Source of the DNA: Candidatus Wolfebacteria bacterium | GTDB taxonomy: Bacteria > Patescibacteriota > Minisyncoccia > UBA6257 > UBA9933 | Length of the DNA: 64,000 bases | Assembly: GCA_016214005.1 (NCBI GenBank) | Contig: JACRPK010000006.1 | Location: 17,719 to 81,718 of the forward strand | Direction: 5' to 3' | Shown here: one piece after another, positions 1 through 64,000 of the stretch | Position numbering within the stretch: the stretch's first letter is position 1 | Layout of the letters: each line of letters opens with the position of its first letter | Notes under the pieces: model-generated | Database searches by the model: none | Told to the model about the DNA's origin: nothing | What the model saw: only the letters and a program-made list of their open reading frames with translations | Made by a program: the position numbers and the translations under genes

Positions 1-212
1 ATTTTTGTTTTGCCGACGCCGGATTTTCCGATGATATAAAAATGGCGGCGGCGGTCTTTTCTTTTAATGCCGAAAATAAATCTTTTGGCTTCAAATTCAG
101 ATTCATAATTGGTGCGGCCGAAAAAAGAAACTTCTTTCGGATCGATTTGCCCGTAAATCGGCAAATCAGGCGGCGGCGGAGCGGATTTTATTATTTTAAC
201 TTTATCATCCAT
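1..212 (-). CDS. P-loop NTPase, 5' part only (gene continues off the left edge); HerA/VirB4/DUF87-like Walker A context
   Basis: Reverse strand reads MDDKVKIIKSAPPPPDLPIYGQIDPKEV...FGIKRKDRRRHFYIIGKSGVGKTK. The motif RRRHFYIIGKSGVGKT is a Walker A in the arrangement seen in HerA/VirB4-type ATPases. Start codon is CAT at 210-212. Confidence 0.45.
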   Translation of the reverse strand, partial: MDDKVKIIKSAPPPPDLPIYGQIDPKEVSFFGRTNYESEFEAKRFIFGIKRKDRRRHFYIIGKSGVGKTK

Positions 213-227
213 TATTTTTTAGCTAGA

Positions 228-818
228 TTATTTTTTAGTGATGATTTTTTCTTCATTGGCCTTGTTTTCTTCTAAAATTTTTTCGATATCTTTTGCAATT
301 TCAATTTTTTTAGAGAGAAGTTCTTCAAGCGCTTTGTGATATAGCCCGATGATTTTTTTCATTTCGTCAACGGGTAAAACAAGATCAGCTTCGTGGGCAA
401 GCTTGTTTCTTATTTTGTGCGCCTGCCAAAGGCCGTTAAGATTTTCCATTTCATATTCATTTAAAGATTTCAGCCGTTCGCCCATGTCTTCGCCCGGGTG
501 GTCATAGGCTATTAAAAGTTCATCAATGATGCTGTCGGCTTCAATAATCGCCAGCCGGTAATCGCGTTCGTCGCCGGATTTGATTTTTTCCAGAAGATTT
601 TTCCATTTTTTTGAAGAGACTTCTTTTTGTTTAATGATTTTTCTGTATTTGCCTTCGCTTACCTGCATGGTTTTGATGTAGTCAAGAGTTTCCGAGGGAG
701 TAAGTTTATAGCGAAGAGGTAAAGATTTTATCCAAAGCCAAACAATAGCGGCAATTAAGCCGATTATTGAAATAATAAGAAAAATTTTAACAACAGCGAT
801 AATGGTGTAGATAAGCAT
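228..818 (-). CDS. hypothetical membrane-anchored protein (N-terminal TM, coiled-coil-rich)
   Basis: 196-aa ORF with N-terminal hydrophobic helix IIAVVKIFLIISIIGLIAAIVWLW. No recognisable catalytic motif. Confidence 0.5.
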   Translation of the reverse strand: MLIYTIIAVVKIFLIISIIGLIAAIVWLWIKSLPLRYKLTPSETLDYIKTMQVSEGKYRKIIKQKEVSSKKWKNLLEKIKSGDERDYRLAIIEADSIIDELLIAYDHPGEDMGERLKSLNEYEMENLNGLWQAHKIRNKLAHEADLVLPVDEMKKIIGLYHKALEELLSKKIEIAKDIEKILEENKANEEKIITKK

Positions 819-870
819 TATTGGCTAAATTATAGTATTTTAAAGTTAAAAATCAAATTTATCCTCCCCA

Positions 871-931
871 ATTTTCGCCATTAACTTTTTTATTTTCGTG
901 AGTATAATACAGTGTAGAAACCTTGAAAAAT
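871..931 (+). promoter_or_regulatory. promoter cassette copy A (TTAACT 881-886, 16 nt, TATAAT 903-908, then GTAGAAACCTTGAAAAATA)
   Basis: Member of an 8-copy repeat family with near-consensus sigma70 -35/-10 and a conserved downstream box. Confidence 0.6.
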
Positions 932-992
932 AAAAATCTAGTCAATTTTTATTTTGACTAATTAACAAAGACTGGAAAGGAGAAGGTGAAAT

Positions 993-1097
993 ATGATAGG
1001 TCCTGAGGACTGGGACGACACTGCCTCAAAAGAGCAGGGGAACGATGGCGAGGATAGCGCCGATTCCAGTAGCAATTCCGATGGCTCTGACAGATAG
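993..1097 (+). CDS. small acidic peptide, 34 aa (MIGPEDWDDTASKEQGNDGEDSADSSSNSDGSDR); candidate precursor peptide
   Basis: ATG 8 nt after GGAGAAGGTGA. Followed by rho-independent terminator. Shares a DW motif with the peptides at 4399 and 6193. Confidence 0.4.
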   Translation: MIGPEDWDDTASKEQGNDGEDSADSSSNSDGSDR

Positions 1098-1146
1098 AGC
1101 CCCGCGCCATAATCCGCTTTCTCAAAAGGAAAGCGGATTTATATTT
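1098..1146 (+). terminator. rho-independent terminator (aatccgctttc...gaaagcggatt + T-run)
   Basis: Perfect 11-bp stem with 6-nt loop followed by TTTATATTTTT. Confidence 0.6.
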
Positions 1147-1156
1147 TTGGAACTTA

Positions 1157-2434
1157 ATGATATTATTTTTAAATATGGCTTTTTATAATAAACAATTCCA
1201 ATCATTTCAATTGAAGAATGGTTTGAATATCATTACTCGCCAAGATAATAATTCGGATATAGCGACATTATCATTTCGAATTAAGGCAGGCTCGCGATAT
1301 GAAAAAGAAAATGAGCTTGGTTATGCCCATCTTTTAGAACATATGCTTTTGAAAGGAACAAAAAATTTTCCTTCTCCTTTTGAAATTGGATATGCCGTTG
1401 ACAGGGCGGGGGCTTATTTAAATGCTTCTACTGGGCAGGAGTTGTCCAGCGTTTATATCCAAGTTGCCAAAGAAAAATGGCAAGAAATGTTTAAATTGCT
1501 TTGTGATATAATTTCAAACCCGATTTTTCAAAAAGAAATTTTTGAAAACGAGAAAAAAGTTATTTTTCAGGAAATCAAAAAAACGAATGATAATCCTAAT
1601 AAATATCTGTGGATCAAAACAATTAAAAATATTTTTAAAAATCATCCGCTTTCTCATCATCCGCTTGGTGATGAAGAAATTATCAAAAAAGCGGTCGTTG
1701 AAAATTTAATAGATTATCGGGAAAGATTATTTATTCCAAATAATATGGTTTTGATTGCCAATGGCGCGATTGATAATGAAGAATTGATAAGAATAACCGA
1801 ACAAGAATTTTCTGTTCAAGATAATATTCAACAAAAAAGCGGCCAGTTCGATTATTCTGTTCCTCAAATAAATAAAGGGGAAGGTTTCGAATATTTTAAT
1901 AGCAGTCAATCTTATTTTAATTTTAATTTTGTTTCCGCCAGGGCTGATTTAAAAGATTATCTGGCGCTTCAATTAATCTCTATTTTTTTGGGTTCTCTTA
2001 AAACATCAATTTTATATCAAGAGTTAAGGCAAAAAATGGGGTTAGTTTATAATGTTAACGCTTATAATACCGGCTATCAGGATGCAAATTTATTTTATAT
2101 TGAAACTTCCAGCAATTATCCGGACAAAGTTATCCCCATAGTAATTGAAAAATTGTTAAATTTTGAAAAATATTTTTCAGAGAGCCTTCTAAAAGAATAT
2201 CAAGAACAATATGTAAATTCTTTAATCCGTAAATTAAGCGATCCATTCAATGAAATAAAGTTTTTGTCAGAATATTGGTTTCTCTATAATGGCATTAATC
2301 AGCTTTCGGATTTAATCAATATTATAAATTCAATAAAATATGAAGATTTATTTAGGATTAAAAATCAATATTTGAACGAAAATAATCTGTTTATTATGAA
2401 AATCGGCAAAGATAATCCGCAAATCCCCGCATAA
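1157..2434 (+). CDS. M16-family (insulinase/pitrilysin-like) zinc metallopeptidase, 425 aa
   Basis: HxxEH zinc motif (HLLEHMLLKGT) near the N-terminus. Length is typical of an M16 subunit. Its stop codon TAA (2432-2434) lies inside promoter cassette B. Confidence 0.7.
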   Translation: MILFLNMAFYNKQFQSFQLKNGLNIITRQDNNSDIATLSFRIKAGSRYEKENELGYAHLLEHMLLKGTKNFPSPFEIGYAVDRAGAYLNASTGQELSSVYIQVAKEKWQEMFKLLCDIISNPIFQKEIFENEKKVIFQEIKKTNDNPNKYLWIKTIKNIFKNHPLSHHPLGDEEIIKKAVVENLIDYRERLFIPNNMVLIANGAIDNEELIRITEQEFSVQDNIQQKSGQFDYSVPQINKGEGFEYFNSSQSYFNFNFVSARADLKDYLALQLISIFLGSLKTSILYQELRQKMGLVYNVNAYNTGYQDANLFYIETSSNYPDKVIPIVIEKLLNFEKYFSESLLKEYQEQYVNSLIRKLSDPFNEIKFLSEYWFLYNGINQLSDLINIINSIKYEDLFRIKNQYLNENNLFIMKIGKDNPQIPA

Positions 2435-2506
2435 AACCTCGCTAATTCCCCCCATTGACTTTTTTGTTTTCGTGAGTATAATACAGGGTAGAAACTTTGA
2501 AAATAA
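2423..2506 (+). promoter_or_regulatory. promoter cassette copy B (ATCCCCGCATAAAACCTCGCTAATTCCCCCC + TTGACT 2455-2460, 16 nt, TATAAT 2477-2482 + TAGAAACTTTGAAAATA)
   Basis: Repeat family member including the conserved 5' extension. Confidence 0.6.
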
Positions 2507-2612
2507 TCAGAGGAAAATCTCTGTTTTTATATATGGCGAAATATCTAAATAAAAACGTGGCTAATTTTTATTTGGTTTTGATTAACTTATAGCTGGGAAG
2601 GAGGATGCGAAT

Positions 2613-2714
2613 ATGGGCGGTAAAGGCGGTTCGGGCGGTCATGGCGGTGGCAATGCTGGTTCTGGCGGGCAAAACGGTCAGGGTGGCATTCGCGGCGGTG
2701 GCAGAGGCCGATAA
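2613..2714 (+). CDS. small Gly-rich peptide, 33 aa (MGGKGGSGGHGGGNAGSGGQNGQGGIRGGGRGR); candidate precursor peptide
   Basis: ATG 8 nt after GGAGG. Leader is conserved with copy A (GGAG..G.GAATATG). Followed by terminator hairpin ccccgatgtgaac...gtttacatcgggg. Confidence 0.35.
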   Translation: MGGKGGSGGHGGGNAGSGGQNGQGGIRGGGRGR

Positions 2715-2716
2715 TT

Positions 2717-2762
2717 CGACCCCGATGTGAACAAATCAATGTTTACATCGGGGATTTTTTTA
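2717..2762 (+). terminator. rho-independent terminator
   Basis: ccccgatgtgaacaaatcaatgtttacatcgggg followed by a T-run. Confidence 0.6.
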
Positions 2763-2779
2763 TTTATACTTTATAAAAT

Positions 2780-3424
2780 ATGATAAAAATTCCTTTTTAT
2801 GAAAATTCGAAAGACGATACTCATTGTTTTCAGGCTTGCTTGAAATCAATATTGAAATTTTATTTTCCTAAAAAAAATTATAGTTTTAAATATTTAGACA
2901 GAGCGACGGCTCACAAAAAAAATAAATGGACATGGAATAGCGCCGTATTTTTATTTTTAGAAAAATTTGGTTTTGAAATTATAAATATTGAAGATTTTGA
3001 TTATGCAAAATTCGCGCGGCTCGGAGAGCAATACCTTAAGAGAATATGGATAGATGAAGTATTTCAGACTCAAAAAAAATTTTCGGATTTAAAAAATGAA
3101 CAGAAATTGGCTAAAAAGTTAATTAAAAATAAAAAAATTAAATTATTAAAACGGCCGGCAACGATAAGTGATATTAAAAAATTATTTATAAAAAATTATA
3201 TTATTTTAGTGAACATTAATCCTTTTATTTTAAATAATAAAAAAGGTTATTCATCTCATATTGTGATTATAACCGATATGAATAAATCAAAAATAACTTT
3301 TCATGATTCCGGTTTGCCTCCGCAAAAAAATAGGAAAGCCCCCATTAAACTTTTCTTAAAAGCGATGGAATATCCTTATAAAGAAGACGCTAGTATTATT
3401 GCATTAAGATTGTTTTTTCTGTAA
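2780..3424 (+). CDS. putative papain-fold cysteine peptidase (C39-like), 214 aa
   Basis: N-terminal DDTHCFQACLKSILKFYF (Cys in a C39-like context). Later GYSSHIVIITDMN (His) and FHDSG (Asp). The order Cys...His...Asp fits C39-like leader peptidases. Confidence 0.4.
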   Translation: MIKIPFYENSKDDTHCFQACLKSILKFYFPKKNYSFKYLDRATAHKKNKWTWNSAVFLFLEKFGFEIINIEDFDYAKFARLGEQYLKRIWIDEVFQTQKKFSDLKNEQKLAKKLIKNKKIKLLKRPATISDIKKLFIKNYIILVNINPFILNNKKGYSSHIVIITDMNKSKITFHDSGLPPQKNRKAPIKLFLKAMEYPYKEDASIIALRLFFL

Positions 3425-3436
3425 GTTTGTGCTTTA

Positions 3437-3490
3437 TCTTTAAAATATTTTTTGAATTAAATATATTCAATTTGCCCGCCCTTTTTTAAT
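3437..3490 (+). repeat. ~50 bp repeat AAATATTTTTTGAATTAAATATATT..TTTGCCCGCCCTTTTTTAATGAT (second copy 17484..17535)
   Basis: Near-identical string at both loci. At the second locus it contains the stop codon of the kinase-like gene. Confidence 0.5.
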
Positions 3491-3513
3491 GATCAAATTT
3501 AATGATCAAAAAT

Positions 3514-3672
3514 TACAGCGTCAAGAAAATATGTTTTTCAGAATGTCTCGGAGGCGCAAAAAGCTTGGTCTTTTGCGAAGCAAAAGTTTTTGCGCCGAGA
3601 GCCAAGCTCTTGATTTTTCGCTGGAAAAAAATCAAAGAGCGGTTCTGAAAAACATATTTTCTTGACGCTGTA
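3514..3672. mobile_element. MITE-like structured repeat copy 1 (30-bp perfect terminal inverted repeats TACAGCGTCAAGAAAATATGTTTTTCAGAA)
   Basis: Three copies in the window (also 41576..41711 and 55953..56112), each with internal nested inverted repeats. ORFs called inside it are spurious. Confidence 0.6.
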
Positions 3673-3699
3673 ATCCCCAAAAAGTTATCCACAGCCTGT

Positions 3700-3785
3700 T
3701 CTCTCCCCATTGACTTTTTCATTTTCCCAAGTATAATGTAGGATAGAAACTTTGAAAAATACCAGTTCTAAGGTTAGAAACTGGT
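3700..3785 (+). promoter_or_regulatory. promoter cassette copy C (TTGACT 3710-3715, 17 nt, TATAAT 3733-3738) plus leader hairpin CCAGTTCTAAGGTTAGAAACTGG
   Basis: Repeat family member. The hairpin-type leader is shared with copies E and H. Confidence 0.6.
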
Positions 3786-3820
3786 TAAAAAAAGAAAGAA
3801 AAGAAAGAGGGGATAGGAAA

Positions 3821-4399
3821 ATGAAATTTTCAACGCGCCATATTATTTTACGACCAATGGAGGAGAAAGATTTATCGATTTTACATCAATGGCGTAACGA
3901 TGGCGATTTTATTCAATATTGTTCCGTTCGTCGTTATCCCGTCGAATACGAAGAATTTATTAATGAGTTGCAAAAGGATTTTAAAAATGATAGGCATCGT
4001 CAATTTATCATAGAATTACAAAAAGAGCGTAAGGTTATCGGTACAACTTATTCTTACAATTTTAACTCAATAGATGGTTATGCGTTTATAACTATTTATC
4101 TCGAGGAAAGGTACCGCTATCGTGGATATGGAGCAGAAGCAGTCGCGCTATTTTTAAGATTTCTTTTTGAATCATATCCCCTCTATAAAATTTATATGGA
4201 AGTGTATGACTATAATCAGCACGCGCTTTCAATTTTGCAAAATGCTAGTTTTGAAGAAGAGGGAAGATTTAAGGAACACCGTTTTTTTCGTGAAGAACGA
4301 TATGATTTAATCAGATTTGCATTTTTTCAGAAATCATTAACAAAAGTTTTTGAATTTTTAGAGAATATAAAATTTTATCGGAAAGGAGGTGATGTCTAA
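3821..4399 (+). CDS. GNAT-family N-acetyltransferase, 192 aa
   Basis: MKFSTRHIILRPMEEKDLSILHQWRND... with acetyl-CoA binding motif region YRGYGAEAV. RBS GGATAGGAAAATG. Confidence 0.7.
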   Translation: MKFSTRHIILRPMEEKDLSILHQWRNDGDFIQYCSVRRYPVEYEEFINELQKDFKNDRHRQFIIELQKERKVIGTTYSYNFNSIDGYAFITIYLEERYRYRGYGAEAVALFLRFLFESYPLYKIYMEVYDYNQHALSILQNASFEEEGRFKEHRFFREERYDLIRFAFFQKSLTKVFEFLENIKFYRKGGDV

Positions 4400-4599
4400 T
4401 GGGTTGGTTTAGAGATAAGGGAAAAGAAGGCATATTTCTTGAGGGGAAATCCAGTCGAGAGCATACCCATAGAGATGGTTCTCATGGGCGCGATGTAGAA
4501 GCATATCGCAACACATATAATGAGGGTGAACAAGTCCACAGCGAGAAAGCGGATGACTGGGGAAAGGATCACGAAAGTTCTGGCGATAGCGGAAAATAA
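4399..4599 (+). CDS. small hydrophilic peptide, 66 aa (…EKADDWGKDHESSGDSGK); candidate precursor peptide
   Basis: TAATG stop/start overlap with the GNAT gene. GGAGGTGA sits 9 nt upstream. Homologous to the N-terminal part of the 6193 protein (HTxRD…DWGxxKD). Confidence 0.4.
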   Translation: MGWFRDKGKEGIFLEGKSSREHTHRDGSHGRDVEAYRNTYNEGEQVHSEKADDWGKDHESSGDSGK

Positions 4600-4616
4600 A
4601 GTGGCACTTAACTAAA

Positions 4617-4662
4617 TAGGGCAGAGAGCAAATACTCTCCGCCCTATATTTTATTTTGAGGT
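4617..4662 (+). terminator. rho-independent terminator (tagggcagagag…ctctccgcccta + T-run)
   Basis: Inverted repeat followed by TATTTTATTTT. Confidence 0.55.
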
Positions 4663-4697
4663 TTCATTTTAAGTAAGTTTAAATTATAATTTTTAAT

Positions 4698-5975
4698 ATG
4701 CGCGATACAAAACAAATATTAAAAAAACCATTATTCTATCTTGTTAATTTACCTCAAAAAACGGATAAGATTTATTTCGATATTTTTTATCGCAGGGGAA
4801 ACATATTCGATCCTCCAATGGCAATGGGCATGGCGCATATGCTTGAACATTATATGGTTGGGCATCTGAAACAAAAATACATTCGCGATCATTTTATGGT
4901 TGGGGGAAGCATAAGTAATAGCTTCACAAATTTTTATCTTATTTCCAGCACACGTCAATTATTGTTAGATTTGCAGATTTTTTTAAGCGGAATTTTTAGA
5001 CCAGAATTTTCAGATAAAACAATTTTTGAATATGAGCTTAAAGCAGTTCGGAATGAAATTGCCGAAAAAAAACACGACATTGAATCGCAGATATTTGATG
5101 TTATTTCAAAAAAAATATTTTTAGGCGATTGTCCGTATCGCGCGGCAAATAATGAAAAAAATAAATATTTTGAAAAATTTACTCTTCATGACATACAGCA
5201 ATTTTACTTAAAAGATTTTTCAACCATAGAACCTTTGTTTGTTATAGGCGGTTATAATATAAACGATCGTTTGCTTAAAGAAGTTATTATTCTTATTCGC
5301 GAATTTTTACCGCAACGATTGCACTTATTTAATCATTTCAATTTTCCCAAATGCATTCCTCGCAGTTTTAACGTTGAAGCGATAAAAAACAAAAACATTA
5401 AAAGTGGGGCATATTCAGTGTTCACTTTTCCCGGTTTTTCAATGCAAGATCATGATTTTCGCTTGAGAATGGGGTTGCATGTGTTGTTAAAAATACTCAC
5501 AGGAAGTTCGCCATTCGGTTTGTCCATAGAAACCCGCAAATTAGGAATCTATAATATTTCTTATAAAAATATTATGAGACCGAGGATAGGGATTGTTTCA
5601 TTATTTTCTTTTACTGAAAATAATCAAATTTTCGCTTTGGCAAAACTAATTAAAGATCATATCGATTTGTTAAAAAAAGATCTTATAAACGAACAATATA
5701 TTTCAAAAATTGTTAACGACGCAAAAAATAAGCAAAAGGCGATTTGGGAAAATAACGAGAATAAATATAATTGGATCATAGATGATTTTAAATATTTAAA
5801 GTTTAATATTAACATCACGGCGGAAAAGAAAATATTGGATTCAATAACGCCTCAGTTTTTGCGGGAAATTGCAAATACAATTTTTAATTGGAGGAAATTC
5901 AATATGTTTGTTATATATAATGATATAAATAATCCACAGATAGGAAAAATAAAAAAAATTTTTCAAAATAATTAA
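4698..5975 (+). CDS. M16-family zinc metallopeptidase paralog, 425 aa
   Basis: HxxEH motif (MAHMLEHYMVGHL). Same length as 1157..2434. Confidence 0.65.
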   Translation: MRDTKQILKKPLFYLVNLPQKTDKIYFDIFYRRGNIFDPPMAMGMAHMLEHYMVGHLKQKYIRDHFMVGGSISNSFTNFYLISSTRQLLLDLQIFLSGIFRPEFSDKTIFEYELKAVRNEIAEKKHDIESQIFDVISKKIFLGDCPYRAANNEKNKYFEKFTLHDIQQFYLKDFSTIEPLFVIGGYNINDRLLKEVIILIREFLPQRLHLFNHFNFPKCIPRSFNVEAIKNKNIKSGAYSVFTFPGFSMQDHDFRLRMGLHVLLKILTGSSPFGLSIETRKLGIYNISYKNIMRPRIGIVSLFSFTENNQIFALAKLIKDHIDLLKKDLINEQYISKIVNDAKNKQKAIWENNENKYNWIIDDFKYLKFNINITAEKKILDSITPQFLREIANTIFNWRKFNMFVIYNDINNPQIGKIKKIFQNN

Positions 5976-5986
5976 CTTTGATCCGA

Positions 5987-6070
5987 ATCCCCGCATAAAA
6001 CCTCGCTAATTTCGCCATTGACTTTTTCATTTTCCCAAGTATAATATAGTGTAGAAACTTTGAAAAATAA
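5987..6070 (+). promoter_or_regulatory. promoter cassette copy D (TTGACT 6018-6023, 16 nt, TATAAT 6040-6045)
   Basis: Repeat family member. Followed by type-II leader ACGCATCCCTGCCTGCCGGCAGGCAGGTTTGTGAATGTGTTAATAAGAAAACCGG. Confidence 0.6.
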
Positions 6071-6077
6071 CGCATCC

Positions 6078-6097
6078 CTGCCTGCCGGCAGGCAGGT
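6078..6097. repeat. 20-bp perfect palindrome CCTGCCTGCCGGCAGGCAGG (copy 1 of 4)
   Basis: Identical palindrome at 11152..11171, 41542..41561 and 55922-ish (core CCTGCCGGCAGG). Confidence 0.6.
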
Positions 6098-6136
6098 TTG
6101 TGAATGTGTTAATAAGAAAACCGGACTTCATATTTT

Positions 6137-6154
6137 GCTATCACTAATGATAGC
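6137..6154. promoter_or_regulatory. 18-bp palindromic operator-like site GCTATCACTAATGATAGC (copy 1 of 5)
   Basis: Same palindrome (GCTATCAC yRr GTGATAGC) at 25155, 42593, 43143 and 43461. Confidence 0.45.
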
Positions 6155-6192
6155 GTGGTCAAAAATAAGTAAAGAAAGAGAGGAATTGAATT

Positions 6193-6576
6193 ATGGGTGG
6201 ATATTCTGAAAAAGATGCGGCAAAAGATACTAATTCTAGTATGAAAGAAACAAAAGATGCTTGGCATACTGCAAGAGATGATGCTGCTGAAGAAGGCGAT
6301 TGGGGTGTGCCAAAAGACAGACATGGTGAAGGATGTTTTATAGCGACTGCGGCTTATGGAAGCTATTTCGAGCCTCACGTAAAAATTCTCAGGGATTTTA
6401 GAGATATTTTTCTTGTGGAGAGTATTTTGGGAAGATTATTCATAAAAATTTATTATTGTATCAGTCCGTTTATTTCCGGTATTATTGAAAAAAGTGAAAT
6501 TTTAAAGAAAATTATGCGAATAATTCTTTCGCCGATAGCATTGTTGATTGAACATATATTTATAAAGCGCTTTTAA
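6193..6576 (+). CDS. 127-aa protein: N-terminal hydrophilic DW-motif peptide region fused to a C-terminal GCFIATAAYGS…LRDFRD…hydrophobic module
   Basis: N-terminal 47 aa are homologous to the 4399 peptide. C-terminus carries CFIATAAYGS followed by LRDFRD and a hydrophobic stretch. I recall this as a conserved C-terminal module of secreted/anchored proteins but cannot name the family with certainty. Confidence 0.5.
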   Translation: MGGYSEKDAAKDTNSSMKETKDAWHTARDDAAEEGDWGVPKDRHGEGCFIATAAYGSYFEPHVKILRDFRDIFLVESILGRLFIKIYYCISPFISGIIEKSEILKKIMRIILSPIALLIEHIFIKRF

Positions 6577-6610
6577 GCGCTTTTTATTTTGGCAAAATTA
6601 TTCATAATAT

Positions 6611-6895
6611 GTGATAATAATAAATATGGGAAAAGAAAATCAAAAAAATCCTGCCTGCGTTATTTTGTGGCAAGATGCGGCATATTCATATGAGAAAGAA
6701 TTTCCGAAAGAATTTCCATTGCCACAATTAACAGCTGGTTTTATTATTTCCGCTAATGATGAAGACGATTTTATAAATATTGCCATGAATGTTGAATATG
6801 ATGAAAAAACCGGTAAATTATATCCGCTCGATGGATTTTTAATACCAAAAAAATCGAAAATTGAATTCAGGAATATGGGATTTTTTAATGAATAA
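6611..6895 (+). CDS. hypothetical protein, 94 aa
   Basis: ORF with ATG start. No recognisable motif. Confidence 0.35.
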   Translation: MIIINMGKENQKNPACVILWQDAAYSYEKEFPKEFPLPQLTAGFIISANDEDDFINIAMNVEYDEKTGKLYPLDGFLIPKKSKIEFRNMGFFNE

Positions 6896-6900
6896 AATTT

Positions 6901-7161
6901 ATGGATAAAAAGAGAATTAAAGTTTATTGGGCAGACGCTGTATTTTATAAAAAGAGTAAAAATATTGGCGATGGTCTGACTAAAATGATAACTATTGGGG
7001 AATTATTCATTGAAAATGAAAAATTTATTGTGATAAAATATCCAAAATCAATTAAAGAAAATAAGCCATTATTATTTCAATTATTTAAGAGATTCTTATC
7101 AAAAAAACCCACTTACTTATTTATTCCCCGCGGAATGATAAGAAACATTATTTTATATTAA
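6901..7161 (+). CDS. hypothetical protein, 86 aa
   Basis: ORF with ATG start. No recognisable motif. Confidence 0.35.
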   Translation: MDKKRIKVYWADAVFYKKSKNIGDGLTKMITIGELFIENEKFIVIKYPKSIKENKPLLFQLFKRFLSKKPTYLFIPRGMIRNIILY

Positions 7162-7164
7162 TAT

Positions 7165-7275
7165 ATCCCCGCATAAAACCTCGCTAATTCCCCCCCCATT
7201 AACTTTTTTGTTTTCGTGAGTATAATACAGTGTAGAAACCTTGAAAAACACCAGTTCTAAGGTTAGAAACTGGTT
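7165..7275 (+). promoter_or_regulatory. promoter cassette copy E (TTAACT 7199-7204, 16 nt, TATAAT 7221-7226) plus hairpin leader
   Basis: Repeat family member. Confidence 0.6.
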
Positions 7276-7310
7276 AAAAAAAGAGAGAAAAGAAAGAGAG
7301 GATAAGGAAA

Positions 7311-8444
7311 ATGGTTGAATCGGCTATTGTTACATCACCGCTTAAAACAATGGTTCCAATCATTAAGGTGGTGGGCGATTTTTGCAATTTAAATTGCAAA
7401 TATTGTTTTTATAATGCCAAGGACCAGATTATCCGCCATGTGATGAGCAATGATTTGCTTGAAAAATTTTTTAGCGAGTATCTAGATCTTTTTTCTGGCA
7501 ATCTTTTTATTATTTGGCATGGAGGAGAGCCTCTTCTCGCAGGACTTCGATATTTCGAACATATTGTTGAACTTGAAAAGAAATATCTCAAAAAAGGCCA
7601 AACGATTAAAAACGCCATTTAAACAAATGCTACATTGGTAAACGATGAGTGGGCGCAATTTTTTAAAGCGCATAATTTTAAAGTTGGCGTAAGTTTAGAC
7701 GGCGGACAAGAAAGTCATAATCTATTTCGCAAAAATCATGGAGGGAAAGGTTCTTTTGATCATGCTATGCGAGGAATTAAAATACTCCGTCGTTATGGAA
7801 TAGAGCCTGGGATTATTCAAACTTTGACTCGCGCCAATATTTCGCGTGTTCAAGAAGATTTCAATTTTTTTGTGAATGTTCTTGGAATCCATGCGTGGGG
7901 AACAAATTTTTATCTTGATCTTGATAATATTAATCAGCTCATGCTGGATCAGAATCTTACCAATTGTCAGCTTGCGGATTTTTTGAGAAAACAAATTGAT
8001 CTTTGGCTTGTTCGAAATGATAGAACTTTACGCATTAGAGAAATAGAAAATTTTATTTCTGGCGTGTTTAATAAAAAAACGCCAAGTTGCGCTTTTAGCG
8101 GATCTTGCAGTAAATATTTTTGTCTTGAATACGATGGCAAAATATATCCATGTGATAGATCTTCTGGCAAGTCAGATCTGTTATTGGGAGATTTCTCCAG
8201 ACAATCGTTGCAAGATGTTTTTAATAGCGTGAGCAAATTAAATTATGATAAGCAGATTAATAATTTGCCATCTGAATGTTCAATTTGTGAATGGCTGAAG
8301 TTTTGCAATAATGGATGCGTTATGAACAGGGAAGGCGGGATTGGCGGTAAATATTATTATTGCGAGATGCGAAAAGAGATTTTTGCTTATCTTAAAGAGA
8401 AAGTTGGCGAATATAATCGATCACTTATAACACAAACCGCCTGA
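7311..8444 (+). CDS. radical SAM / SPASM-domain peptide-modifying enzyme (anSME-like), interrupted by an in-frame TAA at 7620-7622
   Basis: CxxxCxxC (GDFCNLNCKYCFY) at residues 25-32, followed by GGEPLL. C-terminal Cys cluster CSKYFCLEYDGKIYPCD…CSICEWLKFCNNGCV matches SPASM. Both halves are in the same frame. The TAA falls where the conserved Q of the (I/V)QTNGTLL motif is expected (here AI*TNATLVNDEW). Confidence 0.75.
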
Positions 8445-8465
8445 AAAGGCAGAAAGGAGATAGCA

Positions 8466-8633
8466 ATGGATGGTAATATTGCAATAGAGGGAGCTTTCTT
8501 AAGAGCGGAAGAACGGTCAAATAACGATCTGTTAATTGAGACAGATTCAAAACGGCAGGAAGCTGTTTTGGATTTTTGCAAATGGCCAGATTGGAACAAT
8601 GCTCCGGATTTCACAGAGCTGGAGACGCTCTAA
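8466..8633 (+). CDS. small peptide, 55 aa (MDGNIAIEGAFLRAEERSNNDLLIETDSKRQEAVLDFCKWPDWNNAPDFTELETL); candidate rSAM substrate
   Basis: Starts 22 nt after the rSAM stop, with RBS AAAGGAGA. Contains a CKWPDW segment (Lys-Trp adjacent). Followed by a terminator. Confidence 0.4.
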   Translation: MDGNIAIEGAFLRAEERSNNDLLIETDSKRQEAVLDFCKWPDWNNAPDFTELETL

Positions 8634-8639
8634 TATATA

Positions 8640-8692
8640 AATATTCCGACAAAGGCTTATCAAAATTTTTGATAAGCCTTTTTTATTTTAAT
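8640..8692. terminator. bidirectional rho-independent terminator (ggcttatcaaaatttttgataagcc)
   Basis: Perfect inverted repeat flanked by T-runs on both strands, between convergent genes. Confidence 0.55.
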
Positions 8693-9585
8693 ATTCCTTT
8701 TAATTCAGAAATTGAAAAATATACTTTTTCTATATATTCGTTATCAAGCGGTTTATTTTTCTTAATGTAAATATTTATTAATTTTATTAATTCTTCGGTT
8801 TTAACATAGTTTTTTGGTATTTTGGCGTTTAACGTAATATTCTTGCTATTTAAAAATTTTCTGCCCAAGACGCCATTGGGGAAAAGAGAACTTATCGCCG
8901 ATTCTTTAATAAGATTTATGGTATCAAAATCATTCAGATATTTTTTATACAGCAAGGGAAGAAAATATTGTTTTTCAAAACATAGATGTATTGTTTCGTG
9001 CCAAATAATACCCATGGCATGATTTGCGTCATTTAACGGATAGCGAGAAATTTCAAGGCTGATACTTTTATTATCAATACTTGCTCCGCCGCCCGTTTGA
9101 ACGGGTGAAGAAAATAATAAATTAATGTTAATTTTAAATTCAGAAGGAGAAGTATTAAAAATAATGTTCAATATATCAACTATAGATTTTACCAAATGCG
9201 GTTCATTTATTTTGTCGCTTAATTTTTTTTGCCATTGAAGTAGGAGAGGCTCTTCTTTGTTCCAAAGCAAATTAAATTTTTTTTCCAACAAAGAAAAAAT
9301 ATTTTTGAGATTAATAAAATCTTCTTGCGATAATTTTTGTTCTAAAATAATCCAAGGATTTTTTTCGATAAAAAATTGGCGCCCTAAGTATGATTCTCCA
9401 AATGGATATCGTAAGTGGATTTCTTTAAATTCTTTCAGGGAGTTTTCTTCTTCTGGCGAAAATTGCCCGAGTTCTTCTCTCCATAAAATATTGTAATTTT
9501 TTCGGTTGCTAAAATGCCATTCGGAAAGGTTTTGGATAAAAAAATAAAAATTTGCCCATTTTGAAATTATAAATTCAAATTTCAT
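8683..9585 (-). CDS. hypothetical protein with HExxH motif (putative zinc-dependent peptidase-like), 300 aa
   Basis: MGIIWHETIHLCFE contains HETIH. No other recognisable domain. Confidence 0.4.
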   Translation of the reverse strand: MKFEFIISKWANFYFFIQNLSEWHFSNRKNYNILWREELGQFSPEEENSLKEFKEIHLRYPFGESYLGRQFFIEKNPWIILEQKLSQEDFINLKNIFSLLEKKFNLLWNKEEPLLLQWQKKLSDKINEPHLVKSIVDILNIIFNTSPSEFKININLLFSSPVQTGGGASIDNKSISLEISRYPLNDANHAMGIIWHETIHLCFEKQYFLPLLYKKYLNDFDTINLIKESAISSLFPNGVLGRKFLNSKNITLNAKIPKNYVKTEELIKLINIYIKKNKPLDNEYIEKVYFSISELKGILK

Positions 9586-9672
9586 ATTATTTATTTTACT
9601 AAATTTTCTTTATTTTAACCACTCCTTTTCTCATAATTTGTTTCCTACTATTATTTTTTCCCAAATCCTTTC

Positions 9673-9760
9673 GAATCCCCCGCATAAAACCTCGCTAATT
9701 CCCCCCATTAACTTTTTTATTTTCGTGAGTATAATCTAGGTAGAAACTTTGAAAAATAAC
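9673..9760 (+). promoter_or_regulatory. promoter cassette copy F (TTAACT 9708-9713, 16 nt, TATAAT 9730-9735)
   Basis: Repeat family member. The leader is a diverged type-II version. Confidence 0.6.
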
Positions 9761-9864
9761 GCATTCGCGAGGAGTGTGGCAACAACGGATAATTTTATTT
9801 ATTATAGACTATAGATGGAGCAGAATGGTTCTGTTCCGCCAAACACCTTAAAAAGGAGACGACC

Positions 9865-10443
9865 ATGATCCAGACAGTCGAAAGGAGTTCTTGTTCGAGA
9901 GGGTTTGAGCACTTCCATGGCGGAGTTGGAGTTCAGGGGATTCTCAGCGATCTGGTAATTCCCGCAATTCCAGGCGAGTACTACGCCTACTCCTCCGAGT
10001 TCACGAAGGAACGACCGCTGTACGCGCTCATGAAGTGCAAGGCGAACAAGGATCGTCCAATTACCGCCGCGGAAGACCTTGGTCAAGAGGCAAACCTGCT
10101 TTTCCTGTTTGGCAACCAGAACCAGGTTCAGGCCTGCGCGATCAGGACGGCGTACATTTCCGGTCTGCTCGGTGACTCCGTCAATGGTGAGTCATTCGGC
10201 GAGACGTGGATTGCTCCCGCCCGGATTACCGCCGAAGACTTCTACGAGCTTCGTTCGAGGAAAGATGTGACGAAGCTAGTGGAAATTTGCCAGGTGGCGT
10301 GCTCGGAGCGCAGGGCATCCATCGCGCTGGAACCAGGGGTGGTCATTGCTATGATGACTGACTGCGGAAAGTACGGTTTGTTCTTCGTGAGGCGGATCAC
10401 TCCAGCACTGATCCAAATTGATGCTTGCCACATCTTGCTTTAG
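9865..10443 (+). CDS. hypothetical protein, 192 aa, in a compositionally foreign high-GC segment
   Basis: The segment ~9800-10560 is ~55% GC against ~30% in the flanks. It has RBS AAGGAGA and a downstream terminator hairpin ccgccaaggggtatcccttggcgg. Confidence 0.5.
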   Translation: MIQTVERSSCSRGFEHFHGGVGVQGILSDLVIPAIPGEYYAYSSEFTKERPLYALMKCKANKDRPITAAEDLGQEANLLFLFGNQNQVQACAIRTAYISGLLGDSVNGESFGETWIAPARITAEDFYELRSRKDVTKLVEICQVACSERRASIALEPGVVIAMMTDCGKYGLFFVRRITPALIQIDACHILL

Positions 10444-10573
10444 CTCCACACGGCACGCGAGTAGCATCTGCCGCCAAGGGATACCCCTTGGCGGCAGATT
10501 TAATTTTAAAACCAGGTATAAAATAGGCACATCAGGGGATTTATGAATAGCATTAGAACCCACCCCCTTGTAT

Positions 10574-11044
10574 CTATAAAATTTTTCGCCACACTTGCCC
10601 GATATCATCATCCGGTGGTGTTATCTCTCCAGCTCTCTCAAAACCCAATTTGCCATGAAAGCGCCACGACTCACTGTGAGAATTAGGACTATATAAAAGG
10701 ATTTCAGTAAAACCAAGTCTGCGCGCTTCCTCAATTAGTTTTAATTTTAGTGTTTTTCCGATACCTCTTCTTTTATATTTTACCGCAATGACATAAAATT
10801 CAACAGGATTATTAGTTAGCGCATACGGCTTTAAGTAGTTAGCCAATTTTTTAAAACCAACAATTCCTAAAATTTCACTGTTTTCCGTTGCTACAAAAAA
10901 ACCGGAATCTTTCTTCGGAGTTTTTTTAACATATAATTGTAATTCACTTAAAAGCTCCTTAAGAAATTCTGGGTCTGTCCAATACAAAGCAAAAATTTCT
11001 TCCACCGCTTTTTGGTCGCTTTCCTGAAATTCTCGGATGATCAT
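10574..11044 (-). CDS. GNAT-family N-acetyltransferase, 156 aa
   Basis: RRGIGKTL acetyl-CoA binding motif and characteristic GNAT fold order. Confidence 0.7.
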   Translation of the reverse strand: MIIREFQESDQKAVEEIFALYWTDPEFLKELLSELQLYVKKTPKKDSGFFVATENSEILGIVGFKKLANYLKPYALTNNPVEFYVIAVKYKRRGIGKTLKLKLIEEARRLGFTEILLYSPNSHSESWRFHGKLGFERAGEITPPDDDIGQVWRKIL

Positions 11045-11087
11045 TTATATATACTAGCAAAATTTTGTGGGTTAGGAAACAAGCGCT

Positions 11088-11171
11088 GTCCATTGACTTT
11101 TTCATTTTCCCGAGTATAATATAGGGTAGAAACTTTGAAAAATAACGCATCCCTGCCTGCCGGCAGGCAGG
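11088..11171 (+). promoter_or_regulatory. promoter cassette copy G (TTGACT 11093-11098, 16 nt, TATAAT 11115-11120) with type-II leader containing the 20-bp palindrome
   Basis: Repeat family member. Confidence 0.6.
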
Positions 11172-11272
11172 TTTGTGAATGTGTTAATAAGAAAACCGGT
11201 ACTACTATTGATAGTAGTGCCAAAGATATTTCAGACAAAGAAAGAAAAGAAAAAGAAAGAGAGGATGGGAAA

Positions 11273-12253
11273 ATGAAAGAAGCAATTCTTATTTTAACTA
11301 ATTCCGAAGATGGTAAACATACGGATGTTGTGCTTGAGAAACTTCAACAGGCTGATCAGAATGTTTTTCGTTTTGATTCAGATCGTTTTGCAAATGGTGA
11401 GATTATAATTGATTTTGAGAATAACCATCGGAGATGCGAATTTGCGATGTATTCTCATGATCAAGTGATAAATTCAAGAAATATTAAAAGTGTTTGGTAT
11501 CGTAGGCCTAATCATTTTAACTTGCAAATTCAAGATCTCGTTCAGCGTAATTATGCCGAACAAGAGATTAAAAATTTGCTAGATGGATTATGGACGATGG
11601 TGCCGGATATTTTTTGGTTAAGCAATCCGAAAAGCCTTGAACAAGCGCGGAAAAAACTTTTTCAATTAAAACTTGCTCGCGAGCTTGGATTCTTAATACC
11701 AGAAACAATAGTTACCAATGACCCAAATCGTGTTCATGAATTTTTTAAGACCTACAATGGTAAGATAGTTTTTAAAGCTTTTTATCATGAATTTCTAAAT
11801 TATGGAGATCGCGCATTTAATATTCCGACTACGCTTATAACAGAAAAACACCTAGAAAAACTTGAGCTTGTCAAGAAAATGCCATGTCTATTTCAAGAAT
11901 TTATCGATAAAAAATACGAGCTAAGAATAACGGTTGTAGGACAAAAAATTTTTCCAGTCAAAATTTATTCTCAAGAAAATTCTCAAACAACTGTTGATTG
12001 GAGAAATCCGGAGTTTATTAATAAACTCCGTTATGAAGTTGTTAGTATCCCAGAAGCGCTTGTTAAAACCTGTTTAACTATGTTGAATGAGCTTGAGCTT
12101 TCGTTTGGAGCTTTTGATTTTGTAGTTGATAAAATAGGGGAAATCTTTTTTCTTGAAATTAACCCTAATGGACAATGGTATTGGATGGAAAGTCAAACAA
12201 ATGTGCCAATTTCTGATGCCATTGTTGATATTCTAAGTTTAGAAAGGAGGTGA
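11273..12253 (+). CDS. ATP-grasp ligase (RimK/MdnC-like; candidate peptide macrocyclase), 326 aa
   Basis: N-terminal MKEAILILTNSEDGKHTDVV and central/C-terminal ATP-grasp regions (ELRITVVGQKIF…FDFVVDKIGEIFFLEINPNGQW). The called ORF begins inside the leader, so the start is set at 11273. Confidence 0.6.
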   Translation: MKEAILILTNSEDGKHTDVVLEKLQQADQNVFRFDSDRFANGEIIIDFENNHRRCEFAMYSHDQVINSRNIKSVWYRRPNHFNLQIQDLVQRNYAEQEIKNLLDGLWTMVPDIFWLSNPKSLEQARKKLFQLKLARELGFLIPETIVTNDPNRVHEFFKTYNGKIVFKAFYHEFLNYGDRAFNIPTTLITEKHLEKLELVKKMPCLFQEFIDKKYELRITVVGQKIFPVKIYSQENSQTTVDWRNPEFINKLRYEVVSIPEALVKTCLTMLNELELSFGAFDFVVDKIGEIFFLEINPNGQWYWMESQTNVPISDAIVDILSLERR

Positions 12254-12259
12254 TAGATT

Positions 12260-12370
12260 ATGAGTCCTGAGATTTTTGCGGCAATTTGCGCCGTGGAATC
12301 ATCAGAACAACTCTCTGAAGTTACGGCGAGTTGGACTGGCCAGGGGTCTTTCAAACATCAAGACGACTAG
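12260..12370 (+). CDS. small peptide, 36 aa (MSPEIFAAICAVESSEQLSEVTASWTGQGSFKHQDD); candidate ATP-grasp substrate
   Basis: AAAGGAGGTGA overlaps the ATP-grasp stop and the ATG is 7 nt downstream. Ser/Thr and C-terminal Asp residues present. Terminator follows. Confidence 0.4.
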   Translation: MSPEIFAAICAVESSEQLSEVTASWTGQGSFKHQDD

Positions 12371-12392
12371 GCAGATTAGTCGGGGACCCAAA

Positions 12393-12432
12393 ATAGGGAG
12401 TGGCGATAAGCTGCTCCCTATATTTATTTTTA
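12393..12432 (+). terminator. rho-independent terminator (atagggagtggcgataagctgctccctat + T-run)
   Basis: Inverted repeat followed by ATTTATTTTT. Confidence 0.5.
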
Positions 12433-12457
12433 ATATAATATTCATTAAAATATAAAT

Positions 12458-13165
12458 ATGTTAAATATACATCTTGAAAATTCAAAACAAACTAAATTTA
12501 TTTTAATAGGAGAAATTCATGGCATAAAGGAAAATATTGAGATATTAAAATCAATAATACAATCATATTTAAAAAGTAAAAATAATAATAAATTAATTTT
12601 AGCATTGGAATGGCCATATCAATTAACAGATGAAATTAATAAATATATAGATAATAATCTGACACAATTAAAATGGCAGAAATGGGATTTTATTAAAAAT
12701 AATGATGGAAGAATATCTAAAGAACATATACTTTTTTTAAAGTGGCTTAAAAATATTAATCGCAATCTCTTAAAAAATAAAAAAATTAAAATTCAATGTT
12801 TTGATGTAATTGAAAAAAAATGGAATAAAAGGGATAAAAAAATGGCGAATATATTACTCAAGTTGAAAAAGAGAAAAAATATTCAATTAGTTGCGATTAT
12901 GGGGAATTTTCATGCTTCAAAAATGGTATTTTATTTTGGTGGCAACAAATATATTCCTCTTGGATCATATTTTCCTCTTGATACAACAATATCTATTAAA
13001 TTAGAATATTGTTCTGGTTATTTTTATAATGAATATTCTAAAAAAATTCCTTCTCACAAAAATATAAATACAATTAAAAAATCTAAATTGCAAAAGAATA
13101 AAAAATCTGAATATGATTATATTTTTTTAATAAAAAAAGCTCATTCAACAAAGCCGTTATATTAA
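12458..13165 (+). CDS. hypothetical protein, extremely AT-rich; possible Tiki/TraB/ChaN-like GxxH…E…GxxH metalloprotein
   Basis: IGEIHG … ALEWP … MGNFHA in that order resembles the Tiki/TraB/ChaN motif layout. Local GC is about 20%. Confidence 0.3.
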   Translation: MLNIHLENSKQTKFILIGEIHGIKENIEILKSIIQSYLKSKNNNKLILALEWPYQLTDEINKYIDNNLTQLKWQKWDFIKNNDGRISKEHILFLKWLKNINRNLLKNKKIKIQCFDVIEKKWNKRDKKMANILLKLKKRKNIQLVAIMGNFHASKMVFYFGGNKYIPLGSYFPLDTTISIKLEYCSGYFYNEYSKKIPSHKNINTIKKSKLQKNKKSEYDYIFLIKKAHSTKPLY

Positions 13166-13179
13166 TAAATTTAAAGTTA

Positions 13180-13716
13180 ATGAATAAAAATTTAGTAAAA
13201 ATTATAAATGAAATGGCCGCCATTGATCAAAAGATGAGAAGAAATGCGATGAAAACTGGAATTTGGGATAAGATGGTTGATAGAAAAAATATATTAAAAA
13301 TAAAAAAAATTATTAAAAAATTTGGTTGGCCGACGATTGGTCTTGTTGGTAAAAAAGCTAGTTGGAATGCGTGGTTAATTATTCAACACGCCGATCATGA
13401 TATTCGGTTTCAAAAAACTATTTTAAGTCTGCTCGAAAAAATTTATAATAAAAATTCATTAGAAATAGATAAAAATAATATAGCGTTTTTAAAAGATAGA
13501 ATTTTAATAAATGAAGGGAAGCATCAAGTATTTGGGACACAATTTTATACAAATAAAAAAGGAATTTTTGGACCGAGGTCGATAAAAGATATTAAAAATC
13601 TTGATAAAAAAAGAAAAGAATATAATCTGCCGCCATTTAGTGAATATAAAAAATTAATAAATAATTACAAAGTTGTTCCGATTAAAAAAAATAATAAAAA
13701 TAATCACCGCCATTGA
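13180..13716 (+). CDS. hypothetical protein, 178 aa, very AT-rich
   Basis: ORF only. Its 3' end abuts promoter cassette H. Confidence 0.35.
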   Translation: MNKNLVKIINEMAAIDQKMRRNAMKTGIWDKMVDRKNILKIKKIIKKFGWPTIGLVGKKASWNAWLIIQHADHDIRFQKTILSLLEKIYNKNSLEIDKNNIAFLKDRILINEGKHQVFGTQFYTNKKGIFGPRSIKDIKNLDKKRKEYNLPPFSEYKKLINNYKVVPIKKNNKNNHRH

Positions 13717-13788
13717 CTTTTTTATTTTCCCGAGTATAATATAAAATAGAAACTTTGAAAAATACCAGTTCTAAGGTTAGAAACTGGT
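13705..13788 (+). promoter_or_regulatory. promoter cassette copy H (TTGACT 13713-13718, 16 nt, TATAAT 13735-13740) plus hairpin leader
   Basis: Repeat family member. Confidence 0.6.
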
Positions 13789-13824
13789 AAAAAAAAGAAA
13801 GAAAAAGAAAGAGAGGATAAGGAA

Positions 13825-15134
13825 ATGAAAAAGGAAATGCAGTTGAAATTGCCTTGGTTCCCGATCTTAGATATCTTGCTGGTTATTTTGTTGGGTGTGG
13901 TTTTGTTTGGTTGCGGAAGCAAAAAGGACAACAACAATAACAACAACAATAACAACGTTGTTGTCCAAAAGCCCACAGTCATTTTAACCGCCTCCGAGAC
14001 AAGCATCTGGAGAGGAAAGAAAATAACTCTTAGCTGGGAAGCTAAGAACGCCAATAGCTGCAAAGCTGTGATGTTAATCCCACCGATACCACCACCTACA
14101 GCATCACTTGCTATGGGGAGGATGGCAATTCAGCAGACGATGCCAAAAGCATCAGTGTTGATCTCTGGAAACTGCCGACTAAGTGGCATGGGGGGAATAT
14201 TAATGTTCGCGTCGCTAGCTCTGCCAAAACCAGCGATGGTATTTGGTTCGGCGAATGGTATGCTCCCAATGTCGTCAAATTCAACCTTGCCGGCAAAGTT
14301 CAATGTTCCATAGCCAAAGGTTATTATGTAGAAACTATCGCTTCCTATAGCGACAAGATCTACGCTCTTTGGCATGATGGTGACAGCGCTAGCAGTCCAG
14401 GCCACATTTCCATTTTTGACAACAACTGCAAAGAGTTGCAAGTCATTGAACCGCCGACGGGATATGTCTTTGGCAGGCTTCTGGGTGGGGGAACAATGGT
14501 TGTTGATCAAAACGGCATTGTTGTCCTTGCTTCCAATAACCCCTCAGAAGAGCTGTTTCACCTTGATTTAAATGGAAATTTCATTGGACAGCCCTTTTCG
14601 ATTACAGGCAGTACAGCTGTAATGACATTTGGTGTGACTGTTAGCAATGGAATTTCTTATACAATCGGGTTGGATACCGTAAATGGCCTCACTACAGCAG
14701 TTATTGTCAGCCATACCCTTGACAGCGCTGGCAATAATTGGGTGAATAATTCTTGGCGCTCTACTGCTTTAACAGGAGAAGCGTATACCCAAGATCTTTT
14801 CTATGCTGTCGCAGTCGGCCAAGACGGAATATACGTAGGCGGAGCAGTGACTGTTACTTATCCCAATGGCAGCGGGGATTGGACTTATCTTCTCGTCAAA
14901 TACGATTTCTTGGGAAATCGGCTTTGGCTCGTAGAAGACCGAAAGAAGAAAACGATCAACGGCCTTGCTGTTGACAGCAATGGCTATCTTTACACCAATG
15001 TTGGTGAAAAGATAAACCCTGCCGATGGTTCCGTTGTCTGGAGCATTGGAAAAACCTGCGGAGAGTCTGTTATCGTAGACAATGGAATTTTCTATGCCCG
15101 CCCTTTTTTATTTTTTGCGGAATTTGACAAATGA
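13825..15134 (+). CDS. lipoprotein with Ig-like domain and beta-propeller-like repeats; reading frame broken near 14060 (frame switches by 1 nt)
   Basis: Lipobox LFGC|GS and an Asn run. Frame A up to ~14060 (…ITLSWEAKNANSC) continues in frame C as DVNPTDTTTYSITCYGEDG…, a typical Ig-like strand pattern, through to 15134. The ORF track splits this into 13825..14313 and 14436..15134. Confidence 0.55.
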
Positions 15135-15199
15135 ATTTAACTTGTTATGCTAAAATCAGCATTTAGCTCTTTTAAAATAAAATAAGGAGAATATCGGCA

Positions 15200-16399
15200 A
15201 TGTCGACAATTATATGGCGAAATGTTGGAGAATATACTCATTTTTTAAATTGTGTGAATGGGCACATTGTTTCTTTCAAAGTAGATAGCGCGGAAGCAAA
15301 GAAAATTATAAATAACCCCAATCATTATGAATTTGATTGCGAAGCGGAAAAAGTTTTTAGGACAACAGGCAATCAATATAATTCTAGATTATGCCGCGGA
15401 AATTTGATTAAACTTGGTTTAGAATTTAAATTTCCGACAATAGTGAATATTGAATTAAGCAGGAGATGCTCATTAAGATGCATCCATTGTTATATTGGAA
15501 ATAAAAATTTAAGTTCATCTGAATTAAGTGTTTTTGAAAAAATGGATGATTGCAATATAGACGGATTCTTAAAAAAACTTAAAGATTTGGGAGTTTTTCT
15601 TGTCGTAATAACTGGAGGAGAGCCGTTTATTAGCAAAAAACTTCAAAATTTTTTGCGGATAGCAACAGAAAAAGGATTTTTGATAGAAATATTCAGTAAT
15701 TTACAAAATTTACCCGATTGGTTTTTGCGTAATAAATATGAGGATTTTAGAATAGGTAGAATACAGACTTCAATTTATTCATCTATATTTAAAATTCACG
15801 ATGAAATAACAAAAAGTGCTGGTTCTTTAAAACGCAATCTTAAAAATCTTAATTTATTAATAAAAAATGGGTATTTTGTTGAAGTAGCTACGCCTTTAAT
15901 GAGAAAAAATATCATTTCATGGGAGAGAACTAAATTTTTCTTTGAAGAAAAGAAAATCTCTCAAAATTTTTCTTGGCCGATAGCCGATGAATATTATGGG
16001 ACAAAAAAGAAAAGCAGTTTAAATATTTTTGGTCAAAGTTTTAGTCATTTTATAGAAAAAAATTTAGATTTTCTTTTAGAAAAAAAGTGTTTTGAATCCG
16101 ACGAATATATCTGCGAAGCGGAGAAAGCTATATTCGCGGTATCTGCGACAGGCGACGTTTTCCCATGTAGTCAGATGCCATTACCAGTTGGAAATATATG
16201 CAATAAAAAAATTAAAGATATTATATATGGGAAAGATATGTCTAAAATTGGCTCATTAAAATGGAAAGATGTTTTAAAAGAAAAAGTTTTTAATTTTTGT
16301 CCTGGCATCAATTATACTGATGCAGGAGATGTTTTAATCAAACCAAAACATATGTTCGGCGCGATAGCAACTCTTAATAATAAAATGGAAAGGAGGTGA
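15200..16399 (+). CDS. radical SAM / SPASM-like enzyme with ~85-aa N-terminal extension (candidate RiPP recognition element), 399 aa
   Basis: CxxxCxxC (RRCSLRCIHCYIG) at residues ~89-96, GGEPF, and C-terminal Cys residues (CEAEKAIFAVSATGDVFPCSQMP). The extension before the core is typical of RiPP maturases. Confidence 0.7.
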   Translation: MSTIIWRNVGEYTHFLNCVNGHIVSFKVDSAEAKKIINNPNHYEFDCEAEKVFRTTGNQYNSRLCRGNLIKLGLEFKFPTIVNIELSRRCSLRCIHCYIGNKNLSSSELSVFEKMDDCNIDGFLKKLKDLGVFLVVITGGEPFISKKLQNFLRIATEKGFLIEIFSNLQNLPDWFLRNKYEDFRIGRIQTSIYSSIFKIHDEITKSAGSLKRNLKNLNLLIKNGYFVEVATPLMRKNIISWERTKFFFEEKKISQNFSWPIADEYYGTKKKSSLNIFGQSFSHFIEKNLDFLLEKKCFESDEYICEAEKAIFAVSATGDVFPCSQMPLPVGNICNKKIKDIIYGKDMSKIGSLKWKDVLKEKVFNFCPGINYTDAGDVLIKPKHMFGAIATLNNKMERR

Positions 16400-16405
16400 A
16401 TATTG

Positions 16406-16498
16406 ATGAAAAAATCAATAAAAACCGCGTGGTCATCAAGTAGGAGCAGTAAATCATCCACTTGCCCGGGATGTTCCTCGCGCAGTTCTACCCATTAA
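16406..16498 (+). CDS. small Ser/Cys-rich peptide, 30 aa (MKKSIKTAWSSSRSSKSSTCPGCSSRSSTH); candidate precursor
   Basis: AAAGGAGGTGA overlaps the rSAM stop and the ATG is 7 nt after. 12 Ser, 2 Thr, 2 Cys in 30 aa. Terminator hairpin gggagaatgatttaaacaattctccc follows. Confidence 0.4.
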   Translation: MKKSIKTAWSSSRSSKSSTCPGCSSRSSTH

Positions 16499-16551
16499 AA
16501 ATGGGATTTGGGAGAATGATTTAAACAATTCTCCCTTTTTTTATTTCATTA

Positions 16552-17508
16552 ATGAATGTTATCATTAAAATAATGAATTATTTGATAACAGAAAAGATTA
16601 AAAAAGAATATAATTTAAAGAATCCGGTTTTTCTAAAAAAATTTGAAACGCGAGGGCAGCGGCGCGTTTTTTTAATCATTGATAATAAAAATAAATATGT
16701 TATTAAAATTATTCCGAATAAAAAAGAATTAATTGCGAAATTGGAATTTATATCCAAGATCAAAAATAAAATAATCAATTTTCCTAGAATTATTGATACA
16801 AAATCAAATAAAAAATATTTTTTTCAGTCCGGTAATTTTTTTTTCTTATCGGAATTTATTGATGAAAAAGAAAATATGCCGTCACTGAATTTTTTTTCAA
16901 AATTAGGCTATGCTGTTGGAGAATTTCATAAAATTGAAACAGAAAATAGCAAAATTTTAAATTTAAATATTGGGGAAAAAATTAAAAAATTAAAAACATT
17001 ATTTTCAAAAAAGAATATAGATATTAAAATCAAAAATCAAATAATCAATTTTCTTGATTCATTCCCGCCAATATCTGGCGCGACAATTGGTCCAGTTCAT
17101 GGGGATATAAGCTATTTTAATGTTTTGGGCAAAGAAAAACTTTTTTTAATTGATTTTGATGATATATCGCGCGGTCCGATTGTTTATGATCTTGGGCAGA
17201 TGGTCGCTTTTATGTTTAATCTTATCCCTTTTGATTTTCTTAAGTTTGAGATGAAAATAAAACGTATATCGCAGCCCGTTTTTTTAATGAGCGGATTTAA
17301 AATTTTTTTAAAAAATTATTCTCGAAAAATAAAATTATCTCGCCATGATATAGAAATTTTACCAAAAATGGCTATGTTGGTGTGCTTGGAAAATGTTTAT
17401 TTAGAGTCAATTGACGGAATATTTAAATGGAATTTTAAGAGATTCAAAAAAATAGAAAAAGAACAAGATTTAATAAAACAATTATCTTTAAAATATTTTT
17501 TGAATTAA
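16552..17508 (+). CDS. aminoglycoside-phosphotransferase/protein-kinase-like fold protein, 318 aa
   Basis: Brenner-type motif VHGDISYFNV and LIDFDD (DxD) in the expected order. Confidence 0.5.
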   Translation: MNVIIKIMNYLITEKIKKEYNLKNPVFLKKFETRGQRRVFLIIDNKNKYVIKIIPNKKELIAKLEFISKIKNKIINFPRIIDTKSNKKYFFQSGNFFFLSEFIDEKENMPSLNFFSKLGYAVGEFHKIETENSKILNLNIGEKIKKLKTLFSKKNIDIKIKNQIINFLDSFPPISGATIGPVHGDISYFNVLGKEKLFLIDFDDISRGPIVYDLGQMVAFMFNLIPFDFLKFEMKIKRISQPVFLMSGFKIFLKNYSRKIKLSRHDIEILPKMAMLVCLENVYLESIDGIFKWNFKRFKKIEKEQDLIKQLSLKYFLN

Positions 17509-17535
17509 ATATATTTTGCCCGCCCTTTTTTAATG

Positions 17536-17610
17536 ATTTGGTTGCCTATTAAAATTTTATCTTATAAAATTTAATAATAGGCGCGACCAAATCATTAACC
17601 CGCCAAAATT
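17536..17610. repeat. long imperfect palindrome (gatttggttgcctatta…taataggcgcgaccaaatc)
   Basis: ~75-nt inverted repeat immediately after the 17484..17535 repeat. Confidence 0.45.
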
Positions 17611-17623
17611 TTTGAATTAATTT

Positions 17624-17893
17624 ATGTTTCATTTTGTCTACATATTATTTAGTCATAAAGATATGGGAATATATATTGGTTTTACAGATAATTTACCAAG
17701 AAGAATTAAGGAACATCATCAGGGAAATGTAAAATCAACTGAAAATCGCAGACCAATTGATTTAATATATTTTGAGGGTTATAAAAATAAAAAAGATGCT
17801 TTGCAAAGAGAAATGTATTTAAAAACAGGCTGGGGTAGAAATTATCTAAAGAAGATTATTAAAAATTATTTTCTAAATAATTCAAAAATTTAG
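17624..17893 (+). CDS. GIY-YIG nuclease superfamily protein (UPF0213/YhbQ-like), 89 aa
   Basis: GIYIGFTDNLPRRIKEHH…RRPIDLIYFE… matches the small stand-alone GIY-YIG family. Confidence 0.7.
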   Translation: MFHFVYILFSHKDMGIYIGFTDNLPRRIKEHHQGNVKSTENRRPIDLIYFEGYKNKKDALQREMYLKTGWGRNYLKKIIKNYFLNNSKI

Positions 17894-17994
17894 GCGGGCA
17901 CTCAATTTTATAGTTTCGCTTCGCTCAAATAAACTTGGCGAGTTATCCACAGCTTGCCTCTTGCAACTAATTTTACATATCTTATAATTAAAAA

Positions 17995-18738
17995 ATGATC
18001 AACAAACTAAAAATAAAACTTAACAGCATCAAACAATCAAACGTTTTTCAATTTGTGTTTCTGGCTCTTTTGAGCGTTTCTTTGACTTATTTTTTGGTGT
18101 ACGCGCAAGTTGGAGCTGTTAGTACATTAGATAGTAATTTAAAAACAGGCGATATCATAGCCAGTGGCAAAGCCACGATTGGTGGCGATTTAAGCGCGGC
18201 GACTTTAAGCGCGGCGAATGGTAGTTTCATAGTAAGCTCAATTGGCGACATCACTGGCCATGCGCTTAATATTAACAACAAATTGATAGTTGACTCAAAT
18301 GGTGTCTCGATTTCCGGTTTCAGTATGAAATATCTTTATTTGCCTGTTGCTTTTTCTAATCCGATTAATTTATCGAATGTTTCGGAGCCGGCTTATTCTC
18401 AAAAAACGACCGGCGGTGCTTATGAAGCTAGGCAAACTAGCGCAAACCGTTCACCAATAGGTAATTTTTATAAGATTGATAATCTTGCAACTTTATACAC
18501 CAATCCTTCTGGAACTGGAACTATTTGTGATGCGATAAATAGCGGAAATTGGGGAACACGGGGCAATAATTTAAAATTTATTCTTTCTGATAGAGATCTT
18601 GGCTCTACCGCAAGAATTGTTAATTATTTTGGTTATGCAGGAAGTGATGGTTCTAATGCTTGCACTCAAAAAACAAATGATTACGCCTATTTTGAATTTG
18701 TTGATTATCAAAGATTGGGACAAATTTATATTAAGTAA
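17995..18738 (+). CDS. hypothetical secreted/membrane-anchored protein, 247 aa
   Basis: N-terminal TM/signal (VFQFVFLALLSVSLTYFLVYA). Terminator caaggcaatcagagccttg follows. Confidence 0.45.
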   Translation: MINKLKIKLNSIKQSNVFQFVFLALLSVSLTYFLVYAQVGAVSTLDSNLKTGDIIASGKATIGGDLSAATLSAANGSFIVSSIGDITGHALNINNKLIVDSNGVSISGFSMKYLYLPVAFSNPINLSNVSEPAYSQKTTGGAYEARQTSANRSPIGNFYKIDNLATLYTNPSGTGTICDAINSGNWGTRGNNLKFILSDRDLGSTARIVNYFGYAGSDGSNACTQKTNDYAYFEFVDYQRLGQIYIK

Positions 18739-18786
18739 AAACAAGGCAATCAGAGCCTTGTTTTTTTGTTTGTCCCTTGTTTAACT

Positions 18787-18848
18787 CCTGTTTGCCTCCT
18801 GTTTGACTCCTGTTTGACTTCCGGGTTTTGGAGGTGATAAGATAAATT
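18787..18848 (+). promoter_or_regulatory. TA-module leader: tandem CCTGTTTG(A/C)C repeats, TTGACT, GGAGGTGATAAGATAAATTT (copy 1 of 3; also 19386..19437 and 19996..20063)
   Basis: The same leader precedes three toxin-antitoxin modules. Direct repeats x2-4. Confidence 0.5.
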
Positions 18849-18849
18849 T

Positions 18850-19110
18850 ATGGAAAAATTAAACACAAACACATCTTTTTATTCAATAATTATTGAAGCC
18901 TGCGAAGAGGGCGGATATTTTGCTTATTGTCCTATATTGCAAGGCTGTCATGCCGAAGGAGAGACTTATGGAGAAACAATAGATAATATTCGCGATGTTA
19001 TTAAGACTCATCTTGAATTGCGAAAAAAACATAAAGAATTGACTTCTTTTATTAAAGTTAAAAACAGATCAGATATAAATATTCAAATTCCTGTTCCAGT
19101 GGGAAATTAA
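18850..19110 (+). CDS. hicB: HicB-family antitoxin, 86 aa
   Basis: YSIIIEACEEGGYFAYCPILQGCHAEGETYGETIDNIRDVI is characteristic of HicB/UPF0150. Confidence 0.7.
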   Translation: MEKLNTNTSFYSIIIEACEEGGYFAYCPILQGCHAEGETYGETIDNIRDVIKTHLELRKKHKELTSFIKVKNRSDINIQIPVPVGN

Positions 19111-19116
19111 TTTTTT

Positions 19117-19359
19117 ATGGGCTTGAAATTTCCTGTTGTTAATTATCGCGATACAACAAAAATAGCCAAGAAACTTGGTTTTTATTTTTATCGTCAGGCT
19201 AAGGGCAGCCATGAAATTTGGAGAAGAGATATAGATGGCAGACAGACAACTATACCAAATCATGGCAGTAAAATTATTAAGCGCCGAACTTTAAAAGCAA
19301 TTTTTGAAGATTTTCAAATTTCGGCAGAGGAATTTTTTAAATTAAAAAAACATAAATAA
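19117..19359 (+). CDS. hicA: HicA-family toxin (mRNA interferase), 80 aa
   Basis: KGSHEIWRR…TTIPNHGSKIIKRRTLKAIFED matches HicA/YcfA. Confidence 0.7.
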   Translation: MGLKFPVVNYRDTTKIAKKLGFYFYRQAKGSHEIWRRDIDGRQTTIPNHGSKIIKRRTLKAIFEDFQISAEEFFKLKKHK

Positions 19360-19427
19360 CGGCATTGGGTGTTCTTTTATTTGATTCCTGTTTGACTTCC
19401 GGGTTTTGGAGGTGATAAGATAAATTT

Positions 19428-19655
19428 ATGAATACCATTACTATTCCAAAAAATTTAACCAGAGGGGCGGAGCTTGTTATAATACCCCGCGATGAGTATG
19501 AGGAATATTTGCAGTTGCGTAAAATTATTTCTGTTGTAAAAATGACTTCGGCTCAAAAACGCGATCTAGAACAGGCGAGGAAAGATTATAAACAAGAGAA
19601 ATATATTACTCTTGAGCAGCTTGAATATGAACTGGGTATTACACATAAGAAATAA
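19428..19655 (+). CDS. putative antitoxin (AbrB/MazE- or RHH-like), 75 aa
   Basis: Small ORF upstream of, and overlapping, a RelE/ParE-like gene. Preceded by the shared TA leader. Confidence 0.5.
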   Translation: MNTITIPKNLTRGAELVIIPRDEYEEYLQLRKIISVVKMTSAQKRDLEQARKDYKQEKYITLEQLEYELGITHKK

Positions 19656-19881
19656 GACAAAAAAAGAATTTTGCCGTTTTCCCATGAAAGATCGATGCTA
19701 TATTGCCGAGGCGCTTCGTGAAATAAAAGAGAACCCTTTCTTTGGCGATATTATAAAATTGGATGTAGAGAATTTTTGGCGTCGTCGCATTGGCGCTTAT
19801 CGGATTTTTTACGAAATAATTACCAGCAAAAAAATTGTTTATGTTTTTAGAATTGAACGGCGAAATTCAAAAACTTATTAG
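19612..19881 (+). CDS. RelE/ParE-family toxin (start uncertain; ATG at 19684 also possible)
   Basis: C-terminal YRIFYEIITSKKIVYVFRIERRN matches the RelE/ParE signature. Confidence 0.55.
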   Translation: MSSLNMNWVLHIRNKTKKEFCRFPMKDRCYIAEALREIKENPFFGDIIKLDVENFWRRRIGAYRIFYEIITSKKIVYVFRIERRNSKTY

Positions 19882-19888
19882 TAATATA

Positions 19889-19992
19889 ATGGAAAAATTA
19901 AACACAAACACATCTTTTTATTCAATAATTATTGAAGCCTGCGAAGAGGCGCGAAAAAAACATAAATAACGGCATTGGGTGTTCTTTTATTT
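19889..19992 (+). pseudogene. deleted hicBA remnant: first 60 nt of hicB fused to the 3' end/downstream flank of hicA
   Basis: 19889-19950 is identical to 18850-18911. 19955-19992 matches 19337-19380. The conceptual ORF is only 26 aa. Confidence 0.6.
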
Positions 19993-20063
19993 AACTCCTG
20001 TTTGCCTCCTGTTTGACTCCTGTTTGACTTCCGGGTTTTGGAGGTGATATATTAAAATAAATT

Positions 20064-20312
20064 ATGAACATTATTAAGCCAAAATTATCTTATGGTCGAC
20101 GGCTTCCTCTCCTAGTAGAAAAAGGGGAAGATAATTTTTATGTGGTTGAATGTCCACTTTTTGAAGGTTGTTACAGCCAGGGCAAAACCCTTGACGAGGC
20201 TTTGCATAATATTCGCGAGGTTATAGGGATAATTCTTGAAGAGAAGATTGCCAGAGAAATTCTAAAAAATTATAATCCCGAAGAAATAAGCCTTCATACT
20301 ATTGCGGTATAA
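20064..20312 (+). CDS. hicB: HicB-family antitoxin, 82 aa
   Basis: FYVVECPLFEGCYSQGKTLDEALHNIREVI. Confidence 0.7.
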   Translation: MNIIKPKLSYGRRLPLLVEKGEDNFYVVECPLFEGCYSQGKTLDEALHNIREVIGIILEEKIAREILKNYNPEEISLHTIAV

Positions 20313-20314
20313 AT

Positions 20315-20533
20315 ATGATAAAATTACCGATTATTTCTGGCCGTCAACTTATTAAACTTTTATCTAAATTAGGTTATCGCGAGGTTCGCCAGCGCGGCAG
20401 CCATATTCGTTTATCTTGTTTAAATAGAAAATCAGTAACTGTGCCGAATTACAAAGCTATAGATAGATCTTTGCTTAGAAAAATATTGAGAGATTCTGAA
20501 TTGAGCATAGATGAATTTTTAAATCTTTTTTAA
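20315..20533 (+). CDS. hicA: HicA-family toxin, 72 aa
   Basis: RGSHIRL…VTVPNYKAIDRSLLRKILRD. Terminator follows at 20575-20616. Confidence 0.7.
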   Translation: MIKLPIISGRQLIKLLSKLGYREVRQRGSHIRLSCLNRKSVTVPNYKAIDRSLLRKILRDSELSIDEFLNLF

Positions 20534-20732
20534 ATAAAAAATTAAAAATAAATTTTATAGATTAAATATTTTTTACAAAACAAGGCTCAAAAATAAAACA
20601 TTGAGCCTTGTTTTTATTAATTGACTTTGCGATAAAATTATGATATAAATTACGCAGTATGGTTTGGAAATGGTTTCCAAACTTTTTGACAAGTGAATAA
20701 GGGTGAATCAATAGACAGGAAGGGGGAAATCT

Positions 20733-20993
20733 ATGGATATTATAAAGAATGTAGAAAAAAAGCAGTGCGGTTTTTGTAAGGGTTCTGGCAACTGTTCTAA
20801 ATGCCATAATGGTATTTGTTCAAGATGTAAAGGTAAGGGTGAACTTAATACTACTTATTTAAGGGATGGTTTGTTGTTTTCGCATAGAGTTGAAAATCCC
20901 AATTATTGTCCTCTTTGCAGGGGTAATCATTTGTGCGTGTCGTGTAATGGTACACGACGTTGTAGCGCTTGTAACGGAAGCGGTTGGGTATAA
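20733..20993 (+). CDS. small Cys-rich protein with four CxxCxGxG-type repeats (DnaJ-like zinc-finger motif), 86 aa
   Basis: CGFCKGSGNC, CSRCKGKGEL, CPLCRGNHLC, CSACNGSGWV. RBS GGAAGGGGGAAA. Confidence 0.5.
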   Translation: MDIIKNVEKKQCGFCKGSGNCSKCHNGICSRCKGKGELNTTYLRDGLLFSHRVENPNYCPLCRGNHLCVSCNGTRRCSACNGSGWV

Positions 20994-21027
20994 TTGATAA
21001 TCAACTTTTGAAAGAAAGAGGTAGATT

Positions 21028-21960
21028 ATGAGTATGGATAAGCTTTTCGGAGGATTGGTTGGGATTCTTGACCCGGAAATTCGCAAATTGGCGGAAAAAA
21101 TGGTTGAGGGCGTTCCTAAAAATAGCTTTTTTCGAAGCGAAAAATTCGAACGCATTCTTGGTATTTTTAAGGGCTGGCTTGAAAGCAAGAGCAAAGGGAA
21201 ATCTCCGGGAATGGCAATGGCAATTGAAAAATTTACGGATTTTCTCAATTTTGTCGGAGTCAGCCTTTCAGTAAAAACTTGTAATGACGCTGGTTCTGGA
21301 AAAAAAGAGAAAAAAGTTGTTGAAATTGCCGACGATTGGATGTCATCGTTTTTTAAAGAGGCGAGCGATCGCATTGCGAAAAGCTCTGATCCAAAAACCG
21401 AATTTGCCAGATTGAAAGAAGAATTTGAACTTCGGTTGCAAATTCTTGAACTCGTAAAAAAAGCTCAAGAAGAAGCGCAGTCAAAGCAAGAGGTTTTTGA
21501 ACCAGCTGAACCAAGACCTGAAAAAAGCTGGGATGAACTCTTTGTTTTTTGTAATGAGAAATTCAATGAGTTCTACCGAAGATCTGACAAGGCTACGGCT
21601 GAGGCATTGTGGAATTTCTATGATTTAATATCTCCCAAAAAGCCAAAGATAAAAAGAATTTGGCATCTGGGGGATTGGTTTAATCTTTTTAAGCAATGGT
21701 GGTTAAAGCGTAAAAAGCCGCCTATTGTTGAAAAGGTTGAAGAACCAACTGTTGAAATTCACCATGAAGAAAAGCGGGTTCATGAAGATGGCAAATTTAA
21801 TAATAGCCATCAATTGTGGAAACCAAGAGGCTTTTTTAAAATTCCCGATGCCAATATCTATGGTGATGGGTTTTTTATAAAAAGATATCCTGGCACATTT
21901 TTTCTTCCGGAACATGTGGATCGAGAAGAAGGTCTTGTTGTTATAAAAAAACCTTTTTAA
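21028..21960 (+). CDS. hypothetical protein, 310 aa
   Basis: ORF with RBS AAGAGG. Charged, coiled-coil-like central region. Confidence 0.45.
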   Translation: MSMDKLFGGLVGILDPEIRKLAEKMVEGVPKNSFFRSEKFERILGIFKGWLESKSKGKSPGMAMAIEKFTDFLNFVGVSLSVKTCNDAGSGKKEKKVVEIADDWMSSFFKEASDRIAKSSDPKTEFARLKEEFELRLQILELVKKAQEEAQSKQEVFEPAEPRPEKSWDELFVFCNEKFNEFYRRSDKATAEALWNFYDLISPKKPKIKRIWHLGDWFNLFKQWWLKRKKPPIVEKVEEPTVEIHHEEKRVHEDGKFNNSHQLWKPRGFFKIPDANIYGDGFFIKRYPGTFFLPEHVDREEGLVVIKKPF

Positions 21961-21982
21961 AAGAAAGAAAAGAGAGGATAGA

Positions 21983-22888
21983 ATGGAAAGTTTACAGGCT
22001 TTTTTTGCAATTTTTTCGGAGATTTGGCAACTTGGGAACAGGTTTTGCCGGTGGGCGATTGCGATAATCGCTTTCTGGCCGATACTCATAATGGCTTCGG
22101 CGTTTTACGGAACGTCCGGAATCATTGCTATTGTTTCCATGGTGCCGATAGTGGCAATTGTTCTTTTGACAGCTGTTCATGCAGAAACCTATAAAAAGGT
22201 TGAACGCGAAGAAAATGGGCAGAATGTCGTTCGGCAGGTGCCGAATGTGAATATTTGGCCATTGGGATTTTTCGCTATCGCGGTTTATTCGGAAAAAGTC
22301 CGCGAGGCGATTAAAACGCTCACTGGAATTGCGGCTCTTGAGCTGTGTCTTGGCATTTATTTCGCGCTTGTTCCAGTTCAAAACGATCGCGATCTAATAC
22401 CGGTAGTGGTGCTTATTGTCATCGCTATGATCTTTATTTGGATCAGCGCGGAAGGAAAGACCCGAAGCCATTCGCTTATTTTTTTGGCTGTCGTTCTTAA
22501 AATTATTACGGTCATCTTTTTTATGGGTGGTCGCGATGAAATAAGAATAGATATGCCAAAAACTGCATTTGCTTCTGCGCCTTCTTTTTGGAATACTCCT
22601 CTTTGCGCTAATGGAAAAATTAGCATAGACATAAAAGAGGAGAACACGAAAGAAATTCAGATTAATTTCCGAAATGATTGTATTTCGGAAGTTAAACTTC
22701 CTCCGAATTTCAAGTATATACTTGACCCCGACAAAGATGTTCGGATTAAGTTCCTTGATGGTTCGGAGTATGTTGATGGGCCGGGGAAGATGGCCTGGCA
22801 AGGATTGCATAAAGGATTTTTTAAGATTCGCGGTGTTTCTGAATCCGGGATCTTAAAAATATCCTTGGAATCCCTGCAAAACAGTTAA
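21983..22888 (+). CDS. hypothetical integral membrane protein, 301 aa
   Basis: Several hydrophobic helices. RBS AAAGAGAGGATAG. Confidence 0.45.
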   Translation: MESLQAFFAIFSEIWQLGNRFCRWAIAIIAFWPILIMASAFYGTSGIIAIVSMVPIVAIVLLTAVHAETYKKVEREENGQNVVRQVPNVNIWPLGFFAIAVYSEKVREAIKTLTGIAALELCLGIYFALVPVQNDRDLIPVVVLIVIAMIFIWISAEGKTRSHSLIFLAVVLKIITVIFFMGGRDEIRIDMPKTAFASAPSFWNTPLCANGKISIDIKEENTKEIQINFRNDCISEVKLPPNFKYILDPDKDVRIKFLDGSEYVDGPGKMAWQGLHKGFFKIRGVSESGILKISLESLQNS

Positions 22889-22986
22889 ATATTCCGGATA
22901 TGGGGTTTTCCCCGTATCCGGATTTTTTATTCAGATTTTTTTATTTTCGCTTGACACTATTTATTAAATATCAGAAAATTATATTA

Positions 22987-23352
22987 ATGAATAAATTTAT
23001 TTTAACTATTATAGCGGCTTTATTTATTGTTGGCGTTAATAATGTTTTTGCTGTTAGCGGTGGAATCACTTCCGGTAGCGGGCTTACCAACCCTCTTGGA
23101 GCAGGAGCCACTATCTGGACTCTTCTTGACGGCTTAATTGGCTTTCTTATCAAAGTCGGATCTTTTATCTTGCCGATTATGGTTTTATATGGCGGTTATT
23201 TGATTTTGTCGGCTGGCGATGATCCGAAAAAAGTTGAAAGCGGGAGAGAAGTGATTCTCTGGGCTGTTGTCGGATTTATTATTATCTTGTGTTCATGGGG
23301 AGTTATTTATATAATTGGAGATGTGTTGGGAATCAGTATTCCGACGCAATAA
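22987..23352 (+). CDS. VirB2/TrbC-like small 2-TM secreted protein (paralog 1 of 5)
   Basis: Signal peptide, then two hydrophobic helices separated by a charged loop (SAGDDPKKVESGRE). Pattern shared with 23769, 24135, 25324 and 25960. Confidence 0.4.
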   Translation: MNKFILTIIAALFIVGVNNVFAVSGGITSGSGLTNPLGAGATIWTLLDGLIGFLIKVGSFILPIMVLYGGYLILSAGDDPKKVESGREVILWAVVGFIIILCSWGVIYIIGDVLGISIPTQ

Positions 23353-23356
23353 AATT

Positions 23357-23767
23357 ATGAAAAAACAAAAAATTAAAAAATCAAAAATGACATTGGATAA
23401 ATTGGCGTTGATAATAAAGCAAGAGATTGACACCAAGGTGTCCAAAGACGACTTAAAAAATGAATTACAAAGATTTGCCACCAAAGACGACTTAAAAAAT
23501 GAATTACAAAGATTTGTCACCAAAGATGATCTTAAAAACTTTAAAATAGAATTTAAGTCTGAAGTTGCCGATGAAATTAAATCAACGATTAAAGAAGAAC
23601 TCACTGATAATATAAATAAATTATTTACCAAAGCTGATATTATCATTTCTAAATTGGAAAAAAAAGAACAGGAAGATTTGATGCACACACAAGCTCATAG
23701 AAGAATCAATGACACTTTGGAAATTCACGATAAAAAAATAAAAAATTTAGAAATAAAAATAAATTAA
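23357..23767 (+). CDS. hypothetical coiled-coil protein with internal 14-aa tandem repeat (KDDLKNELQRFxTK)
   Basis: 42-bp DNA direct repeat x2.5 at ~23440-23545. Lys/Glu-rich. Confidence 0.45.
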   Translation: MKKQKIKKSKMTLDKLALIIKQEIDTKVSKDDLKNELQRFATKDDLKNELQRFVTKDDLKNFKIEFKSEVADEIKSTIKEELTDNINKLFTKADIIISKLEKKEQEDLMHTQAHRRINDTLEIHDKKIKNLEIKIN

Positions 23768-23768
23768 A

Positions 23769-24110
23769 ATGAATTTAATTAAAAAATCTGCGTTAATTTT
23801 ATCAATTTTATTTTTTAGTTTTTTAATTTTGAATTTTGCTTTTGCTCAGGCGGGTTCTTCTCCTGTTAAAAGCGCGAGCGATGTTTATAATATTTTAGGG
23901 AAAATCGTGAGCTGGATGTATACGATATTTTTTATTGTTTCAGTGTTTTTTGTTTTATTGGCGGCTTTTAAATTTTTAACGGCCGAAGACGATCCTGAAA
24001 AAATAAAAGGCGCCACAAAATCAATTATGTGGGCGGCGGTGGCGGTTGTTGTGGCTTTGCTTTCCGTTGGTTTCGGAAAAATTATTGAAAGTTTTATTAC
24101 AACACCATAA
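23769..24110 (+). CDS. VirB2/TrbC-like small 2-TM secreted protein (paralog 2)
   Basis: Signal peptide AFA|QA, TM1, loop TAEDDPEKIKGATKS, TM2. Confidence 0.4.
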   Translation: MNLIKKSALILSILFFSFLILNFAFAQAGSSPVKSASDVYNILGKIVSWMYTIFFIVSVFFVLLAAFKFLTAEDDPEKIKGATKSIMWAAVAVVVALLSVGFGKIIESFITTP

Positions 24111-24134
24111 TTTTTTATAATTAATAATTTTATT

Positions 24135-24518
24135 ATGTTAAATATTGCGCAGGCGGCATCTCAAATTCCTGATATTTCTCAATACGGCGGACCAAAAGCG
24201 GTTGGCCCAACGAATGTTGGCGGAATTGTTGATATTCTTGTAAAAGTGATGCAGTGGACTTATTCAATATTTTTTGTTGTGGCGGTTCTTTTTATTATTT
24301 TGGCGGCTTATGAATATCTTACTGGCGCTGAAGATCCGGAAAGAATTCGCGAAGCCCATAAAAGGATTATTTGGGCAGGAGTGGCGATAGCTGTGGCAAT
24401 TCTTGCTTTAAGCTTTAATTTGCTTGTGCAGAATTTTTTGGGCGCAAGCGGGGGAGGCGGCGGATCTAGTGGTGGGGGAGCTGGCGGAACAAATTATTCT
24501 GGCGGAGGGACTCCATAA
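24135..24518 (+). CDS. VirB2/TrbC-like small 2-TM protein (paralog 3) with Gly-rich C-terminal tail
   Basis: Same core (…YLTGAEDPERIREAHKRIIWAGVA…) plus a GGGGGSSGGGAGG tail. Confidence 0.4.
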   Translation: MLNIAQAASQIPDISQYGGPKAVGPTNVGGIVDILVKVMQWTYSIFFVVAVLFIILAAYEYLTGAEDPERIREAHKRIIWAGVAIAVAILALSFNLLVQNFLGASGGGGGSSGGGAGGTNYSGGGTP

Positions 24519-24584
24519 TCAGAAAAGTATTTAATCAAAAAAGAAAACCGCGAGTTGTTATTGAAAACAAACCCGCGGTGTTTT

Positions 24585-25127
24585 TTATTTGGAGGAGGCC
24601 GACAAGAAAGTCGCCCAATGCACTTTCTTCTCCTTAAAGTAGTGGATTGCGCCGGTAACGTGGAAAATCCAGCGAGCTTTTTCTTGTCCCTTAATGTTAA
24701 AAACAGCCGTGTATTCTCCGGGAAGGAGATAGTCTTCTTGCTCTTTTTCCGAATCAAGGGTGTAGCTTGTGGAAAGGCCAGTACTGTTGTTGATTATAAC
24801 AGCGGTAACGGTTTCTTTCGTTGAATTGACCACAATTCCTTTGAATCCCATTGATATGCCATTTTCTGTCTTTGTCATTGTGGGCTGAGCATATAGTTTG
24901 GCCATGGCCGTGTCAAAGCCATCTTTTTTTTGGCGAAGACTCTCTTTTTCGTTTTGAATTTTCGCCATTTCCTCGGCATCCGAAAAACCGCTATGATCGC
25001 CGCTGTTGTATTGCTCTTCACTGCCGTAGCGAGCTTTACCGCCGACATAAGCAATCCCCAGGGCGCCGGCGCAAGCGTTGAGGCTAACGACCGCAAGTAT
25101 CAAAAACAGAAATGCAAATCTTCTCAT
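24585..25127 (-). CDS. hypothetical lipoprotein, 180 aa
   Basis: Signal + lipobox LNAC|AG. Higher GC than the surroundings. Operator palindrome 28 bp upstream of its start. Confidence 0.5.
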   Translation of the reverse strand: MRRFAFLFLILAVVSLNACAGALGIAYVGGKARYGSEEQYNSGDHSGFSDAEEMAKIQNEKESLRQKKDGFDTAMAKLYAQPTMTKTENGISMGFKGIVVNSTKETVTAVIINNSTGLSTSYTLDSEKEQEDYLLPGEYTAVFNIKGQEKARWIFHVTGAIHYFKEKKVHWATFLSASSK

Positions 25128-25323
25128 ATATCCTCCTTAAATTCCTTAAATGTTGCTATCACTAGTGATAGCGTTTATTATTGAGTTTTCAAAAAAATTT
25201 AGAGTTCTTTTTTTATGTCGCGATGTTTCGTTCCCTAAATTAAACTATAAAAAATATAGCATACCTTAATGCAAAAGTCAATAGTTGCAAAGGATAATCA
25301 AATTAGTTAAAATAATATAATCA

Positions 25324-25899
25324 ATGATTAATAAATTTTCATTAATTGCATTGCTTATTATTGGTTTATTGCCGTCTTTTGTTCTTGCCATTTCTGCCGG
25401 TGATATTTTAGCGCCAGCCGATGTGGCTCCTCAAAATATCGGCGGTATTCAGGCCGGAAAAGTTGAGGTGAGTAGTGTTAATCAACTTTTCTCTTATTTA
25501 GAACTGCTTTTAAGATGGGTTTTTGGAATATTTTTTGCCGCTTCAGTCATTCTTATAATTTGGGCCGGCTATTATTATCTTATTGGAGGCGAAGACAGCG
25601 AAAATATCAATATTGCAAAAAGAAGAATTACTTGGGCGGCAGTGGCGATCGTTGTGGCGATTTTATCCGGCACTTTTGTTTTGCTGATTTCTAATTTTTT
25701 AGGAGCTCAAGGCGGAAGTTTTGGAACTGGCAACTCGGGCGGTTCTGGTGGCGCAGGAGGATCTTCTGACTATCCTGGGGGACCATATCAATCGCAGAGT
25801 CAATATTGGCAGCAATATCAATATACCTGCAAAGCAGGCGACACCTTGCCGTGTTGCAGCGGCCATGGAGCGGGTGACGTTGTCACTTGCTGGAAATAA
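25324..25899 (+). CDS. VirB2/TrbC-like 2-TM protein (paralog 4) with Gly-rich and Cys-rich C-terminal tail
   Basis: Core …YYLIGGEDSENINIAKRRITWAAVA…. Tail ends with CKAGDTLPCCSGHGAGDVVTCWK. Confidence 0.4.
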   Translation: MINKFSLIALLIIGLLPSFVLAISAGDILAPADVAPQNIGGIQAGKVEVSSVNQLFSYLELLLRWVFGIFFAASVILIIWAGYYYLIGGEDSENINIAKRRITWAAVAIVVAILSGTFVLLISNFLGAQGGSFGTGNSGGSGGAGGSSDYPGGPYQSQSQYWQQYQYTCKAGDTLPCCSGHGAGDVVTCWK

Positions 25900-25959
25900 T
25901 TTTATATGTTAGATTAAATTAAATTAAAAAGGTCGCAAAAATTATAATTAAATTTAGAA

Positions 25960-26298
25960 ATGACTAAAAAAATCGCGATTGCCTTGTTGGGGTTGTCTCC
26001 GCTTTTAGTTTTTGCCCAACCGAGTGTTCCGACCGTTACCGGATTATCAAGTTACGCCGGTATTATTACCACTATTGATACATTGGCTAATTGGATGCTT
26101 GGAATTCTTGTTGCGGTGGCGGCAATTTTTTATCTTTATGCAGGTTATCTCTATTTAATGGCTTCTGGAAATGAAGAACAATTTGCAGCCGCAAAAAGCT
26201 ATATAATTTACGCCACAGTGGCCGTTGCCGTTGGTTTGCTTTCAAAAACAATTACTGCTCTTTTGCAGAGTTTTCTTGGAACGGCAATTACTCCTTAA
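25960..26298 (+). CDS. VirB2/TrbC-like small 2-TM secreted protein (paralog 5)
   Basis: Signal VFA|QP, TM1, loop ASGNEEQFAAAKS, TM2. Confidence 0.4.
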   Translation: MTKKIAIALLGLSPLLVFAQPSVPTVTGLSSYAGIITTIDTLANWMLGILVAVAAIFYLYAGYLYLMASGNEEQFAAAKSYIIYATVAVAVGLLSKTITALLQSFLGTAITP

Positions 26299-26551
26299 TT
26301 TATTAAAATATAAATATAAAAGCCGCTGCTGATAAAATCTTTGGCAGAGGCTTTTATATTTATTATGGGGCTTGTATTTTTATTTTAATTGTTTATAATA
26401 TATTAGAGTCTTAGTTGTGATTTCCGGATCAAGGATTTATTTACGGGAAGGCAACAGCGCTTTGGCTCTTGGGTCAAAGTTGAGCCTGCCCACTTGGCGA
26501 AAGCCGGGATAATCCAACAGCTAAGGCTCATTAAGTTTTATATTTTAAATT

Positions 26552-26746
26552 ATGAGACAATGTAAAATTTGCGGAAAGGGTTCAATATTGTTCGCTAAAA
26601 GATTAAAACTTCGCGGCAATTATAATCCGATTCCGAAAACAAGAAAATATCCGAATATTCAATCAACCAGGCTTGAAAATGGCAAGCGGGTTTTGGCTTG
26701 CGTGAAGTGCATCAAAACTCAGAAAAAAAATCAAAAGAAAAAATAA
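26552..26746 (+). CDS. rpmB: 50S ribosomal protein L28
   Basis: MRQCKICGKG…LRGNYNPIPKTRKYPNIQ matches bL28. A structured ~130-nt leader lies upstream. Confidence 0.85.
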   Translation: MRQCKICGKGSILFAKRLKLRGNYNPIPKTRKYPNIQSTRLENGKRVLACVKCIKTQKKNQKKK

Positions 26747-26906
26747 TTTTATTTTTTTAAATATTGTTTATAATAAAATGGCTGATATAAGGTCATTTTA
26801 TTTTTAACGGGCTATAGTATAAAAGCAGTATACATGCATGGGGTGCATGAGGCCTCGGAGCATTACCGGGTAGCCCGAAAAAGTTAATTTTTAACGAGAA
26901 ATTTAT

Positions 26907-27317
26907 ATGATTAATGAATTAAAAAATAACGGAAAATTTTGGAAATATCTTACGAATTTTTGGGCGATTATTATTTACGCGGCAATTATTTATGATTTTA
27001 TAAAAGATAACGCTTTCGTTGAATTTCTCGGACCGATTACCGCGATTTATATTGCTGCGCTGGCGATTTATGCAGGAGACAAGGAATTCGAAAGATGGCA
27101 TCACAGCCACAACAAAAGGCATCCCGGAGAGATGTTCGTTGCCGCTTGGACAATATTGGTGGTTGGAATTTTAATTCTAGATTTTATTTTTAATAAACCT
27201 TACAAAATGCCCAGTGAAGTAATTTCGGCCTACATCGCGGTATTGGGTGTTTTAGCTATTACCAAAAAATCAAAATCGCTTTATAATGAAGATATAGAAA
27301 TTCATAAAGGTCGTTAA
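26907..27317 (+). CDS. hypothetical membrane protein, 136 aa
   Basis: Three predicted TM helices. Confidence 0.45.
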   Translation: MINELKNNGKFWKYLTNFWAIIIYAAIIYDFIKDNAFVEFLGPITAIYIAALAIYAGDKEFERWHHSHNKRHPGEMFVAAWTILVVGILILDFIFNKPYKMPSEVISAYIAVLGVLAITKKSKSLYNEDIEIHKGR

Positions 27318-27335
27318 ATTATTATAAATATAAAT

Positions 27336-27665
27336 ATGGAAACGAAACATAATCACGAAGATCATTGTTTTTTTTGCAAATGGAAAGGATTTGAAGGCGG
27401 TCACAAAAAAAATGTCGTCATCCGATGGGTTTTGGGAATTTTAATTCTTATCACTATATTTTATTTCGGAGTGAAGATCGGGCAGATTTCTTATTATGTT
27501 AGAAGCGGATTTGGTTATCCGATGATGGGAGGTTATCCGATGATGTGGGGAGGTTATGGCAGCTACGGCAAGGGATATTCTGATGACGGATATTATGGCG
27601 GAATGGGTCCGTGGATGATGAGGGGATGGTGGAATTATCCGACTCAAAATAATACGCAAAAATAA
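27336..27665 (+). CDS. hypothetical Gly/Tyr/Met-rich membrane protein, 109 aa
   Basis: One TM, then a GYPMMGGYPMMWGGYGSYGKGY low-complexity tail. Confidence 0.4.
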   Translation: METKHNHEDHCFFCKWKGFEGGHKKNVVIRWVLGILILITIFYFGVKIGQISYYVRSGFGYPMMGGYPMMWGGYGSYGKGYSDDGYYGGMGPWMMRGWWNYPTQNNTQK

Positions 27666-27757
27666 GTTTGCTTAAACAAAAAAATATCCCAAATGGGATA
27701 TTTTTTTATTCATTTTTATTTAAAATAAATTAATAGACCTTTTGAGATTCTACTTTT

Positions 27758-27831
27758 TGGCTGCGGGACAGGGAATCGAACCCCAATTTTCTGGTTCAGA
27801 GCCAGACGTGCTACCATTACACCATCCCGCA
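27758..27831 (-). tRNA. tRNA-Gln (anticodon CUG)
   Basis: Reverse complement folds as a cloverleaf. Acceptor stem TGCGGGA/TCCCGCA, anticodon stem TCTGG/CCAGA with loop CTCTGAA, T-loop TTCGATT, 3' GCCA. Confidence 0.8.
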
Positions 27832-27882
27832 ATATATTTAATTTGCTAACGAAAAAATTATAATCTATAATAATTTTAAATG

Positions 27883-29103
27883 CCAATGAATAAATTGGAA
27901 ATTGAAAAAGAGCTTCTTGCGCCGGCAAATGAAATTTCAATTATTAAGCTTGTGGATTCTTTGATTGATCATGCTTATGAATCGCGGGCTTCGGATATCC
28001 ATATTGATCCGGCTAGCGATAAGGTTACGGTTAGGCTTAGGATTGACGGCGTGATGCACGGCGCTTTTATTTTGCCGAAAGAAATTCAATCGGAAGTCAT
28101 CACTCGGCTTAAAGTTTTGTCTGGTCTTCGCACCGATGAGCACCAAATCGCCCAAGACGGCCGTTTTAAATTTATTGCCGAAGACAAAAAAGAATTTGAC
28201 ATAAGAATTTCCATAGTCCCAACTTATTATGAGGAAAATGCGGTTTTAAGGCTTTTGGTTGAGCAAGGACAGGCCCACAATCTTGATACTATTGGATTTT
28301 CCGAAAGAGATTTAAATATTGTTAAAAGCGCGATGCAAAAGCCTTACGGGATGATTTTGGCGACTGGCCCGACTGGGAGCGGGAAAACTACCACTCTTTA
28401 TACAATTTTAAAAATTCTTAATACCGATGATGTGGAAATTATCACGATTGAAGATCCGATTGAATATTCGCTTGAAAAAACCACTCAGATTCAGGTAAAT
28501 AATCAAACTAGTTTGACTTTTGCCAAAGGTCTTCGTTCAATTTTGAGGCAGGATCCGAATATTATTATGGTTGGTGAAATTCGTGATGAGGAAACAGCGA
28601 AGATTGCCGTTAACGCCGCTTTGACTGGTCATCTTTTGCTTTCCACTTTGCACACCAACGACGCGCCAACGGCTTTGCCTCGTTTGATTGATATGGGGGT
28701 GGAGCCGTTTTTAATCGTTTCAACCGTTAATGTTGTTATTGCCCAGCGTTTAGTAAGACAAATTTGTTCTGATTGCAAAATTGAGAAAAAATATTCTTTA
28801 AGCGCGTTGAAAACTTTAGGCGCTCATCTTCCGCCGGAATTCTTGTCGGATAATCAAAATTTTTTTGTCGGCGCGGGATGCAAAACTTGCGGCAATAGCG
28901 GCTATTTGGGAAGAGTCCCCATTCATGAAGTTTTTGAAATAACAGATGCCATCCGCGAAGCGATTGTTTCAAGAGTAGGAGCTCAAGAGATAAAAGAAAT
29001 AGCCAAAAAAGAAGGCATGACCACGATGTTTGAAGATGGCTTTAAAAAAGTGATAGCGGGTATAACCACCATGGAAGAGATATTAAGAGTTATCCATGAA
29101 TAA
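27883..29103 (+). CDS. pilB: type IV pilus assembly ATPase PilB/GspE family (short form)
   Basis: Walker A GPTGSGKTTTLY, Asp box and His box region, and a tetracysteine (CSDC…CKTCGNSGY). Confidence 0.85.
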   Translation, partial: PMNKLEIEKELLAPANEISIIKLVDSLIDHAYESRASDIHIDPASDKVTVRLRIDGVMHGAFILPKEIQSEVITRLKVLSGLRTDEHQIAQDGRFKFIAEDKKEFDIRISIVPTYYEENAVLRLLVEQGQAHNLDTIGFSERDLNIVKSAMQKPYGMILATGPTGSGKTTTLYTILKILNTDDVEIITIEDPIEYSLEKTTQIQVNNQTSLTFAKGLRSILRQDPNIIMVGEIRDEETAKIAVNAALTGHLLLSTLHTNDAPTALPRLIDMGVEPFLIVSTVNVVIAQRLVRQICSDCKIEKKYSLSALKTLGAHLPPEFLSDNQNFFVGAGCKTCGNSGYLGRVPIHEVFEITDAIREAIVSRVGAQEIKEIAKKEGMTTMFEDGFKKVIAGITTMEEILRVIHE

Positions 29104-30202
29104 TAATCATAAGGTTTCTTTATTGCAATCAGTCGCGAGAAAATTTGTTATTTTTTTTACACGCGTGCCGCTTTCGGAAAAAATTCTTTTTGCCAAGCAT
29201 TTGTCTATGATGGTCAATGCCGGTATGACCGAAGTTGAAAGCATTCGTTTGATAAGAAAACAGATAAAAAGCCGCGGTTTTGGAAAAATTTTGGATAAAA
29301 TTATCGCTGATTTGGAAAGCGGATTGTTTTTGTCCGTGTCCCTAAAACAATTTCCTCGCGCTTTCGGAGAAATTTTTATTAATTTGATAGAAATCGGTGA
29401 AATTACTGGCACGCTTTCTCAAAATTTAAATTTTCTTTCGGTGGAGCTTAAAAAATCTCAACAACTTCGTTCAAAAGTCCGTTCGGCTTTGATTTACCCG
29501 ATTGTCATATTGGCGGCGACTTTGGGAGTCGGCGGAATGCTGATATTTTTTGTTTTGCCGAAAATTCTTCCGGTTTTTTACAGCTTGCGCATTGAATTGC
29601 CGGTTGAAACAAAAATTTTAGTGGCTGCCAGCAATTTTCTTTTGCATTATTATCTTTGGGTTATTTTGGGATTTTTTGTTTTTTTTATTCTTATGGCTGG
29701 TTTATTAAAAATTCCTTTTATAAGATTTTATTATCATCGGCTGATTTTGGCATTGCCGATTATCGGAAAAATTGCGATTGCTTATAATATGGCCAATACC
29801 ACAAGAACGCTCGGTATTCTTTTAAAAAGCGGGATAAAAATCGTTGAGGCGATTTTAATTAACGCCAATATAACAAGCAACGATGTTTATAAAAAATCTT
29901 TTTATTTGGTAGCCGAAGAAATTAAAAAAGGAGAATCGTTTTATAAATATTTTGAAAATAATTCGAAAATTTTTCCTCCGACCATCACGCGGATGATTGA
30001 AGTCGGTGAAAATACGGGCAAGCTTGAAGAAAATCTTTTTTATTTGGCGGATTTTTATGAAAATGAAGTTGACGAAATTACCAAAGACCTTTCGAGTATT
30101 TTGGAGCCGGTTTTGCTTGTGGTAATGGGATCTCTGGTGGGTTTTGTGGTAGTTTCAATTATAAAACCAATTTATGAAGTTAGTCGAAGCATCACAAGAT
30201 AA
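29096..30202 (+). CDS. pilC: type IV pilus platform protein PilC/GspF family
   Basis: Two GspF-type repeats, polytopic membrane protein. Overlaps pilB stop. Confidence 0.8.
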   Translation: MNNNHKVSLLQSVARKFVIFFTRVPLSEKILFAKHLSMMVNAGMTEVESIRLIRKQIKSRGFGKILDKIIADLESGLFLSVSLKQFPRAFGEIFINLIEIGEITGTLSQNLNFLSVELKKSQQLRSKVRSALIYPIVILAATLGVGGMLIFFVLPKILPVFYSLRIELPVETKILVAASNFLLHYYLWVILGFFVFFILMAGLLKIPFIRFYYHRLILALPIIGKIAIAYNMANTTRTLGILLKSGIKIVEAILINANITSNDVYKKSFYLVAEEIKKGESFYKYFENNSKIFPPTITRMIEVGENTGKLEENLFYLADFYENEVDEITKDLSSILEPVLLVVMGSLVGFVVVSIIKPIYEVSRSITR

Positions 30203-30626
30203 CGCAAAAGGCCTGACGATGATTGAAATTATTGTTGCGATGGCAATTCTTTCCGTAATTGCCGGATTGGGTTTTTGGGTAAGCTTGGAATTTTATAAAA
30301 CATACAATCTTGATTCTGAATTTAATATTTTAACAAGCGCTTTAAGAAAAGTTAGAAATTTAAGCATGACTAATTTTAATGAATCAGCGCATGGAATTTA
30401 TATTGAGCCGAACCGATATGTTATTTTCCAGGGATCGTCTTATGTCGCCCGTAATCAGTCTTTTGATGAAATTTATGAACCGCTTAGCGTTAATTTTTCG
30501 GGAATTGGAGAAGCGGTTTTTAGTCAATTGAGCGGTGATTCAAGCGCTTCCGGAACGATTAAAATAAATTATGAAACAAAGAATCGGCAAGTTTTTATAA
30601 ATTATGATGGAAAAATTGATTGGTAA
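30174..30626 (+). CDS. prepilin-type (pseudopilin/minor pilin) protein
   Basis: Class III signal KG|LTMIEIIVAMAIL with Glu at +5. Confidence 0.6.
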   Translation: MKLVEASQDNAKGLTMIEIIVAMAILSVIAGLGFWVSLEFYKTYNLDSEFNILTSALRKVRNLSMTNFNESAHGIYIEPNRYVIFQGSSYVARNQSFDEIYEPLSVNFSGIGEAVFSQLSGDSSASGTIKINYETKNRQVFINYDGKIDW

Positions 30627-31974
30627 AAAAAATTGCGGGCAAAGCGTTTTGGAAACTCTTGTAGCTTTGGCGATTTTGGCTATCAGCGTTTTAAGCGGGT
30701 TTATTTTAATTTATAATAGCCAGTCTTTTTCAGTTGACGTTGATTTAGGCCAGCAAGCTATTTATTTGGCTCAAAAAGGATTGGAAACAGCTAGATATTC
30801 GGCAAAAAATAATTTTAATGATTTGGTTGGCAGCTCATCAATAACTGGAAATTTTACCCAAGAAACAATAATTGAAAATATTGACGCTTATTCAAAAAAA
30901 ATTATTAGCCGAACAAGTTGGAAAACAGATCTTTTGAGGCCGCAAAAAATTGAATTGACAACTTTGGTTACTAGCAGATCAAATATTATTGGATCCGGCG
31001 GCGATGCTGGGGGCAGCGCTCCGTTCGGCGATTGGAAAAATCCAAAAACTTTGGGAAGCATTGATTTGGGAGCCGGCGAATCGGCCACCGATTTAGACGT
31101 TAAAAATAAAATGGTTTATCTTACGGCCGAAGCTTCGGACAAGAAAAAATCTGATTTTTTTATTGTTAACGCCACTGACGGTCAAAATCCGTTTATTGTT
31201 TCTAGTCTTAATGTCGGAGACGGATTGAAAGGTGTCGATGTCGCCGGCAATTACGCTTATGTGGTCGGCAAAGATGATGATAAAGAATTTATTGTTATTG
31301 ATGTAAGCAATCAATCGGCGCCAATTGAAGTCGCTTCTCTTAATTTGTCCGGCAGCGCTGACGCTTTAACAATATTTTATTGGAATGGTTATGTTTATGT
31401 TGGCCGGGCCAGCGGCTCTTCGCAGGAATTTTTAATTATTGATGTTTCTAATCCTTTGGCGCCGAGCCTTGTTTCCGGTTTGTCGGGTGTTGGCAACGAA
31501 ATTAATGATATTTATGTTTTGAATAACCGCGTTTATTTGGGAACCGAAGATTCTAGCAGGGGAATGATTGTTATTAATGTAGCTAGTTCAACTTCACCTT
31601 CGGTTTTAGGATCAATTGATGTTGGCGATCATGTTTATGGCATTTATCCCAGAAGTGAAAATCAAGTATTGGTAGGCGAAAAAACAAAATTTTACATCGT
31701 TAACGCTTCCAGTACTTCTAAAATGGCGATTTTGGGTTCAGCTTCGATTGGAAGTAAAACCCGAGATATCGTTTCCTCTGGTTCTTTGGCTTTTTTGGCA
31801 ACAGAAGATTCTAATAAAGAATTTCAAGTTTATGATATTTCCAGTTCGACTAGACCTTCTTTTTGGAGTTCGTTTAATTTCCCTCAAATCGCGACGGGAA
31901 TTGATTATGAAGATAATATTGTTTATGTTTCGGTCCGCAGCAATGACGCGTTAAGAATTATTACTTCGCAATAA
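30604..31974 (+). CDS. prepilin-type N-terminus fused to LVIVD-repeat beta-propeller domain (pilus-associated adhesin-like), 456 aa
   Basis: G|QSVLETLVALAIL. Repeated FIVIDVSN/FLIIDVSNP/MIVINVAS units match LVIVD repeats. Confidence 0.6.
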   Translation: MMEKLIGKKNCGQSVLETLVALAILAISVLSGFILIYNSQSFSVDVDLGQQAIYLAQKGLETARYSAKNNFNDLVGSSSITGNFTQETIIENIDAYSKKIISRTSWKTDLLRPQKIELTTLVTSRSNIIGSGGDAGGSAPFGDWKNPKTLGSIDLGAGESATDLDVKNKMVYLTAEASDKKKSDFFIVNATDGQNPFIVSSLNVGDGLKGVDVAGNYAYVVGKDDDKEFIVIDVSNQSAPIEVASLNLSGSADALTIFYWNGYVYVGRASGSSQEFLIIDVSNPLAPSLVSGLSGVGNEINDIYVLNNRVYLGTEDSSRGMIVINVASSTSPSVLGSIDVGDHVYGIYPRSENQVLVGEKTKFYIVNASSTSKMAILGSASIGSKTRDIVSSGSLAFLATEDSNKEFQVYDISSSTRPSFWSSFNFPQIATGIDYEDNIVYVSVRSNDALRIITSQ

Positions 31975-31976
31975 AT

Positions 31977-32465
31977 ATGAAAAATCAAAAAGCTTTTACT
32001 TTAATTGAAACAATTATTTACGCTGTTTTAGTTTCTTTAATTGGCGGGTTTTCAATTTTTGTTCTTTATCAAATTATTGACAGCGGTGATCGCTTAAAAG
32101 CGAAAATTGACGTTGAGGGAGAAGCGAATTTTATTTTGCAAAAAGTTAATTGGGCTTTAAACGGAGCGACAGCCGTTAATCAGCCGGCAGCTGGCGCTAC
32201 TTCAACGATTCTATCAATCAATAAAAATAATTTTTCTTCCAATCCGATTGTTTTTGATTTAAATGAAGGCAATATTCGTTTGGCAAAAGGCGGAGGCGCT
32301 GCTTCGTTTTTAAACAATCAGAATATTTCAGTTGGCCAATTAGTTTTTGAACATTTGGCGGCCAGCGGAGGATCATCGGAGGCTATTAGGGCAACACTTT
32401 CCGTAAATTCTAAAATTTTCAATTATTCCAAAACCATTGAAATGCTTTATTATTTAAGAAATTAA
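31977..32465 (+). CDS. prepilin-type minor pilin
   Basis: KA|FTLIETIIYAVLVSL N-terminus. Confidence 0.55.
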   Translation: MKNQKAFTLIETIIYAVLVSLIGGFSIFVLYQIIDSGDRLKAKIDVEGEANFILQKVNWALNGATAVNQPAAGATSTILSINKNNFSSNPIVFDLNEGNIRLAKGGGAASFLNNQNISVGQLVFEHLAASGGSSEAIRATLSVNSKIFNYSKTIEMLYYLRN

Positions 32466-32475
32466 TATTTATAAA

Positions 32476-32868
32476 ATGAAAACAAATTTTCAAAAAGGTT
32501 ATATTGCTCTTACTTCGGCTGTGATTATTTCGGCTTTGATTATGATAATTGCTTTGACTTTGAGTTCGGGTTCTTTTTCCGGCCGTTTTGACATTTTGGG
32601 AGTGGAATTTAAGAAAATCAGCCGCGCCCTAGCCGAAGCTTGCGCTGAAACAGCTCTTCTAAAATTGGCGCAAAACAGCTCTTACTCTGGAGATGAAAAT
32701 ATTCAAATTGGTGATAAACAATGTTCAATTTTAGCGATTGAATCAGCAGGCGGACAAAAAATAATAAAAACAAAAGCGAATTTTCAAAATTTTATCACCA
32801 ACTTAAAAATAGCAGTGTCAATTTCAAACTTAGCAGTTGTTTATTGGGAAGAAGTGGCGAATTTTTAA
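32476..32868 (+). CDS. hypothetical pilus-associated protein (N-terminal TM)
   Basis: Location within the pilin operon. Hydrophobic N-terminus. Confidence 0.4.
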   Translation: MKTNFQKGYIALTSAVIISALIMIIALTLSSGSFSGRFDILGVEFKKISRALAEACAETALLKLAQNSSYSGDENIQIGDKQCSILAIESAGGQKIIKTKANFQNFITNLKIAVSISNLAVVYWEEVANF

Positions 32869-32929
32869 ATTATATAATATAATTAAATAAATTTGAAAAG
32901 GTCGAGATTGAAAATTATTAAATTTTGCA

Positions 32930-33385
32930 ATGAAAAAAATTAAAGGTTTTACATTGATTGAACTTTTGGTGGTTATTGGCATTATTGCGGTGTTAGCGGC
33001 AGTAGTTATTATTGCCATCAATCCGGCCAGGCAATTTGCTCAAGCCAGGAATACTCAGCGTTGGTCAAATGTTAATACCATTTTAAATAGTGTTGGGCAA
33101 AGATTGGCCGATAATAAGGGTGTGTTTGAAACCGGCTGCGTTGCTGGAGTTATTCCTGCGACTTCTACTATTATGAAAAGCAGCGGCGGTTATGATGTCG
33201 CTCCTTGTTTGGTGCCGACTTATATTTCAACATTTCCGTTTGATCCGACAACTTCCGGCGCTCATTATACAAGTAATACAGATTACGATACTGGTTATAC
33301 TATTTACAAAGATGCAACAACCGGGAGAATCACTGTCGGCGCTCCGACATCAGAACTTTCAGAAACAATTTCCGTAACAAGATAA
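32930..33385 (+). CDS. type IV pilin (major pilin candidate)
   Basis: KG|FTLIELLVVIGIIAVLAAVV canonical class III signal and pilin N-terminal helix. Confidence 0.7.
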   Translation: MKKIKGFTLIELLVVIGIIAVLAAVVIIAINPARQFAQARNTQRWSNVNTILNSVGQRLADNKGVFETGCVAGVIPATSTIMKSSGGYDVAPCLVPTYISTFPFDPTTSGAHYTSNTDYDTGYTIYKDATTGRITVGAPTSELSETISVTR

Positions 33386-33437
33386 AATAAAAGAAATAAA
33401 AAATCGGCTCCCTATTTTTTGATATTGAGCCGATTTT

Positions 33438-34277
33438 TTATTTCAAGATTTGAGGCTTTTCGCCTTCAACTTGGATTTTTTTGAGTTTTAATTTTCCTTC
33501 AAAAATTTCCGCTTCCAAAAATTTTACGCGCTTGTTGTTGATGAAGACATAAGCGCCGGGTTCGGGATTGAAAGCTTTGATTTTTCGCTCAATTTGAACG
33601 GCGATTTCGCCTCCCTGATTTTTAGCAATTTCCAAATCTTCCGAAGAAATCAAAGCATCTTCGGTTTTAAATTTTTTGGTAAAAGTTGCTCGGGATTCAT
33701 CTTGAATAGCTGCGGTTTTAATTTTATTCTCAATATCGGGCAAAATTTCAATCAATAAATCAGCGCTTAACTCGGCGAGTTTTTGTTGAAATTTTTTATA
33801 GTCGTCATTTTTGTCTATTGGGATATTTTTTAACGCCAATATCGGCCCATGATCAACTTTTTCATCCACCATAAATATGGCGGCGCCAGTTTCTTTTTCA
33901 TTGTTTAAAATGGCGGATTGAATTGGCGTTGCGCCGCGGTATTTTGGCAAAAGCGAAGGGTGGGCGCCGATTGCGCCGAGCCGCGGAATTTCCAGAATTT
34001 CTTTGGGAATAATTTTGGCGTAAGCGGCAACAATGGAAAAATCAAAATCTTTAATAGGGTGATTTTGAAAAAAATCTTTTGATAATTTTTCCGGTTGTAA
34101 AACAGGGATATTATATTTTTGAGCAATAGTTTTTGTCGGCGGGAAAGTGATGATTTTTTTTCTGCCGACCGGCTTATCTGGATTGCAAATAACGGCTTGC
34201 GGAACAAATCCGGCATTGATTAATTTTTCTAAAATTATTGAGGCGAATTCTGGTGTTCCGAAAAATGCGAATTTCAT
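33438..34277 (-). CDS. fmt: methionyl-tRNA formyltransferase
   Basis: MKFAFFGTPEFA… N-terminus and formyltransferase core. Adjacent to def. Confidence 0.85.
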   Translation of the reverse strand: MKFAFFGTPEFASIILEKLINAGFVPQAVICNPDKPVGRKKIITFPPTKTIAQKYNIPVLQPEKLSKDFFQNHPIKDFDFSIVAAYAKIIPKEILEIPRLGAIGAHPSLLPKYRGATPIQSAILNNEKETGAAIFMVDEKVDHGPILALKNIPIDKNDDYKKFQQKLAELSADLLIEILPDIENKIKTAAIQDESRATFTKKFKTEDALISSEDLEIAKNQGGEIAVQIERKIKAFNPEPGAYVFINNKRVKFLEAEIFEGKLKLKKIQVEGEKPQILK

Positions 34278-34287
34278 GGTTTCTATT

Positions 34288-34800
34288 TTATTGCTTGTTT
34301 TGATTATCTATTTTATGGAGACCATTTGCTTTGTCAATAAATAAAATTCCATTAAGATGATCTATCTCATGCTGAAAAACTCGAGCTTCTATTCCTTCTG
34401 CTTTAATTCTTATTTTTTTGTTGTTTTTGTCTCGACCGATTAAAGTGATTTTTTCCGGCCGCTCAACTTCGCCATAAATTTCTGGCACGCTTAAACACCC
34501 TTCTTCAACAAAAGATGTTTTTTCGGATGATTTTATAATTTCCGGATTAAAAATCGCGTAAAATTTTTCACCGATTATTTTATCGCCTTCAATTTTGGGA
34601 ATTTGAGCTATAAAAAATTTAAAATTCAATCCGATTTGATTGGCGGAAAGCCCGATGCCATTAGCTTTTATCATTGTTTCTTTCATTTGTTTTAATAATT
34701 CGTTAATTTCTTTTTTGGAAAATTTTGAGAAATCAAAATCCGCGGTCTTGGTCCGCAAGAATTTCTCTTCTTTTTTATTGTTGATTGTCAGAATTTTCAT
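34288..34800 (-). CDS. def: peptide deformylase
   Basis: EGCLSVP and QHEIDHLNG motifs. Confidence 0.9.
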   Translation of the reverse strand: MKILTINNKKEEKFLRTKTADFDFSKFSKKEINELLKQMKETMIKANGIGLSANQIGLNFKFFIAQIPKIEGDKIIGEKFYAIFNPEIIKSSEKTSFVEEGCLSVPEIYGEVERPEKITLIGRDKNNKKIRIKAEGIEARVFQHEIDHLNGILFIDKANGLHKIDNQNKQ

Positions 34801-35078
34801 TTTTTCTTTTTTAAATTTTTTAACAAATACGGATGGGTTTGCGTTAAAACTTTCATAAAATAACCGCCTTTATTTTCAATATTTTTTCTTTCGGAAACAT
34901 CTTTGGCGATGCTGAGCAAATGTTCATTATTATGTTCTTTGGCGAGCTTGATATAAAGAGCTTTGTGTTTTTCGTCATCAAGAAGCTGGGCGATCATTAG
35001 GCCTATCATTTGATATTTTCTGTAAACATGAGATTTTTTCCCGCGCTCTTTGAGAATTTCCAAATAATTTTTTTCCAT
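34797..35078 (-). CDS. hypothetical protein, 93 aa
   Basis: ORF overlapping def start by 4 nt. Confidence 0.4.
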   Translation of the reverse strand: MEKNYLEILKERGKKSHVYRKYQMIGLMIAQLLDDEKHKALYIKLAKEHNNEHLLSIAKDVSERKNIENKGGYFMKVLTQTHPYLLKNLKKKK

Positions 35079-35252
35079 AAAATTATTTTAGCATAAAAAA
35101 CTGATAAAAAAATTAGTAAAAAAATCGGCGTCCAGAGCGGAAAAATGCTCGTGGACGCCCTAGGGATGGGTGCTATCTTCGAATGAAGATAGCGGGTGGG
35201 CCGTATTTAAGAAATATATTAATAATATAAAATTATATTTTTTTATCAATAG

Positions 35253-35468
35253 TTATTTGGTGGTTTTGGCTTTGGCGCGGCGGGCTTTGAATTTTTCAAC
35301 TCGGCCAGCGGTGTCAATTAAATTTGTTCTGCCGGTAAAAAAAGGATGGCATTGGCTGCAAATTTCAACTTGAATTTCCGGGTTGGTTGAGCCGATGGAA
35401 AATTTAGCGCCGCAAGCGCATTGAATTTTCGCATTTTTATGATATTGGGGATGAACGTCTTTTTTCAT
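35253..35468 (-). CDS. rpmE: 50S ribosomal protein L31
   Basis: [10 protein letters not shown]…CxxC…[10 protein letters not shown] matches bL31. The ORF track extends upstream, but the start is set at MKKDV. Confidence 0.85.
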
Positions 35469-35739
35469 AATTTTGATAGTTTGAATACTATCACGGCTTT
35501 TTTCTCTTGACAAGGGGCAGGGCATTCATATAATGGGTAGATATCTGAAAACGGAACGAATCTGATTTTTGGAGAGAACTGATTTTTGGAGAGGACCTTG
35601 AAAAATTAAAAGTTAAAATTAAATCAGAATTTTTTTAGTTGTCCCAATTTTTATTCAAAATAGAAATGTAGTTGGTAGTGAGTAGCTGGCAAATTTTTGC
35701 TTTCTGCTTACTGCTTTCTACTTCTATTTTTATTTGAGA

Positions 35740-37322
<1,583 letters not shown>

Positions 37323-37459
37323 AAATTAATAAAAATGTTGTCGATCACAGAAGGCGTTGACCGAGGAGCCTCAAGTTTCGGTTAAAATTGGGCAACTGAA
37401 AAAGTTCTGACTAAAATCCGCCTTGCATGGCGGATTTAAATTTTGTATTATAAATTTAT

Positions 37460-37837
37460 ATGGCTAAAATACTTTTAGTTGAAGACGATCAATTTTTATC
37501 TTCATTATTAAAAAACAGGCTTCAAAAAGAAAATTATGAAGTTGTTTTGGCGACCGACGGAGAAGCGGCGATAAATTATTTAAGAACGGCTGATTTTGAT
37601 TTAATATTGCTTGATATTATCTTGCCGAAAAAAACCGGTTTTGAAGTTTTGGAAGAAATTAATTTAGATCCGCGCTTTCAAGCAAAAAAACCGCCGATAA
37701 TTATAATTTCAAATTTGGGCCAGGTGGAAGACATTAAAAGAGGTCAGGAATTGGGCGTAATAGAATATCTTATTAAAGCAAAAATTTCTATTGACGATTT
37801 GATCAATAAGGTTAAAGAATTTTTAAAAAATAAATAG
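37460..37837 (+). CDS. stand-alone response-regulator receiver domain protein (CheY-like)
   Basis: LLVEDD…D…LLDIILPKKTG…K signature. Confidence 0.7.
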   Translation: MAKILLVEDDQFLSSLLKNRLQKENYEVVLATDGEAAINYLRTADFDLILLDIILPKKTGFEVLEEINLDPRFQAKKPPIIIISNLGQVEDIKRGQELGVIEYLIKAKISIDDLINKVKEFLKNK

Positions 37838-37839
37838 AA

Positions 37840-38388
37840 ATGAAGAAAGGTTTTACTCTTCTAGAACTTTTGATCGTCATAAGCATTTTGGCTATTTTAA
37901 TGGTAATTGTTGCTGTAGTTTTAAACCCGGGCGAGCTTATAGCTCAAGCGCGCGATGCTCAAAGAATCAGCGATTTAAGTTCTTTACGAAGCGTTTTACC
38001 GCTTTATATGGCGAGTATCTCTCCGAATTCTTTAGGCGCTTGCAATAGACGCTGTACTTTATCGGGCGTTACTCCCTTTGGGACGGATATTTCTCCTGTT
38101 GGATGTGCAACAATTTCCACTTCAACGCTAATAAACAGCGCAGGTTGGGTTGACGTGAATTTTAACGATATTTCAGGAGGCTCTCCATTTTCTAAATTGC
38201 CGATAGATCCCGTTAATAAAAATGGCTATTATTATGGCTACGCCTGCGACGACAGCGCTAAAACTTTTGAATTGGTTGCTGTGCTTGAAAGTGAAAAATA
38301 TACAATTAAAGAAGATTTTGACGGCAAAGATGGCGGCAATAGAGCGAATATTTATGAGATTGGCACTGACCCGGGATTAGATTTATAA
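37840..38388 (+). CDS. type IV pilin
   Basis: KG|FTLLELLIVISILAIL N-terminus. Confidence 0.7.
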   Translation: MKKGFTLLELLIVISILAILMVIVAVVLNPGELIAQARDAQRISDLSSLRSVLPLYMASISPNSLGACNRRCTLSGVTPFGTDISPVGCATISTSTLINSAGWVDVNFNDISGGSPFSKLPIDPVNKNGYYYGYACDDSAKTFELVAVLESEKYTIKEDFDGKDGGNRANIYEIGTDPGLDL

Positions 38389-38468
38389 TAAATTAGTTAT
38401 CCACATTGTTTTTTTAAATTATCATTCTATACTTAAAAATAAATTAGTCGATTATATAAAATAAATAT

Positions 38469-39035
38469 ATGCAAAAAGAAAACACACAAATTATAAGAAT
38501 TTCTAAGCGGGGTTTTACATTATTAGAGCTTTTAATCGTTATCGGTATTTTGGCGATTTTAACAACGGTCGTGGCAATTACTTTAAATCCGGCGCAACTT
38601 TTAGCTCAAGCGCGCGATAGCCAACGATTATCAGATTTAAATTCAGTAAATAGCGCTGTTGGATTATATGTGGCAAGCGCTTCGACTACGCCAGCTATTG
38701 GCGCTGGTCCGACTTGCACTGCTGGTACTACTTCTGGATTCGGTTTTGGAGGAAATGAAGCTTGCACGACCAATGCTTCAACAACAATTAGCGGCACTGG
38801 TTGGGTGCTAGTTGATTTCAGAAATATTTCCAGCGGTTCTCCGTTGTCTAAATTGCCGCTTGATCCGGTTAATAGCGCTACTTATTTTTATGCCTATAAA
38901 GGAGATACAACTAATTTAACAATTGAATTAAATACTAAATTGGAAAGCAATAAATATACCGGCTTAATGACTACAGATGGCGGAAGTAATAATTCTTTTT
39001 ACGAAATTGGTTCTGATCCAGGATTAGATTTGTAA
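38469..39035 (+). CDS. type IV pilin
   Basis: RG|FTLLELLIVIGILAIL. Paralog of 37840 (shared SDLxSxxS and LPxDPVN motifs). Confidence 0.7.
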   Translation: MQKENTQIIRISKRGFTLLELLIVIGILAILTTVVAITLNPAQLLAQARDSQRLSDLNSVNSAVGLYVASASTTPAIGAGPTCTAGTTSGFGFGGNEACTTNASTTISGTGWVLVDFRNISSGSPLSKLPLDPVNSATYFYAYKGDTTNLTIELNTKLESNKYTGLMTTDGGSNNSFYEIGSDPGLDL

Positions 39036-39037
39036 AA

Positions 39038-39664
39038 ATGATTTTTTATTTTTCTTTGGGAATTTTAATATTAACTCTGTTTATCTTTTTGGGAGCGTCT
39101 TCTTTGGGAAGGCGCTTCTTTAATATTGGAGATAATTTTTATAAATATATTTTTAAATATTTTTATTTTGCGTCAATTATAATTATTTTTTTTATTCTCA
39201 TTTATCAATCATTTGAGCAATATCAACTATGGAAATCGGATAATTTATCAAAATATCTGCTTCCGCCATACGTAAACATAAATTATTTTTTTAAATATGT
39301 CGGTTTTAGATTTTTTGGACCTTATTTGATTTCGTTTGCGGCTTCAATTTTACTTTTGTTTTCTTTAAATCGTTTAAATAAAAAATATGAAGAAAGATTT
39401 TTTTATTCCGAAGAACCGCAGATCGCGGCCTTGGCGATGTTTTTGAGCGGCTGGCCGGGATGTTTATTTTATTTTATCGGTTTAATTTTGGCTTATCTGA
39501 TAATTCATTTTTTAGTCTCGTTTTATTATAAGTTTTTTTTAAAAATAGGCCCAAGCGAGGTTCGGGTAAGTTTGCGTTATTGGTGGATTCCAATGGCTAT
39601 TGTTGCTATAATAATTAATAAATGGTTGGTTGGCTTAGATTTATGGAAGTTATTGAAAATATAA
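39038..39664 (+). CDS. hypothetical polytopic membrane protein (no clear prepilin-peptidase motifs)
   Basis: Several TM helices. Sits directly after the pilin genes. Confidence 0.4.
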   Translation: MIFYFSLGILILTLFIFLGASSLGRRFFNIGDNFYKYIFKYFYFASIIIIFFILIYQSFEQYQLWKSDNLSKYLLPPYVNINYFFKYVGFRFFGPYLISFAASILLLFSLNRLNKKYEERFFYSEEPQIAALAMFLSGWPGCLFYFIGLILAYLIIHFLVSFYYKFFLKIGPSEVRVSLRYWWIPMAIVAIIINKWLVGLDLWKLLKI

Positions 39665-39745
39665 AGCAATCGCGAATAATGCGAATATTAATTTAATTAT
39701 TAGCATTATTTGCTTAAAATTCGTATTATTGGAGAATACCCTATT

Positions 39746-40966
39746 ATGTCGATTTTTGTTTATAAAGCTTTAAATAAAGAAGGCGGTCAGCAACATGGGG
39801 AAGTTCAGGCAGATAGCCGTCAGACAGCGATTGATTTTTTAAGGCGGGATAATTTAACGCCTATTTTTATTGAAGAAAAAGGGAAATTTGAAAAAAAACA
39901 ATTGTCATTTTTAAAAATTACTTTCGGCGGTATCAGCAATGTTGATAAAATTTTTATTACTCGTCATTTGGCGGCGATTTTAAAATCAGGGATTAATTTG
40001 ATTGAGGCTTTGCAAATTCTTGAAGAGGACGTTCAAAAGCCATTGATGAAAAAAATTTTAAGAGACGCAAAAGTTAATCTTGAAAAAGGCCAGCCCCTTT
40101 CAACGACTTTTGCTTCTTATGAGAAATATTTTTCGCCGGTTTTTGTTGGGCTTATAAAAGCCGGAGAGGCTTCCGGCACTCTTGAAGACAGCCTTGAGGG
40201 ATTGGGCGAACAGCTTCAGCGCGATTATGACATTAAGAAAAAAGTTCAATCAGCTATGATTTATCCGCTGATTCTTTTAACAGCGACTTCATTGATAATT
40301 ATTTTGCTCATGACATTTGTGATGCCGCGTTTGATAAAAGCTTTGTCGCAAACAAAAATCACCCTGCCGTTAATTACAAGAATTTTAATAAATATCAGCA
40401 ATGTTTTATCGGCAAATCCCCTGATGACAATATTAATTTTCCTAACTTTGATTTTTTTAATATTTATTTTTTATAGAAGTAAATTCGGAAAGCAAATTAT
40501 TTTTTCTTTGTTTGAAAAATTTCCCGTAAGCGGAGAGTTAATTAAAAAGTTGGCTTTGGCAAGATTTTCCATAACCTTGCGCAATTTGCTCAAGAGCGGC
40601 ATGCCGGCGTTGCAGGCCATTGATTTGACGGCAAAAACAGTTGGTAATATTAAATATGAGAATGCTCTTGTGGCGATCGGCTCTGAATTGCGGCGAGGCG
40701 CTCCGCTCCATGAAACTTTCAGAAGGCGAAGCGAGCTTTTTCCCCAAATGGTTGTGAGTGTTTTGACAGTCGGCGAGCGCACCGGCACTTTAGAGCGCTC
40801 GCTTTTAGTCATTTCTAATTATTATAATGAAGAAGTTGACCGAGCTTTGAAAAATTTGATCGTGCTTTTGGAACCATTGCTTTTGATTATTATGGGTTTT
40901 GTGGTTGCGGGAATCGCTTTGTCAATTTTATTGCCGATTTATCAATTAGTAAGTTCGTTTAGATAA
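39746..40966 (+). CDS. pilC: type IV pilus platform protein PilC/GspF family (second copy)
   Basis: MSIFVYKALNKEGG… and duplicated GspF domains. Start moved to the internal ATG. Confidence 0.75.
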   Translation: MSIFVYKALNKEGGQQHGEVQADSRQTAIDFLRRDNLTPIFIEEKGKFEKKQLSFLKITFGGISNVDKIFITRHLAAILKSGINLIEALQILEEDVQKPLMKKILRDAKVNLEKGQPLSTTFASYEKYFSPVFVGLIKAGEASGTLEDSLEGLGEQLQRDYDIKKKVQSAMIYPLILLTATSLIIILLMTFVMPRLIKALSQTKITLPLITRILINISNVLSANPLMTILIFLTLIFLIFIFYRSKFGKQIIFSLFEKFPVSGELIKKLALARFSITLRNLLKSGMPALQAIDLTAKTVGNIKYENALVAIGSELRRGAPLHETFRRRSELFPQMVVSVLTVGERTGTLERSLLVISNYYNEEVDRALKNLIVLLEPLLLIIMGFVVAGIALSILLPIYQLVSSFR

Positions 40967-40968
40967 AT

Positions 40969-41430
40969 ATGAAGGGTTTTACTTTAATTGAATTGATTTT
41001 AGTTATTGGAATTTTGGGGATTTTAGGAGGAATCGGTTTCGGAGTTTATTATAATTTTCAAACTAATGTTAAGGTTGAAGAAGAGGCGAATAAAATTGTT
41101 GAGATTTTGCGGGGAACCCAACAAAAAGCCATTAGCGGAGAAAATTTAAATCAATGGGGCATAAGATTTGTAAATTCAACCAGCAGTCAATATTATGATG
41201 TGTTTGAAGGTGGAAATTATTTGACCGGAACAAGCACAGAAAGAAATTATTTGCCGGAAAGCGTTATTTTTATAAATCCTTCGACAAGCTCAACAATTGA
41301 CACGATTTTTAATATTCGTTCTGGCAACGCCGCAACAAGTTCAAATATAATCATTACTATTACAAGTTCTGTTTCAAGTTCAACAAAAAATATCACTATT
41401 ACGCCAAGGGGATTAATTTCAAGAGATTAA
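40969..41430 (+). CDS. prepilin-type pseudopilin
   Basis: MKG|FTLIELILVIGILGIL. Confidence 0.65.
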   Translation: MKGFTLIELILVIGILGILGGIGFGVYYNFQTNVKVEEEANKIVEILRGTQQKAISGENLNQWGIRFVNSTSSQYYDVFEGGNYLTGTSTERNYLPESVIFINPSTSSTIDTIFNIRSGNAATSSNIIITITSSVSSSTKNITITPRGLISRD

Positions 41431-41575
41431 ATATAAAGATTAAAAATAAGATGCAGAAAAAAATTTTTATTAATATAAATATTTTTGATTTTATAAGAAA
41501 ACATGCGTTAATCTCTCCAGCGAGGAATTTGCGCTTGGCTCCCTGCCTGCCGGCAGGCAGGTCGACTTCGCTCGT

Positions 41576-41711
41576 CAAGAAAATATGTTTTTCAGAATGT
41601 CTCGGAAGGCTAAAAAGCTTGGTCTCCGAAGGAGTTTTTAGCCTGAGAGCCAAGCTCTTGATTTTTCGCTGGAAAAAATCAAAGAGCGGTTCTGAAAAAC
41701 ATATTTTCTTG
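41576..41711. mobile_element. MITE-like structured repeat copy 2 (with 20-bp palindrome flank at 41542..41561)
   Basis: Terminal inverted repeat CAAGAAAATATGTTTTTCAGAA / TTCTGAAAAACATATTTTCTTG. Internal GGCTAAAAAGCTTGGTCTCCGAAGGAGTTTTTAGCC hairpin. Confidence 0.6.
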
Positions 41712-41801
41712 GTATCATACCCGCTCGGTCTGCGTATGATTTTTTTAATAAAATCAAAAATATTTATATATCAAATTATAAAATATTACAGGAATAGTTT
41801 T

Positions 41802-42497
41802 GTGAATAATCGCGGACAAATTTTAACAGAGCTTATTGTTGCCATATCTATTACCGCCATTATTGTGGCGATTGGAGCGCAGATGATAGGCGTAAGTTTA
41901 TATTCGGCCGGATCTTCGGGAGATCGGCAAACCGCGAGCAGATTGTCCGAAGAAGTTTTTGAAGCGCTTCGCGCTATCACCCAAGGCAATGATGCGGCAA
42001 GTCAAGGCTGGAATAGGCTTTATTTGCCTCCGGACGGCAATGGCAATGCGTCAACTTCAAAAGGTGTGGCTAATCCGTATAAATTAACAATTGTTTCAAA
42101 TGCTTGGAAGGTTGCCACTGGCACGGAAGAAATTATTTTAGACGGCAATTCGTATTCTCGTTATTTTATTATTGAAAATGTTTCGCGAGCTTCTTCAACC
42201 GGAGCGATTGAAGATGTTTATAATCCCAGCAATGACGATCCGCATACTCAAAAAGTGATTGTAGATGTTTCTAAAATAAGCGGAATTGCCCAAGGCCAAA
42301 CGGACTTCGTTTTTTCGCAATATTTTACAAGATATTTAAATGAAGCCACGGCTCAAAATAATTGGACTCTTTCTGGTCAATGCGGTTCGGTAAGCGCCAC
42401 CTCAACTTCAATAGGAAATTGTTCAAATACTGGAGGAGATATCAGCAATTCATCTTGCGGCGGCGGAGTTTCTGCTTGTTTGAAAATTTCCCAGTGA
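41802..42497 (+). CDS. prepilin-type minor pilin (GTG start; the ORF track start lies inside the MITE)
   Basis: VNNRG|QILTELIVAISITAIIVAIG class III signal with Glu +5. Confidence 0.5.
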   Translation: MNNRGQILTELIVAISITAIIVAIGAQMIGVSLYSAGSSGDRQTASRLSEEVFEALRAITQGNDAASQGWNRLYLPPDGNGNASTSKGVANPYKLTIVSNAWKVATGTEEIILDGNSYSRYFIIENVSRASSTGAIEDVYNPSNDDPHTQKVIVDVSKISGIAQGQTDFVFSQYFTRYLNEATAQNNWTLSGQCGSVSATSTSIGNCSNTGGDISNSSCGGGVSACLKISQ

Positions 42498-42592
42498 TTT
42501 TTTCCGGAATTTTTTAAGCATTTTCTGAGTGATTTTTACAAAGCGATTTTAATAAAGCATTTTTTTAAATTTTTTATGTTTAAAATATTCTT

Positions 42593-42610
42593 GCTATCAC
42601 TAGTGATAGC
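42593..42610. promoter_or_regulatory. palindromic operator-like site TTCTTGCTATCACTAGTGATAGCAAGAA (28-bp perfect palindrome) upstream of the regulator gene
   Basis: Copy 3 of 5. Identical extended copy at 43139..43164, just downstream of the same gene. Confidence 0.5.
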
Positions 42611-42660
42611 AAGAATGATATAATTATTATATAATGCAATAAAATAAAAATAATAATTTT

Positions 42661-43131
42661 ATGGAAAATCTTTCTAATTTTAAATCAAGAAAAGAATGGG
42701 AAGAATTTATTTGGCATAAATTTTTAGAAGGTCTTAAGGATGCTAAAACAACGGGGCAGTTAAAAGAAATTTTAGAAAGCGTTTTAGACGGTCGCGAGAA
42801 AAATTTTATGATTAAGCGATTGATTGTGATTGCCTCAATCAGCCAAAATAAAACATATCGGGAAATCAGCGAACTTTTATGGCTGTCTCCGAATACAATT
42901 AGTTCAATTAAAAAAAGTTTATTTAAGAAAACAATTTATAGCGGTTATAAAAAATCAAATGCTAAATTTAATAAAAATAATAAAGAAGTTTCAAAGAAAA
43001 AATGGGGAGATGTCGCTTTTGATTTATTGGAATCATTTTCTCGCATTCCATTGCCGCCATTTATAGGAAAAAATCGCTGGCGTTATTTGGATGTAGATTA
43101 TCAAGACAAGATAAAATACGGTAAAAAATGA
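42661..43131 (+). CDS. TrpR/YerC-YecD-like HTH transcriptional regulator, 156 aa
   Basis: TYREISELLWLSPNTISSIKKSL helix-turn-helix as in the TrpR-related YerC family. Flanked by the palindromes. Confidence 0.55.
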   Translation: MENLSNFKSRKEWEEFIWHKFLEGLKDAKTTGQLKEILESVLDGREKNFMIKRLIVIASISQNKTYREISELLWLSPNTISSIKKSLFKKTIYSGYKKSNAKFNKNNKEVSKKKWGDVAFDLLESFSRIPLPPFIGKNRWRYLDVDYQDKIKYGKK

Positions 43132-43164
43132 TAAATTTTCTTGCTATCACTAGTGATAGCAAGA

Positions 43165-43545
43165 AAAGAGAGGGGGAAAAGATGGGGGAATGAAGAAAAA
43201 ATGAGGGGAAAAGATGGGGGGGGGAGAAAAGATGAGAAAATAAAGAAAAAATGGGGAAAAAAATAATAAAATTTTTTATTATCACTGATGATAACATGGA
43301 GAAAAGATATGGAAAAAAGAGAGATAAATAAAGAGAATATAAGAGAGAAAAAAGGGGGGGAGAAGAAGGTAATTGATGGGAGAGAAAATAATAAAATAAA
43401 TTAATCATTGCGCGGTATTGTTATAATTAATAAAAAATAGTAATTGATTAAAAAATAGATGCTATCACCAGTGATAGCGCTAAAAAGAAAAACAAGAGGG
43501 GGAGGGAAAACAAAGAATAAATTTAAGAATATTTAAGAATAAAAA
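43165..43545 (+). repeat. purine-only low-complexity tract with G-homopolymers and GAAAAGATGGGG repeats
   Basis: ~380 bp almost devoid of pyrimidines on the + strand. Contains G9 and G8 runs. Operator copy 5 is at 43461..43478. Confidence 0.6.
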
Positions 43546-43550
43546 ATAAA

Positions 43551-44540
43551 ATGGTTTATAAAAAGGAGAACAATTTAATGGAAAATAATTTTAATTTAGT
43601 TAAATATAAAAAATATGCCGCGGTTTTTGGAATTTTGGCGGCGATTTTTGTTATAACAAGCGCGGCGATGGCGTATTTATGGCAGAAAGCAGAACGAGTT
43701 AATGAAAAAGGAATAATGCGGAGTGATAAATTTAATTTACTCAATCCGGCGAGAAAATTTGTAAAACAGGAAGATTTGATTATCAATTTTCAGCCTCTGC
43801 GGAATTATTTGAATGACAAATACGAAGCCGACCCGAATGTTTCCATTTATTTTGAATACTTGCCGACAGGTTCTAACATATCAATAAATAAAGACGCGGA
43901 GTTTTGGCAGGCGAGCTTGCTCAAATTGCCGGTTGCGTTGGCAGTGGCGAAAAAAATAGAAAAAGGCGAGTGGAAATGGACCAATGAACTGGTGATTATG
44001 ACGTCTGATAAAAATGGCGGGTTTGGCGATTTGTATAAGAAGCCGATCGGAACAAAACTTACGATTGAAAAATTAGTTCAGCTTTCCCTTTCGGAATCCG
44101 ACAATACGGCGAATTTCGTTTTGGTAAGAAATTTAGAGCCTTCGGATTATCAGGATATTTATGATCATCTTGGCTTAAGCGATTTTTTGTCAAATGAAGG
44201 CAAAATAAGCTCCAAGAAGTATTCAGTAATGCTGCGGGCGCTTTACAATTCTTCTTATCTTTCGGATGAAAATTCTCAAAAGCTTTTGGATTTTTTAAAT
44301 GAAACGTTGTTTAAGGAATATCTTGGCAGCGGCTTGCCCGATGATATTGAATTTTCTCATAAAATCGGCGTAAGCGACGACCAAAAAGTTTTTCTTGATT
44401 CCGGAATTGTCTTTGTCAAAAATCGTCCGTATATTTTGACTGCTATAATTAAAACTCAAAATAAAGAATATGCCGAAAAAGTTATGAAAGATATTTCAGA
44501 AAAAACTTATCAATATATTATGAATTATAATAGTAAATAA
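43551..44540 (+). CDS. membrane-anchored serine beta-lactamase-like (class A / PBP-fold) protein
   Basis: SxxK (ASLLK), SDN (SESDNTA) and K(T/I)G (HKIGVS) in the canonical order, after an N-terminal TM. Confidence 0.55.
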   Translation: MVYKKENNLMENNFNLVKYKKYAAVFGILAAIFVITSAAMAYLWQKAERVNEKGIMRSDKFNLLNPARKFVKQEDLIINFQPLRNYLNDKYEADPNVSIYFEYLPTGSNISINKDAEFWQASLLKLPVALAVAKKIEKGEWKWTNELVIMTSDKNGGFGDLYKKPIGTKLTIEKLVQLSLSESDNTANFVLVRNLEPSDYQDIYDHLGLSDFLSNEGKISSKKYSVMLRALYNSSYLSDENSQKLLDFLNETLFKEYLGSGLPDDIEFSHKIGVSDDQKVFLDSGIVFVKNRPYILTAIIKTQNKEYAEKVMKDISEKTYQYIMNYNSK

Positions 44541-44597
44541 ATTTGATGAATAAAATTTTAAAACGATGTATAATTTAAAAATAATGCAAATTCAACG

Positions 44598-47500
44598 ATG
44601 ATTTTTTTAAAAAAAACAATTAAATCGATTTTCATATTTTTGATGATTTTTGGCTTGGCATTTTCTAATTTGCCTTATGACGCGGCAATGTTAGCGTTGC
44701 AATCTTATGTTAAAAATCGCAATGTTGTCGATAAAATCTGGCTGACTAGTAATGACACAAATGTGGTTGATAAATTCGTGCCGTTTGAAAATGTAATCAG
44801 AAATTTGAAAATTAAAGACGCTTTGGCTGTGTCAAACGGCGATGGCAAGATATTTTACAGCATTTCCGCCAATGCCACCCCGAGTACGCGCGATTATATT
44901 TCATCAACCAATACTTTTAATGTGGCAGCAACAACGGTTGCTGGCGTAACAGCTTTGCAGGCGGTAACCAAGGCGTCGCCGACGCAAGACGAAATGATCG
45001 CCGGTTATGTGAATTCAGCCGGCACTTTGCAGGTAATGTGCTGGAATGGCGCTACGTGGAGCAACGAATGGTCAGTAGCGGTTGGCGGTACAGGAACAAC
45101 TAGAAGATTTGATATTGCTTATGAAACTAATTCCGGCGATGCGATGGTGCTTTATTCTACGAACGTCGGCACTACAAATGAACTTGCTTATCGCACAAAG
45201 CCTGGGGCATCAGTTTGCGGAAGCGCAAATTGGTCAGCAGCGACGAATCTTGATCCAGTGCGAACAACAGGCATCGTGCATTGGGTAAAAATGGCTTGGG
45301 ATAGGCGAGCGGCTCAAAATTTAATCACTGCTATCTGGGCGGACGCTAATGCCGGCCTTTCGGCAATGGTCTGGTCGGGGACCGCATGGGGGAATGAGCC
45401 GACGGCTGCGCTTGAAACAGCTTTGGAAATAGTTGCCGCAGGACAAGATGTTGAGTCGTTTGACGTGGAATATGAATCGCTTTCCGGCGATGTAATGATA
45501 GTGCGCGGGTCTGGGGGAACAAATGGCACAAATGGAGGATATTATTCGGTTTGCACGGGCGGAACATCCACTTGCGTATGGGGGACTAGAACCGCAATGC
45601 CGACTATTTTAGACGATGTTACTCATCTTGATATTTCCGCTGATCCGAATTCCGATTCAATTCTTTTTGGCGCGATTGGCAATGCTGGGAGTGACTTATC
45701 GATAGGCGTTTGGTCGGGATCTGCGTGGACTAATACCGCCAATGCAGATATATCTTGCGCTACGCCTCTTGCGGGAACAAAATTTGTTTCTACCGGCTGG
45801 CTTATTTCAGGCGCCAATACCAGAGGAGTGTTGGTTTATTATGACTCGGCAGCCACAAACATTGGTTGGATGACCTTAAGCGGCACCACTTGGACCGCGC
45901 AAACTGACTGGGCCCCGACTCCGGTTTTCGGCGTTCAAAAAAATTATGATATTAAAATGGACCCGATTAACAAAGACAGGTTGATTTTTACCGTTAATGA
46001 TGCCAATTCTGATATATTTGCCAAACGTTTGATCTTATCGGGCACAACATTTACATGGTCTAATGCCGACGGCGGAGTAGCGATTGAAGCCAATACCGGT
46101 TCAGCCGCATATAAAACTTTTGATTTTGAATATAATAGATATATTCCAGCGCCGTCAGCATCTTTAACAATTGGCGCGACAGCCGGTTCTAAGACAATAA
46201 ATTTGGATTCCGGCGCAGCCAGCCAATATGCGAACACGACAACTTGCAACAGCGCGGCGACTTGCAGCGCGTTCACGCTTTTATTAAATACCGGATCAGA
46301 AACAATCACTTCAATAAAAATTACGGAAACCGGCACTGCTGACGCGACAAACAATTTGGCAAATCTTGCTCTTTTTTATGACACTGACGGCAATTATTCC
46401 AATGGCGTGACCGGTCAATATGGAACAACGGTTGCGGCGTTTACGGCTGAAGCGGCAAATGTTTCCGGATCTCTCGCGATTTCCGCTGGCACCACTTATT
46501 ATTTTTATGTTCGTTTTGATTTGGCAAAAACCGGAACATATCCTTCGGGAGGACAGACAATAAATTTTCAGATTGCGGCTAATGCCGATGTCGGCACATC
46601 CGGCGCTCCGACAAAAACCGGCGCTCCGGCAACTTTGGCAGGCGCAACAACTATCAGTCCGAATGCTACGGGAATTACTTATACAACCGGCGGCGACGGA
46701 GGAATATCCGGAAGTTCGGCAACAATTTCCGGCTATGGTTTCGGAACACCGGCAGCAGGAGCGGCCCGCGAAGATTGCGCAGCCGCGACAGTTAATTATG
46801 GCTGTGTGAAATTTATTGTTGGCGGAACAACCAATGTGGCAAACGCCAATATTTCTTCTTGGGGTAATACGCAAATTGTTTTTAGCGTGGCAACTAATTT
46901 GGTAACAGAAGGCGGAGCCAGCGCTGTTGAAGTGAGAGCCGCCAATCAAGCTGACGCAACGCCGCTCACTTATTATGTTTATCCGAATATCACATCCTTG
47001 ACTGTGCCAACGGCTGTGGCTAATGCGGCTCGGGAATATTCAGCGTCTGATTCTGAAGGAATTTTTACCGCCAATGGAGATCATTTTGGATCTGCTGGTT
47101 CAGTAACAATTTTAGGCTCAACCGCTACTCAACAGACAACAGCTGCTTGCGCAGGCAGCGCTTATCAAACGACTTGCGTCGGGTTGCAAGCGCCGACAGC
47201 TATTGCTGATAATTCTTATACTGGAAATATTGTTTTAACGAGGACATCGGACTCAAAAACAAGCACTTACGCTGGCTTTAGGATTTTGCCGCGTATTGTC
47301 AGTTTAAATCCTTCTTCGCAGTCTGTTGGATCGGCAATAGAAATTATTGGTAATCATTTATGTCAAAATGGAGGGGTTTGTCCTTCGGCTTTTGACGCAA
47401 ACAATAAAGCCACTTTTTATAATGCGGTTGACGCAACAGCATTAAATTCCTGGACTAACGGCGATTCTCTTCTTACCGGCATTAATGTTAATGTGCCGAC

Positions 47501-48665
47501 TGGCGCGCAAACCGGCAATCTTATAATTAAATCAAATGGCTATGACTCAAACGCAGCGGCTTTCAGCCTTCTTTCGACAATTCCCAGCGATCCAAATGTT
47601 TCTGGAAATAGGCAATATCAATCTGATAATTCAACAATAATTTCTATCGGCGGATATGCCAGTAGCAGTTCGGTTATTTTAAAAGCCGATATTAGCGCCG
47701 GATTAAATATTAATATGGCTTTGCAGGTTGAAGTTCAATCGGTTGGCGCGGCTTTTACTTGCGGAGCGGGAAATTGCGCCAGCGCTGTTGAAGGAACGGT
47801 TGTCGGCGGCGGAGCTTGCACGCTTTGCACTTCTCTTTTAAACGCTAAAATCACTTTAACCGGAATTTCTGACGGGCAAAAACATTGGCAAGCTCGAGTA
47901 AGAAACACGACAACAAATGAATATTCTAATTGGGCAAGTTTTGGCGCGAATGCTGAATCGGTTGCGGATTTTATAATAGACACTGCGGCGCCCGTTATAA
48001 CTGGTCCGTCATCAAGCAATATTCTGTCAAATTCCGCTACCATAAGCTGGACAACCGGCGAATCGTCTGACACGCGCGTTCAATACAATAAAACAGGAAG
48101 CTTCGGCGCTTGTTCAACTGACTGCACAACAATAACCGATGCGGTTCCGCCGGGATCGACTAATCATAGCGTTAATTTGAGCAACTTGGATTCAGCAACA
48201 ACTTATTATTATCGCGTTCGCTCAAAAGATGCGGCTGGCAATGAAGCGATAAGTTCTGTGAATAATTTTATAACTGTCAGCGTTGGCAATCCGGCGAAAA
48301 CAACAAAATTTTATATTGCCGGCGTCGCTGGATCAATTACAGCGGCAAGCACAGCCTCATCAACTTTTTCTGTTTTGGCGCCTGAAACATCGGCAACTGT
48401 TCAGGGGGCTTTTGTGGAGATCTCTGGCATATCCAATAGCGGCGGAACTAATAATATTCAAGTTTGGGTTAATTCTCAGGCCACGAAAACTTATGCGATA
48501 AACGCATCATCTAAAACATTTTTTAGAATTATTTATTACGTGTCTTCGGGAAATTTGAATCTTAATGATAGCCCGACAATTAATGTGTTTTATATCAGTC
48601 CGCAAAATTATAATATTTTTATAACATCGGCAAAGGTCATCACAACATATACTTACGCGCCGTAA
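44598..48665 (+). CDS. very large secreted surface protein (1355 aa) with Ig-like repeats and C-terminal fibronectin type III domain
   Basis: Signal peptide. Thr/Ser/Gly/Ala-rich beta repeats. FN3 signature …ISWTTGESSDTRVQYNKTGSF…TTYYYRVRSKDAAGNE. Confidence 0.6.
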   Translation: MIFLKKTIKSIFIFLMIFGLAFSNLPYDAAMLALQSYVKNRNVVDKIWLTSNDTNVVDKFVPFENVIRNLKIKDALAVSNGDGKIFYSISANATPSTRDYISSTNTFNVAATTVAGVTALQAVTKASPTQDEMIAGYVNSAGTLQVMCWNGATWSNEWSVAVGGTGTTRRFDIAYETNSGDAMVLYSTNVGTTNELAYRTKPGASVCGSANWSAATNLDPVRTTGIVHWVKMAWDRRAAQNLITAIWADANAGLSAMVWSGTAWGNEPTAALETALEIVAAGQDVESFDVEYESLSGDVMIVRGSGGTNGTNGGYYSVCTGGTSTCVWGTRTAMPTILDDVTHLDISADPNSDSILFGAIGNAGSDLSIGVWSGSAWTNTANADISCATPLAGTKFVSTGWLISGANTRGVLVYYDSAATNIGWMTLSGTTWTAQTDWAPTPVFGVQKNYDIKMDPINKDRLIFTVNDANSDIFAKRLILSGTTFTWSNADGGVAIEANTGSAAYKTFDFEYNRYIPAPSASLTIGATAGSKTINLDSGAASQYANTTTCNSAATCSAFTLLLNTGSETITSIKITETGTADATNNLANLALFYDTDGNYSNGVTGQYGTTVAAFTAEAANVSGSLAISAGTTYYFYVRFDLAKTGTYPSGGQTINFQIAANADVGTSGAPTKTGAPATLAGATTISPNATGITYTTGGDGGISGSSATISGYGFGTPAAGAAREDCAAATVNYGCVKFIVGGTTNVANANISSWGNTQIVFSVATNLVTEGGASAVEVRAANQADATPLTYYVYPNITSLTVPTAVANAAREYSASDSEGIFTANGDHFGSAGSVTILGSTATQQTTAACAGSAYQTTCVGLQAPTAIADNSYTGNIVLTRTSDSKTSTYAGFRILPRIVSLNPSSQSVGSAIEIIGNHLCQNGGVCPSAFDANNKATFYNAVDATALNSWTNGDSLLTGINVNVPTGAQTGNLIIKSNGYDSNAAAFSLLSTIPSDPNVSGNRQYQSDNSTIISIGGYASSSSVILKADISAGLNINMALQVEVQSVGAAFTCGAGNCASAVEGTVVGGGACTLCTSLLNAKITLTGISDGQKHWQARVRNTTTNEYSNWASFGANAESVADFIIDTAAPVITGPSSSNILSNSATISWTTGESSDTRVQYNKTGSFGACSTDCTTITDAVPPGSTNHSVNLSNLDSATTYYYRVRSKDAAGNEAISSVNNFITVSVGNPAKTTKFYIAGVAGSITAASTASSTFSVLAPETSATVQGAFVEISGISNSGGTNNIQVWVNSQATKTYAINASSKTFFRIIYYVSSGNLNLNDSPTINVFYISPQNYNIFITSAKVITTYTYAP

Positions 48666-48668
48666 TTT

Positions 48669-49331
48669 ATGAACAAAAAAATAATTTTATTTATATTGGT
48701 TGCAATAATTATTTTAGCAAGCGCTGGAATTTATTTTGGTTTGCCTTCGAAGTTATTTAAGCGCGTTGAAATATTAAAAAACGGAGGAGTGGTTGTTGAG
48801 GAAAATTTGGTTATTCCGGATACGAAAAAAATCAGTTTGATTGAAAGCAGAATTGTCACGGCCGGCAATTTTGAAACGACTTTAATGCCAAAAAATGACG
48901 GAGAAAAAATTATTGTTTCAGGAGCGGTTTTAACTATTAAGGGAAGCTATGAAGTTTCGATTGTTGAAGCAAAAAAGTGGGCGAATGACGCCAAATTGGT
49001 TTTTATCAAATCATTGGGGGCCGTAAATTTGGAAGGAAAATCAAGCGAATGGCAGGCAATTTTTGGTTCAAAAGAAAAAAAGAAAGGATATGAAATAATT
49101 ATTCAGGCCGATAAAATAGTTTCGCAAAAAGAAATTGAATCGGAATTGGGCGGATTTGATTTGCCACAAATTTGGCAAGATTCCGGATTTGCCGTAGCTG
49201 CTTTGCAGGCGCTTCCGCAATTTTCTGACGCGACAATTTCGTCAATAACTTTTTATTATAGCAATGATGCTCAAAAGTGGGGATACGCTTTTGCCACTTC
49301 CAAAGGAACGACATCTATGTATGCGAGGTAA
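48669..49331 (+). CDS. hypothetical protein with N-terminal TM, 220 aa
   Basis: ORF directly downstream of the large surface protein. Confidence 0.45.
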   Translation: MNKKIILFILVAIIILASAGIYFGLPSKLFKRVEILKNGGVVVEENLVIPDTKKISLIESRIVTAGNFETTLMPKNDGEKIIVSGAVLTIKGSYEVSIVEAKKWANDAKLVFIKSLGAVNLEGKSSEWQAIFGSKEKKKGYEIIIQADKIVSQKEIESELGGFDLPQIWQDSGFAVAALQALPQFSDATISSITFYYSNDAQKWGYAFATSKGTTSMYAR

Positions 49332-49340
49332 AATTGAATT

Positions 49341-50287
49341 ATGAATTTTGATTTAAGAAAAAATCAAAAAAAAACGTTAATTTTTGCGATTTCCGCGGCA
49401 ATTTGTTTTATTTTTTTGGCGGCAATAAATGTTTTTGCCGTTAATAATCAGATCAAAACCACCGAATCATTCATCATCGGCTCAGACGTTCAAATTTCAA
49501 CAGCCACTAATGCCGCTGTCAATCTTTACATCGGCGATAATCTGGCGGGCATCACCAATCCGGTAAAATCAGTTTATTTTATTATCTCCGGAATATATAC
49601 AGACACCGGCGCTGGCGGAACATTAGAATTCAAAATTAACGATAATCCTTCTTCTTCCAAAATATTCACTTTGCCGACAGCGGGGACAACACCCACTCCT
49701 TTTGAAATAATTTACAAAGACGATTCAAATACAATCAATTCAACTTCAGCCGGAAGCTATGCTTATACTCTCAACATTATTCCCACCAATATCACTATTT
49801 CCAGTTTGAGCGGGAAAATGGAGGAGACGCAATCACTATTTCCAGTTTGAGCGGGAAAATGGAGGAGACGCACAGATATAAGCCGCCATCTTGCGGCATA
49901 GGCTATCAGCCAACTGGCACAATTGAATCTTCGGTTTTTGACACTGGCGCGGCAAACGGTGTTGGATTTAATTTTATAATGGCGTCCGGCACCACGCCTT
50001 TTGGCACAAAATTCAGAGCGCAAATTGCCACATCAAATAATTCCAGCGGACCGTGGAATTATTTAGGTCCAAGCTGCACAAACAGCGATTATTATTTTGA
50101 TGCCGGATTTGCTCCTTTTCCTGGAATAGGGGATTCTCCTGCAACGGCTGAAATTGGCTGCCAGAATAATCATAATAATAAAAGATATTTTAAATATAAG
50201 ATTATTCTTTGTTCTGCTAACGATTGTGTTAGTCAAGGAACAGATACGCCCCAGATCGATAAGATTATTATAAATTGGTCTCCATAA
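49341..50287 (+). pseudogene. secreted protein gene split by a 41-bp perfect tandem duplication (49791..49831 = 49832..49872)
   Basis: The two ORFs (49341..49850 and 49847..50287) are contiguous once one repeat copy is removed: …NITISSLSGKMEETHRYKPPSCGIGYQ…. Confidence 0.6.
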
Positions 50288-50402
50288 TTCTTTCCGAGTT
50301 TTTCCCCTTGACATTCTATGGGTATTTAAGTTCTAATCAATATAGAAACTTTCAATAAAAAATAAGAATTGTGAAAAGCATTTTCAAAGCAAGGAGGAAC
50401 TT

Positions 50403-50789
50403 GTGTCTGATATAAAGATTCTTTTTGTTGATGATGACGAAATGCTTCGTATGATAATTCCTTCCTGTTTAAAAGGAGTTTTTGGAGGAAAATATCAGGT
50501 AATTTGCGCCGCAGATGGTTTTGGGGCGCTGGAGATTGTTAAGAATGAAAAAGGTATTCGGCTTGTAATCACTGATTGTGATATGCCGAAAATGAATGGC
50601 CTTGATTTGGATGCTAATATTGAAAAATATTATCCTGATATCAAAGTTATTATGATGTCAGGAATGCACCACGAAGAAGATATAGCAAACCGCGGACTCC
50701 ATTGTTATTTTATTTTAAAAGGAATTGATGGCGATAGAAAGCTCTGCGATGCAATTCGGGAATTATTGGAAAACACGCCGGCGGTCTGA
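50403..50789 (+). CDS. stand-alone response-regulator receiver domain protein (GTG start)
   Basis: ILFVDDDE…D…ITDCDMPKMNG…K. RBS AAGGAGGAAC. Confidence 0.65.
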   Translation: MSDIKILFVDDDEMLRMIIPSCLKGVFGGKYQVICAADGFGALEIVKNEKGIRLVITDCDMPKMNGLDLDANIEKYYPDIKVIMMSGMHHEEDIANRGLHCYFILKGIDGDRKLCDAIRELLENTPAV

Positions 50790-50831
50790 CCGCCGGTTTT
50801 TCTTTTGTTTTTTTGGAGTTATAATTTAAAA

Positions 50832-52577
50832 ATGTTAAATCGCGAGCTTGCCAAAATTTTTCGCAATATGGCGTTTTATCTTGAAATGGAAGGTGTTTCT
50901 TTTAAACCGCAGGCTTATGAAAAAGCGGCTGATGTAATTGAGTCTTTGTCGCAGGACATTGAAAATGTTTATAAATCCGGCGGTTTGAAATCTTTGGAAG
51001 AACTTTCGGGAATCGGGAAAAACATTGCGGCTCATATTGAGGAATACATAAAAACCGGAAAAATAAAAAATTATTCGGATTTTAAGAAAAAAATTCCAGT
51101 TGATATTGATGAGCTTTCGCAGGTTGAAGGTTTGGGTCCAAGAAAAATAAAAGCTCTTTATTCCGAATTAAAAATCAAAAATTTAATTGATCTTGAAAAA
51201 GCGGCAAAGCTTGGGAAAATAAGGAATTTGCCGCAATTCGGCTTGAAAAGCGAAATAAATATTTTAGAAAGTTTGGAGTTTTTAAAAAAAAGCAGGGGCA
51301 GATTTTTGTTGGCGGAAATTTTACCAGTAGCCGATAAAATCATTGATAATCTTAAAAATTTAAAAGAAATCAGAAGAGATGTCTTGGAAATTTCTTTTGC
51401 CGGATCTTTAAGGCGCAGAAAAGAAACTATCGGCGATGCGGATATTTTAATTGCCGCTGCAAATCCCGCGGCTTCCAGAAAAATTATTGGCAGCTTTTTA
51501 AAATTTCCCGGAATTGCAAAAATTTGGGGCAAGGGCGAAACAAAAATCTCCGCAAGAATGGAGGATGGCTTTGACATTGATATCAGGATTTTAGCGCAGG
51601 AAAGTTTTGGCGCCGGACTTCAATATTTTACCGGATCAAAAGAGCATAATATAGTTTTGCGTAAAGCCGCCATTGGAAAAGGGCTAAAGCTCAATGAATA
51701 CGGGCTGTTTAAGGGGAATAAAATGATTGCCGGCAAAACGGAAAAAGAAATTTATCAGGCTTTAGGTATGGATTATATAGAGCCGGAACTTCGTGAAAAT
51801 AGCGGCGAAATTGAAGCGGCGTTAATCGGAGAATTGCCGAAATTGATAAATAATAAAGATATTTTGGGCGATTTGCATATTCACTCAAATTGGAACGGCG
51901 GAGAAAATTCAATTGAAGAATTGGCAAAAGAAGCCATGGGTATGGGTTATCAATATATTGGCATTTCCGATCATACGAAATTTTTAAAAATTGAAAACGG
52001 GCTTGACGAAAAACAATTGGAAAAGCGAAATAAAGAAATTGACAGGCTCAATTCGGGATTTAAAATTCAGGATTCAGGATTCAGGATTTTGCGGGGCTGT
52101 GAAGCGAATATAATGCCCGATGGCTCAATTGATATTAAAGATTCAGTTTTAAAAAAATTAGATTATGCGATTGCGGGAATCCATCATCAAATGAAAATGA
52201 ATGAAAATGAAGTGACAGAAAGAATTATTAAGGCGATGAAAAACAAAAATGTTGATATTATATCCCACCCAACCGGAAGAATTTTAAAAGCTCGCGAGGC
52301 TTATGAAATTGATTTTGATAAAATTTTGGAAGCTGCCAAAAAAACCGGCACAATTTTAGAAATTAACGCATATCCATCAAGATTGGATTTAAACGATATC
52401 AATATCAAAAAAGCCAAACAAATGGGCGTAAAAATGATAATTAATTCAGACGCTCACGAAAAAAGCCAAATGCGATTTATAGAATACGGCGTTTTTCAGG
52501 CGCGCCGTGGCTGGGCAGAAAAAAAAGATATTGTTAATTGCTGGCAGATTGACAAGTTGAAAAGATTTTTTAAGTGA
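50832..52577 (+). CDS. polX: DNA polymerase X family protein with C-terminal PHP domain
   Basis: HhH motifs, Pol-beta nucleotidyltransferase GSLRRRKETIGDADILIA, PHP histidines (DLHIHSNWNGG…). Confidence 0.8.
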   Translation: MLNRELAKIFRNMAFYLEMEGVSFKPQAYEKAADVIESLSQDIENVYKSGGLKSLEELSGIGKNIAAHIEEYIKTGKIKNYSDFKKKIPVDIDELSQVEGLGPRKIKALYSELKIKNLIDLEKAAKLGKIRNLPQFGLKSEINILESLEFLKKSRGRFLLAEILPVADKIIDNLKNLKEIRRDVLEISFAGSLRRRKETIGDADILIAAANPAASRKIIGSFLKFPGIAKIWGKGETKISARMEDGFDIDIRILAQESFGAGLQYFTGSKEHNIVLRKAAIGKGLKLNEYGLFKGNKMIAGKTEKEIYQALGMDYIEPELRENSGEIEAALIGELPKLINNKDILGDLHIHSNWNGGENSIEELAKEAMGMGYQYIGISDHTKFLKIENGLDEKQLEKRNKEIDRLNSGFKIQDSGFRILRGCEANIMPDGSIDIKDSVLKKLDYAIAGIHHQMKMNENEVTERIIKAMKNKNVDIISHPTGRILKAREAYEIDFDKILEAAKKTGTILEINAYPSRLDLNDINIKKAKQMGVKMIINSDAHEKSQMRFIEYGVFQARRGWAEKKDIVNCWQIDKLKRFFK

Positions 52578-52594
52578 TTTATAATTTGTAAATT

Positions 52595-52981
52595 ATGGAA
52601 AAGCCATTAGTTTTAATTATTGATGACGAAGCTGATATACGAGATGCTTTAAGCCTAAAATTAAAAGCTTCGGGTTTTAATGTCCATGAAGCTAATAATG
52701 GAGAAGAGGGAGTCAGATTGGCTAACGCTTTAAAGCCGGACATTATTATTTTAGATGTGGTGATGCCGATTATGGACGGCGTAACTGCGTTTTTTAAAAT
52801 GAAAGAAAATGACAACTTGGCAAATGTCAAATTTTTCTTTTTTACCGGCAAGGGAGATTCGCGGGAAAGGATTATTGAAATTAACAGAAAATTTGCCAAA
52901 GGCAGCGGGGCAATAGATTTTATCAGGAAAGAAACTGATTTGGATGAATTAGTGGGGAAACTTAAAATGTTTTCAAATTAA
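52595..52981 (+). CDS. stand-alone response-regulator receiver domain protein
   Basis: LIIDDEADIRD…D…ILDVVMPIMDG…K. Confidence 0.65.
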   Translation: MEKPLVLIIDDEADIRDALSLKLKASGFNVHEANNGEEGVRLANALKPDIIILDVVMPIMDGVTAFFKMKENDNLANVKFFFFTGKGDSRERIIEINRKFAKGSGAIDFIRKETDLDELVGKLKMFSN

Positions 52982-53026
52982 AAATAAAATGAGAAAGCCG
53001 GACTTTTTGAGTCCGGCCGTGAGATG

Positions 53027-53239
53027 TCATTCCTTGAAGCCCTTGAAGCCAAGGATACCAACCTTGAATTTTTTTCCCTCGTTGATGTTGTTGTAATGGT
53101 GCCTTGCAAAGGAGAATATGTCCGGGAATTCTTTCGTTGGAGTGAACGACACCCACCCCTTTCCCGGGTTATGTTTTTCTTTTTCAGGTGTTATTAACAC
53201 CAGATACTTCCCCGCTTTCGTTCCCTGCCCGTGATCCAT
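53027..53239 (-). CDS. hypothetical small protein, 70 aa
   Basis: GGAGG 7 nt upstream of ATG on the minus strand. Hairpin gccggactttttgagtccggc downstream acts as a bidirectional terminator. Confidence 0.4.
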   Translation of the reverse strand: MDHGQGTKAGKYLVLITPEKEKHNPGKGWVSFTPTKEFPDIFSFARHHYNNINEGKKFKVGILGFKGFKE

Positions 53240-53329
53240 AATATGTCCTCCTTACAATTTTAATGTTAACTTATTAAGTTGTTAATTTGCTAATAAAATA
53301 TTATAATCTATTAAAATAATTTTGTCAAT

Positions 53330-55816
53330 ATGAAGGATAAAATCATCATCAAAGGCGCGAAAGTGCATAATTTAAAAAATGTCAGTCTGGAAATTCCCAA
53401 AAACAAAATAGTTGTTTTTACCGGAGTTTCGGGAAGCGGAAAATCCAGCCTGGCTTTTGATACGATTTTTGCCGAAGGCCAGAGAAGATATATTGAATCT
53501 TTAAGTCCGTACGCAAGGCAGTTTTTGGGGCAAATGGAAAGGCCGGATGTTGATGAAATTATCGGGCTTTCACCGGCAATCGCCATTGACCAAAGAGCTC
53601 TTTCGCATAATCCGCGTTCGATTGTCGGCACGCTCACGGAGGTTTTTGATTATTTAAGAGTTTTATACGCCAGGCTCGGCGAAGTTTATTGTCCGCAATG
53701 CCAAACAAAAATTGAAAAACTTTCAATTGATGAAATGGCGGATATTATTATGACAAAAGCCAAAGAATTGCAAAGCGAAACAATTGAAATTTTATCGCCG
53801 GTAGTTATCGGCAGAAAAGGGGAATATTACCAATTGCTTTATAATTTTCTTTCGCTGGGATTTTCACAGGCGCGCATAGACGGCAAAATTATTTCACTCC
53901 ATGACAAGATAGAATTGTCGCGCTATAAGGCGCATACCATTGAAATTATTATTGATAAAATAATTTCAAATGATGAAGGTCGTTTGTTTGAAGCCATTGA
54001 AACTGCCATTGAATATAGCAAGGGATTAGTTATAGCGGTTTTGGGAAAAGAAGAGACCCTTCTTTCTTCAAAATGGACTTGTCCGAACGATAATTTTTCT
54101 TTTCCCGAAGTTGAGCCGCGCCTTTTTTCTTTCAACAGCCCCTATGGCGCTTGCGAAAACTGCCATGGTTTGGGGAAAACCGATTTAATGCTTAAAACAA
54201 TCTGTAACATCTGCGAAGGCAAAAGATTAAAACCCGAAGCGCTTAATGTGAAAATCAAAGGTAAAAATATTTGGGATATTTCAAATTTAACAATAGACAA
54301 AGCTTATGAATTTTTATCAAATTATGAAAAAAAATTAAGCGAAAGGGACAAAAAAATTGCGGAAAATATTTTGAAAGAAATTTTAGGCAGGCTTAATTTT
54401 TTGCTTGAAGTCGGGCTTGATTATTTGTCTTTAGGCAGGGAAGCGGAAACATTATCCGGCGGCGAAGCGCAAAGGATAAGATTGGCGTCGCAAATCGGCT
54501 CGCAACTTTCAAACACTCTTTATGTTTTAGATGAGCCGACAATCGGACTTCATGAGCGTGACACCGAGCGCTTGATTAAAACATTGAAAGCTCTAAATAA
54601 TCAAAATAACACTTTGATTGTTGTTGAACATGACGAAAAAACAATTCAGGCGTCGGATTATTTGGTTGACTTGGGGCCGATGGCCGGCCGGCATGGCGGT
54701 GAAATTATGGCAAGCGGAGCAATTAAAGATTTACTTAAAAACAAGACGGAATCTTTAACCGTTCAATATTTAAAAGGAGAAAGAAAAATTGAATTGCCGA
54801 AAGAAAGGCGCTTAAAAGCAATGGAAAAAATAAAAATTATCGGCGCCCGGGCGAATAATCTGAAAAACATTGATGTTGAAATTCCATTGAGAAAATTGGT
54901 GTGTTTTACCGGAGTTTCCGGAAGCGGAAAATCTTCTTTGATGTATGATGTTTTATATGAGAACCTCGCGCTTTTAAAAGCTCGCTTTAATGAACCTCTT
55001 AAAAACGCCAGTAAACTTTTGGGAAGCGAATATATTGATAAAATCGTGATGGTTGATCAATCACCCATAGGCCGCACGCCGCGTTCAAATCCGGCGACTT
55101 ATACCGGAATTTGGAGCCCGATCAGGGATTTTTACTCTTCCTTGGAAGAATCGCGCGCCAAAGGATTTTCAGCTTCAAGATTTTCTTTTAATGTTGCCGG
55201 AGGAAGATGCGAGGCTTGCCAGGGAGCTGGGTCTAATTTAATTGAAATGCATTTTTTGCCGCCGGTGATGGTTCAGTGCGATGTTTGCCGCGGCAAAAGA
55301 TTTAACCGCGAAACTTTACAAATAAAATACAAGAGAAAAAATATTCACGATATTTTAGAAATGACGATTGACGAGGCGGTGGATTTTTTTGACGGCATAT
55401 ATCTGATAACCGACAAGCTGAAAGTTTTGCAGGAAGTCGGACTCGGCTATCTTCAACTTGGTCAGTCAGCTACAACGCTTTCCGGCGGTGAAGCGCAAAG
55501 AATAAAACTTGGCCGCGAGCTTACGCATCCTTTGGGCAAGCGGGCGATTTATCTTCTTGATGAGCCGACGGTCGGACTTCATTATCATGATGTTGAAATG
55601 CTTTTGAAGGTTTTAAATAAATTGGTTGATAAAGGGAATACGGTTATTGTGATTGAACATAATATGCATATAATCCAATCCGCTGATTATGTGATTGATT
55701 TAGGGCCGGAAGGCGGGGCAGGCGGAGGGAAAGTGGTTGCCAAAGGAACGCCCGAAGAAATCGCTAAAAATAAAAATTCATGGACAGGCGCATATTTAAA
55801 AGATTATTTAAAATAA
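53330..55816 (+). CDS. uvrA: excinuclease ABC subunit A (short 828-aa form)
   Basis: Two ABC ATPase modules (GVSGSGKSSL twice), zinc-finger Cys pairs, LSGGEAQRI signature. Confidence 0.9.
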   Translation: MKDKIIIKGAKVHNLKNVSLEIPKNKIVVFTGVSGSGKSSLAFDTIFAEGQRRYIESLSPYARQFLGQMERPDVDEIIGLSPAIAIDQRALSHNPRSIVGTLTEVFDYLRVLYARLGEVYCPQCQTKIEKLSIDEMADIIMTKAKELQSETIEILSPVVIGRKGEYYQLLYNFLSLGFSQARIDGKIISLHDKIELSRYKAHTIEIIIDKIISNDEGRLFEAIETAIEYSKGLVIAVLGKEETLLSSKWTCPNDNFSFPEVEPRLFSFNSPYGACENCHGLGKTDLMLKTICNICEGKRLKPEALNVKIKGKNIWDISNLTIDKAYEFLSNYEKKLSERDKKIAENILKEILGRLNFLLEVGLDYLSLGREAETLSGGEAQRIRLASQIGSQLSNTLYVLDEPTIGLHERDTERLIKTLKALNNQNNTLIVVEHDEKTIQASDYLVDLGPMAGRHGGEIMASGAIKDLLKNKTESLTVQYLKGERKIELPKERRLKAMEKIKIIGARANNLKNIDVEIPLRKLVCFTGVSGSGKSSLMYDVLYENLALLKARFNEPLKNASKLLGSEYIDKIVMVDQSPIGRTPRSNPATYTGIWSPIRDFYSSLEESRAKGFSASRFSFNVAGGRCEACQGAGSNLIEMHFLPPVMVQCDVCRGKRFNRETLQIKYKRKNIHDILEMTIDEAVDFFDGIYLITDKLKVLQEVGLGYLQLGQSATTLSGGEAQRIKLGRELTHPLGKRAIYLLDEPTVGLHYHDVEMLLKVLNKLVDKGNTVIVIEHNMHIIQSADYVIDLGPEGGAGGGKVVAKGTPEEIAKNKNSWTGAYLKDYLK

Positions 55817-55952
55817 TTTTAAATTTGTATAATACAATCATATTTTGGATTTTATTCTCGCTAACGTTTCGCGCAAAAACACGCTATCATTTCGTTACAG
55901 GCGGAATGCGCTCGGCTCCATGCCTGCCGGCAGGCAGGTCGACCTCGCTCGC

Positions 55953-56112
55953 CAAGAAAATATGTTTTTCAGAATGTTCCCTCACCCTTGAACAAGGGTG
56001 AGGGAGAAGGCTAAAAAGCTTGGTCTCCGAAGGAGTTTTTAGCCTGAGAGCCAAGCTCTTGATTTTTCGCTGGAAAAAATCAAAGAGCGGTTCTGAAAAA
56101 CATATTTTCTTG
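55953..56112. mobile_element. MITE-like structured repeat copy 3 (extra internal hairpin CCCTCACCCTTGAACAAGGGTGAGGG)
   Basis: Same TIRs and core as copies 1 and 2. Palindrome flank at ~55922. Confidence 0.6.
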
Positions 56113-56247
56113 GCATCATATCCATTCGGCCTGCGAGACGATTTTTTAGCGAAACGCTGGCGGAGATATTATTGGCATATAGTCTAAGATAGGGTTGCAT
56201 TATACAATATTTTGACAATTATTTAATTTTGAGTATAATTGAAAAAT

Positions 56248-56630
56248 CGGCAAGGAAACGATAGCCCGCCAAAATTTTGTTTTGCAAAATTTAGGCGGGA
56301 GGAAGGTCCGGACACTCATAAAAACAAATACGGGTTAACGGCCCGCCGTGGCAATACGAGAGGTGCGAGCAGTGACGCTTTGATTTGAAAAAATTAAAGG
56401 AGCCATATCCCAACGTAAAGGTTTAATTCCGCCATAGGGATAAAAAAGCGGAAGTGAAACGGCTAAATCCTTATTGGGTGCAAGGCCGAACCTGCTAAAA
56501 TTCTTTTAGGAATTTAGGCAGGGGTGCCGCTAGAACTTGCGAGCAATCGCAGGTCCAGATAAATTATCGTTAGGATTCTTAAAGAGTCCGTACACAGAAT
56601 CCGGCCTATCACTTGCCGATTTTTAGTTGA
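56248..56630 (+). ncRNA. rnpB: RNase P RNA (bacterial type), with its own TTGACA-16-TATAAT promoter at 56212-56239
   Basis: GGAGGAAGGTCCGGAC (P4 5' strand region) and ACAGAATCCGGCCTATC (P4 3' strand). The P1 pairing is CGGCAAG…GATAGCC with GGCCTATC…CTTGCCG. Confidence 0.65.
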
Positions 56631-56665
56631 CAAAAATAATTTAATTTTGATAAACTGAAAACTCA

Positions 56666-57079
56666 ATGCCAACAATTAATCAACTAATTAAAAAGAAAAG
56701 AAAAAGCGTGGAGAAAAAATCAAAATCCGCGGCTTTGGGTTTTTATTTTAATAATATTTTAAACAGGCCGGTTTATTCCGAATCTCCTTTTAAGCGCGGC
56801 GTTTGTTTGAAAGTTTTTACTACTACTCCGAAAAAACCGAACTCAGCGCTTCGTAAAGTCGCAAGAGTAAGACTTTCAAACGGCATGGAAGTAACCGCTT
56901 ATATTCCCGGTGTCGGACATAATTTGCAGGAACACTCTGTGGTGATGATAAGAGGCGGCAGGGTGAAAGATTTGCCTGGCGTAAGATATCATATTGTCCG
57001 CGGTGTTTTAGACGCCACTGGCGTTGACGGAAGAAAACAGGAAAGAAGTAAATATGGAGTCAAAAAACCTAAAAAATAA
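56666..57079 (+). CDS. rpsL: 30S ribosomal protein S12
   Basis: PTINQLI…[15 protein letters not shown]…[10 protein letters not shown]. Confidence 0.9.
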
Positions 57080-57082
57080 TTT

Positions 57083-57550
57083 ATGAGAAAAAAGAAAAAA
57101 TATAAAAGAGACCACGAACCGGATATTAATTTTAACAGCGTAATAGTTGGGCGTTTTGTTAATTTTTTAATGAAAGACGGGAAAAAATCAACGGCTGAAA
57201 AAATTTTGTATGATTGCTTTGAAAACGTTAAAAGAGAAACAAAACAAGAGCCGCTTGAAGTTTTTGAAAAAGCGATAAATAACGCTTCGCCGATGCTTGA
57301 AGTGATTTCAAAAAGAGTGGGCGGGGCCAATTATCAGGTGCCTCGCGAAATCCGTCCGGACAGAAAATTCTTTTTGGCTTGCAATTGGATAATTAACGCC
57401 GCTAAATCAAAGAAAGGGAAAGAAATGAGCAAAAAATTGGCCGAAGAGCTGATTTTGGCCCTTAAAAATGAAGGAACGGCAATTAAGAAAAAACAAGATA
57501 TGCACAGAATGGCGGAAGCTAATCGCGCTTTCGCGCATTTTGCAAGATAA
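57083..57550 (+). CDS. rpsG: 30S ribosomal protein S7
   Basis: RFVNFLMKDGKKSTAEKI and C-terminal conserved region. Confidence 0.9.
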   Translation: MRKKKKYKRDHEPDINFNSVIVGRFVNFLMKDGKKSTAEKILYDCFENVKRETKQEPLEVFEKAINNASPMLEVISKRVGGANYQVPREIRPDRKFFLACNWIINAAKSKKGKEMSKKLAEELILALKNEGTAIKKKQDMHRMAEANRAFAHFAR

Positions 57551-57596
57551 AGCAGCGGTATGTTTAAAAGTTTAAACGCCGCTGGTTTTTAATTTT

Positions 57597-59705
57597 ATGA
57601 GACAATACGCTCTGGAAAAATATAGAAATATTGGGATCATCGCTCACATTGACGCAGGAAAAACAACCGTTTCTGAGCGCGTTCTTTTTTATACTGGAAT
57701 GTCTCATAAAATCGGTGAAGTTCACGAGGGTTCAACAACAATGGATTGGATGGAGCAAGAAAGAGAACGCGGCATCACAATCACTTCAGCGGCCACTACT
57801 TGCTTTTGGACGCCGACTTATCGACAAGGCGATAAAAAATACGAACACAGAATTAATTTGATAGATACTCCCGGACATATTGATTTTACGGTTGAAGTTA
57901 AAAGATCTTTAAGAGTTCTTGATGGCGCGGTGGTTGTTTTTGACGGAGTTTCCGGAGTGGAACCGCAATCAGAAACAAATTGGCATTATGCCGATGAGTA
58001 TCGCGTGCCGAGAATTTGTTTTATCAATAAATTAGACAGAATGGGAGCGAGTTTCGAAAGATCATATCAGTCAATTCTTGATCGCTTAACTAAAAATGCT
58101 TTTCCGATTCAGTTGCCGATCGGCCTGGAATCGGTTTTTGAAGGAGTAATTGATTTGATAAAAATGAAAGCCTATCGCTTTGAAGGCGAGCTCGGCGAAA
58201 AAATCATTGAAAGTGAAATTCCTGAAAATATGAAATCAGAAGCGCAAATAGCCCGCGCGACTTTGCTTGAAAAAATCGTTGAGTACGACGATGTTTTGAT
58301 GGAAAAATATTTAGGTCAAGGAGAATTAACCGAAGAAGAAATTGTAAAAACAATTCGCAAGGCGACAATCAACGACGGATTCGTGCCGGTTTTGTGCGGT
58401 TCAGCTTTGAAAAATAAAGGAGTGCAATTGATGCTTGACGCGGTTTTAAATTATTTGCCGTCTCCTTTGGATTTAGCGCAAATTAAGCCAATCAAAGGCA
58501 TTGATTTGAAAACTAACGAAGAAATTATCCGCCAGCCAGATGATGCCGAACCTTTTACCGCTTTGGCTTTTAAAATTGCCACTGATCCATATGTCGGCAG
58601 TTTGACTTTTTTCAGAATTTATTCAGGTTCAATTAAAAAAGGCAGCTATATTTTAAATTCAGTCAAAGACAACCAAGAGCGCGTTTCTCGTATTATGCGC
58701 ATGCATGCCAATAAGCGGGAAGAAGTTGATGAATTTTATACTGGAGATATTGGCGCCATTGTCGGTTTGAAAGATACGACCACCGGCGATACTCTTTGCG
58801 ATCCGGATAAGCCGGTGATTTTGGAAAAAATCATTTTCCCGAATCCGGTTATTTCAATTAGGATTGAACCTAAAACCAAAGCTGACCAGGAAAAAATCGG
58901 CATTGCTTTGAGGCGCCTGGCTGATGAAGATCCGACATTTAAAGTTGCGGGTGATCCGGAAACTGGCGAAACAATTATTTCCGGAATGGGCGAACTTCAT
59001 TTGGAAATTATCGTTGATAGAATGAAGCGCGAATTTGGCGTTGAAGCTAACGTCGGCCGGCCGCAAGTGGCTTATAAAGAAACTATTAAAGGCGCGTCTG
59101 AAGCCGAAGGAAAATATATCAGGCAATCCGGCGGACGCGGACAATACGGCCATGTTTGGATTAAAATTAAAGCCTTGGAACGCGGCAAGGGCTTTGAATT
59201 TGTTGATGAAATTAAGGGGGGAACTATTCCTCAGGAATTTATTGCGCCGGTTGGAAAAGGCGTTAAAGAAGCGCTGGACAAAGGCGTTGTTGCAGGTTAT
59301 CCTATTGTTGATGTTGAGGTAACGCTTTTTGACGGATCTTTTCATGAAGTTGATTCTTCGGAATCGGCTTTTAAAATAGCCGGATCAATCGCTTTACAAG
59401 AAGCGGTGAAAAATGCTAAGCCGATTATTTTAGAGCCGATTATGAAAGTTCAGGTTCTAGCGCCTCAAGATTTTTTGGGTGATATTACCGGAGATTTGCA
59501 AAGCAAGCGCGGCAAAATTGAATCATTGGGAGAGAGGGGAAATGCAAAGGTTATTGATGTCAAAGTTCCTCTTTCGGAAATGTTTGGTTATGCCACAAAG
59601 CTTCGTTCAATGACTCAGGGCCGCGGAAGTTTTTCAATGGAATTTGATACCTATGAAGAAGTTCCGAAAAATATAGAAGCTCAAATTATTGAAGGTAAAA
59701 AATAA
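57597..59705 (+). CDS. fusA: elongation factor G
   Basis: [22 protein letters not shown], and the full five-domain length of 702 aa. Confidence 0.95.
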
Positions 59706-59707
59706 TT

Positions 59708-60049
59708 ATGGAACACATAATTGACGCAACAAATAAAAAAATTGGAAGATTAGCTTCAGAAATAGCTGTTATTTTGCAAGGCAAAAAAAGCGCTAAATAT
59801 GAGCCGCGTCTTGAAGGCGATGCAAAAGTAATTGTTAAAAATATCGGCAAAGTTGAAGTGGGCCAGAAAAAAGAAACTCAAAGAATTTACTATCGCCACA
59901 CGACTCAAATCGGTCATTTGAAGGAGCAGTCTCTTGGCATGCTTATTGAAAAAAAAGGCGTTGGGGCGGCTTTGAAAAAAATGGTGATGGGCATGCTTCC
60001 GAAAAATAAATTAAGAATCAGAAGAATTAAAAAATTAATTATAGAATAA
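59708..60049 (+). CDS. rplM: 50S ribosomal protein L13
   Basis: IIDATNKKIGRLASEIA…YYRHTTQIGHLK…GMLPKNKL. Confidence 0.85.
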   Translation: MEHIIDATNKKIGRLASEIAVILQGKKSAKYEPRLEGDAKVIVKNIGKVEVGQKKETQRIYYRHTTQIGHLKEQSLGMLIEKKGVGAALKKMVMGMLPKNKLRIRRIKKLIIE

Positions 60050-60540
60050 TGGAAAAAACAATAAAACCAAAAGTTAAAAAAGTTGTTGAAAAAGCAGAAA
60101 AAAGCGAGAAAGCGGCAAAACCGGCCGTTAAAAAAATTTCTCCAGAAAAAAAAGAAAAATATTTTGAAGCTGTCGGCAGAAGAAAAACCGCTGTTGCTCG
60201 CGTAAGGCTTTATACAAAAAAAGACGGCATTATCGTTAATGGAAAAAATTATACCGATTATTTTCCATTGCTTCGTTGGCAAAAAGAAATTGTTGCGCCG
60301 ATTGAAAAAATGAAAATCAACGATAAGCTTGGCGCGACTATCATAGTAAAAGGCAGCGGCGTTTCAGCTCAGGCGATAGCTGTCCGCCATGGAATTTCCA
60401 GGGCTTTGGTTAAATTCAATGCCGAATTTAAAAAGCGTTTGCGCAAAGCTGGATATTTATTAAGAGATCCGCGGGCTGTGGAAAGGAAAAAATACGGGCG
60501 TCACAAGGCCAGAAGAGGTCATCAGTGGAGGAAGAGATAG
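60049..60540 (+). CDS. rpsI: 30S ribosomal protein S9 with Lys-rich N-terminal extension
   Basis: GRRKTAVARVRL…C-terminal GHQWRKR-type tail. ~35-aa basic extension. Confidence 0.85.
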   Translation: MEKTIKPKVKKVVEKAEKSEKAAKPAVKKISPEKKEKYFEAVGRRKTAVARVRLYTKKDGIIVNGKNYTDYFPLLRWQKEIVAPIEKMKINDKLGATIIVKGSGVSAQAIAVRHGISRALVKFNAEFKKRLRKAGYLLRDPRAVERKKYGRHKARRGHQWRKR

Positions 60541-60576
60541 TTCTATCGATTATTTCTTAATTTCTTATATAATCCT

Positions 60577-60951
60577 ATTGTTGTTAATGAAGTTGGGGAA
60601 ATTATTCTTGTTCGTCATAAATACGGAGAAGGATTATTTTTGCCAGGCGGCAAAGTACGTAAAAATGAAAAAGATGAAGATGCTTTGCGTCGCGAACTTA
60701 AAGAAGAAATTGGTCTTGAAATTAATGGACTTGTTGAAAAATTTGGCGAATATCAAAATAATTACGAATATAAAAAAGATACGATTATTATATTTGTCGT
60801 TAAATCGTTTAATATTTCGCCAAAATACCACTTTGAAATTGACGAGTGGAAATTTGTTAATCCAAAAGATCTTCCGAGAGGAACTTCTCCGGGAACGCGT
60901 CGAAGAATAGGGGAGTGGCTTAATCAGCGACCGATTAGCGGTCAATGGTAA
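60577..60951 (+). CDS. Nudix hydrolase, no canonical start codon
   Basis: Nudix box GGKVRKNEKDEDALRRELKEEIGLE. Frame is open from 60541, right after the rpsI TAG. In-frame upstream codons are PIVVNEVGEIILVRHKYGEGLF. No ATG/GTG in frame, only TTG (60640) or ATT (60577). Confidence 0.55.
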   Translation: MVVNEVGEIILVRHKYGEGLFLPGGKVRKNEKDEDALRRELKEEIGLEINGLVEKFGEYQNNYEYKKDTIIIFVVKSFNISPKYHFEIDEWKFVNPKDLPRGTSPGTRRRIGEWLNQRPISGQW

Positions 60952-60964
60952 AAAGGAGGTTATT

Positions 60965-61969
60965 GTGATGTTTGAAAAGAGGTTGTGCGGCTGTTGTAGC
61001 GGAGCCAATGAAATTTTTATTGGCGGAACAGAAAGCGATATTAAATATATTGAAAATTATCTTTCAAATATTAGAGCGCTTGATCCAATAGAAATTGCAA
61101 TTCTTCCAAATCCGATAAATTTAGCATCAATAAATTCCAATATTTTAAATGAAATTATTGATGTTGGATTATTTCGCAGATCAATTGATTTTTGTTTTAA
61201 ATTGTGCCGTGAAATATATGCTGTAAAAATTTATCCGATTAAGGATGATCGTTATTATATTGCCCAACCACCAGATGATGACATCGGAGGATTTTATAGT
61301 TCGCATATATTGGGATATCAATATTGGTATCATGCGGCGTTTGTTGTAGTTCTTAATTCAAGAGTTGCGGATAAAAAACTTCGGACAATTGAATTGGTTC
61401 GCGGCGTTTTGCATGATTATTTGCATCATTCAACTTTCAGATCGTTTAAAAGAGCTATTCGTATGCCATCTATATCGTCAAAAATAGCTAAACATCGAAT
61501 TCCTGAAATATATCGCGAACAATACGGAATTAATTTTAGAAATCAAGGCGGTCTTTCATATTCTTCGGTATCGCTCACATGCCAATCTCCGGAAACAATA
61601 AATCTTAATCTTTTAATGGATGGAGTTATTATTTTGATTGTCGCCGATCTTATAAAAAGATTTTGTGATAGCTATGCTTTTGGCAATAAAAGTGAAATTG
61701 AAAAAGAGATTTTAAAAGAAATCATTCTTGATCAATTTGACGCGTCAATATTGCCGTCGGCTTTTAATTTTTATAAAGAAATTATTGAACCGACAAAATT
61801 ATTTATTGATCGTTGGGGCGGTCAAGATTTTATGGTTCTTATTTTACAGGCGATGATAAGCGGTGAACTTTCGAAATTAAAAAAATTTTTCGAAAAAGAA
61901 ACTGGCATTATCAATGCTTGGGAAAAAAAATTTAAGCGCTTAAACTTTAATTTACCATTCAGTTTTTAG
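60965..61969 (+). CDS. hypothetical protein, 334 aa
   Basis: RBS AAAAGGAGG, then GTGATG. No recognisable motif. Confidence 0.5.
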   Translation: MMFEKRLCGCCSGANEIFIGGTESDIKYIENYLSNIRALDPIEIAILPNPINLASINSNILNEIIDVGLFRRSIDFCFKLCREIYAVKIYPIKDDRYYIAQPPDDDIGGFYSSHILGYQYWYHAAFVVVLNSRVADKKLRTIELVRGVLHDYLHHSTFRSFKRAIRMPSISSKIAKHRIPEIYREQYGINFRNQGGLSYSSVSLTCQSPETINLNLLMDGVIILIVADLIKRFCDSYAFGNKSEIEKEILKEIILDQFDASILPSAFNFYKEIIEPTKLFIDRWGGQDFMVLILQAMISGELSKLKKFFEKETGIINAWEKKFKRLNFNLPFSF

Positions 61970-62063
61970 ATTTAATGAATTTATAAGGCGTCCAATGACG
62001 CCTTTTTTTATTAAATTAAATTTAAAGTTGACAAAGATTATTTTATTTTGATATTATTTAAAA

Positions 62064-62330
62064 ATGCTTACAACTCGCCAAAAACTAAACGTTATAAAAG
62101 AGTCAGCCCTGCATGATACCGATACCGGTTCGGTTGAAATTCAGGTTTCGCTTTTGACAAAACAAATCAGCGAATTGACTGATCACTTAAAAACCCACAA
62201 GAAAGATAACCATTCTCGTCGGGGACTTTTAAAAATGGTTGGCAAAAGAAAAAAACTTCTCAGTTATCTTGAAAAAAATAATCCTAAAAGTTATGCGTCT
62301 TTGATAAGAAAATTGGGATTGAAAAAATAA
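62064..62330 (+). CDS. rpsO: 30S ribosomal protein S15
   Basis: …DTGSVEIQVSLLTKQI…HLKTHKKDNHSRRGLL…. Confidence 0.9.
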   Translation: MLTTRQKLNVIKESALHDTDTGSVEIQVSLLTKQISELTDHLKTHKKDNHSRRGLLKMVGKRKKLLSYLEKNNPKSYASLIRKLGLKK

Positions 62331-62333
62331 GAT

Positions 62334-62834
62334 ATGATTCATCGCAACCAGCGTGTCGGAATATTTATAGACGTTCAGAATTTATATCATTCCACAAAAC
62401 ATCTTTATAGCGGCCGCGTTAATTATCGCGAACTTATAAAATCTTTGACAGCCGGCCGGCAACTTATTAGGGCAATCGGCTATGTTGTTAAAAGTGAAAC
62501 CGCTTTTGGAGAAACTTCTTTTTTTGAAGCTTTGAAAAAATCCGGCGTTGAGCTAAGAATGAAAGATCTGCAAATTTTTCCGGGAGGAGTTAAAAAGGCT
62601 GATTGGGATGTCGGCATGGCGGTTGACGCCATCAGGATGGCGGGCTCGCTTGATACTGTTGTGCTTGCAACCGGAGACGGAGATTTTGTTCCTTTGGTTG
62701 AATATTTAAAATGGGGGCTGGGAAAAGAGGTTGAAGTGGCGGCTTTTAGCAGAAGCTCTTCGGCCAAATTAAAAGAAGCAGCCGATTTTTTCATTGATCT
62801 GGAAAGATTGCCAAGAATGATAATAAAAAAATAA
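62334..62834 (+). CDS. NYN-domain (LabA-like) protein
   Basis: VGIFIDVQNLY…DWDVGMAVDAI…VVLATGDGDFVPLVEYL… matches the NYN/LabA family. Confidence 0.7.
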   Translation: MIHRNQRVGIFIDVQNLYHSTKHLYSGRVNYRELIKSLTAGRQLIRAIGYVVKSETAFGETSFFEALKKSGVELRMKDLQIFPGGVKKADWDVGMAVDAIRMAGSLDTVVLATGDGDFVPLVEYLKWGLGKEVEVAAFSRSSSAKLKEAADFFIDLERLPRMIIKK

Positions 62835-62839
62835 AAATA

Positions 62840-64000
62840 TGAGTTTAAATAAAAAAGAATTTAAAATTGATTTTGCGGGACAGCCTTTGACTTTGGCTGT
62901 TTCAAAAATAGCCGAACAGGCCAATGCCGCGGTTTTGGGAACCTATGGAGATACTTCGGTTTTAGCAACCGTTGTTATTGGAAAAAATGATAAGCCGATT
63001 GATTTTTTCCCATTAACCGTTGATTATGAAGAAAAATTTTACGCTGCCGGAAAAATTATCGGCAGTCGTTTTGTGCGCCGCGAAGGCAGGCCGTCGGAGG
63101 CCGCTGTTTTGTCGGGCCGATTGATTGATCGCACCATCAGGCCGCTTTTTGATCACAGAATGCGCCGCGATGTCCAGGTTGTCATTACGGTTCTTTCTTA
63201 TGATGAAGAAAATGATCCGGATTTCATCGCTTTGCTTTCAGCCTCAACCGCTTTGGCGATTTCCGATATTCCTTGGAATGGGCCGGCCGCCGGCGTAAGA
63301 ATTGCGCGGACAAAAGATGACAAAACTATTATCAATCCGTTGAATTCTGTTTTTTCCGATTTAACAAAAATTTCTTTTGACGCTTTCGCATCCGGAACAA
63401 AAGAAAAATTGAATATGATTGAATTGGGCGGTTATGAAGCAGTTGAAAGCGGCGTGGTTGAAAGTTTTGATGAAGCTCATAAAGAAATCGGCAAGCTGGT
63501 TGATTTTCAAAAAGAAATTGTCGCTAAAATCGGCAAGAAAAAATTATTAATTCCATTGGCTGAACCGGAAAAAGAAATCAAAGAAAAAGCAGAAGCGTTT
63601 TTAAGCAACAAATTGGAAGAAGCGGTTTATGTCAAAGATAAAGTTGAAAGGCAAAATAAAATAGACGAAGTAAAAGAATCATTTAAAAAACATTTGGAGG
63701 AAATTTCCGAGGAAGCCGCCAAATTAACAGACCATTTATTTGAAGAAAAACTTGACGAAATCGTCCATAAAAATATTATTCAAAGCGATAAACGGCCGGA
63801 CGGAAGAAGGCTTGATGAGGTAAGAGAACTTTACGCTGAAATTGGCTTATTCAAGCGCCTTCACGGGTCAGCGTTGTTTTGCCGCGGCAATACGCAATCT
63901 TTGGCTGTGACGACCTTAGCGGCTCCCGGAGCCGAACAATTAGTTGAAACAATGGAAATTTCCGGCAAGCGCAGGTTTATGCTTCATTATAATTTCCCCC
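62840..64000 (+). CDS. pnp: polynucleotide phosphorylase, 3' part missing (gene continues off the right edge)
   Basis: N-terminal RNase PH-like domain FAGQPLTLAVSKIAEQANAAVLG…RREGRPSEAAVLSGRLIDRTIRPLF. No stop before the window end. Confidence 0.9.

Follow-up and report, generated by a model that had tools for sequence, protein, structure and literature searches.

An array of five PF18895-family (T4SS_pilin) paralogues in a Candidatus Wolfebacteria genome

Five open reading frames (ORFs) on the + strand of a 64-kb stretch of Candidatus Wolfebacteria DNA (the window, in which position 1 is the first letter) lie within 22987-26298, and each of them passes the Pfam family PF18895 (T4SS_pilin). 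They are most readily understood as old, diverged paralogues that would encode VirB2-like subunits of the monoderm-type T4SS of Patescibacteria, a reading to which we give a probability of roughly 0.7. A large part of bacterial diversity belongs to the Patescibacteria, which live attached to other microbes; the Wolfebacteria are taken here to belong to the Paceibacteria of GTDB. In the one species of the group that has been tested, the T4SS and the pilin series are essential (PMC10633639, PMC11665869). According to a 2025 survey, 383 Patescibacteria assemblies hold 441 arrays of 2-11 VirB2-like pilin genes, either in tandem or split by a non-pilin gene, with a mean identity of 25%, and these arrays are commonest in Microgenomatia and Saccharimonadia (PMC12102498). 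Since arrays of this kind have been described, the Wolfebacteria locus is one more example of them, and as they are already catalogued it adds little to the general picture.

Composition and conservation of the array

The array and its immediate surroundings comprise the following features:

21983-22888, + strand: possible associated gene, 301 aa, immediately before copy 1; read by eye, the protein begins with several hydrophobic segments and has a soluble C-terminal domain
22893-22922, + strand: terminator-like hairpin of 13 pairs (8 G-C), then a T run
22951-22979, + strand: promoter-like site TTGACA-17-GAAAAT, a consensus match only, ending 8 nt before the ATG of copy 1
22987-23352, + strand: pilin copy 1, 121 aa; signal peptide, two transmembrane helices, loop GDDPKK, short tail
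23357-23767, + strand: non-pilin coiled-coil ORF, 136 aa, inside the array between copies 1 and 2
23769-24110, + strand: pilin copy 2 (HZC33_01270), 113 aa; signal peptide, two transmembrane helices, loop EDDPEK, tailless
24135-24518, + strand: pilin copy 3, 127 aa; no signal peptide, two transmembrane helices, loop AEDPER, Gly-rich tail
24585-25127, - strand: predicted lipoprotein, 180 aa, N-terminus ...VVSLNAC; convergent with copy 3
25324-25899, + strand: pilin copy 4 (HZC33_01285), 191 aa; signal peptide, two transmembrane helices, loop GEDSEN, long tail
25960-26298, + strand: pilin copy 5, 112 aa; signal peptide, two transmembrane helices, loop SGNEEQ, tailless
26310-26363, + strand: inverted repeat just past copy 5, with 20-nt arms that are 95% complementary and 14 nt between them

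The whole-protein scores of copies 1-5 against PF18895 are 33.3, 37.9, 42.4, 35.1 and 37.4 bits, and the gathering score of the family is 26.6 bits; that five adjoining ORFs should all exceed it is far beyond chance. Precomputed Pfam matches on identical NCBI proteins concur with this assignment, and these identical proteins come from Candidatus Wolfebacteria (Patescibacteria). The family is a large one, with 50,569 cluster representatives of the PF18895 type at E <= 1e-3, and its (D/E)DPEK loop motif is conserved, the Glu being nearly invariant. By hydropathy, a signal-like N-terminal segment and two transmembrane helices are present in copies 1, 2, 4 and 5; the AlphaFold2 model of copy 2 (mean pLDDT 82) has helices at residues 2-27, 36-71 and 76-111, which correspond to the signal helix and a two-helix hairpin. 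The preliminary description of this DNA had proposed VirB2/TrbC-like pilin paralogues with two transmembrane segments and variable tails, suggestive of surface variation, and this agrees with both the PF18895 assignment and the Patescibacteria literature. The layout that it gave for all of them (signal peptide, transmembrane helix, acidic loop, transmembrane helix) holds, on the same hydropathy, for four copies and fails for copy 3, which has no signal peptide.

Copies 2-5 are 20-26% identical to copy 1, a range that fits the mean of 25% given in PMC12102498. Five genes with two interrupting non-pilin genes, at 23357-23767 (+) and 24585-25127 (-), also come under the array definition found there, and the locus has in common with the surveyed arrays the PF18895 family, the phylum, the copy number (five, in a range of 2-11) and the interruption by non-pilin genes. 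It differs from the known Patescibacteria arrays in having no T4SS machinery gene within 64 kb and one copy without a signal peptide, and it belongs to a Wolfebacteria genome and not to the Microgenomatia or Saccharimonadia, where arrays are commonest.

Orthologues of the array copies occur at 46-74% identity in a second Wolfebacteria genome, which indicates that the array ORFs are real genes. Copy 1 is 59% identical to L088:9309-9683, copy 2 is 66% identical to P0019, and copy 5 is 74% identical to L003:10620-10958, which follows the relative's orthologue of copy 4. The non-pilin genes have counterparts as well: the coiled-coil ORF is 35% identical to L088:9694-9999, likewise placed between the orthologues of copies 1 and 2, and the lipoprotein is 35% identical over 204 residues to L088:11324-11935 (-), in the equivalent position. 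Gene order is therefore kept in the second genome for copy 1, the coiled-coil ORF, copy 2, copy 3 and the lipoprotein, and for copies 4 and 5. The coiled-coil ORF, which holds a 39-nt tandem repeat at 23442-23538, has no Pfam family at its cut-off. The lipoprotein gene, whose lipobox was read by eye from the sequence, has no Pfam family either and is called as a gene on Logan contig L001.

Regarding transcription, the hairpin at 22893-22922 lies just past the stop of the 301-aa ORF (22888), where an alternative start of copy 1 at 22900 would overlap it, and marks the left boundary of the array transcription unit. The inverted repeat at 26310-26363, within which a terminator scan gave a weaker match (26326-26347), is likely to terminate the array and mark its right boundary. 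There are probably two transcription units, copies 1-3 and copies 4-5, with the conserved lipoprotein gene between them on the other strand. Promoter-like sites number 24 in the region and 22.8 are expected from shuffles; as this is no excess, the site at 22951-22979 counts as weak evidence. It is uncertain that the 301-aa gene belongs to the pilin system. Its protein matches no Pfam or NCBIfam family, and the terminator-like hairpin stands between the gene and the array; there is a weak match (E = 2e-4 in a single comparison, over 49 residues) to L088:8347-9222, a 291-aa protein that is likewise encoded upstream of the relative's copy 1 orthologue.

Variable tails and the copy without a signal peptide

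Gly-rich tails are carried by copies 3 and 4, in accordance with the two poly-Gly tails first noted, while the Cys-rich tail, which had been listed apart from these, sits on the Gly-rich copy 4 and not on a third protein. In this copy a Gly/Ser linker (residues 129-153) is followed by a Gln/Tyr-rich stretch and then by a Cys-rich mini-domain (161-191, nt 25804-25896) with C169, C177, C178 and C189. AlphaFold2 places helices at 4-24, 52-87 and 92-125 and gives the linker a pLDDT below 50, and the residue blocks of 161-190 average 88-95, the last strand being at 186-190. The C-terminal Cys-rich end, with 6 Cys each, is retained in the orthologues P0002 and P0003 (46% identity), and the tail Cys counts of copy 4 and its two full-length orthologues are all even (4, 6, 6). 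Even numbers, together with the pLDDT of 88-95, would fit an oxidising location outside the cell. The Gly linker and the predicted Cys-rich C-terminal mini-domain, conserved in orthologues, are a modest new point and are not mentioned in the passages of PMC12102498 consulted. They show that PF18895 subunits can bear modular C-terminal additions, such as a small Cys-rich domain kept among orthologues.

Copy 3, with its Gly-rich tail at residues 103-127 (nt 24441-24515), is in frame with copy 2, and the gap between the two consists of TAA and 8 codons. Its core is 61% identical to L088:10795-11238, a relative's protein that has a signal peptide and no Gly tail. This signal-less copy in frame behind copy 2 is a second modest new point.

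Relation to known pilins and to T4SS machinery

Like the canonical VirB2/TrbC/TrwL pilins (Gram-negative MPF_T, PF04956), the array proteins are small and combine an N-terminal leader, predicted to be cleaved, with two hydrophobic helices that a short charged loop joins; both of their ends would likewise lie outside the cell. They differ from these in their long variable C-terminal tails and in gene context: the canonical plasmid virB2 genes that were fetched directly precede virB3, whereas the array genes are not beside virB3 or virB4. Homology to canonical VirB2/TrbC is weak. Against PF04956 (gathering score 27.9 bits), copy 2 scores 24.9 bits (E = 2.4e-5), copy 3 14.6 and copy 4 16.7, and copies 1 and 5 have no match. 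A search with the TrbC/VirB2 model thus reaches three copies below threshold and none above the cut-off, while PF18895 is passed by all five. The NCBIfam model NF045849 matches every copy over 63-74 residues of its 80 positions, with 29.8, 39.4, 30.9, 23.6 and 24.4 bits for copies 1-5 (E = 3.6e-10 to 3e-5), all below its curated cut-off of 40 bits. This model describes Mbov_0395 / MMCAP2_0565, a pilin-like conjugal transfer protein of Mycoplasma integrative conjugative elements and so a parallel from a single-membrane cell; there it is a single gene on a mobile element, in contrast to the chromosomal paralogue arrays considered here.

A profile of 25 family members found no solved pilin among PDB sequences, its hhalign comparison with seven annotated plasmid VirB2/TrwL/TrbC-family pilins was not significant (probability 0.5%, E = 0.12), and tblastn against 72,556 plasmids returned nothing. 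With the copy 4 model, Foldseek listed 8dfu at rank 21 (target-normalised TM-score 0.54), among unrelated helical hairpins. This entry belongs to the archaeal Ced/Ted pili (Aeropyrum pernix), whose VirB2-type helical hairpin pilin comes from an organism without an outer membrane; the Foldseek match is not significant (E = 6.3), and fold searches did not tell conjugative pilins and unrelated helical hairpins apart. As direct similarity is weak, the term VirB2-like rests mainly on the PF18895 assignment and the architecture, and the sequence evidence behind the "VirB2" label is weak.

As regards gene organization, tandem VirB2 paralogues in the T4SS of Bartonella and Anaplasma, cited in PMC12102498, are also diverged side-by-side copies for which variation of an exposed surface has been proposed. 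These are diderm intracellular animal pathogens with complete VirB systems, while the present organism has a single membrane and its partner is presumably another microbe. The closest known systems are the VirB2-like pilin arrays of Patescibacteria, among them the TM7x region TM7x_00050-00135 and the array of Southlakia epibionticum ML1, where the pilin series lies inside the T4SS cluster SEML1_0006-0019 and is essential (PMC10633639). The literature consulted yielded no observation of a pilus built of PF18895 proteins.

A T4SS as a system would call for the VirB4 ATPase and the membrane components VirB3, VirB6 and VirB8 near the pilin genes. In the scanned ORFs of the window, which took in nearly all those of at least 100 aa that are not nested in a larger gene of a different frame or strand, none of the VirB4, VirB3, VirB6, VirB8 and VirB1 families was found. 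Nor were these families found when the larger ORFs that flank four related arrays were scanned, or in precomputed Pfam tables for the remaining arrays. Arrays can therefore exist in Wolfebacteria far from any T4SS machinery gene, at the scale of the 64-kb window. In PMC12102498, VirB2-like pilins are recorded together with VirB4 in 1,948 assemblies, in only 1,135 of which they lie near virB4. The partial ATPase gene at the left edge of the window, 22.7 kb from the array, does have the P-loop that had been called VirB4/HerA-like. Assignment as a VirB4 was dropped, since its full-length orthologue (80% identical) resembles a coupling protein, matching TrwB_AAD_bind at 41.7 bits and also TraG-D_C; the product is, by this orthology, a putative soluble VirD4-like coupling-protein ATPase.

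On the pilin reading, the following mechanism may be proposed. The four copies that begin with a signal-like segment would be Sec substrates, cleaved after an Ala-x-Ala-like site. The mature protein, according to hydropathy and AlphaFold2, is a hairpin of two hydrophobic helices, and a cleaved leader followed by two helices would leave both ends outside and the D-P-E-K loop in the cytoplasm. A T4SS powered by VirB4, with its genes elsewhere in the genome, would then pull the subunits from the membrane and stack them into a pilus or short stalk, a step suggested by canonical VirB2 biology and by the essential S. epibionticum pilin array. The variable tails, which range from none through a Gly-rich thread to a Gly linker with a small, possibly disulfide-bonded Cys-rich domain, would lie on the outer face, where they could make the surface of each paralogue distinct, plausibly so that different host cells can be contacted.

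Alternative readings

Several observations sit uneasily with the pilin reading, namely that no T4SS machinery was found near the arrays, that canonical similarity is weak and that copy 3 has no signal peptide. The alternative that best survives, although unlikely, is that the hairpin is a membrane anchor and not a filament subunit, with tails or domains displayed on the cell surface, possibly together with the conserved solute-binding protein whose gene adjoins such arrays in relatives; "T4SS pilin" would then be a misnomer for at least some members. Consistent with this, the ORFs checked in the 10 kb around the fetched arrays and in the window included no detected virB4, and similarity to canonical VirB2 is not significant. 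Moreover, an SBP_bac_1 gene, with proteins 40-53% identical, is found directly upstream of the array in five independent lineages, an SLT_3 lysozyme-like domain is fused to one member of the family (L005:7730-8854), and other members consist of 2-8 hairpin units in a single polypeptide. Most members, however, copies 1, 2 and 5 among them, are tailless and would have nothing to display. The S. epibionticum pilin series lies within a T4SS cluster and is essential like the machinery genes, the survey places a pilin gene near virB4 in 1,135 of 1,948 assemblies, and the Pfam TrbC and NCBIfam conjugal pilin-like models match consistently, albeit below threshold. It is worth adding that a tight filament of the VirB2 type could hardly accommodate a 60-residue tail or an entire lysozyme-like domain.

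A further reading, which we consider improbable, sees the PF18895 arrays as a separate surface module only loosely tied to the T4SS. The hairpins would form or anchor a structure for the uptake of host-derived compounds, the tails would act as host-contact elements, and the Wolfebacteria locus would be what a rearrangement has left of the module, no longer linked to a solute-binding protein gene. The upstream solute-binding protein is strongly conserved and membrane-anchored, and the tail elements in question are the copy 4 mini-domain and the lysozyme-like domains of relatives. The conserved solute-binding protein gene of the relatives' arrays is absent from the 64-kb window. Its recurrence beside those arrays is a third modest new point and offers a concrete and cheap lead on the role of the array proteins.

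It is very doubtful that the array proteins belong, as accessory components, to the type IV pilus machinery nearby instead of to a T4SS. The type IV pilus genes do begin at 27880, 1.6 kb downstream of the array, and lie 6-10 kb from the orthologues of copies 4 and 5 in the related Wolfebacteria genome, but these two genomes are close relatives and hence do not provide independent evidence. The adjacency reported in the preliminary description is real at this locus and not general, being confined to the copy 4/5 pair in two Wolfebacteria genomes and seen at no other fetched locus; PilB and PilC homologues are absent from all the other array loci fetched. In addition, none of the five copies matches the N-terminal methylation motif (PF07963), which is present in the window's true type IV pilins.

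Equally hard to credit is the bacteriocin-like alternative raised at the outset, here taken in a wider form in which the genes would encode small peptides for secretion, or proteins that damage membranes (class II bacteriocins, holins), and an upstream RiPP-like cluster would act on the Cys-rich tail: although the proteins are small, hydrophobic and Gly-rich, and radical SAM/SPASM, ATP-grasp, C39-like and M16 peptidase genes lie ~5-22 kb upstream, no bacteriocin or holin family is among the reported matches (Pfam to E = 1, NCBIfam to 0.1, weak matches being listed in part), the leaders end by eye in Ala-x-Ala-like sites and not in a double glycine, the Cys-rich tail persists in the relative's copy 4 orthologue, around which no radical SAM gene lies within 10 kb, the window's single C39-like gene is ~20 kb from the array, and toxin-antitoxin and other genes separate the RiPP-like cluster from the array.

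The pilin array and its family

The array of five paralogous genes announced in the preliminary description was found, as ORFs of the forward strand, exactly where that description had placed it. The sequencing run SRR12113407 contains this sequence. Its elements are, in window coordinates:

22893-22922: strong terminator-like hairpin, 5' of copy 1
22987-23352, +: pilin copy 1 (PF18895)
23357-23767, +: coiled-coil ORF, non-pilin, interrupting the array
23769-24110, +: pilin copy 2 (PF18895); identical NCBI entry HZC33_01270, Candidatus Wolfebacteria bacterium
24135-24518, +: pilin copy 3 (PF18895)
24585-25127, - (opposite to the pilins): predicted lipoprotein, non-pilin, interrupting the array
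25324-25899, +: pilin copy 4 (PF18895); identical NCBI entry HZC33_01285, Candidatus Wolfebacteria bacterium
25960-26298, +: pilin copy 5 (PF18895)
26310-26363: inverted repeat with 20-nt arms, 3' of copy 5

All five copies match the Pfam family PF18895 (T4SS_pilin) with 33.3-42.4 bits, against a gathering score of 26.6, and the other copies are 20-26% identical to copy 1, taken as the reference. A repeat search of the region detected no DNA-level repeats common to the five copies, and a tandem-repeat search reported none in the stretches coding for the Gly-rich tails; recent amplification or cassette-type gene conversion is therefore rejected, and the copies are old paralogues. According to hydropathy, copies 1, 2, 4 and 5 begin with a signal-like segment and continue with two transmembrane helices, while copy 3 has the two helices only, so that the layout initially attributed to all five (signal peptide, helix, loop, helix) holds for four of them. 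Conserved in the loop between the helices is a motif of the (D/E)-D-P-E-K type; its Glu hardly varies among 25 family members. A promoter-like site is also present 5' of copy 1; such matches are no commoner than in shuffled sequence and are thus of little weight. Within the coiled-coil ORF, a 39-nt tandem repeat (23442-23538; 2.5 copies, 94% matches) codes for repeated KDDLKNELQRF units.

A second Wolfebacteria genome, GCA_016219775.1, has its array divided over two contigs, L088 and L003, in the following order:

L088: solute-binding protein gene; Cys-containing pilin; three genes of unknown function
L088, continued: copy 1 orthologue (59% identity); coiled-coil orthologue (35%); copy 2 orthologue (66%)
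L088, continued: extra pilin; copy 3 orthologue (61%); lipoprotein orthologue (35%), opposite strand
L003: copy 4 orthologue (46%) and copy 5 orthologue (74%)

Since this order recurs, both the coiled-coil ORF and the lipoprotein gene count as conserved companions of the array. A scan of species-representative genomes with a narrow pilin alignment returned four loci.

The five copies are firm members of PF18895; what ties them to canonical pilins is weak. With the Pfam TrbC model the score reaches at best 24.9 bits, under its cut-off of 27.9; a 25-sequence profile found no pilin among PDB sequences, hhalign against seven plasmid-derived annotated VirB2, TrwL and TrbC-family pilins was not significant (probability 0.5%), and tblastn against plasmids gave no match. 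For this reason the genes are not filed in the canonical TrbC/VirB2 family; they are PF18895 members that probably function in a VirB2-like manner. There is one independent hint of conjugation systems from cells with a single membrane: all five copies match, just below the cut-off (best 39.4 versus 40 bits), the NCBIfam model NF045849, which describes a pilin-like protein for conjugal transfer in integrative conjugative elements of Mycoplasma. The preliminary description, which saw VirB2-like pilin paralogues with a varying surface, is right in its main reading. The best-supported explanation has a probability of about 0.7: the proteins would be pilin-type subunits of a Patescibacteria type IV secretion system (T4SS), held in the membrane as a store and assembled by machinery encoded elsewhere, and the paralogues and their tails would vary the exposed surface. 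A bacteriocin or holin nature of these PF18895 members is, by comparison, highly improbable.

The phenomenon has already been published, so the window locus is another case of known arrays and adds modest extra detail only. The study of Quinonero-Coronel et al. (2025; PMC12102498) describes VirB2-like pilins, detected with PF18895, PF04956 and CONJScan pilin profiles, in 1,948 VirB4-holding Patescibacteria assemblies, of which 1,135 have a pilin gene near virB4; it also reports 441 arrays of 2-11 pilin genes in 383 assemblies, and its description of them fits the present locus point by point. Moreover, a predicted pilin series, located within the T4SS cluster of Southlakia epibionticum, proved essential for the epibiotic growth of this species (Wang et al., 2023; PMC10633639); the role of the T4SS is stated as unknown (PMC11665869).

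Tail variation and the irregular copy 3

Family members differ in their C-terminal extension, which is absent in some, exceeds 60 residues in others, and is in most cases Gly-, Ser- or Pro-rich. Gly-rich tails are found in copies 3 and 4. The Cys-rich tail that had been ascribed to a further protein does exist, but it is the end of the Gly-rich tail of copy 4 (C169, C177, C178, C189). The plan of this tail, consisting of a Gly-rich linker, a Gln/Tyr-rich stretch and a Cys-rich end terminating in C-W-K or C-F-R, is kept in both full-length orthologues, with 4, 6 and 6 cysteines in copy 4 and the two orthologues, respectively. AlphaFold2 predicts the copy 4 linker to be disordered (pLDDT below 50) and the last 30 residues to fold compactly into a small domain that contains two short strands (pLDDT 88-95); Foldseek gave no significant match for the whole copy 4 model. 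If the signal peptide is cleaved off and two membrane helices follow it, the tail would lie outside the cell, where the even cysteine counts fit disulfide bonds. The radical SAM/SPASM cluster upstream was considered as a maturase of the Cys-rich tail and rejected, because an orthologue retains the tail without such genes nearby. At L005, an array locus of another relative, a single ORF (7730-8854) joins a PF18895 pilin domain to a C-terminal SLT_3 lysozyme-like domain, so the pilin hairpin can carry a whole enzyme domain.

The L088 orthologue of the leaderless copy 3 starts with an ordinary signal peptide and lacks the Gly tail. Copy 3 shares the reading frame of copy 2, from which it is separated only by a TAA and eight codons (FFIINNFI; window 24108-24137), and these codons together with the start of copy 3 (MLNIAQA|AS) look, as far as sequence can tell, like a signal-peptide remnant. 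An exhaustive profile search (50,569 cluster representatives at E <= 1e-3) returned, among its best matches, many single polypeptides with 2-8 tandem PF18895 hairpin units (database proteins P0036-P0045 and others); the sequences of P0037, P0040 and P0042 were read, and the second hairpin unit of P0037 has no full signal peptide. These proteins could be genuine polyproteins or artefactual fusions from gene calling, and their layout is topologically sound because every unit begins and ends outside the cell. Copy 3 may thus be a gene in decay, a protein that inserts without a leader, or the second half of a protein that was once fused or that arises by read-through. It is also a candidate chimera, composed of an extra pilin since lost and of the copy 3 orthologue.

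Machinery, neighbours and a possible membrane-anchor role

No member of the VirB4, VirB3, VirB6, VirB8 or VirB1 families was found by a Pfam scan of nearly all window ORFs of at least 100 aa not contained in a larger gene (other frame or strand) and of several ORFs below that size, and the search for T4SS components detected no machinery gene within the 64 kb. At the left edge lies one partial gene:

1-213, -: ATPase, 70 residues visible, P-loop GKSGVGKTK

It had been noted for a VirB4/HerA-like P-loop, but it is not a VirB4: the 80%-identical full-length metagenome orthologue (485 aa) through which it was identified matches TrwB_AAD_bind, TraG-D_C, DUF87 and T4SS-DNA_transf. The gene is one of the soluble VirD4-like (VirD4/TrwB-like) coupling-protein homologues, of which PMC12102498 counts 5,713 in 2,918 genomes, mostly far from virB4. 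Its orthologues (about 485-514 aa) occur in at least 518 metagenome stretches. It is separated from the array by 22.7 kb, with the RiPP-like cluster and toxin-antitoxin genes in between, and is not linked to it, since none of 80 loci of this ATPase has a PF18895 gene within 10 kb.

In five independent lineages, a gene for an SBP_bac_1 solute-binding protein is situated directly upstream of the PF18895 array, in all cases outside the window:

L088 (second Wolfebacteria genome): 5151-6440
L004 (array locus of a relative): 7813-9165
L005 (array locus of a relative): 6206-7501
L007 (array locus of a relative): 7400-8719
L089 (array locus of a relative): 7794-9107

The protein is membrane-anchored, has about 430 aa and is 40-53% identical across several classes (Wolfebacteria, Saccharibacteria and other Patescibacteria). 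The preceding gene is usually gyrA (dnaE in L088), and the first pilin after the SBP_bac_1 gene has N-terminal Cys pairs. The gene is absent from the 64-kb window, and PMC12102498 makes no mention of such a link.

The strongest competitor of the pilin reading is that the hairpin serves as a membrane anchor only, displaying tails or domains. This is favoured by the conserved solute-binding protein neighbour, by the pilin-lysozyme fusion, by the multi-unit polypeptides and by the lack of virB4 among the ORFs checked near the array loci fetched; we nevertheless consider it rather unlikely. Far less probable is an accessory role in type IV pili. The closeness to type IV pilus genes remarked on at first holds for the copy 4/5 pair in two related Wolfebacteria genomes (in L003 the distance is 6-10 kb), and not for the other array loci fetched, all of which lack PilB and PilC homologues.

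Other features of the window

The type IV pilus genes of the window form two separate sets (27880-33385 and 37840-42497), which include a PilB-like ATPase, a pair of PilC-like proteins (29096-30202 and 39710-40966) and, in addition, seven proteins that carry an N-terminal methylation motif. Among these seven is a pilin-like protein of 456 aa containing an LVIVD repeat. The gene at 37460 codes for a response regulator. The RiPP-like biosynthetic cluster (1157-17508) and the RNA genes are as follows:

1157-2434: M16 peptidase
2780-3424: C39-like peptidase
3752-4399: GNAT acetyltransferase
7311-7622 and 7635-8444: radical SAM/SPASM gene split in two ORFs
11135-12253: MvdD-type ATP-grasp enzyme
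15200-16399: second radical SAM/SPASM gene
16552-17508: APH-type kinase
27758-27831, -: tRNA-Gln
35730-37327: 16S rRNA gene, alone (the window gave no 23S rRNA match)
56246-56624: RNase P RNA

Small ORF pairs at 18850-20533 resemble HicB/HicA-type and RelE-type toxin-antitoxin modules; the first ORF (18850), the sole one of these pairs scanned, matches HicB_lk_antitox with 26.0 bits, just under the cut-off of 27, and its first residues are duplicated in the ORF at 19835-19969. Finally, the gene at 44598-48665 encodes a protein of 1,355 aa, which may be a surface protein; the only domains recognised in it, near the C-terminus, are fibronectin type III / purple acid phosphatase N-terminal-like.

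Follow-up and report, generated by a model that had tools for sequence, protein, structure and literature searches.

The window, that is, the whole 64-kb stretch of DNA analysed, which derives from a MAG of Candidatus Wolfebacteria (CPR/Patescibacteria), contains five copies of an 18-bp palindromic element, GCTATCAC-NN-GTGATAGC, two of which bracket the gene of a putative transcriptional regulator while the remaining three precede other genes. The regulator locus and the outlying copies comprise the following features:

42587..42616, predicted upstream operator, a 30-bp perfect palindrome, ATTCTTGCTATCACTAGTGATAGCAAGAAT, with its core at 42593-42610
42661..43131, + strand, regulator gene (HZC33_01410), 156 aa, composed of a TrpR-fold HTH, a Lys-rich linker and a C-terminal region
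43136..43167, predicted downstream operator, a 32-bp perfect palindrome with its core at 43143-43160, the core beginning 11 nt past the stop codon
43161..43460, + strand, purine-rich spacer of the GGA/GGGGATG type between the downstream operators, holding a 32-nt tandem repeat (43161-43236)
43280..43293, degenerate palindrome, TATCACTGATGATA
43461..43478, predicted core operator, GCTATCACCAGTGATAGC, 72 nt before a beta-lactamase-fold gene
6137..6154, predicted core operator with one mismatch, GCTATCACTAATGATAGC, 38 nt before a CFI-box-CTERM gene
25155..25172, predicted core operator, GCTATCACTAGTGATAGC, in a divergent intergenic region, 27 nt before a minus-strand lipoprotein gene

A preliminary description had placed an 18-bp palindrome at the same five positions (6137, 25155, 42593, 43143 and 43461), and there the copies are; the motif as typed in that description, with a spacer of 3 nt and a length of 19 bp, has no match, the real spacer being 2 nt. 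By chance 0.01 copies would be expected at up to three mismatches, versus the five found, and none of 100 shuffles reaches this number. The single mismatch of the 6137 copy is ATG for GTG, the 43461 copy has CA instead of TA at its centre, and a decayed sixth copy lies at 43280-43293; because it lacks the invariant C of CTA, it would be a weak or decayed site. In all, the 64 kb hold five to six copies, three of them at the regulator gene itself.

The two copies flanking the regulator gene have an identical 28 bp in common, and their palindromy extends even further, to 30 and 32 bp, which agrees with the earlier claim of two perfect palindromes around an HTH gene. The 6137, 25155 and 43461 copies comprise the 18-bp core only, their flanks being unrelated; the distances to the start codons of 6193-6576 (+), 24585-25127 (-) and 43551-44540 (+) are 38, 27 and 72 nt, respectively, which places the copies just upstream of these genes, as had been described. 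Within the window the arms are invariant and the central 6 bp vary (ACTAGT, ACTAAT, ACCAGT). Membership of the palindrome in a larger dispersed repeat, which had been named as an argument against a regulon, is not what was found: the five copies have unrelated flanks, and a 115-nt dispersed promoter/leader repeat stops 7 nt short of the 6137 copy, with a different palindrome carried by its second copy. Rfam has no match at the palindrome sites or in the purine-rich spacer; spacers of this GGA/GGGGATG type also accompany the palindromes in L001 and L031, two of the homologous loci described below.

The regulator protein

The HTH domain of the regulator occupies approximately residues 10-90 and contains the recognition helix SPNTISSIKK. 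Residues 18-87 match Pfam PF01371 (Trp_repressor) with 31.7 bits, above the gathering score of 27, and in the precomputed annotation this domain is present in all homologues. The TIGR01321 equivalog model of TrpR gives 23.6 bits, far under its cutoff of 67.25, so the protein is not a TrpR orthologue; a YerC/YecD (HisR) model is absent among its NCBIfam matches at E <= 0.01. Of the earlier assignment to a “TrpR/YerC family”, the Trp repressor domain and the modelled fold stand, while the YerC/HisR part finds no model match and the TrpR equivalog threshold is missed. In a search with the family profile the nearest natural sequences of solved structure are 3FRW, 3KOR and 3G1C, YerC/HisR-type proteins annotated as putative Trp repressors.

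An AF2 model has a pLDDT of about 80 over residues 10-90 and low confidence in the C-terminal third. When it was compared with the PDB by Foldseek, the best 31 matches were all E. coli TrpR (probability 0.99-1.00), including the repressor-operator complex 1TRO, followed by 3FRW, 3G1C and 3KOR; superposition on E. coli TrpR gives target-normalised TM scores of 0.65-0.79 and an rmsd of approximately 1.9 Å over 80 columns. As modelled, the regulator has a TrpR-like all-helical fold in which helices D-E form the HTH. In the C-terminal segment of about 65 aa, which is without counterpart in TrpR and HisR, a Lys-rich linker and a helix are accompanied by the conserved motif P-x-P...GKGRW(K/R)FL.

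The family comprises 215 clusters at 50% identity (E <= 1e-10), and the regulator is a member of a Patescibacteria/CPR-specific branch of the PF01371 HTH proteins. Its recognition helix, W(L/I)SPNTIS(S/A)IKK, is near-invariant across homologues, as are the CTA/TAG bases of the palindromes. A second TrpR-like paralogue is not encoded within the window, and neither TetR, ParB, HUH/Y1, DDE nor serine/tyrosine recombinase domains were found in the regulator with NCBIfam and Pfam.

Predicted promoter of the regulator gene

The upstream palindrome adjoins a predicted promoter element of the regulator gene:

42616..42624, + strand, extended -10 element TGaTATAAT, the TG overlapping the last base of the palindrome arm

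Motifs of the type TGNTATAAT occur only nine times in 64 kb. At least six lineages (window, L017, L030, L100, L013 and L025) have TGnTATAAT 4-8 nt past the upstream palindrome, and L001 has TGaTAGAAT in the same place. Since the palindrome adjoins the extended -10 element, the predicted upstream operator would span approximately -41 to -15, where repressors classically bind; occupation of this stretch, which covers the -35 region and spacer, would be expected to repress the regulator's own gene. In L013, L100, L017 and L030 only 6-11 nt separate the -10 box from the ATG; the mRNAs of these four lineages would therefore be leaderless or nearly so, and the upstream palindrome would lie outside the regulator's own transcript.

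Homologous loci

Loci were taken for regulator homologues of 28-73% identity from MAGs of Wolfebacteria, Harrisonbacteria and other Parcubacteria. At approximately 20 independent homologue loci, palindromes are located both upstream and downstream of the gene, and this is so in every lineage examined. The geometry is common to all, nCTAnn-N6-nnTAGn, and the sequence is specific to the lineage; the types are:

Window and L001: CTTGCTATCAC..GTGATAGCAAG
L007 and L021: CTTGCTATCAT..ATGATAGCAAG
L010, L014, L016 and L028: CTTGCTATCCTATAGGATAGCAAG
L017: CCACTATCC...
L030: CCACTATCAC...
L024: GCTACCGC-AT-GCGGTAGC
L025: GCTACGCTATAGCGTAGC
L022: GCTCTCCC..GGGAGAGC
L026: GCTTCCCTACAGGGAAGC
L009 and L023: ACTATAG

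One contig encodes two paralogues (L022 and L027), each having a palindrome type of its own. The closest locus, L001 (73% identity), keeps the three-site layout of the window, with one site before the gene, one after it, and one 49 nt before the orthologous beta-lactamase-fold gene. Upstream and downstream sites are 550 bp apart in the window, 528-553 bp in L001, L007 and L010, and 919 bp in L014. In roughly half of the lineages the downstream palindrome lies only 1-20 nt past the stop codon. Beyond it, a convergent gene faces the palindrome in L013, L030 and L022, so that at these loci it cannot be the operator of a promoter. The next gene downstream of the regulator otherwise varies by lineage (beta-lactamase-fold, Band_7, RrnaAD, T2SSE, a toxin-antitoxin pair); some synteny is nevertheless preserved: the window, L014 and L016 have pilus genes upstream of the regulator gene, and the window and L001 share the beta-lactamase-fold gene downstream of it. 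A metagenome-wide scan for GCTATCAYNNRTGATAGC found, among the matches listed, a homologue in four of 120 loci and mostly chance matches in unrelated contigs, and thus does not reveal the regulon in close relatives; among the same matches, L037, L075 and L100 each have two exact matches that bracket the gene.

Bracketing by identical 28-bp palindromes in a genomic context that changes between lineages is also what a mobile or recombining cassette would produce, be it REP/RAYT-like or bounded by recombination sites, with the dispersed copies as its relics; in addition, one homologue has weak recorded matches to the transposase-type domains HTH_23 and HTH_28. However, only an HTH and none of the catalytic domains named above was detected, copy number is very low, synteny is in part retained, and the palindromes have diverged along with their host lineages instead of spreading as one sequence, all of which makes this origin extremely improbable. 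A REP/RAYT element in particular was rejected, as the protein offers an HTH only and the window five to six copies in 64 kb.

Clustering of the sites around the gene is most pronounced in L031, which has up to nine palindrome copies spaced 85-130 bp. Together with the few dispersed copies and a recognition helix that is invariant across a broad group, it could point to a centromere-like or nucleoid-organising array, used by a small HTH protein for segregation or compaction in the manner of ParB-parS, KorB or MatP-matS. Against such a role, the regulator contains no detectable ParB/CTPase, ParA-interaction or RHH domain; the upstream site is fixed beside the extended -10 box, where it would occlude the promoter; the distal copies are located 27-72 nt before start codons; and most lineages have only two to three copies. 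A conserved sequence of the parS type is lacking, too, the palindromes being lineage-specific, and ParB-parS was dismissed on this ground and for want of a ParB domain. We therefore consider an array of this kind very improbable.

Covariation of recognition helix and half-site

Where Asn78 of the recognition helix is replaced, the half-site leaves CTAT: L024 (Ser) and L025 (Thr) have CTAC, and L026 (Gly) has CTTC, while CTAT is kept in 16 of the 17 lineages with Asn78. The distant L075 is a counter-example, having Thr at this position and retaining GCTATC. By our own count the association of Asn78 and half-site has a Fisher p of approximately 0.01, which is uncorrected for phylogeny; the support that it lends to direct read-out of the half-site is therefore suggestive. 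In our reading of the alignment, set against the contact list quoted in PMC9413887, Asn78 aligns with Ala80 of TrpR.

Extended arms and hairpins

Self-complementarity of the sites, counted by distance from the centre, is 93-100% at positions 3-9, 77-90% at 10-12 and 51-70% at 13-15, and reaches background beyond 16. Past 24 bp, the arms are extended by at least 3 bp in 53% of sites versus 1.7% in the null (p = 7e-27), and arms of up to 22 bp occur. In L017, L030, L010 and L013 the two copies of a genome have different outer arms, although each copy is self-complementary. Arms that are extended, variable and yet self-complementary are not explained by simple operator function or by contacts to a protein dimer; selection for a hairpin or cruciform, or a double role as transcription barrier, are candidates. 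Neutral template switching, known as “quasi-palindrome correction”, is a third. Inspection by eye of imperfect copies for a bias between G-U and A-C gave a mixed picture, which does not separate function at the level of RNA from that at the level of DNA.

Arm extension that is non-random while the sequence varies is expected for selection on structure, and it leads to the notion that the palindromes act without the regulator as RNA or single-strand hairpins, serving as terminators or insulators at the ends of the regulator's transcription unit and, in the 5′ leaders of the other genes, as structures that stabilise the transcript or mask translation. Predicted stabilities would allow it (-17 kcal/mol for both bracketing copies, -8 to -11 for the distal ones), the distal copies lie inside predicted 5′ leaders, and a downstream copy shortly past the stop codon, as seen in roughly half of the lineages, fits this notion as well. 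A simple terminator scan does flag 43167-43136 and 43478-43461, but on the minus strand only, and no consistent U-tract follows the hairpins on the sense strand; L007 has a T-run past the downstream palindrome, which the window and most other lineages lack; a canonical terminator finds no clear support. Further, in the four lineages with predicted (nearly) leaderless mRNAs the upstream palindrome would not be transcribed with the regulator, and nothing reads into that of L030, whose upstream neighbour is divergently oriented. Variable are the apical 6 nt, whereas the arms are conserved in sequence across lineages; hairpins would also leave unexplained why the palindromes strictly accompany one protein family and covary with its recognition helix. 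All in all, we regard purely structural elements as very unlikely.

Candidate targets

The genes downstream of the three distal copies, together with the best promoter-like motifs before them, are:

6018-6045, promoter-like TTGACT-16-TATAAT, the 6137 palindrome being approximately 85 nt past the predicted start point
6193..6576, + strand, CFI-box-CTERM domain protein (NF041770), candidate target
24585..25127, - strand, orphan lipoprotein with signal peptide and LNAC lipobox, candidate target
25281-25253, - strand, promoter-like TTGACT-17-(TG)TATATT, the 25155 palindrome being approximately 75 nt past the predicted start point
43419..43427, + strand, extended -10 TGtTATAAT, candidate promoter of the beta-lactamase-fold gene, the 43461 palindrome at approximately +27 to +45
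43551..44540, + strand, membrane-anchored serine hydrolase of the class-A beta-lactamase fold (PF13354), candidate target

The product of 43551-44540 scores below the cutoffs of all bona fide beta-lactamases. None of the palindrome sites in the window is adjoined by his genes. The three distal sites do not overlap the best promoter-like motifs but follow them at 27-85 nt, a position that suggests control of the roadblock type or, alternatively, weaker promoters that went unrecognised. That the three genes form a regulon with the regulator gene, as had been proposed, is supported only in part: the site of the beta-lactamase-fold gene is conserved in L001, but no homologue of the lipoprotein was found beyond this genome, and at the one further CFI-box locus compared, that of the nearest homologue (L152, 60% identity), a palindrome of this geometry is lacking upstream; the placement of the sites beyond the promoter-like motifs counts against the proposal as well.

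Proposed circuit

The palindromes are quite probably operators bound by the product of the gene that two of them enclose, an autorepressing regulator of the TrpR/HisR family with a few lineage-specific targets; even taken together, the hairpin, centromere-like and mobile-cassette alternatives are unlikely. From the computed sites, their conservation and geometry, the modelled fold and the juxtaposition with the promoter we infer binding, the sign of regulation and looping or roadblocking. The regulator had been put forward as the obvious candidate to bind the palindromes, and it is indeed their likely binder, as judged from flanking sites of the same geometry at every homologue locus, the neighbouring -10 element and the covariation of helix and half-site.

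A dimeric regulator would set one recognition helix on each half-site, GCTATC on one side of the poorly conserved 6-bp centre and GATAGC on the other. TrpR and HisR operators share this layout of 18-20 bp, and the geometry fits the intertwined homodimer typical of the Trp repressor family. Bound over the -35 region and spacer of its own extended -10 promoter, the dimer would cause autorepression. The second operator, past the stop codon, may cooperate with the first by looping via the C-terminal region, by serving as a roadblock to read-through, or by both. At the core-only copies in the leaders of the CFI-box, lipoprotein and beta-lactamase-fold genes the same protein would hold down expression, probably as a roadblock.

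A more elaborate version of the circuit is a self-enclosed cassette, in which the PxP...GKGRW region at the C terminus joins two operator-bound dimers and the gene thus lies in a repression loop or an insulated domain, possibly with recognition of a cruciform. We consider it unlikely, albeit if true it would account for outer arms that vary and yet are self-complementary, and it would constitute a Patescibacteria-wide architecture without described counterpart in the TrpR family.

To our knowledge, almost nothing has been established about transcription control in Patescibacteria/CPR, which are uncultivated and have tiny genomes with few regulators; among the papers listed by full-text searches on YerC, Trp repressors and Patescibacteria, none treats this CPR branch of the family. 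The proposed circuit is testable in vitro, as it has a defined protein family, an operator rule (nCTAnn-N6-nnTAGn), a predicted promoter type (extended -10, often leaderless) and natural specificity variants. It would extend the TrpR/HisR family from amino-acid repressors to genes for envelope and secreted proteins, which are the candidate targets here. Conserved bracketing by palindromes capable of forming hairpins is an uncommon feature that might reflect looping or insulation; should the protein turn out to be merely an ordinary autorepressor, the palindromes would still provide a useful annotation rule for these genomes.

Relation to known repressors

The sequence evidence supports a CPR-specific variant of the TrpR/HisR repressor-operator theme with a conserved, self-bracketing architecture. 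YerC is HisR, a histidine-dependent repressor of the TrpR family whose operators are 20-bp palindromes, cacTTTA-N6-TAAAgtg, with lineage-specific variants; approximately half of the hisR genes are preceded by a site of their own, and 3G1C is named as HisR (PMC9413887). The likeness to HisR is apparent in the PF01371 domain, in a palindrome of some 20 bp whose short arms are conserved and whose 6-bp centre varies, in the lineage-specific motifs and in the site before the regulator's own gene. The arms differ, being TTTA-N6-TAAA for HisR and GCTATC-N6-GATAGC here, as does the recognition helix (TATISRVNR in HisR-type proteins, PNTISSIKK here), and HisR and TrpR have less than about 100 aa versus 156 aa for the regulator with its C-terminal extension of about 65 aa. 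Moreover, HisR targets his genes, whereas the candidate targets here encode envelope and secreted proteins, and unlike in HisR there is always a second operator after the gene. Identity with HisR/YerC was therefore rejected, there being no NCBIfam model match, no TTTA arms and no neighbouring his genes.

With E. coli TrpR the regulator shares the modelled fold and a predicted palindromic operator overlapping the promoter; the trpR gene is autoregulated, too. The TrpR operator is TGTACTnGTnnACnAGTACA, also given as TGTAcTnGTnnACnAgTACA (PMC9413887), and differs in sequence from the palindromes described here, and TrpR has no C-terminal region like that of the regulator; TrpR proper was rejected as the identity of the protein on its TIGR01321 score.

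The preliminary description had likened the half-site to tetO-type operators. The tet operator is TCCCTATCAGTGATAGAGA, and CTATCA/TGATAG is indeed identical to its half-site letter for letter, though in this lineage only. The spacing is N4 and not N1, the regulator has no TetR_N domain, and sister lineages use the half-sites CTATCC, CTACCG, CTCTCC and CTTCCC; the likeness is therefore coincidental, and a tetO/TetR system was discarded.

A promoter operator with a second one several hundred bp downstream is also the arrangement of the LacI (O1/O2), GalR (OE/OI) and DeoR systems, and by analogy the extra C-terminal segment of the regulator could mediate a dimer-dimer contact. Such looping repressors belong to an unrelated protein family, however, and the auxiliary operator is located past the stop codon here so that the whole gene is enclosed, at a spacing that is not conserved in all lineages.

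Regulator paralogues, their partners and adjoining spacers

One genome among the relatives encodes two paralogues of the TrpR-fold regulator (loci L022 and L027, approximately 14 kb apart on contig CAZXNT010000003.1), each with palindromes of a distinct type on either side, GCTCTCCC..GGGAGAGC as against GCTATCCT..AGGATAGC. Such a natural pair would lend itself to studying how specificity diverges. The partner gene downstream of the regulator is variable yet recurrent, because in three lineages (L009, L029 and L026) a gene for RrnaAD (an rRNA adenine dimethylase of the KsgA/Erm type) lies directly 3′ of the regulator gene and of the palindrome that follows it, and Band_7/SPFH genes occupy this place at L007 and L021. 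At L013, a RrnaAD gene is found nearby.

Strongly purine-rich spacers separate the palindromes adjoining the regulator gene in three lineages:

43161-43460, in the window
5350-5445, in L001
9786-9845 and 10572-10950, in L031

They are crowded with GGA and GGGGATG motifs, which resemble a Shine-Dalgarno sequence plus ATG, and have no match in Rfam. The spacer of the window contains a 32-nt tandem repeat (2.4 copies); L031 has repeats of a palindrome-and-spacer unit, about 90 bp long, on both flanks of the regulator gene.

A duplicated promoter-plus-leader module

The window has two copies, differing by 2 mismatches, of a promoter-plus-leader module some 115 nt long:

6015-6129, copy 1, 5′ of the CFI-box-CTERM gene
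11090-11199, copy 2, 5′ of the gene for an ATP-grasp ribosomal-peptide maturase (11273-12253; TIGR04187 at 249 bits, which is under the cutoff of the model)

Both contain TTGACT-16-TATAAT, the GC-rich hairpin CCTGCCTGCCGGCAGGCAGG and TTTGTGAATGTGTTAATAAGAAAACCGG. Copy 1 is followed by the operator, the 18-bp palindrome putatively bound by the regulator (here at 6137), and the same place after copy 2 is taken by a different 18-bp palindrome, ACTACTATTGATAGTAGT (11201-11218). Since the CTA/TAG geometry, which is invariant in the family, is retained in the latter, it may be the site for an unseen paralogue of the regulator.

The genes downstream of copy 1 form a possible RiPP-type cluster (6193-8444), with the following members:

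6193-6576, plus strand, CFI-box-CTERM gene
6611-6895 and 6901-7161, small ORFs
7311-7622 and 7635-8444, radical SAM/SPASM peptide-maturase-like gene, apparently split by an in-frame stop

The beta-lactamase-fold protein

The beta-lactamase-fold protein (43551-44540, plus strand) is membrane-anchored at its N-terminus and, as read by eye from the translation, retains active-site motifs of the class A type, namely S-L-L-K (SxxK), S-D-N, and K-I-G at the KTG position. Its score (75 vs 200 bits) is far under the cutoffs for true beta-lactamases. The protein probably acts as a serine hydrolase related to the cell wall.

Other palindromes and a probable start site in the pilus cluster

The hairpin CCTGCCTGCCGGCAGGCAGG is a second dispersed palindrome of the window, with 4 copies (0 expected) in two distinct contexts of about 70-115 nt:

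6077-6096
11152-11171
41542-41561
55919-55938

Of these, one is 300 nt 5′ of the RNase P RNA gene. In the pilus cluster, the first ~110 codons (41451-41780) of ORF 41451-42497 harbor this GC-rich dispersed repeat and look non-coding, and the pseudopilin N-terminal methylation motif begins no earlier than residue 119. The true start of the gene is probably near 41790, which would give a 350-nt intergenic region within the cluster.

A further palindrome, GCTATCTTC-GAAT-GAAGATAGC (35172-35193), shares its outer hexamers with the operator but has a 10-bp instead of a 6-bp center. It is located in the gap between the minus-strand ORFs 35253-35525, which looks like a gene for ribosomal protein L31, and 34797-35078, and precedes the 16S rRNA gene, which lies approximately 560 nt beyond. 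An everted GATAGT-N6-ACTATC (35474-35491) is found close to a strong rRNA promoter-like TTGACA...TATAAT. Finally, the palindrome ATCTGCCGCCAAGGGATACCCCTTGGCGGCAGAT (10466-10499), 34 bp long with arms of 15 bp, is unrelated to the operator; several ORFs overlap there on both strands.

What the first reader, a model, noticed from the sequence alone, without database searches (positions are those of the whole stretch)
43165..43545. Purine-only ~380-bp tract with G9/G8 homopolymers upstream of the beta-lactamase-like gene
The + strand here is almost exclusively A/G. It has reiterated GAAAAGATGGGG units and G runs of 8-9 nt, and is flanked by operator palindromes. Such strand-asymmetric tracts can form triplex/H-DNA, and the long G runs are classic slipped-strand contingency sites. 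Only spurious low-complexity ORFs lie on the complementary strand.
Basis: seen in the sequence. Interest (0 to 1): 0.5.

Follow-up and report, generated by a model that had tools for sequence, protein, structure and literature searches.

The report
Repressor operator array with purine spacers
The purine-rich stretch is the spacer DNA of a small array of binding sites for a neighbouring Trp-repressor-like regulator in a Wolfebacteria (candidate phyla radiation) genome. It grew by tandem duplication, and nothing here supports it being a triplex-forming or phase-variable element.

Summary
The compositional anomaly is real. Window 43165-43545 is 78% purine and 3.7% C, and it holds the only 100-nt windows of at least 85% purine in the 64 kb. 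It has a G9 run and a G7 run (not G8). The tract is not one homogeneous element. It is the 420-nt spacer between a TrpR-family regulator gene (42661-43131) and a class-A-beta-lactamase-like serine hydrolase gene (43578-44540). It contains three copies (O2, O3, O4) of the 20-28-bp palindrome that also overlaps the regulator's own extended -10 promoter (O1). These are separated by C-free, structure-free purine blocks. In 35 of 36 related Patescibacteria loci the regulator gene is bracketed upstream and downstream by one lineage-specific palindrome, and some loci carry arrays with similar purine spacers. The first ~270 nt of the tract arose by tandem duplication of a 135-138-nt unit: gene 3' end + O2 + purine block. 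H-DNA fails its mirror-repeat test. The G runs lie in no promoter spacer or credible ORF, are not conserved in the nearest relative, and are identical in two assemblies. Best reading: a multi-operator regulatory region with leader-like spacers. What the purine composition is for remains unexplained.

The parts
42588..42615 (.). O1: 28-bp perfect palindrome TTCTTGCTATCACTAGTGATAGCAAGAA. It abuts the extended -10 (TG 42616-17, TATAAT 42619-24) of the regulator gene.
   Evidence: (I2). The distance from centre to -10 is 17 nt, as in most related loci.
42661..43131 (+). TrpR-family helix-turn-helix regulator gene (156 aa). It is identical to the NCBI protein HZC33_01410 of a Candidatus Wolfebacteria MAG.
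   Evidence: Pfam Trp_repressor scores 31.7 bits against a cut-off of 27. A profile of the family hits the PDB 'putative Trp repressor' entries 3frw, 3kor and 3g1c.
43095..43229 (+). Duplication unit 1: the real 3' end of the regulator CDS, then O2, then the first purine block including G9.
   Evidence: One search compares it with unit 2 at an offset of 135/138 nt.
43138..43165 (.). O2: second perfect copy of the 28-bp palindrome, starting 7 nt after the stop codon. No -10 element and no T-run follows it on the + strand.
   Evidence: The same 'gene-end' copy is present in 35 of 36 related loci.
43166..43275 (+). Purine block A, C-free. It has G5, G5, G4 and G9 runs, a 32-nt tandem repeat, and A-tracts phased at about 10 bp.
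   Evidence: RNA MFE is 0.0 kcal/mol for 43161-43260. The wedge-model curvature is in the top 0.6% of the window.
43216..43224 (+). G9 homopolymer.
   Evidence: Identical in L009.
43230..43367 (+). Duplication unit 2: a purine-shifted pseudo-copy of the gene's 3' end (reads DEKIKKKWGKK**, compared with QDKIKYGKK**), then O3, then the second purine block including G7.
   Evidence: The 43 nt before the operator are 72% identical (0 of 5000 shuffles reach this). The 64 nt after it are 67% identical (1 of 5000).
43276..43297 (.). O3: diverged operator copy (TTATTATCACTGATGATAACA). The half-sites TATCA/TGATA and their spacing are kept, but the outer G/C is lost.
   Evidence: (D2). The core differs by 1 nt from the operator of lineage L024.
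43298..43405 (+). Purine block B, C-free, with G7 at 43354-43360.
   Evidence: RNA MFE is 0.0 for 43301-43400.
43419..43427 (+). Candidate extended -10 promoter element, TGtTATAAT, with no recognisable -35.
   Evidence: Read from the sequence. It was not scored by the two-hexamer scan, so it is inferred.
43460..43479 (.). O4: well-preserved 20-bp operator TGCTATCACCAGTGATAGCG. It lies between the candidate promoter and the hydrolase start.
   Evidence: It has the same form as the sites at 6139 and 25157.
43480..43577 (+). Purine-rich, structure-free leader of the hydrolase gene. It contains a second promoter-like site (TTAAGA-18-TAAAAT, 43523-43552) and GGAG at 43565-43568.
   Evidence: RNA MFE is -0.6 for 43481-43580.
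43578..44540 (+). Class-A-beta-lactamase-like serine hydrolase gene (320 aa from ATG 43578; 329 aa from ATG 43551).
   Evidence: Pfam Beta-lactamase2 3.3e-39. NCBIfam bla_class_A scores 75.6 bits against a cut-off of 200, so it is not a bona fide beta-lactamase. The 320-aa form was called in Logan.
6139..6152 (.). Further operator copy (1 mismatch) in the leader of ORF 6193-6576, a CFI-box-CTERM protein. It is followed by a purine leader.
25157..25170 (.). Further perfect operator core, between divergent genes 24585-25127(-) and 25324-25899(+), the latter T4SS-pilin-like.

Best explanation
The tract is the intergenic control region of a gene pair: a TrpR-family regulator followed by a serine hydrolase. 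It is built of three modules, each 'regulator-binding palindrome followed by a C-free purine block'.

Proposed mechanism (inferred):
- The regulator, presumably as a dimer like other TrpR-family proteins, binds O1 over its own extended -10 promoter and represses itself.
- It also binds O2, O3 and O4 downstream of its gene.
- O2, O3 and O4 have no promoter of their own. Bound protein there would act as a series of roadblocks, and/or loop to O1. This would limit read-through and internal-promoter transcription into the hydrolase gene.

Origin and role of the purine blocks:
- They are leader-type sequence. The same pattern, 'palindrome then purine run then ATG', occurs at other genes of this genome.
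- They were multiplied by tandem duplication of a 135-138-nt unit that includes the last 37 nt of the regulator gene, and by smaller 32-nt and 11-13-nt repeats.
- Their conserved property is composition, not sequence. With no C, the RNA cannot fold, so only the palindromes can form structure.
- In block A the A-tracts are helically phased, so the DNA is predicted to be curved.

Shown: the anatomy, the duplication, the co-variation of palindrome with regulator lineage, and the positions relative to promoters. Inferred: binding, repression, roadblock or looping, and any role of the purine composition.
For: 1. Family. The adjacent gene is a TrpR-family protein. TrpR and HisR family members bind 20-bp palindromes with lineage-specific consensus and commonly autoregulate (PMC9297842 is not the source here; the source is PMC9413887).
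2. Enrichment. The palindrome is enriched 17-fold over chance. It occurs at the regulator gene (4 copies) and in two other intergenic regions.
3. Bracketing. In 35 of 36 related loci the same palindrome lies upstream and downstream of the regulator gene. By the same lenient test, 2 of 74 control ORFs score, and both are trivial AT-rich matches.
4. Co-variation. Palindrome sequence co-varies with protein lineage (Mantel rho 0.18; 17 of 2000 permutations reach it).
5. Upstream copy. In about 26 of 35 loci it sits 11-24 nt from a -10 element, often TGnTATAAT.
6. Downstream copies. They lack both a -10 element (8 of 35, all weak) and a T-run (2 of 35).
7. Synteny. The order regulator, palindromes, hydrolase is kept in the sister lineage, whose regulator is 73% identical. 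There the spacer is a shorter 88-nt stretch that is 75% purine with 2 C.
8. Arrays elsewhere. Arrays of the palindrome with purine-rich spacers occur in L071, L075 and L059.
9. Duplication. The tandem duplication is statistically supported.
10. Structure. Blocks A, B and C are three of the four least-structured 100-nt RNA windows in the 64 kb.
11. Curvature. A-tracts in block A have a 10-bp period (z 9.3), and predicted curvature is in the top 0.6%.
12. Recurring module. The arrangement promoter, palindrome, purine leader, ATG recurs five times elsewhere in the window. One of those copies carries this operator.
Against: - No binding or expression data exist.
- Most related loci have the bracketing palindromes but no purine tract. 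Only about 5 of 36 have a 60-nt window of at least 80% purine.
- In L024 and part of L071 the spacer is pyrimidine-rich instead. The purine composition is therefore not needed for the operator system.
- The spacer sequence is not alignable with the sister lineage beyond composition (z 0.8).
- Curvature is only the 12th strongest in the window, and the wedge parameters were recalled from memory.
- O2-O3 and O3-O4 spacings (135 and 183 bp) are not both integral numbers of helical turns.
- The promoter of the hydrolase gene is not established. There are two weak candidates.
- In 10 related loci the next gene is convergent. The downstream palindrome cannot in general be 'the operator of the next gene'.
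Confidence: 0.6

Rival explanations
1. The palindrome array is not mainly a switch for the hydrolase gene. It is a set of extra ('decoy' or nucleoprotein) binding sites that titrate or organise the regulator. The purine DNA serves as stiff or curved spacer.
For: Arrays of 4-6 palindromes occur on both sides of the regulator gene in L059 and L071, where the next gene is convergent. Downstream copies lack promoters. Block A has phased A-tracts.
Against: O4 lies in the hydrolase leader, and synteny with the hydrolase is kept in the sister lineage. The same operator sits in the leaders or promoters of two other genes. That is ordinary regulon behaviour. No partition genes are nearby.
Confidence: 0.12
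2. The purine blocks act as RNA. One option is a structure-free, C-poor untranslated segment that keeps the long intercistronic transcript free of folding and of Rho loading, and helps SD-independent initiation. The other is a purine-rich or antisense CU-rich regulatory RNA.
For: MFE is 0.0 for blocks A and B, against a window median of -17.5. The C/G ratio is 0.14. There is no + strand terminator between the two genes. The 16S gene lacks the anti-SD, so initiation must rely on other features. The duplicated copy of the gene's 3' end lost all its C. In L075 a purine block after the palindrome ends at a terminator hairpin.
Against: There is no Rfam match. There is no sequence conservation with the sister lineage. 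The strand asymmetry is reversed in L024. The minus-strand 'promoter' at O3 is just the operator's own TATCAT. No expression data exist, and whether the genome has rho is unknown.
Confidence: 0.12
3. Non-B DNA element: H-DNA (triplex) or a G-quadruplex on the + strand that modulates transcription or replication.
For: The tract is a strand-asymmetric purine tract. One G4-type motif (G5-7-G5-16-G4-7-G9, 43172-43224) is the only such motif on either strand of the 64 kb.
Against: There is no perfect purine mirror repeat with arms of at least 8 nt. The longest uninterrupted purine run is 29 nt. The G4 motif has a 16-nt central loop. It is destroyed in duplicate unit 2 and absent from the sister lineage, which has only two G4 runs.
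Confidence: 0.06
4. Phase-variable contingency locus: slippage in G9 or G7 switches expression of the hydrolase or of a small ORF.
For: G9 is long enough for slippage, and it is the longest homopolymer of G or C in the window. Gene callers placed 42-aa and 31-aa ORFs over G9 and G7 in the Logan contig.
Against: The runs lie in no promoter spacer. The small ORFs are low-complexity, and they differ between the two duplicated units and from the sister lineage. G9 and G7 are identical in two assemblies that differ by 10 substitutions elsewhere. The runs are not conserved in the relative.
Confidence: 0.05

Closest known systems
TrpR/HisR (YerC) family repressors and their 20-bp palindromic operators
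   Same: The protein has a Trp_repressor-domain helix-turn-helix. The core palindrome is 20-22 bp. The consensus is lineage-specific. One site overlaps the regulator's own promoter, implying autoregulation. Further sites lie at a few other genes (PMC9413887).
   Different: The protein is below NCBI's TrpR equivalog cut-off (23.6 against 67 bits) and carries a conserved ~60-aa C-terminal extension. A second, promoter-less operator copy directly after the stop codon is present in 35 of 36 loci, and some loci have arrays. I did not find this described in the HisR paper or in the literature searches. The targets are envelope or surface genes, not amino-acid biosynthesis genes.
Multi-operator repression with auxiliary operators (lac O1/O2/O3, gal, deo), and protein roadblocks placed downstream of a promoter
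   Same: Several copies of one operator lie within a few hundred bp. Some are far from any promoter. One lies downstream of the candidate promoter.
   Different: No evidence exists here for tetramerisation or looping. The spacings are not clearly phased. The auxiliary sites flank the regulator gene itself.
Simple-sequence contingency loci (poly-G/C tracts of Neisseria, Haemophilus, Campylobacter)
   Same: A homopolymeric G run of 9.
   Different: The run is not in a CDS or between -35 and -10. No length variation is seen. It is not conserved.
Polypurine-polypyrimidine mirror repeats forming H-DNA; G-quadruplex motifs
   Same: Strand-asymmetric purine richness. Four G-tracts lie within 53 nt.
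   Different: There is no mirror symmetry. T interrupts often. The G4 loop is long and the motif is not conserved.
Purine-rich, unstructured 5' leaders in bacteria that initiate without SD:anti-SD pairing
   Same: The sequence between operator and start codon is C-free, A/G-rich and unfoldable. The 16S gene lacks CCUCC. Loss of the anti-SD in about half of Parcubacteria is published (PMC9297842).
   Different: Two of the three blocks are not followed by a gene.

Membership tests
TrpR-family regulator with its operator | Protein matches the Trp_repressor domain above Pfam's gathering score | tested here: met
   31.7 bits against 27, E 1.6e-7. A profile of 14 homologues hits 3frw, 3kor and 3g1c.
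TrpR-family regulator with its operator | Orthologue of TrpR proper (NCBIfam TIGR01321 equivalog) | tested here: not met
   23.6 bits against a cut-off of 67.25. It is a distant family member, not TrpR itself.
TrpR-family regulator with its operator | About 20-bp palindromic site overlapping the regulator's own promoter | tested here: met
   The O1 centre is 17 nt from TGaTATAAT. The same geometry holds in about 26 of 35 related loci.
TrpR-family regulator with its operator | Site sequence co-varies with the regulator lineage | tested here: met
   Table of 35 operators. Mantel rho 0.18, with 17 of 2000 permutations reaching it.
TrpR-family regulator with its operator | Direct binding of the protein to the site, and the corepressor ligand | not testable with these tools
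   Needs purified protein (gel shift, footprint, ligand screen).
H-DNA-forming polypurine mirror repeat | Uninterrupted homopurine run with mirror symmetry (arms of roughly 10 nt or more) | tested here: not met
   No perfect purine mirror repeat with arms of at least 8 and spacer of at most 8. The longest purine run is 29 nt.
G-quadruplex motif | Four G-tracts of at least 3 with short loops | tested here: inconclusive
   One motif at 43172-43224 with loops of 7, 16 and 7. None has all loops of 12 or less. It is not conserved in unit 2 or in L026.
Simple-sequence contingency locus | Homopolymer of at least 8 or so | tested here: met
   G9 at 43216-43224.
Simple-sequence contingency locus | Run located in a coding sequence or between -35 and -10 of a promoter | tested here: not met
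   No promoter-like site spans either run. The overlapping ORFs are low-complexity and not conserved.
Simple-sequence contingency locus | Length polymorphism within or between populations | tested here: inconclusive
   Two assemblies agree. Reads could not be examined.
Known RNA family (Rfam) | Match to a covariance model | tested here: not met
   Only chance-level miRNA/sRNA hits on the palindromes, with E 0.4-0.55. Nothing reached gathering score.
Intrinsic terminator (for the gene-end palindrome O2) | Hairpin followed by a T-run on the transcribed strand | tested here: not met
   O2 is followed by GAGAGGGGGAAA. Only 2 of 35 related downstream copies have at least 6 T in the next 10 nt.

The most novel reading that the evidence does not exclude
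In Patescibacteria, this TrpR-like family forms self-contained 'regulator cassettes'. The gene is always bracketed by its own palindrome. The promoter-less gene-end copies, and the arrays that grow from them by tandem duplication, would act as protein-dependent terminators or insulators, or as loop anchors, in genomes poor in conventional terminators. The C-free purine spacers would be selected to keep the intervening DNA and RNA free of competing structure and of Rho loading in organisms that have lost the anti-SD. This would be an undescribed regulatory architecture and a key to reading CPR regulons.
Probability: 0.15. Interest if true: 0.65.

Novelty: new variant of a known kind. Interest (0 to 1): 0.4.

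Why it matters
Almost nothing is known about transcriptional regulation in candidate-phyla-radiation bacteria, which cannot be cultured alone. This locus gives a readable example: a regulator, its cognate palindrome, and a small regulon of envelope and surface genes. These include a beta-lactamase-like hydrolase, a CFI-box protein and pilin-like genes.

The family-wide rule 'the same palindrome before and after the regulator gene' held in 35 of 36 loci. It would allow operator motifs, and hence regulons, to be predicted directly from CPR metagenome bins.

For the tract itself the message is cautionary. A striking purine tract with long G runs is best explained by duplication of a regulatory module. 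It is not best explained by non-B DNA or phase variation.

Tried and rejected
1. Purine repeat units as decayed operator half-sites. There is no enrichment of half-site-like words over dinucleotide shuffles. Rejected.
2. H-DNA. No mirror repeats. Rejected.
3. 'Purine-only leaders are a genome-wide habit'. Mean purine content at -40..-1 of 55 ORF starts is only 58%. The habit is confined to one repeated promoter cassette and to the TrpR-like sites. The claim was narrowed accordingly.
4. Gene-end palindrome as intrinsic terminator. No T-run follows it. Rejected.
5. Gene-end palindrome as operator of the next gene's promoter. No -10 lies nearby, and 10 loci have a convergent next gene. Rejected as a general rule.
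6. Antisense CU-rich sRNA from a minus-strand promoter at O3. The '-10' is the operator arm itself, and the arrangement is not conserved in L026. Kept only as a weak rival.
7. Centromere or iteron-like array. No partition or replication genes are nearby, and GC skew is uniformly positive with no origin signal. Not supported.
8. PDB top hit 8vd6 'CAP REPEAT'. It is a de novo designed repeat protein (PMC12339374). Ignored.
9. Homology of the spacer with the sister lineage. Not alignable beyond composition.
10. Spacer-only similarity of blocks A and B by gapped local alignment. Not significant (z 1.6). The duplication only became clear in the ungapped, in-register test that includes the gene's 3' end.
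11. Closer relatives for a polymorphism test. Exact-protein look-ups gave only one further assembly of the same population. P0126 and P0127 belong to the 73% lineage.
12. Defence-system models (PADLOC). No hits.

Full report
OBSERVATION. The stretch 43165-43545 has A198, C14, G98 and T71. That is 78% purine, 3.7% C and 19% T. The only 100-nt windows of the 64-kb window with at least 85% purine are 43143-43278 and 43286-43404, and no window is comparably pyrimidine-rich. The + strand has no C at all in 43166-43282 or in 43296-43405. G9 (43216-43224) is confirmed. The second run is G7 (43354-43360), not G8. GAAAAGATGGGG occurs twice exactly, and Tandem Repeats Finder reports periods of 32 and 11-13. 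An independent Logan assembly contig (L009) is identical over the whole tract, while differing at 10 positions elsewhere in 6.3 kb. The tract is therefore real and not an assembly artefact. It is 'purine plus T, without C' rather than purine-only, and it is interrupted by palindromes.

ANATOMY. The tract is the 420-446-nt spacer between two + strand genes.
- Upstream gene: a 156-aa protein with a Trp_repressor domain (42661-43131; 31.7 bits against cut-off 27). A family profile hits the PDB 'putative Trp repressor' structures.
- Downstream gene: a Beta-lactamase2-family serine hydrolase (43578-44540). It scores far below NCBI's class A beta-lactamase cut-off.
- The regulator protein is identical to a protein of a Candidatus Wolfebacteria MAG.

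A 28-bp perfect palindrome, TTCTTGCTATCACTAGTGATAGCAAGAA, occurs twice. O1 (42588-42615) directly abuts TGaTATAAT, the regulator gene's extended -10. O2 (43138-43165) starts 7 nt after its stop codon. Two further copies lie inside the tract. O3 (43276-43297) has intact half-sites but has lost the outer G/C. O4 (43460-43479) is well preserved. Two more copies lie in other intergenic regions, at 6139 and 25157. Together these give 14 strand-matches against 0.82 expected. The tract is thus three modules of 'palindrome plus C-free purine block'. The last module also carries promoter-like elements and the leader of the hydrolase gene.

COMPARATIVE EVIDENCE. Hydrolase relatives at 53-76% identity have neither the regulator gene nor a long spacer. 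The sister Wolfebacteria lineage, whose regulator is 73% identical, keeps the order regulator, palindromes, hydrolase. It has the identical O1 and a gene-end O2. Its spacer is 88 nt, 75% purine with 2 C, and made of two ~33-nt repeats. A third palindrome lies just before the hydrolase gene.

A metagenome scan with a family alignment gave 54 loci. In 35 of 36 non-redundant loci, one lineage-specific palindrome lies both upstream and downstream of the regulator gene. By the same lenient test, 2 of 74 control ORFs score, and both are trivial AT-rich matches. The palindromes share a 22-bp architecture, RCTA-N10-TAGY, and co-vary with the protein (Mantel rho 0.18; 17 of 2000 permutations).

The upstream copy sits 11-24 nt from a -10 element in about 26 of 35 loci. 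Often the TG of an extended -10 is supplied by the operator arm. This is the position expected for autorepression. The downstream copies have neither a nearby -10 (8 of 35, all weak) nor a T-run (2 of 35). They occur even where the next gene is convergent, in 10 loci. Some loci carry arrays of 4-6 palindromes on both sides of the gene (L059, L071). In L071, L075 and partly L059 the spacers are again G/A-rich and C-poor. In most loci they are not, and in L024 the spacer is T-rich instead.

ORIGIN OF THE TRACT. Unit 1 (43095-43229) consists of the last 37 nt of the regulator CDS, O2 and the purine block with G9. Unit 2 (43230-43367) is its duplicate at an offset of 135/138 nt. The 43 nt before the palindrome are 72% identical (0 of 5000 shuffles reach this). 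The 64 nt after it are 67% identical (1 of 5000). The copy of the gene end still reads DEKIKKKWGKK** against the real QDKIKYGKK**, but it has lost every C. G7 is the decayed counterpart of G9. Smaller repeats of 32 nt and 11-13 nt lie within block A. The tract therefore grew by tandem duplication of a regulatory module, under a directional pressure towards purines.

PROPERTIES OF THE PURINE BLOCKS.
- As + strand RNA, the three blocks are three of the four least-structured 100-nt windows in the 64 kb. MFE is 0.0, 0.0 and -0.6 kcal/mol against a median of -17.5.
- The fold of the whole tract is significant only because the palindromes pair.
- In block A the A-tracts recur every ~10 bp (z 9.3).
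- A wedge model, with parameters recalled from memory, puts block A in the top 0.6% of the window for curvature. It is the 12th most curved region.
- The spacer sequence is not alignable with the sister lineage beyond composition.
- The units are not decayed operator half-sites.

Elsewhere in the window one promoter cassette is repeated five times. In each copy the order is promoter, leader palindrome, purine run, ATG. The copy upstream of ORF 6193 carries this regulator's operator. Purine leaders are otherwise not typical of this genome. The 16S gene ends GGATCA-TTTAAATT and so lacks the anti-SD. This loss is published for about half of Parcubacteria (PMC9297842). The G runs should therefore not be read as Shine-Dalgarno sites. 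Absence of structure is a more plausible selected property.

MECHANISM (BEST EXPLANATION, CONFIDENCE 0.6). The TrpR-family protein binds the palindromes. That is the behaviour of the family: 20-bp palindromes, lineage-specific motifs and autoregulation (PMC9413887). At O1 it would repress its own promoter. At O2, O3 and O4 it would block transcription running from the regulator gene, and from the weak internal promoter, into the hydrolase gene. It might also loop to O1. The purine blocks are duplicated leader-type spacers. Their only conserved feature is a C-free, unfoldable composition, and their exact sequence and G-run lengths are incidental. Binding, repression and any role of composition or curvature are inferred, not shown.

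RIVALS.
- The array may serve mainly as decoy or nucleoprotein sites (0.12).
- The blocks may act as RNA: structure-free or Rho-resistant untranslated RNA, or a regulatory RNA (0.12).
- Non-B DNA (0.06). The mirror-repeat requirement for H-DNA is not met. The single G4 motif (43172-43224) is the only one in the window, but it has a 16-nt loop and is not conserved.
- Phase variation (0.05). The runs lie in no promoter spacer or credible ORF, and no variation is seen.

VERDICT. The tract is a tandemly duplicated operator-and-leader array of a TrpR-family regulator, which makes it a new variant of a known kind. The most interesting by-product is the family-wide rule that the regulator gene is bracketed by its own palindrome, with a promoter-less copy at the gene's end. 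I did not find this described, on limited searches. Two things remain unexplained: why the spacers are C-free, and what the gene-end copy does.

Noticed in passing
window 35730-37327, 3' end at 37314-37327: The 16S rRNA gene ends ...GGATCA TTTAAATT instead of ...GGATCA CCTCCTTT, so the anti-Shine-Dalgarno sequence is absent. The gene stands alone, with no 23S gene next to it. It is about 65 nt longer than the Rfam model, with an insertion near the 5' end.
   Followed up: partly
window ~3699-3824, 6015-6192, 7188-7310, 11090-11272, 13702-13824: Five copies of one promoter cassette (CCATTGACTTTTTCATTTTCCCGAGTATAAT...TAGAAACTTTGAAAAATA). Each is followed by a leader palindrome, then a 27-29-nt pure purine run, then ATG. 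The palindrome is ACCAGTTCTAAGGTTAGAAACTGG in three copies and a GC-rich hairpin plus a regulator-type palindrome in two. The copies at 6015 and 11090 are 98% identical over 110 nt. They drive GNAT, radical SAM, MvdD-like ATP-grasp, CFI-box-CTERM and unknown genes, which may form a peptide-modification cluster.
   Followed up: partly
window ~11195-11220: A different palindrome (GGTACTACTATTGATAGTAGTGCC) of the same RCTA...TAGY type sits in the leader of the ATP-grasp gene. It may be the operator of a paralogous TrpR-like regulator encoded outside the window.
   Followed up: no
window 6193-6576: The 127-aa ORF is a CFI-box-CTERM domain protein (NCBIfam NF041770, E 5e-26). Its leader carries the TrpR-like operator, so it is probably in the same regulon as the hydrolase.
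   Followed up: partly
window 7190-7197: A C8 run lies directly upstream of the -35 element in one copy of the promoter cassette. The other copies have C4 or CGCC there.
   Followed up: no
L059 2200-3330; L071 2260-3470: Arrays of 4-6 copies of the lineage's palindrome lie on both sides of the TrpR-like gene. In L059 they form a ~51-bp tandem repeat. The next gene downstream is convergent in both loci. In L059 it is a Laminin_G_3 lectin-like protein. In L071 it has no Pfam match.
   Followed up: partly
L040 2279-2425: Two different palindrome families lie upstream of one TrpR-like gene. The CTTGCTATCACTAGCGATAGCAAG type appears once, and the CGCTATCCTATAGGATAGCG type appears twice upstream and once downstream. 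This suggests cross-regulation between paralogous regulators.
   Followed up: no
L080 1261-1301 versus L081 795-835: In one metagenome contig of the sister lineage, a variant lengthens an A-run in the K-rich part of the regulator gene. The ORF is then truncated to 115 aa.
   Followed up: no
L001 end and L009 start (window 43138-43165); L017-L019 ends: Short-read assemblies break exactly at the 28-bp palindrome. L001 ends at window 43165 and L009 starts at 43138. Three independent contigs of the sister lineage end within a few bases of the hydrolase start codon. These repeats fragment metagenome assemblies.
   Followed up: partly
window 42480-42587: The region upstream of O1 is T-rich, with 13-14-nt tandem repeats (GATTTTTACAAAGC; Tandem Repeats Finder). 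It is roughly the compositional mirror image of purine block A on the other side of the regulator gene.
   Followed up: no
window 1-64000: GC skew is positive in every 2-kb bin and nearly all genes are on the + strand. The whole window is leading strand, with no origin or terminus signal.
   Followed up: yes

Follow-up and report, generated by a model that had tools for sequence, protein, structure and literature searches.

Known contingency loci in bacteria carry many copies of units of 1-9 nt. Repeated sequence in a deposited genome can also come from its assembly. Chen et al. (2020, Genome Res; PMC7111523) described a duplicated overlap at the joins of IDBA-UD scaffolds, reported wrong repeat numbers in repeat-containing genes and counted 13 local assembly errors in one 1.13-Mb scaffold of the Patescibacteria (CPR). 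We analysed a stretch of 64,000 nt (hereafter, the window) of contig JACRPK010000006.1 from the Candidatus Wolfebacteria MAG GCA_016214005.1, in which a 41-nt tandem duplication interrupts the gene of a probable surface protein. Our results indicate that this duplication is most probably not biological.

The 41-mer unit ATCACTATTTCCAGTTTGAGCGGGAAAATGGAGGAGACGCA is present in two abutting copies in which 41/41 bases are identical, confirming the perfect 41-bp back-to-back repeat that a preliminary description had placed at 49791-49872. TRF gave it a score of 164, with a period of 41 and 2.0 copies. The features of the locus are as follows.

49791-49831, + strand: copy 1 of the 41-nt unit; it codes for I151-T163 of the restored protein and also contains bases 1 and 2 of the H164 codon (ITISSLSGKMEET-H)
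49832-49872, + strand: copy 2, suspected to be a scar in which a contig overlap was appended a second time; the graph branch base 49873 follows directly on its end
49341-49850, + strand: upstream ORF of 169 aa, with a signal/anchor helix and D1, then 6 out-of-frame residues (QSLFPV) and a stop; it ends in GKMEETQSLFPV followed by the stop codon
49847-50287, + strand: downstream ORF of 146 aa, which begins MSGKMEET and comprises the D2 domain; no signal peptide
49341-50287, + strand: whole gene, encoding a 301-aa protein (TM/signal helix, D1, D2) once one 41-nt copy is removed

The unit is flanked by CCACCAAT on the left and CAGATATAAG on the right, and the 31-mer spanning the junction of the two copies (49817-49847) is AATGGAGGAGACGCAATCACTATTTCCAGTT. 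The edges of the duplication are blunt, with a T before the unit and a C after it versus A and A inside. Microhomology, the expected trace of slippage, is therefore absent from the boundaries (0 nt; T/A at the left edge, A/C at the right edge). There are no Ns near the duplication in the deposited scaffold. No other exact tandem duplication with a unit of at least 14 nt occurs in the 64-kb window, and ∼1 Mb of 69 related MAG loci contained none with a unit >18 nt, which excludes a chance origin. A search of the JGI metagenome contigs for the 41-mer gave 0 matches.

The claim that the duplication breaks one gene also held: it separates the 169-aa and 146-aa ORFs, and homologues span the junction gap-free. 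The TTG start of the 146-aa ORF (49847) overlaps the TGA stop of the 169-aa ORF (49848-49850). As had been proposed, removal of one copy restores a single ORF, but its product has 301 aa and not the 315 aa announced, a figure that is the sum of 169 and 146. In the protein search, the sole near-identical match was the 169-aa fragment itself, deposited at NCBI with the same sequence as MBI4993606.1 ('hypothetical protein HZC33_01430', Candidatus Wolfebacteria) and encoded on an 84,097-nt contig; in a GTDB scan, the best match was only 54% identical. The restored protein gave E values of 1e-137 to 1e-60 against >80 proteins, and >100 database matches span its junction, essentially all of them from Patescibacteria MAGs or metagenomes. 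It aligns end to end with 24 aligned homologues, without a gap at the junction. Of the columns of this alignment, given as residues of the query, 20 are invariant and 23 nearly so, and the restored protein keeps all of them. The C-terminal family block NNKRYF[RK]YK...C..C...TP...V.W.P is likewise conserved, and the segment encoded by the unit sits in the conserved block P[ST].[IV]T[IV].GLG.K..ETHRYKPP.CGG. The ancestral state is clearly an intact gene.

No Pfam match was obtained for the restored protein. Its AlphaFold2 model (mean pLDDT 85) consists of a helix at residues 6-34 and two all-beta domains, the beta-sandwiches D1 (∼aa 38-166) and D2 (∼aa 170-301), for which a PDB fold search returned only generic beta-sandwich or jelly-roll matches with TM scores of 0.2-0.3. 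The product had been called secreted, and this is plausible from its sequence, since the N-terminal hydrophobic helix of residues 6-34 is followed by the family motif VFA/V. The restored protein is a member of a Patescibacteria-specific family of predicted surface proteins of SP-D1(-D1)-D2 architecture, which is unnamed and without a Pfam entry.

Upstream of the split gene are found PilC-like and pilin-like genes, a gene for a 1355-aa FN3-containing surface protein (44598-48665) and then that of a 220-aa protein of no known function; a response regulator and PolX are encoded downstream. The 1355-aa protein carries a module of the same type.

48222-48662, + strand: D1-like module at the C-terminus of the 1355-aa surface protein, 28% identical to D1 of the split gene

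This D1-type module terminates in TTYTYAP and a stop, resembling the end of the first D1 copy in the homologues that possess two. In a second Wolfebacteria MAG, GCA_016219775.1 (L073 10001-13459 versus window 49341-52577), a 399-aa protein has a D2 that is 78% identical and another N-terminal part, and its gene also adjoins those of PolX and the response regulator. The combination of a similar D2, a different N-terminal part and the same neighbours indicates that D2 is a module shuffled among surface proteins at a conserved locus.

Repeats of other kinds occur elsewhere in the window. The region starting at 18766 contains three two-gene cassettes resembling toxin-antitoxin pairs (18850-19359, 19428-19881 and 20064-20533), each preceded by a conserved element of ∼70 nt ending in TTGACTTCCGGGTTTTGGAGGTGATAAGATAAA; the last of these elements ends at 20056. 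The elements at 18766-18846 and 19987-20056 contain ∼4-5 tandem 11-nt units (TGTTTGACTCC), and the middle one (19355-19424) one or two degenerate units. Moreover, 19882-19949 repeats the first 68 nt of the gene starting at 18850 with 96% identity. An in-frame 39-nt repeat (23442-23538; 2.5 copies, 94% identity) lies in ORF 23315-23767, where it encodes repeats of the KDDLKNELQRF type; this ORF overlaps the end of ORF 22900-23352. Finally, a purine-rich 32-nt repeat (AAGAAAAGATGAGGGGAAAAGATGGGGGAAGG; 43161-43236, 2.4 copies) is intergenic and upstream of a beta-lactamase-family gene (43551-44540). The independently assembled contig L001 (see later in the text) begins at 43138, just ahead of this repeat, with a 30-nt palindrome-like sequence.

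Duplication of D1 is the rule among the relatives of the split gene. Among the top 33 homologues, 32 have D1 twice in tandem (period, 138-143 aa), and in 8 of these 32 proteins the copies are at least 95% identical to each other. In four related genomes, the exact DNA runs common to both copies reach 215, 288, 352 and 376 nt, with periods of 417-426 nt.

L007 6574-7342, L011 1100-1895, L009 10111-10818 and L005 10205-10845: near-identical tandem D1 loci, with DNA runs of 215-376 nt
P0002, P0008, P0010, P0011, P0014, P0015, P0020 and P0024: proteins with near-identical D1 copies

In the homologues, the second D1 copy starts after a linker ending in NEK, at the residue aligned to I38 (NQ/IKTTESF in the window), and the two copies stay alike until about THRY, where the 41-nt unit ends. 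The genes with a tandem D1 are only 40-60% identical between lineages. On the basis of these sequences, the near or complete identity of the copies suggests that this surface-protein module evolves in concert or is duplicated recurrently. Versions of the gene with one D1 also occur in the family, some of them in k=31 Logan assemblies; in short-read MAGs, some of the one-D1 versions may be collapsed assemblies. The presence of near-identical tandem D1 copies would explain a misassembly of the locus.

We then considered the pipeline from which the window originates. The locus-tag series and the SRA run numbers led us to infer that its MAG belongs to the groundwater set of He et al. 2021 (PMC7906910). 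Of the related locus tags, HZA37 and HY249 apparently denote NC_groundwater MAGs, and HZB04 corresponds to GCA_016219775.1, recovered from run SRR12113407. He et al. used 150-nt paired reads with inserts of 400-600 nt, which they assembled with MEGAHIT 1.2.9 under default parameters (kmax 141) and the IDBA-UD scaffolder; no local error correction is described, and scaffolds <1 kb were dropped (PMC7906910). The scaffold name of L004 contains '141', as in the names of MEGAHIT k141 contigs. By default, the final k of MEGAHIT is 141 and the maxk of IDBA-UD is 100, and the kmax of the MEGAHIT local assembly is 41. The length of the unit equals 141 minus 100, the final k of MEGAHIT minus the maxk of IDBA-UD; it also equals the local-assembly kmax. 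No exact 41-nt tandem duplication was detected in ∼115 kb of other uncurated NC_groundwater scaffolds (L004, L006, L025, L039, L049, L061 and L073), a small sample of low power, and no second one elsewhere in the window. Thus, a systematic trimming error is not demonstrated. As a separate observation, an unrelated MAG (JBBUBH010000031.1; L058 10216-10425) has a 100-N gap with an identical 55-nt sequence on both sides; here, a contig overlap of k-mer length was clearly left unmerged by the scaffolder.

Logan assemblies provide a view of the same locus that is independent of this pipeline. In these, SRA runs are assembled at k=31, the output 31-mers are all distinct and contigs >150 nt are reported (PMC12424806). 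[quoted passage not shown] Their ends are nevertheless informative when set against the D1-coding segment of the gene.

49481: end of Logan contig L001, run SRR12113407
49986: start of Logan contig L002, run SRR12113407
49843: start of Logan contig L003, run SRR12113395
49452-49831, + strand: D1-coding segment S, which runs from the first base of the I38 codon to the second base of the H164 codon (380 nt when the unit is counted once)

L001 ends 29 nt beyond the first base of the I38 codon, and L003 starts 29 nt before the last base of S (49843 in copy-2 coordinates); the initial 31-mer of L003 extends to 49873, one base beyond copy 2. The breaks from two different runs thus match the boundaries of the repeat unit of the family to the nucleotide or the codon. 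To interpret them, we built toy k=31 de Bruijn graphs. With a true 41-nt duplication, the right contig starts at 49843, the left one ends at 49820 and no break appears at 49481. With a single copy of the unit and S placed in two contexts, the breaks fall exactly at 49481 and 49843. Since both models give a break at 49843, the coincidence of the L003 start with this position does not discriminate between a scar and a real duplication, whereas the L001 break at 49481 is explained by the two-context model only. The models also predict the end of the left-hand Logan contig, at 49820 if the duplication is real and at 49831 if it is not. These data led us to infer that S occurs in two sequence contexts in the sampled community.

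The L002 start at 49986 has another likely cause, strain variation. A co-occurring Wolfebacteria paralogue (P0085, L073/L074) was rejected as the origin of this break, the exact runs of only 23 and 28 nt being shorter than k-1. In addition, L001 772-1849 shows 10 differences from window 43909-44986, clustered where the beta-lactamase-like gene lies and where the giant surface-protein gene begins; over 6.3 kb, L001 is otherwise identical to the window. These differences indicate that closely related strains co-occur in the sample.

We consider it probable that copy 2 was left by the assembly pipeline, as the scar of a contig overlap that was not merged where the graph branches; one D1 may also have been collapsed. 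The preliminary description had listed an assembly artefact as one of three options, and it is the best supported of them, owing to the pipeline used, to the blunt and perfect copies and to a position exactly at the branch that ends the repeated domain: it is the final 41 nt of S that are duplicated, and their end coincides exactly with this branch. The 100% identity, the 0 nt of microhomology and an otherwise intact conserved gene fit a mechanical concatenation. The branch would arise since S has at least two contexts in the sample. The second is most probably provided by another D1, almost identical and in tandem within this gene, an arrangement shared by most homologues; a co-occurring strain or paralogue that shares S is the alternative. 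An exact repeat of ∼380 nt exceeds the length of the reads (150 nt) as well as the largest k (141) and could not be resolved by MEGAHIT. Two short-read contigs would then meet at the branch with a terminal k-mer in common and be joined without removal of the full overlap, so that the last 41 nt of the left contig are written twice. If the tandem D1 copy is real, the deposited gene would also be short by ∼420 nt, one collapsed D1 copy. The two-D1 gene would read GGAGGAGACGCA, then a linker encoding roughly (H)RY[AV]PPSC.DG...NEK, then ATCAAAACCACCGAATC; a loop contig with the linker and the second D1 would measure ∼0.3-0.6 kb and be discarded by the 1-kb cut-off. Both the making of this join by the scaffolder or the assembler and the true D1 copy number are proposals of this reconstruction. 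However, several points speak against a scar. A real duplication predicts the L003 break as well, and MEGAHIT could correctly assemble a true 82-nt tandem duplication from 150-nt reads. No second 41-nt duplication was detected in the scaffolds of the same project, and genes with one D1 exist in nature. With full identity across the 380 nt of S at k=141, the pipeline should have made two joins and left two scars, and one is seen. Finally, the L001 break could stem from a strain variant instead of a second D1 copy.

The main competing explanation is a very recent 41-nt duplication, fixed or at high frequency in the Wolfebacteria population, that frameshifts the gene and represents a young pseudogenisation; of the two products left, one would be secreted with D1 alone and the other would carry D2 but no export signal. 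This corresponds to the 'recent duplication or pseudogenisation' of the preliminary description, which survives as a rather unlikely alternative, less supported than a scar. It accounts directly for the presence of the duplication in a deposited scaffold with no Ns nearby and for the start of L003, which falls on the very position at which a genuine 41-nt repeat forces a break in a k=31 graph, and it agrees with the lack of further 41-nt scars in the ∼115 kb of scaffolds from the same pipeline. Moreover, the intact 301-aa allele was not found in a collection of 15 billion proteins, but this absence is uninformative because products of cut genes are not stored there (the partial products of L003 and L002, used as positive controls, are absent) and k=31 contigs break at this place. 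A real duplication leaves the L001 break at 49481 unexplained. Its edges are without microhomology, the gene is otherwise intact with its conserved columns all retained, ∼1 Mb of related loci contains no perfect duplication of this kind, and the locus, with its near-identical tandem domain repeat, is a known assembler trap.

A reversible phase-variation switch, in which an episymbiont would turn a surface protein on and off by gaining and losing the 41 nt through slippage or recombination, we regard as very improbable. Two perfect direct repeats could in principle delete precisely and restore the frame; the surface-type gene adjoins genes for a giant surface protein and type IV pili, and its family has repeat dynamics at the level of the domain. 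However, there are only two copies of a 41-nt unit, versus the many copies of much shorter units in the contingency loci mentioned above; no comparable repeat exists at this site in the 24 aligned homologues or in related loci; and alleles with 1 or 3 copies were not found in protein or DNA collections. Every point against a real duplication also counts here. The on/off switch of the preliminary description is thus unsupported. A duplication both real and reversible at the D1/D2 boundary, in a family with near-identical D1 copies, would amount to repeat-driven variation or silencing of CPR host-contact proteins, for which we see little prospect. Finally, a functional split gene, with both ORFs translated through TTGA coupling or a programmed -1 frameshift into two subunits or a full-length protein with a 13-14-residue insertion, is extremely improbable: the overlap of the TGA stop (49848-49850) with the TTG at 49847, followed by an ATG at 49859, speaks for it, but no Shine-Dalgarno-like sequence precedes the TTG, the D2 fragment would be without an export signal, all homologues are single polypeptides, and programmed frameshifting is ruled out by the absence of a slippery heptamer.

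If copy 2 is a scar, the deposited MAG and MBI4993606.1 misrepresent a conserved CPR surface-protein gene, which is truncated there and may lack a whole domain copy, and it would be wrong to take such blunt, k-mer-sized duplications in scaffolded MAGs for pseudogenes or switches. If the duplication is real, an episymbiont would have lost the function of a surface protein through a young mutation of an ordinary kind, which would be of modest interest. A by-product of more interest is the family itself, in which D1 is held as near-identical tandem copies in many Patescibacteria and whose members are probable host-contact proteins.

Compared with the CPR surface proteins encoded near type IV pilus loci, the restored protein has the same N-terminal signal/anchor helix and all-beta sandwich domains; here, however, no Pfam family and only generic fold matches are available, so no specific function can be assigned. 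Like frameshifting tandem duplications and slipped-strand loci, this locus has the ORF of a surface protein interrupted by a direct repeat of a length that 3 does not divide, and a precise deletion could revert it. It differs from these duplications and from contingency loci by the absence of microhomology, the two copies, the long unit, the lack of detected polymorphism and a repeat that is not conserved in relatives. As for collapsed tandem repeats in de Bruijn assemblies, the D1 runs of the homologues, up to 376 nt, exceed the reads and k, whereas the second D1 copy of this genome is proposed and not seen, and one-D1 genes also exist. In the scaffolding error of the L058 type, Ns part the copies, whereas there are none here. 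A further likeness is to the scaffolding errors described for MAGs (PMC7111523): as in those, a perfect duplicate of k-mer scale lies at a branch, in a repeat-containing gene of an uncurated, IDBA-UD-scaffolded MAG.
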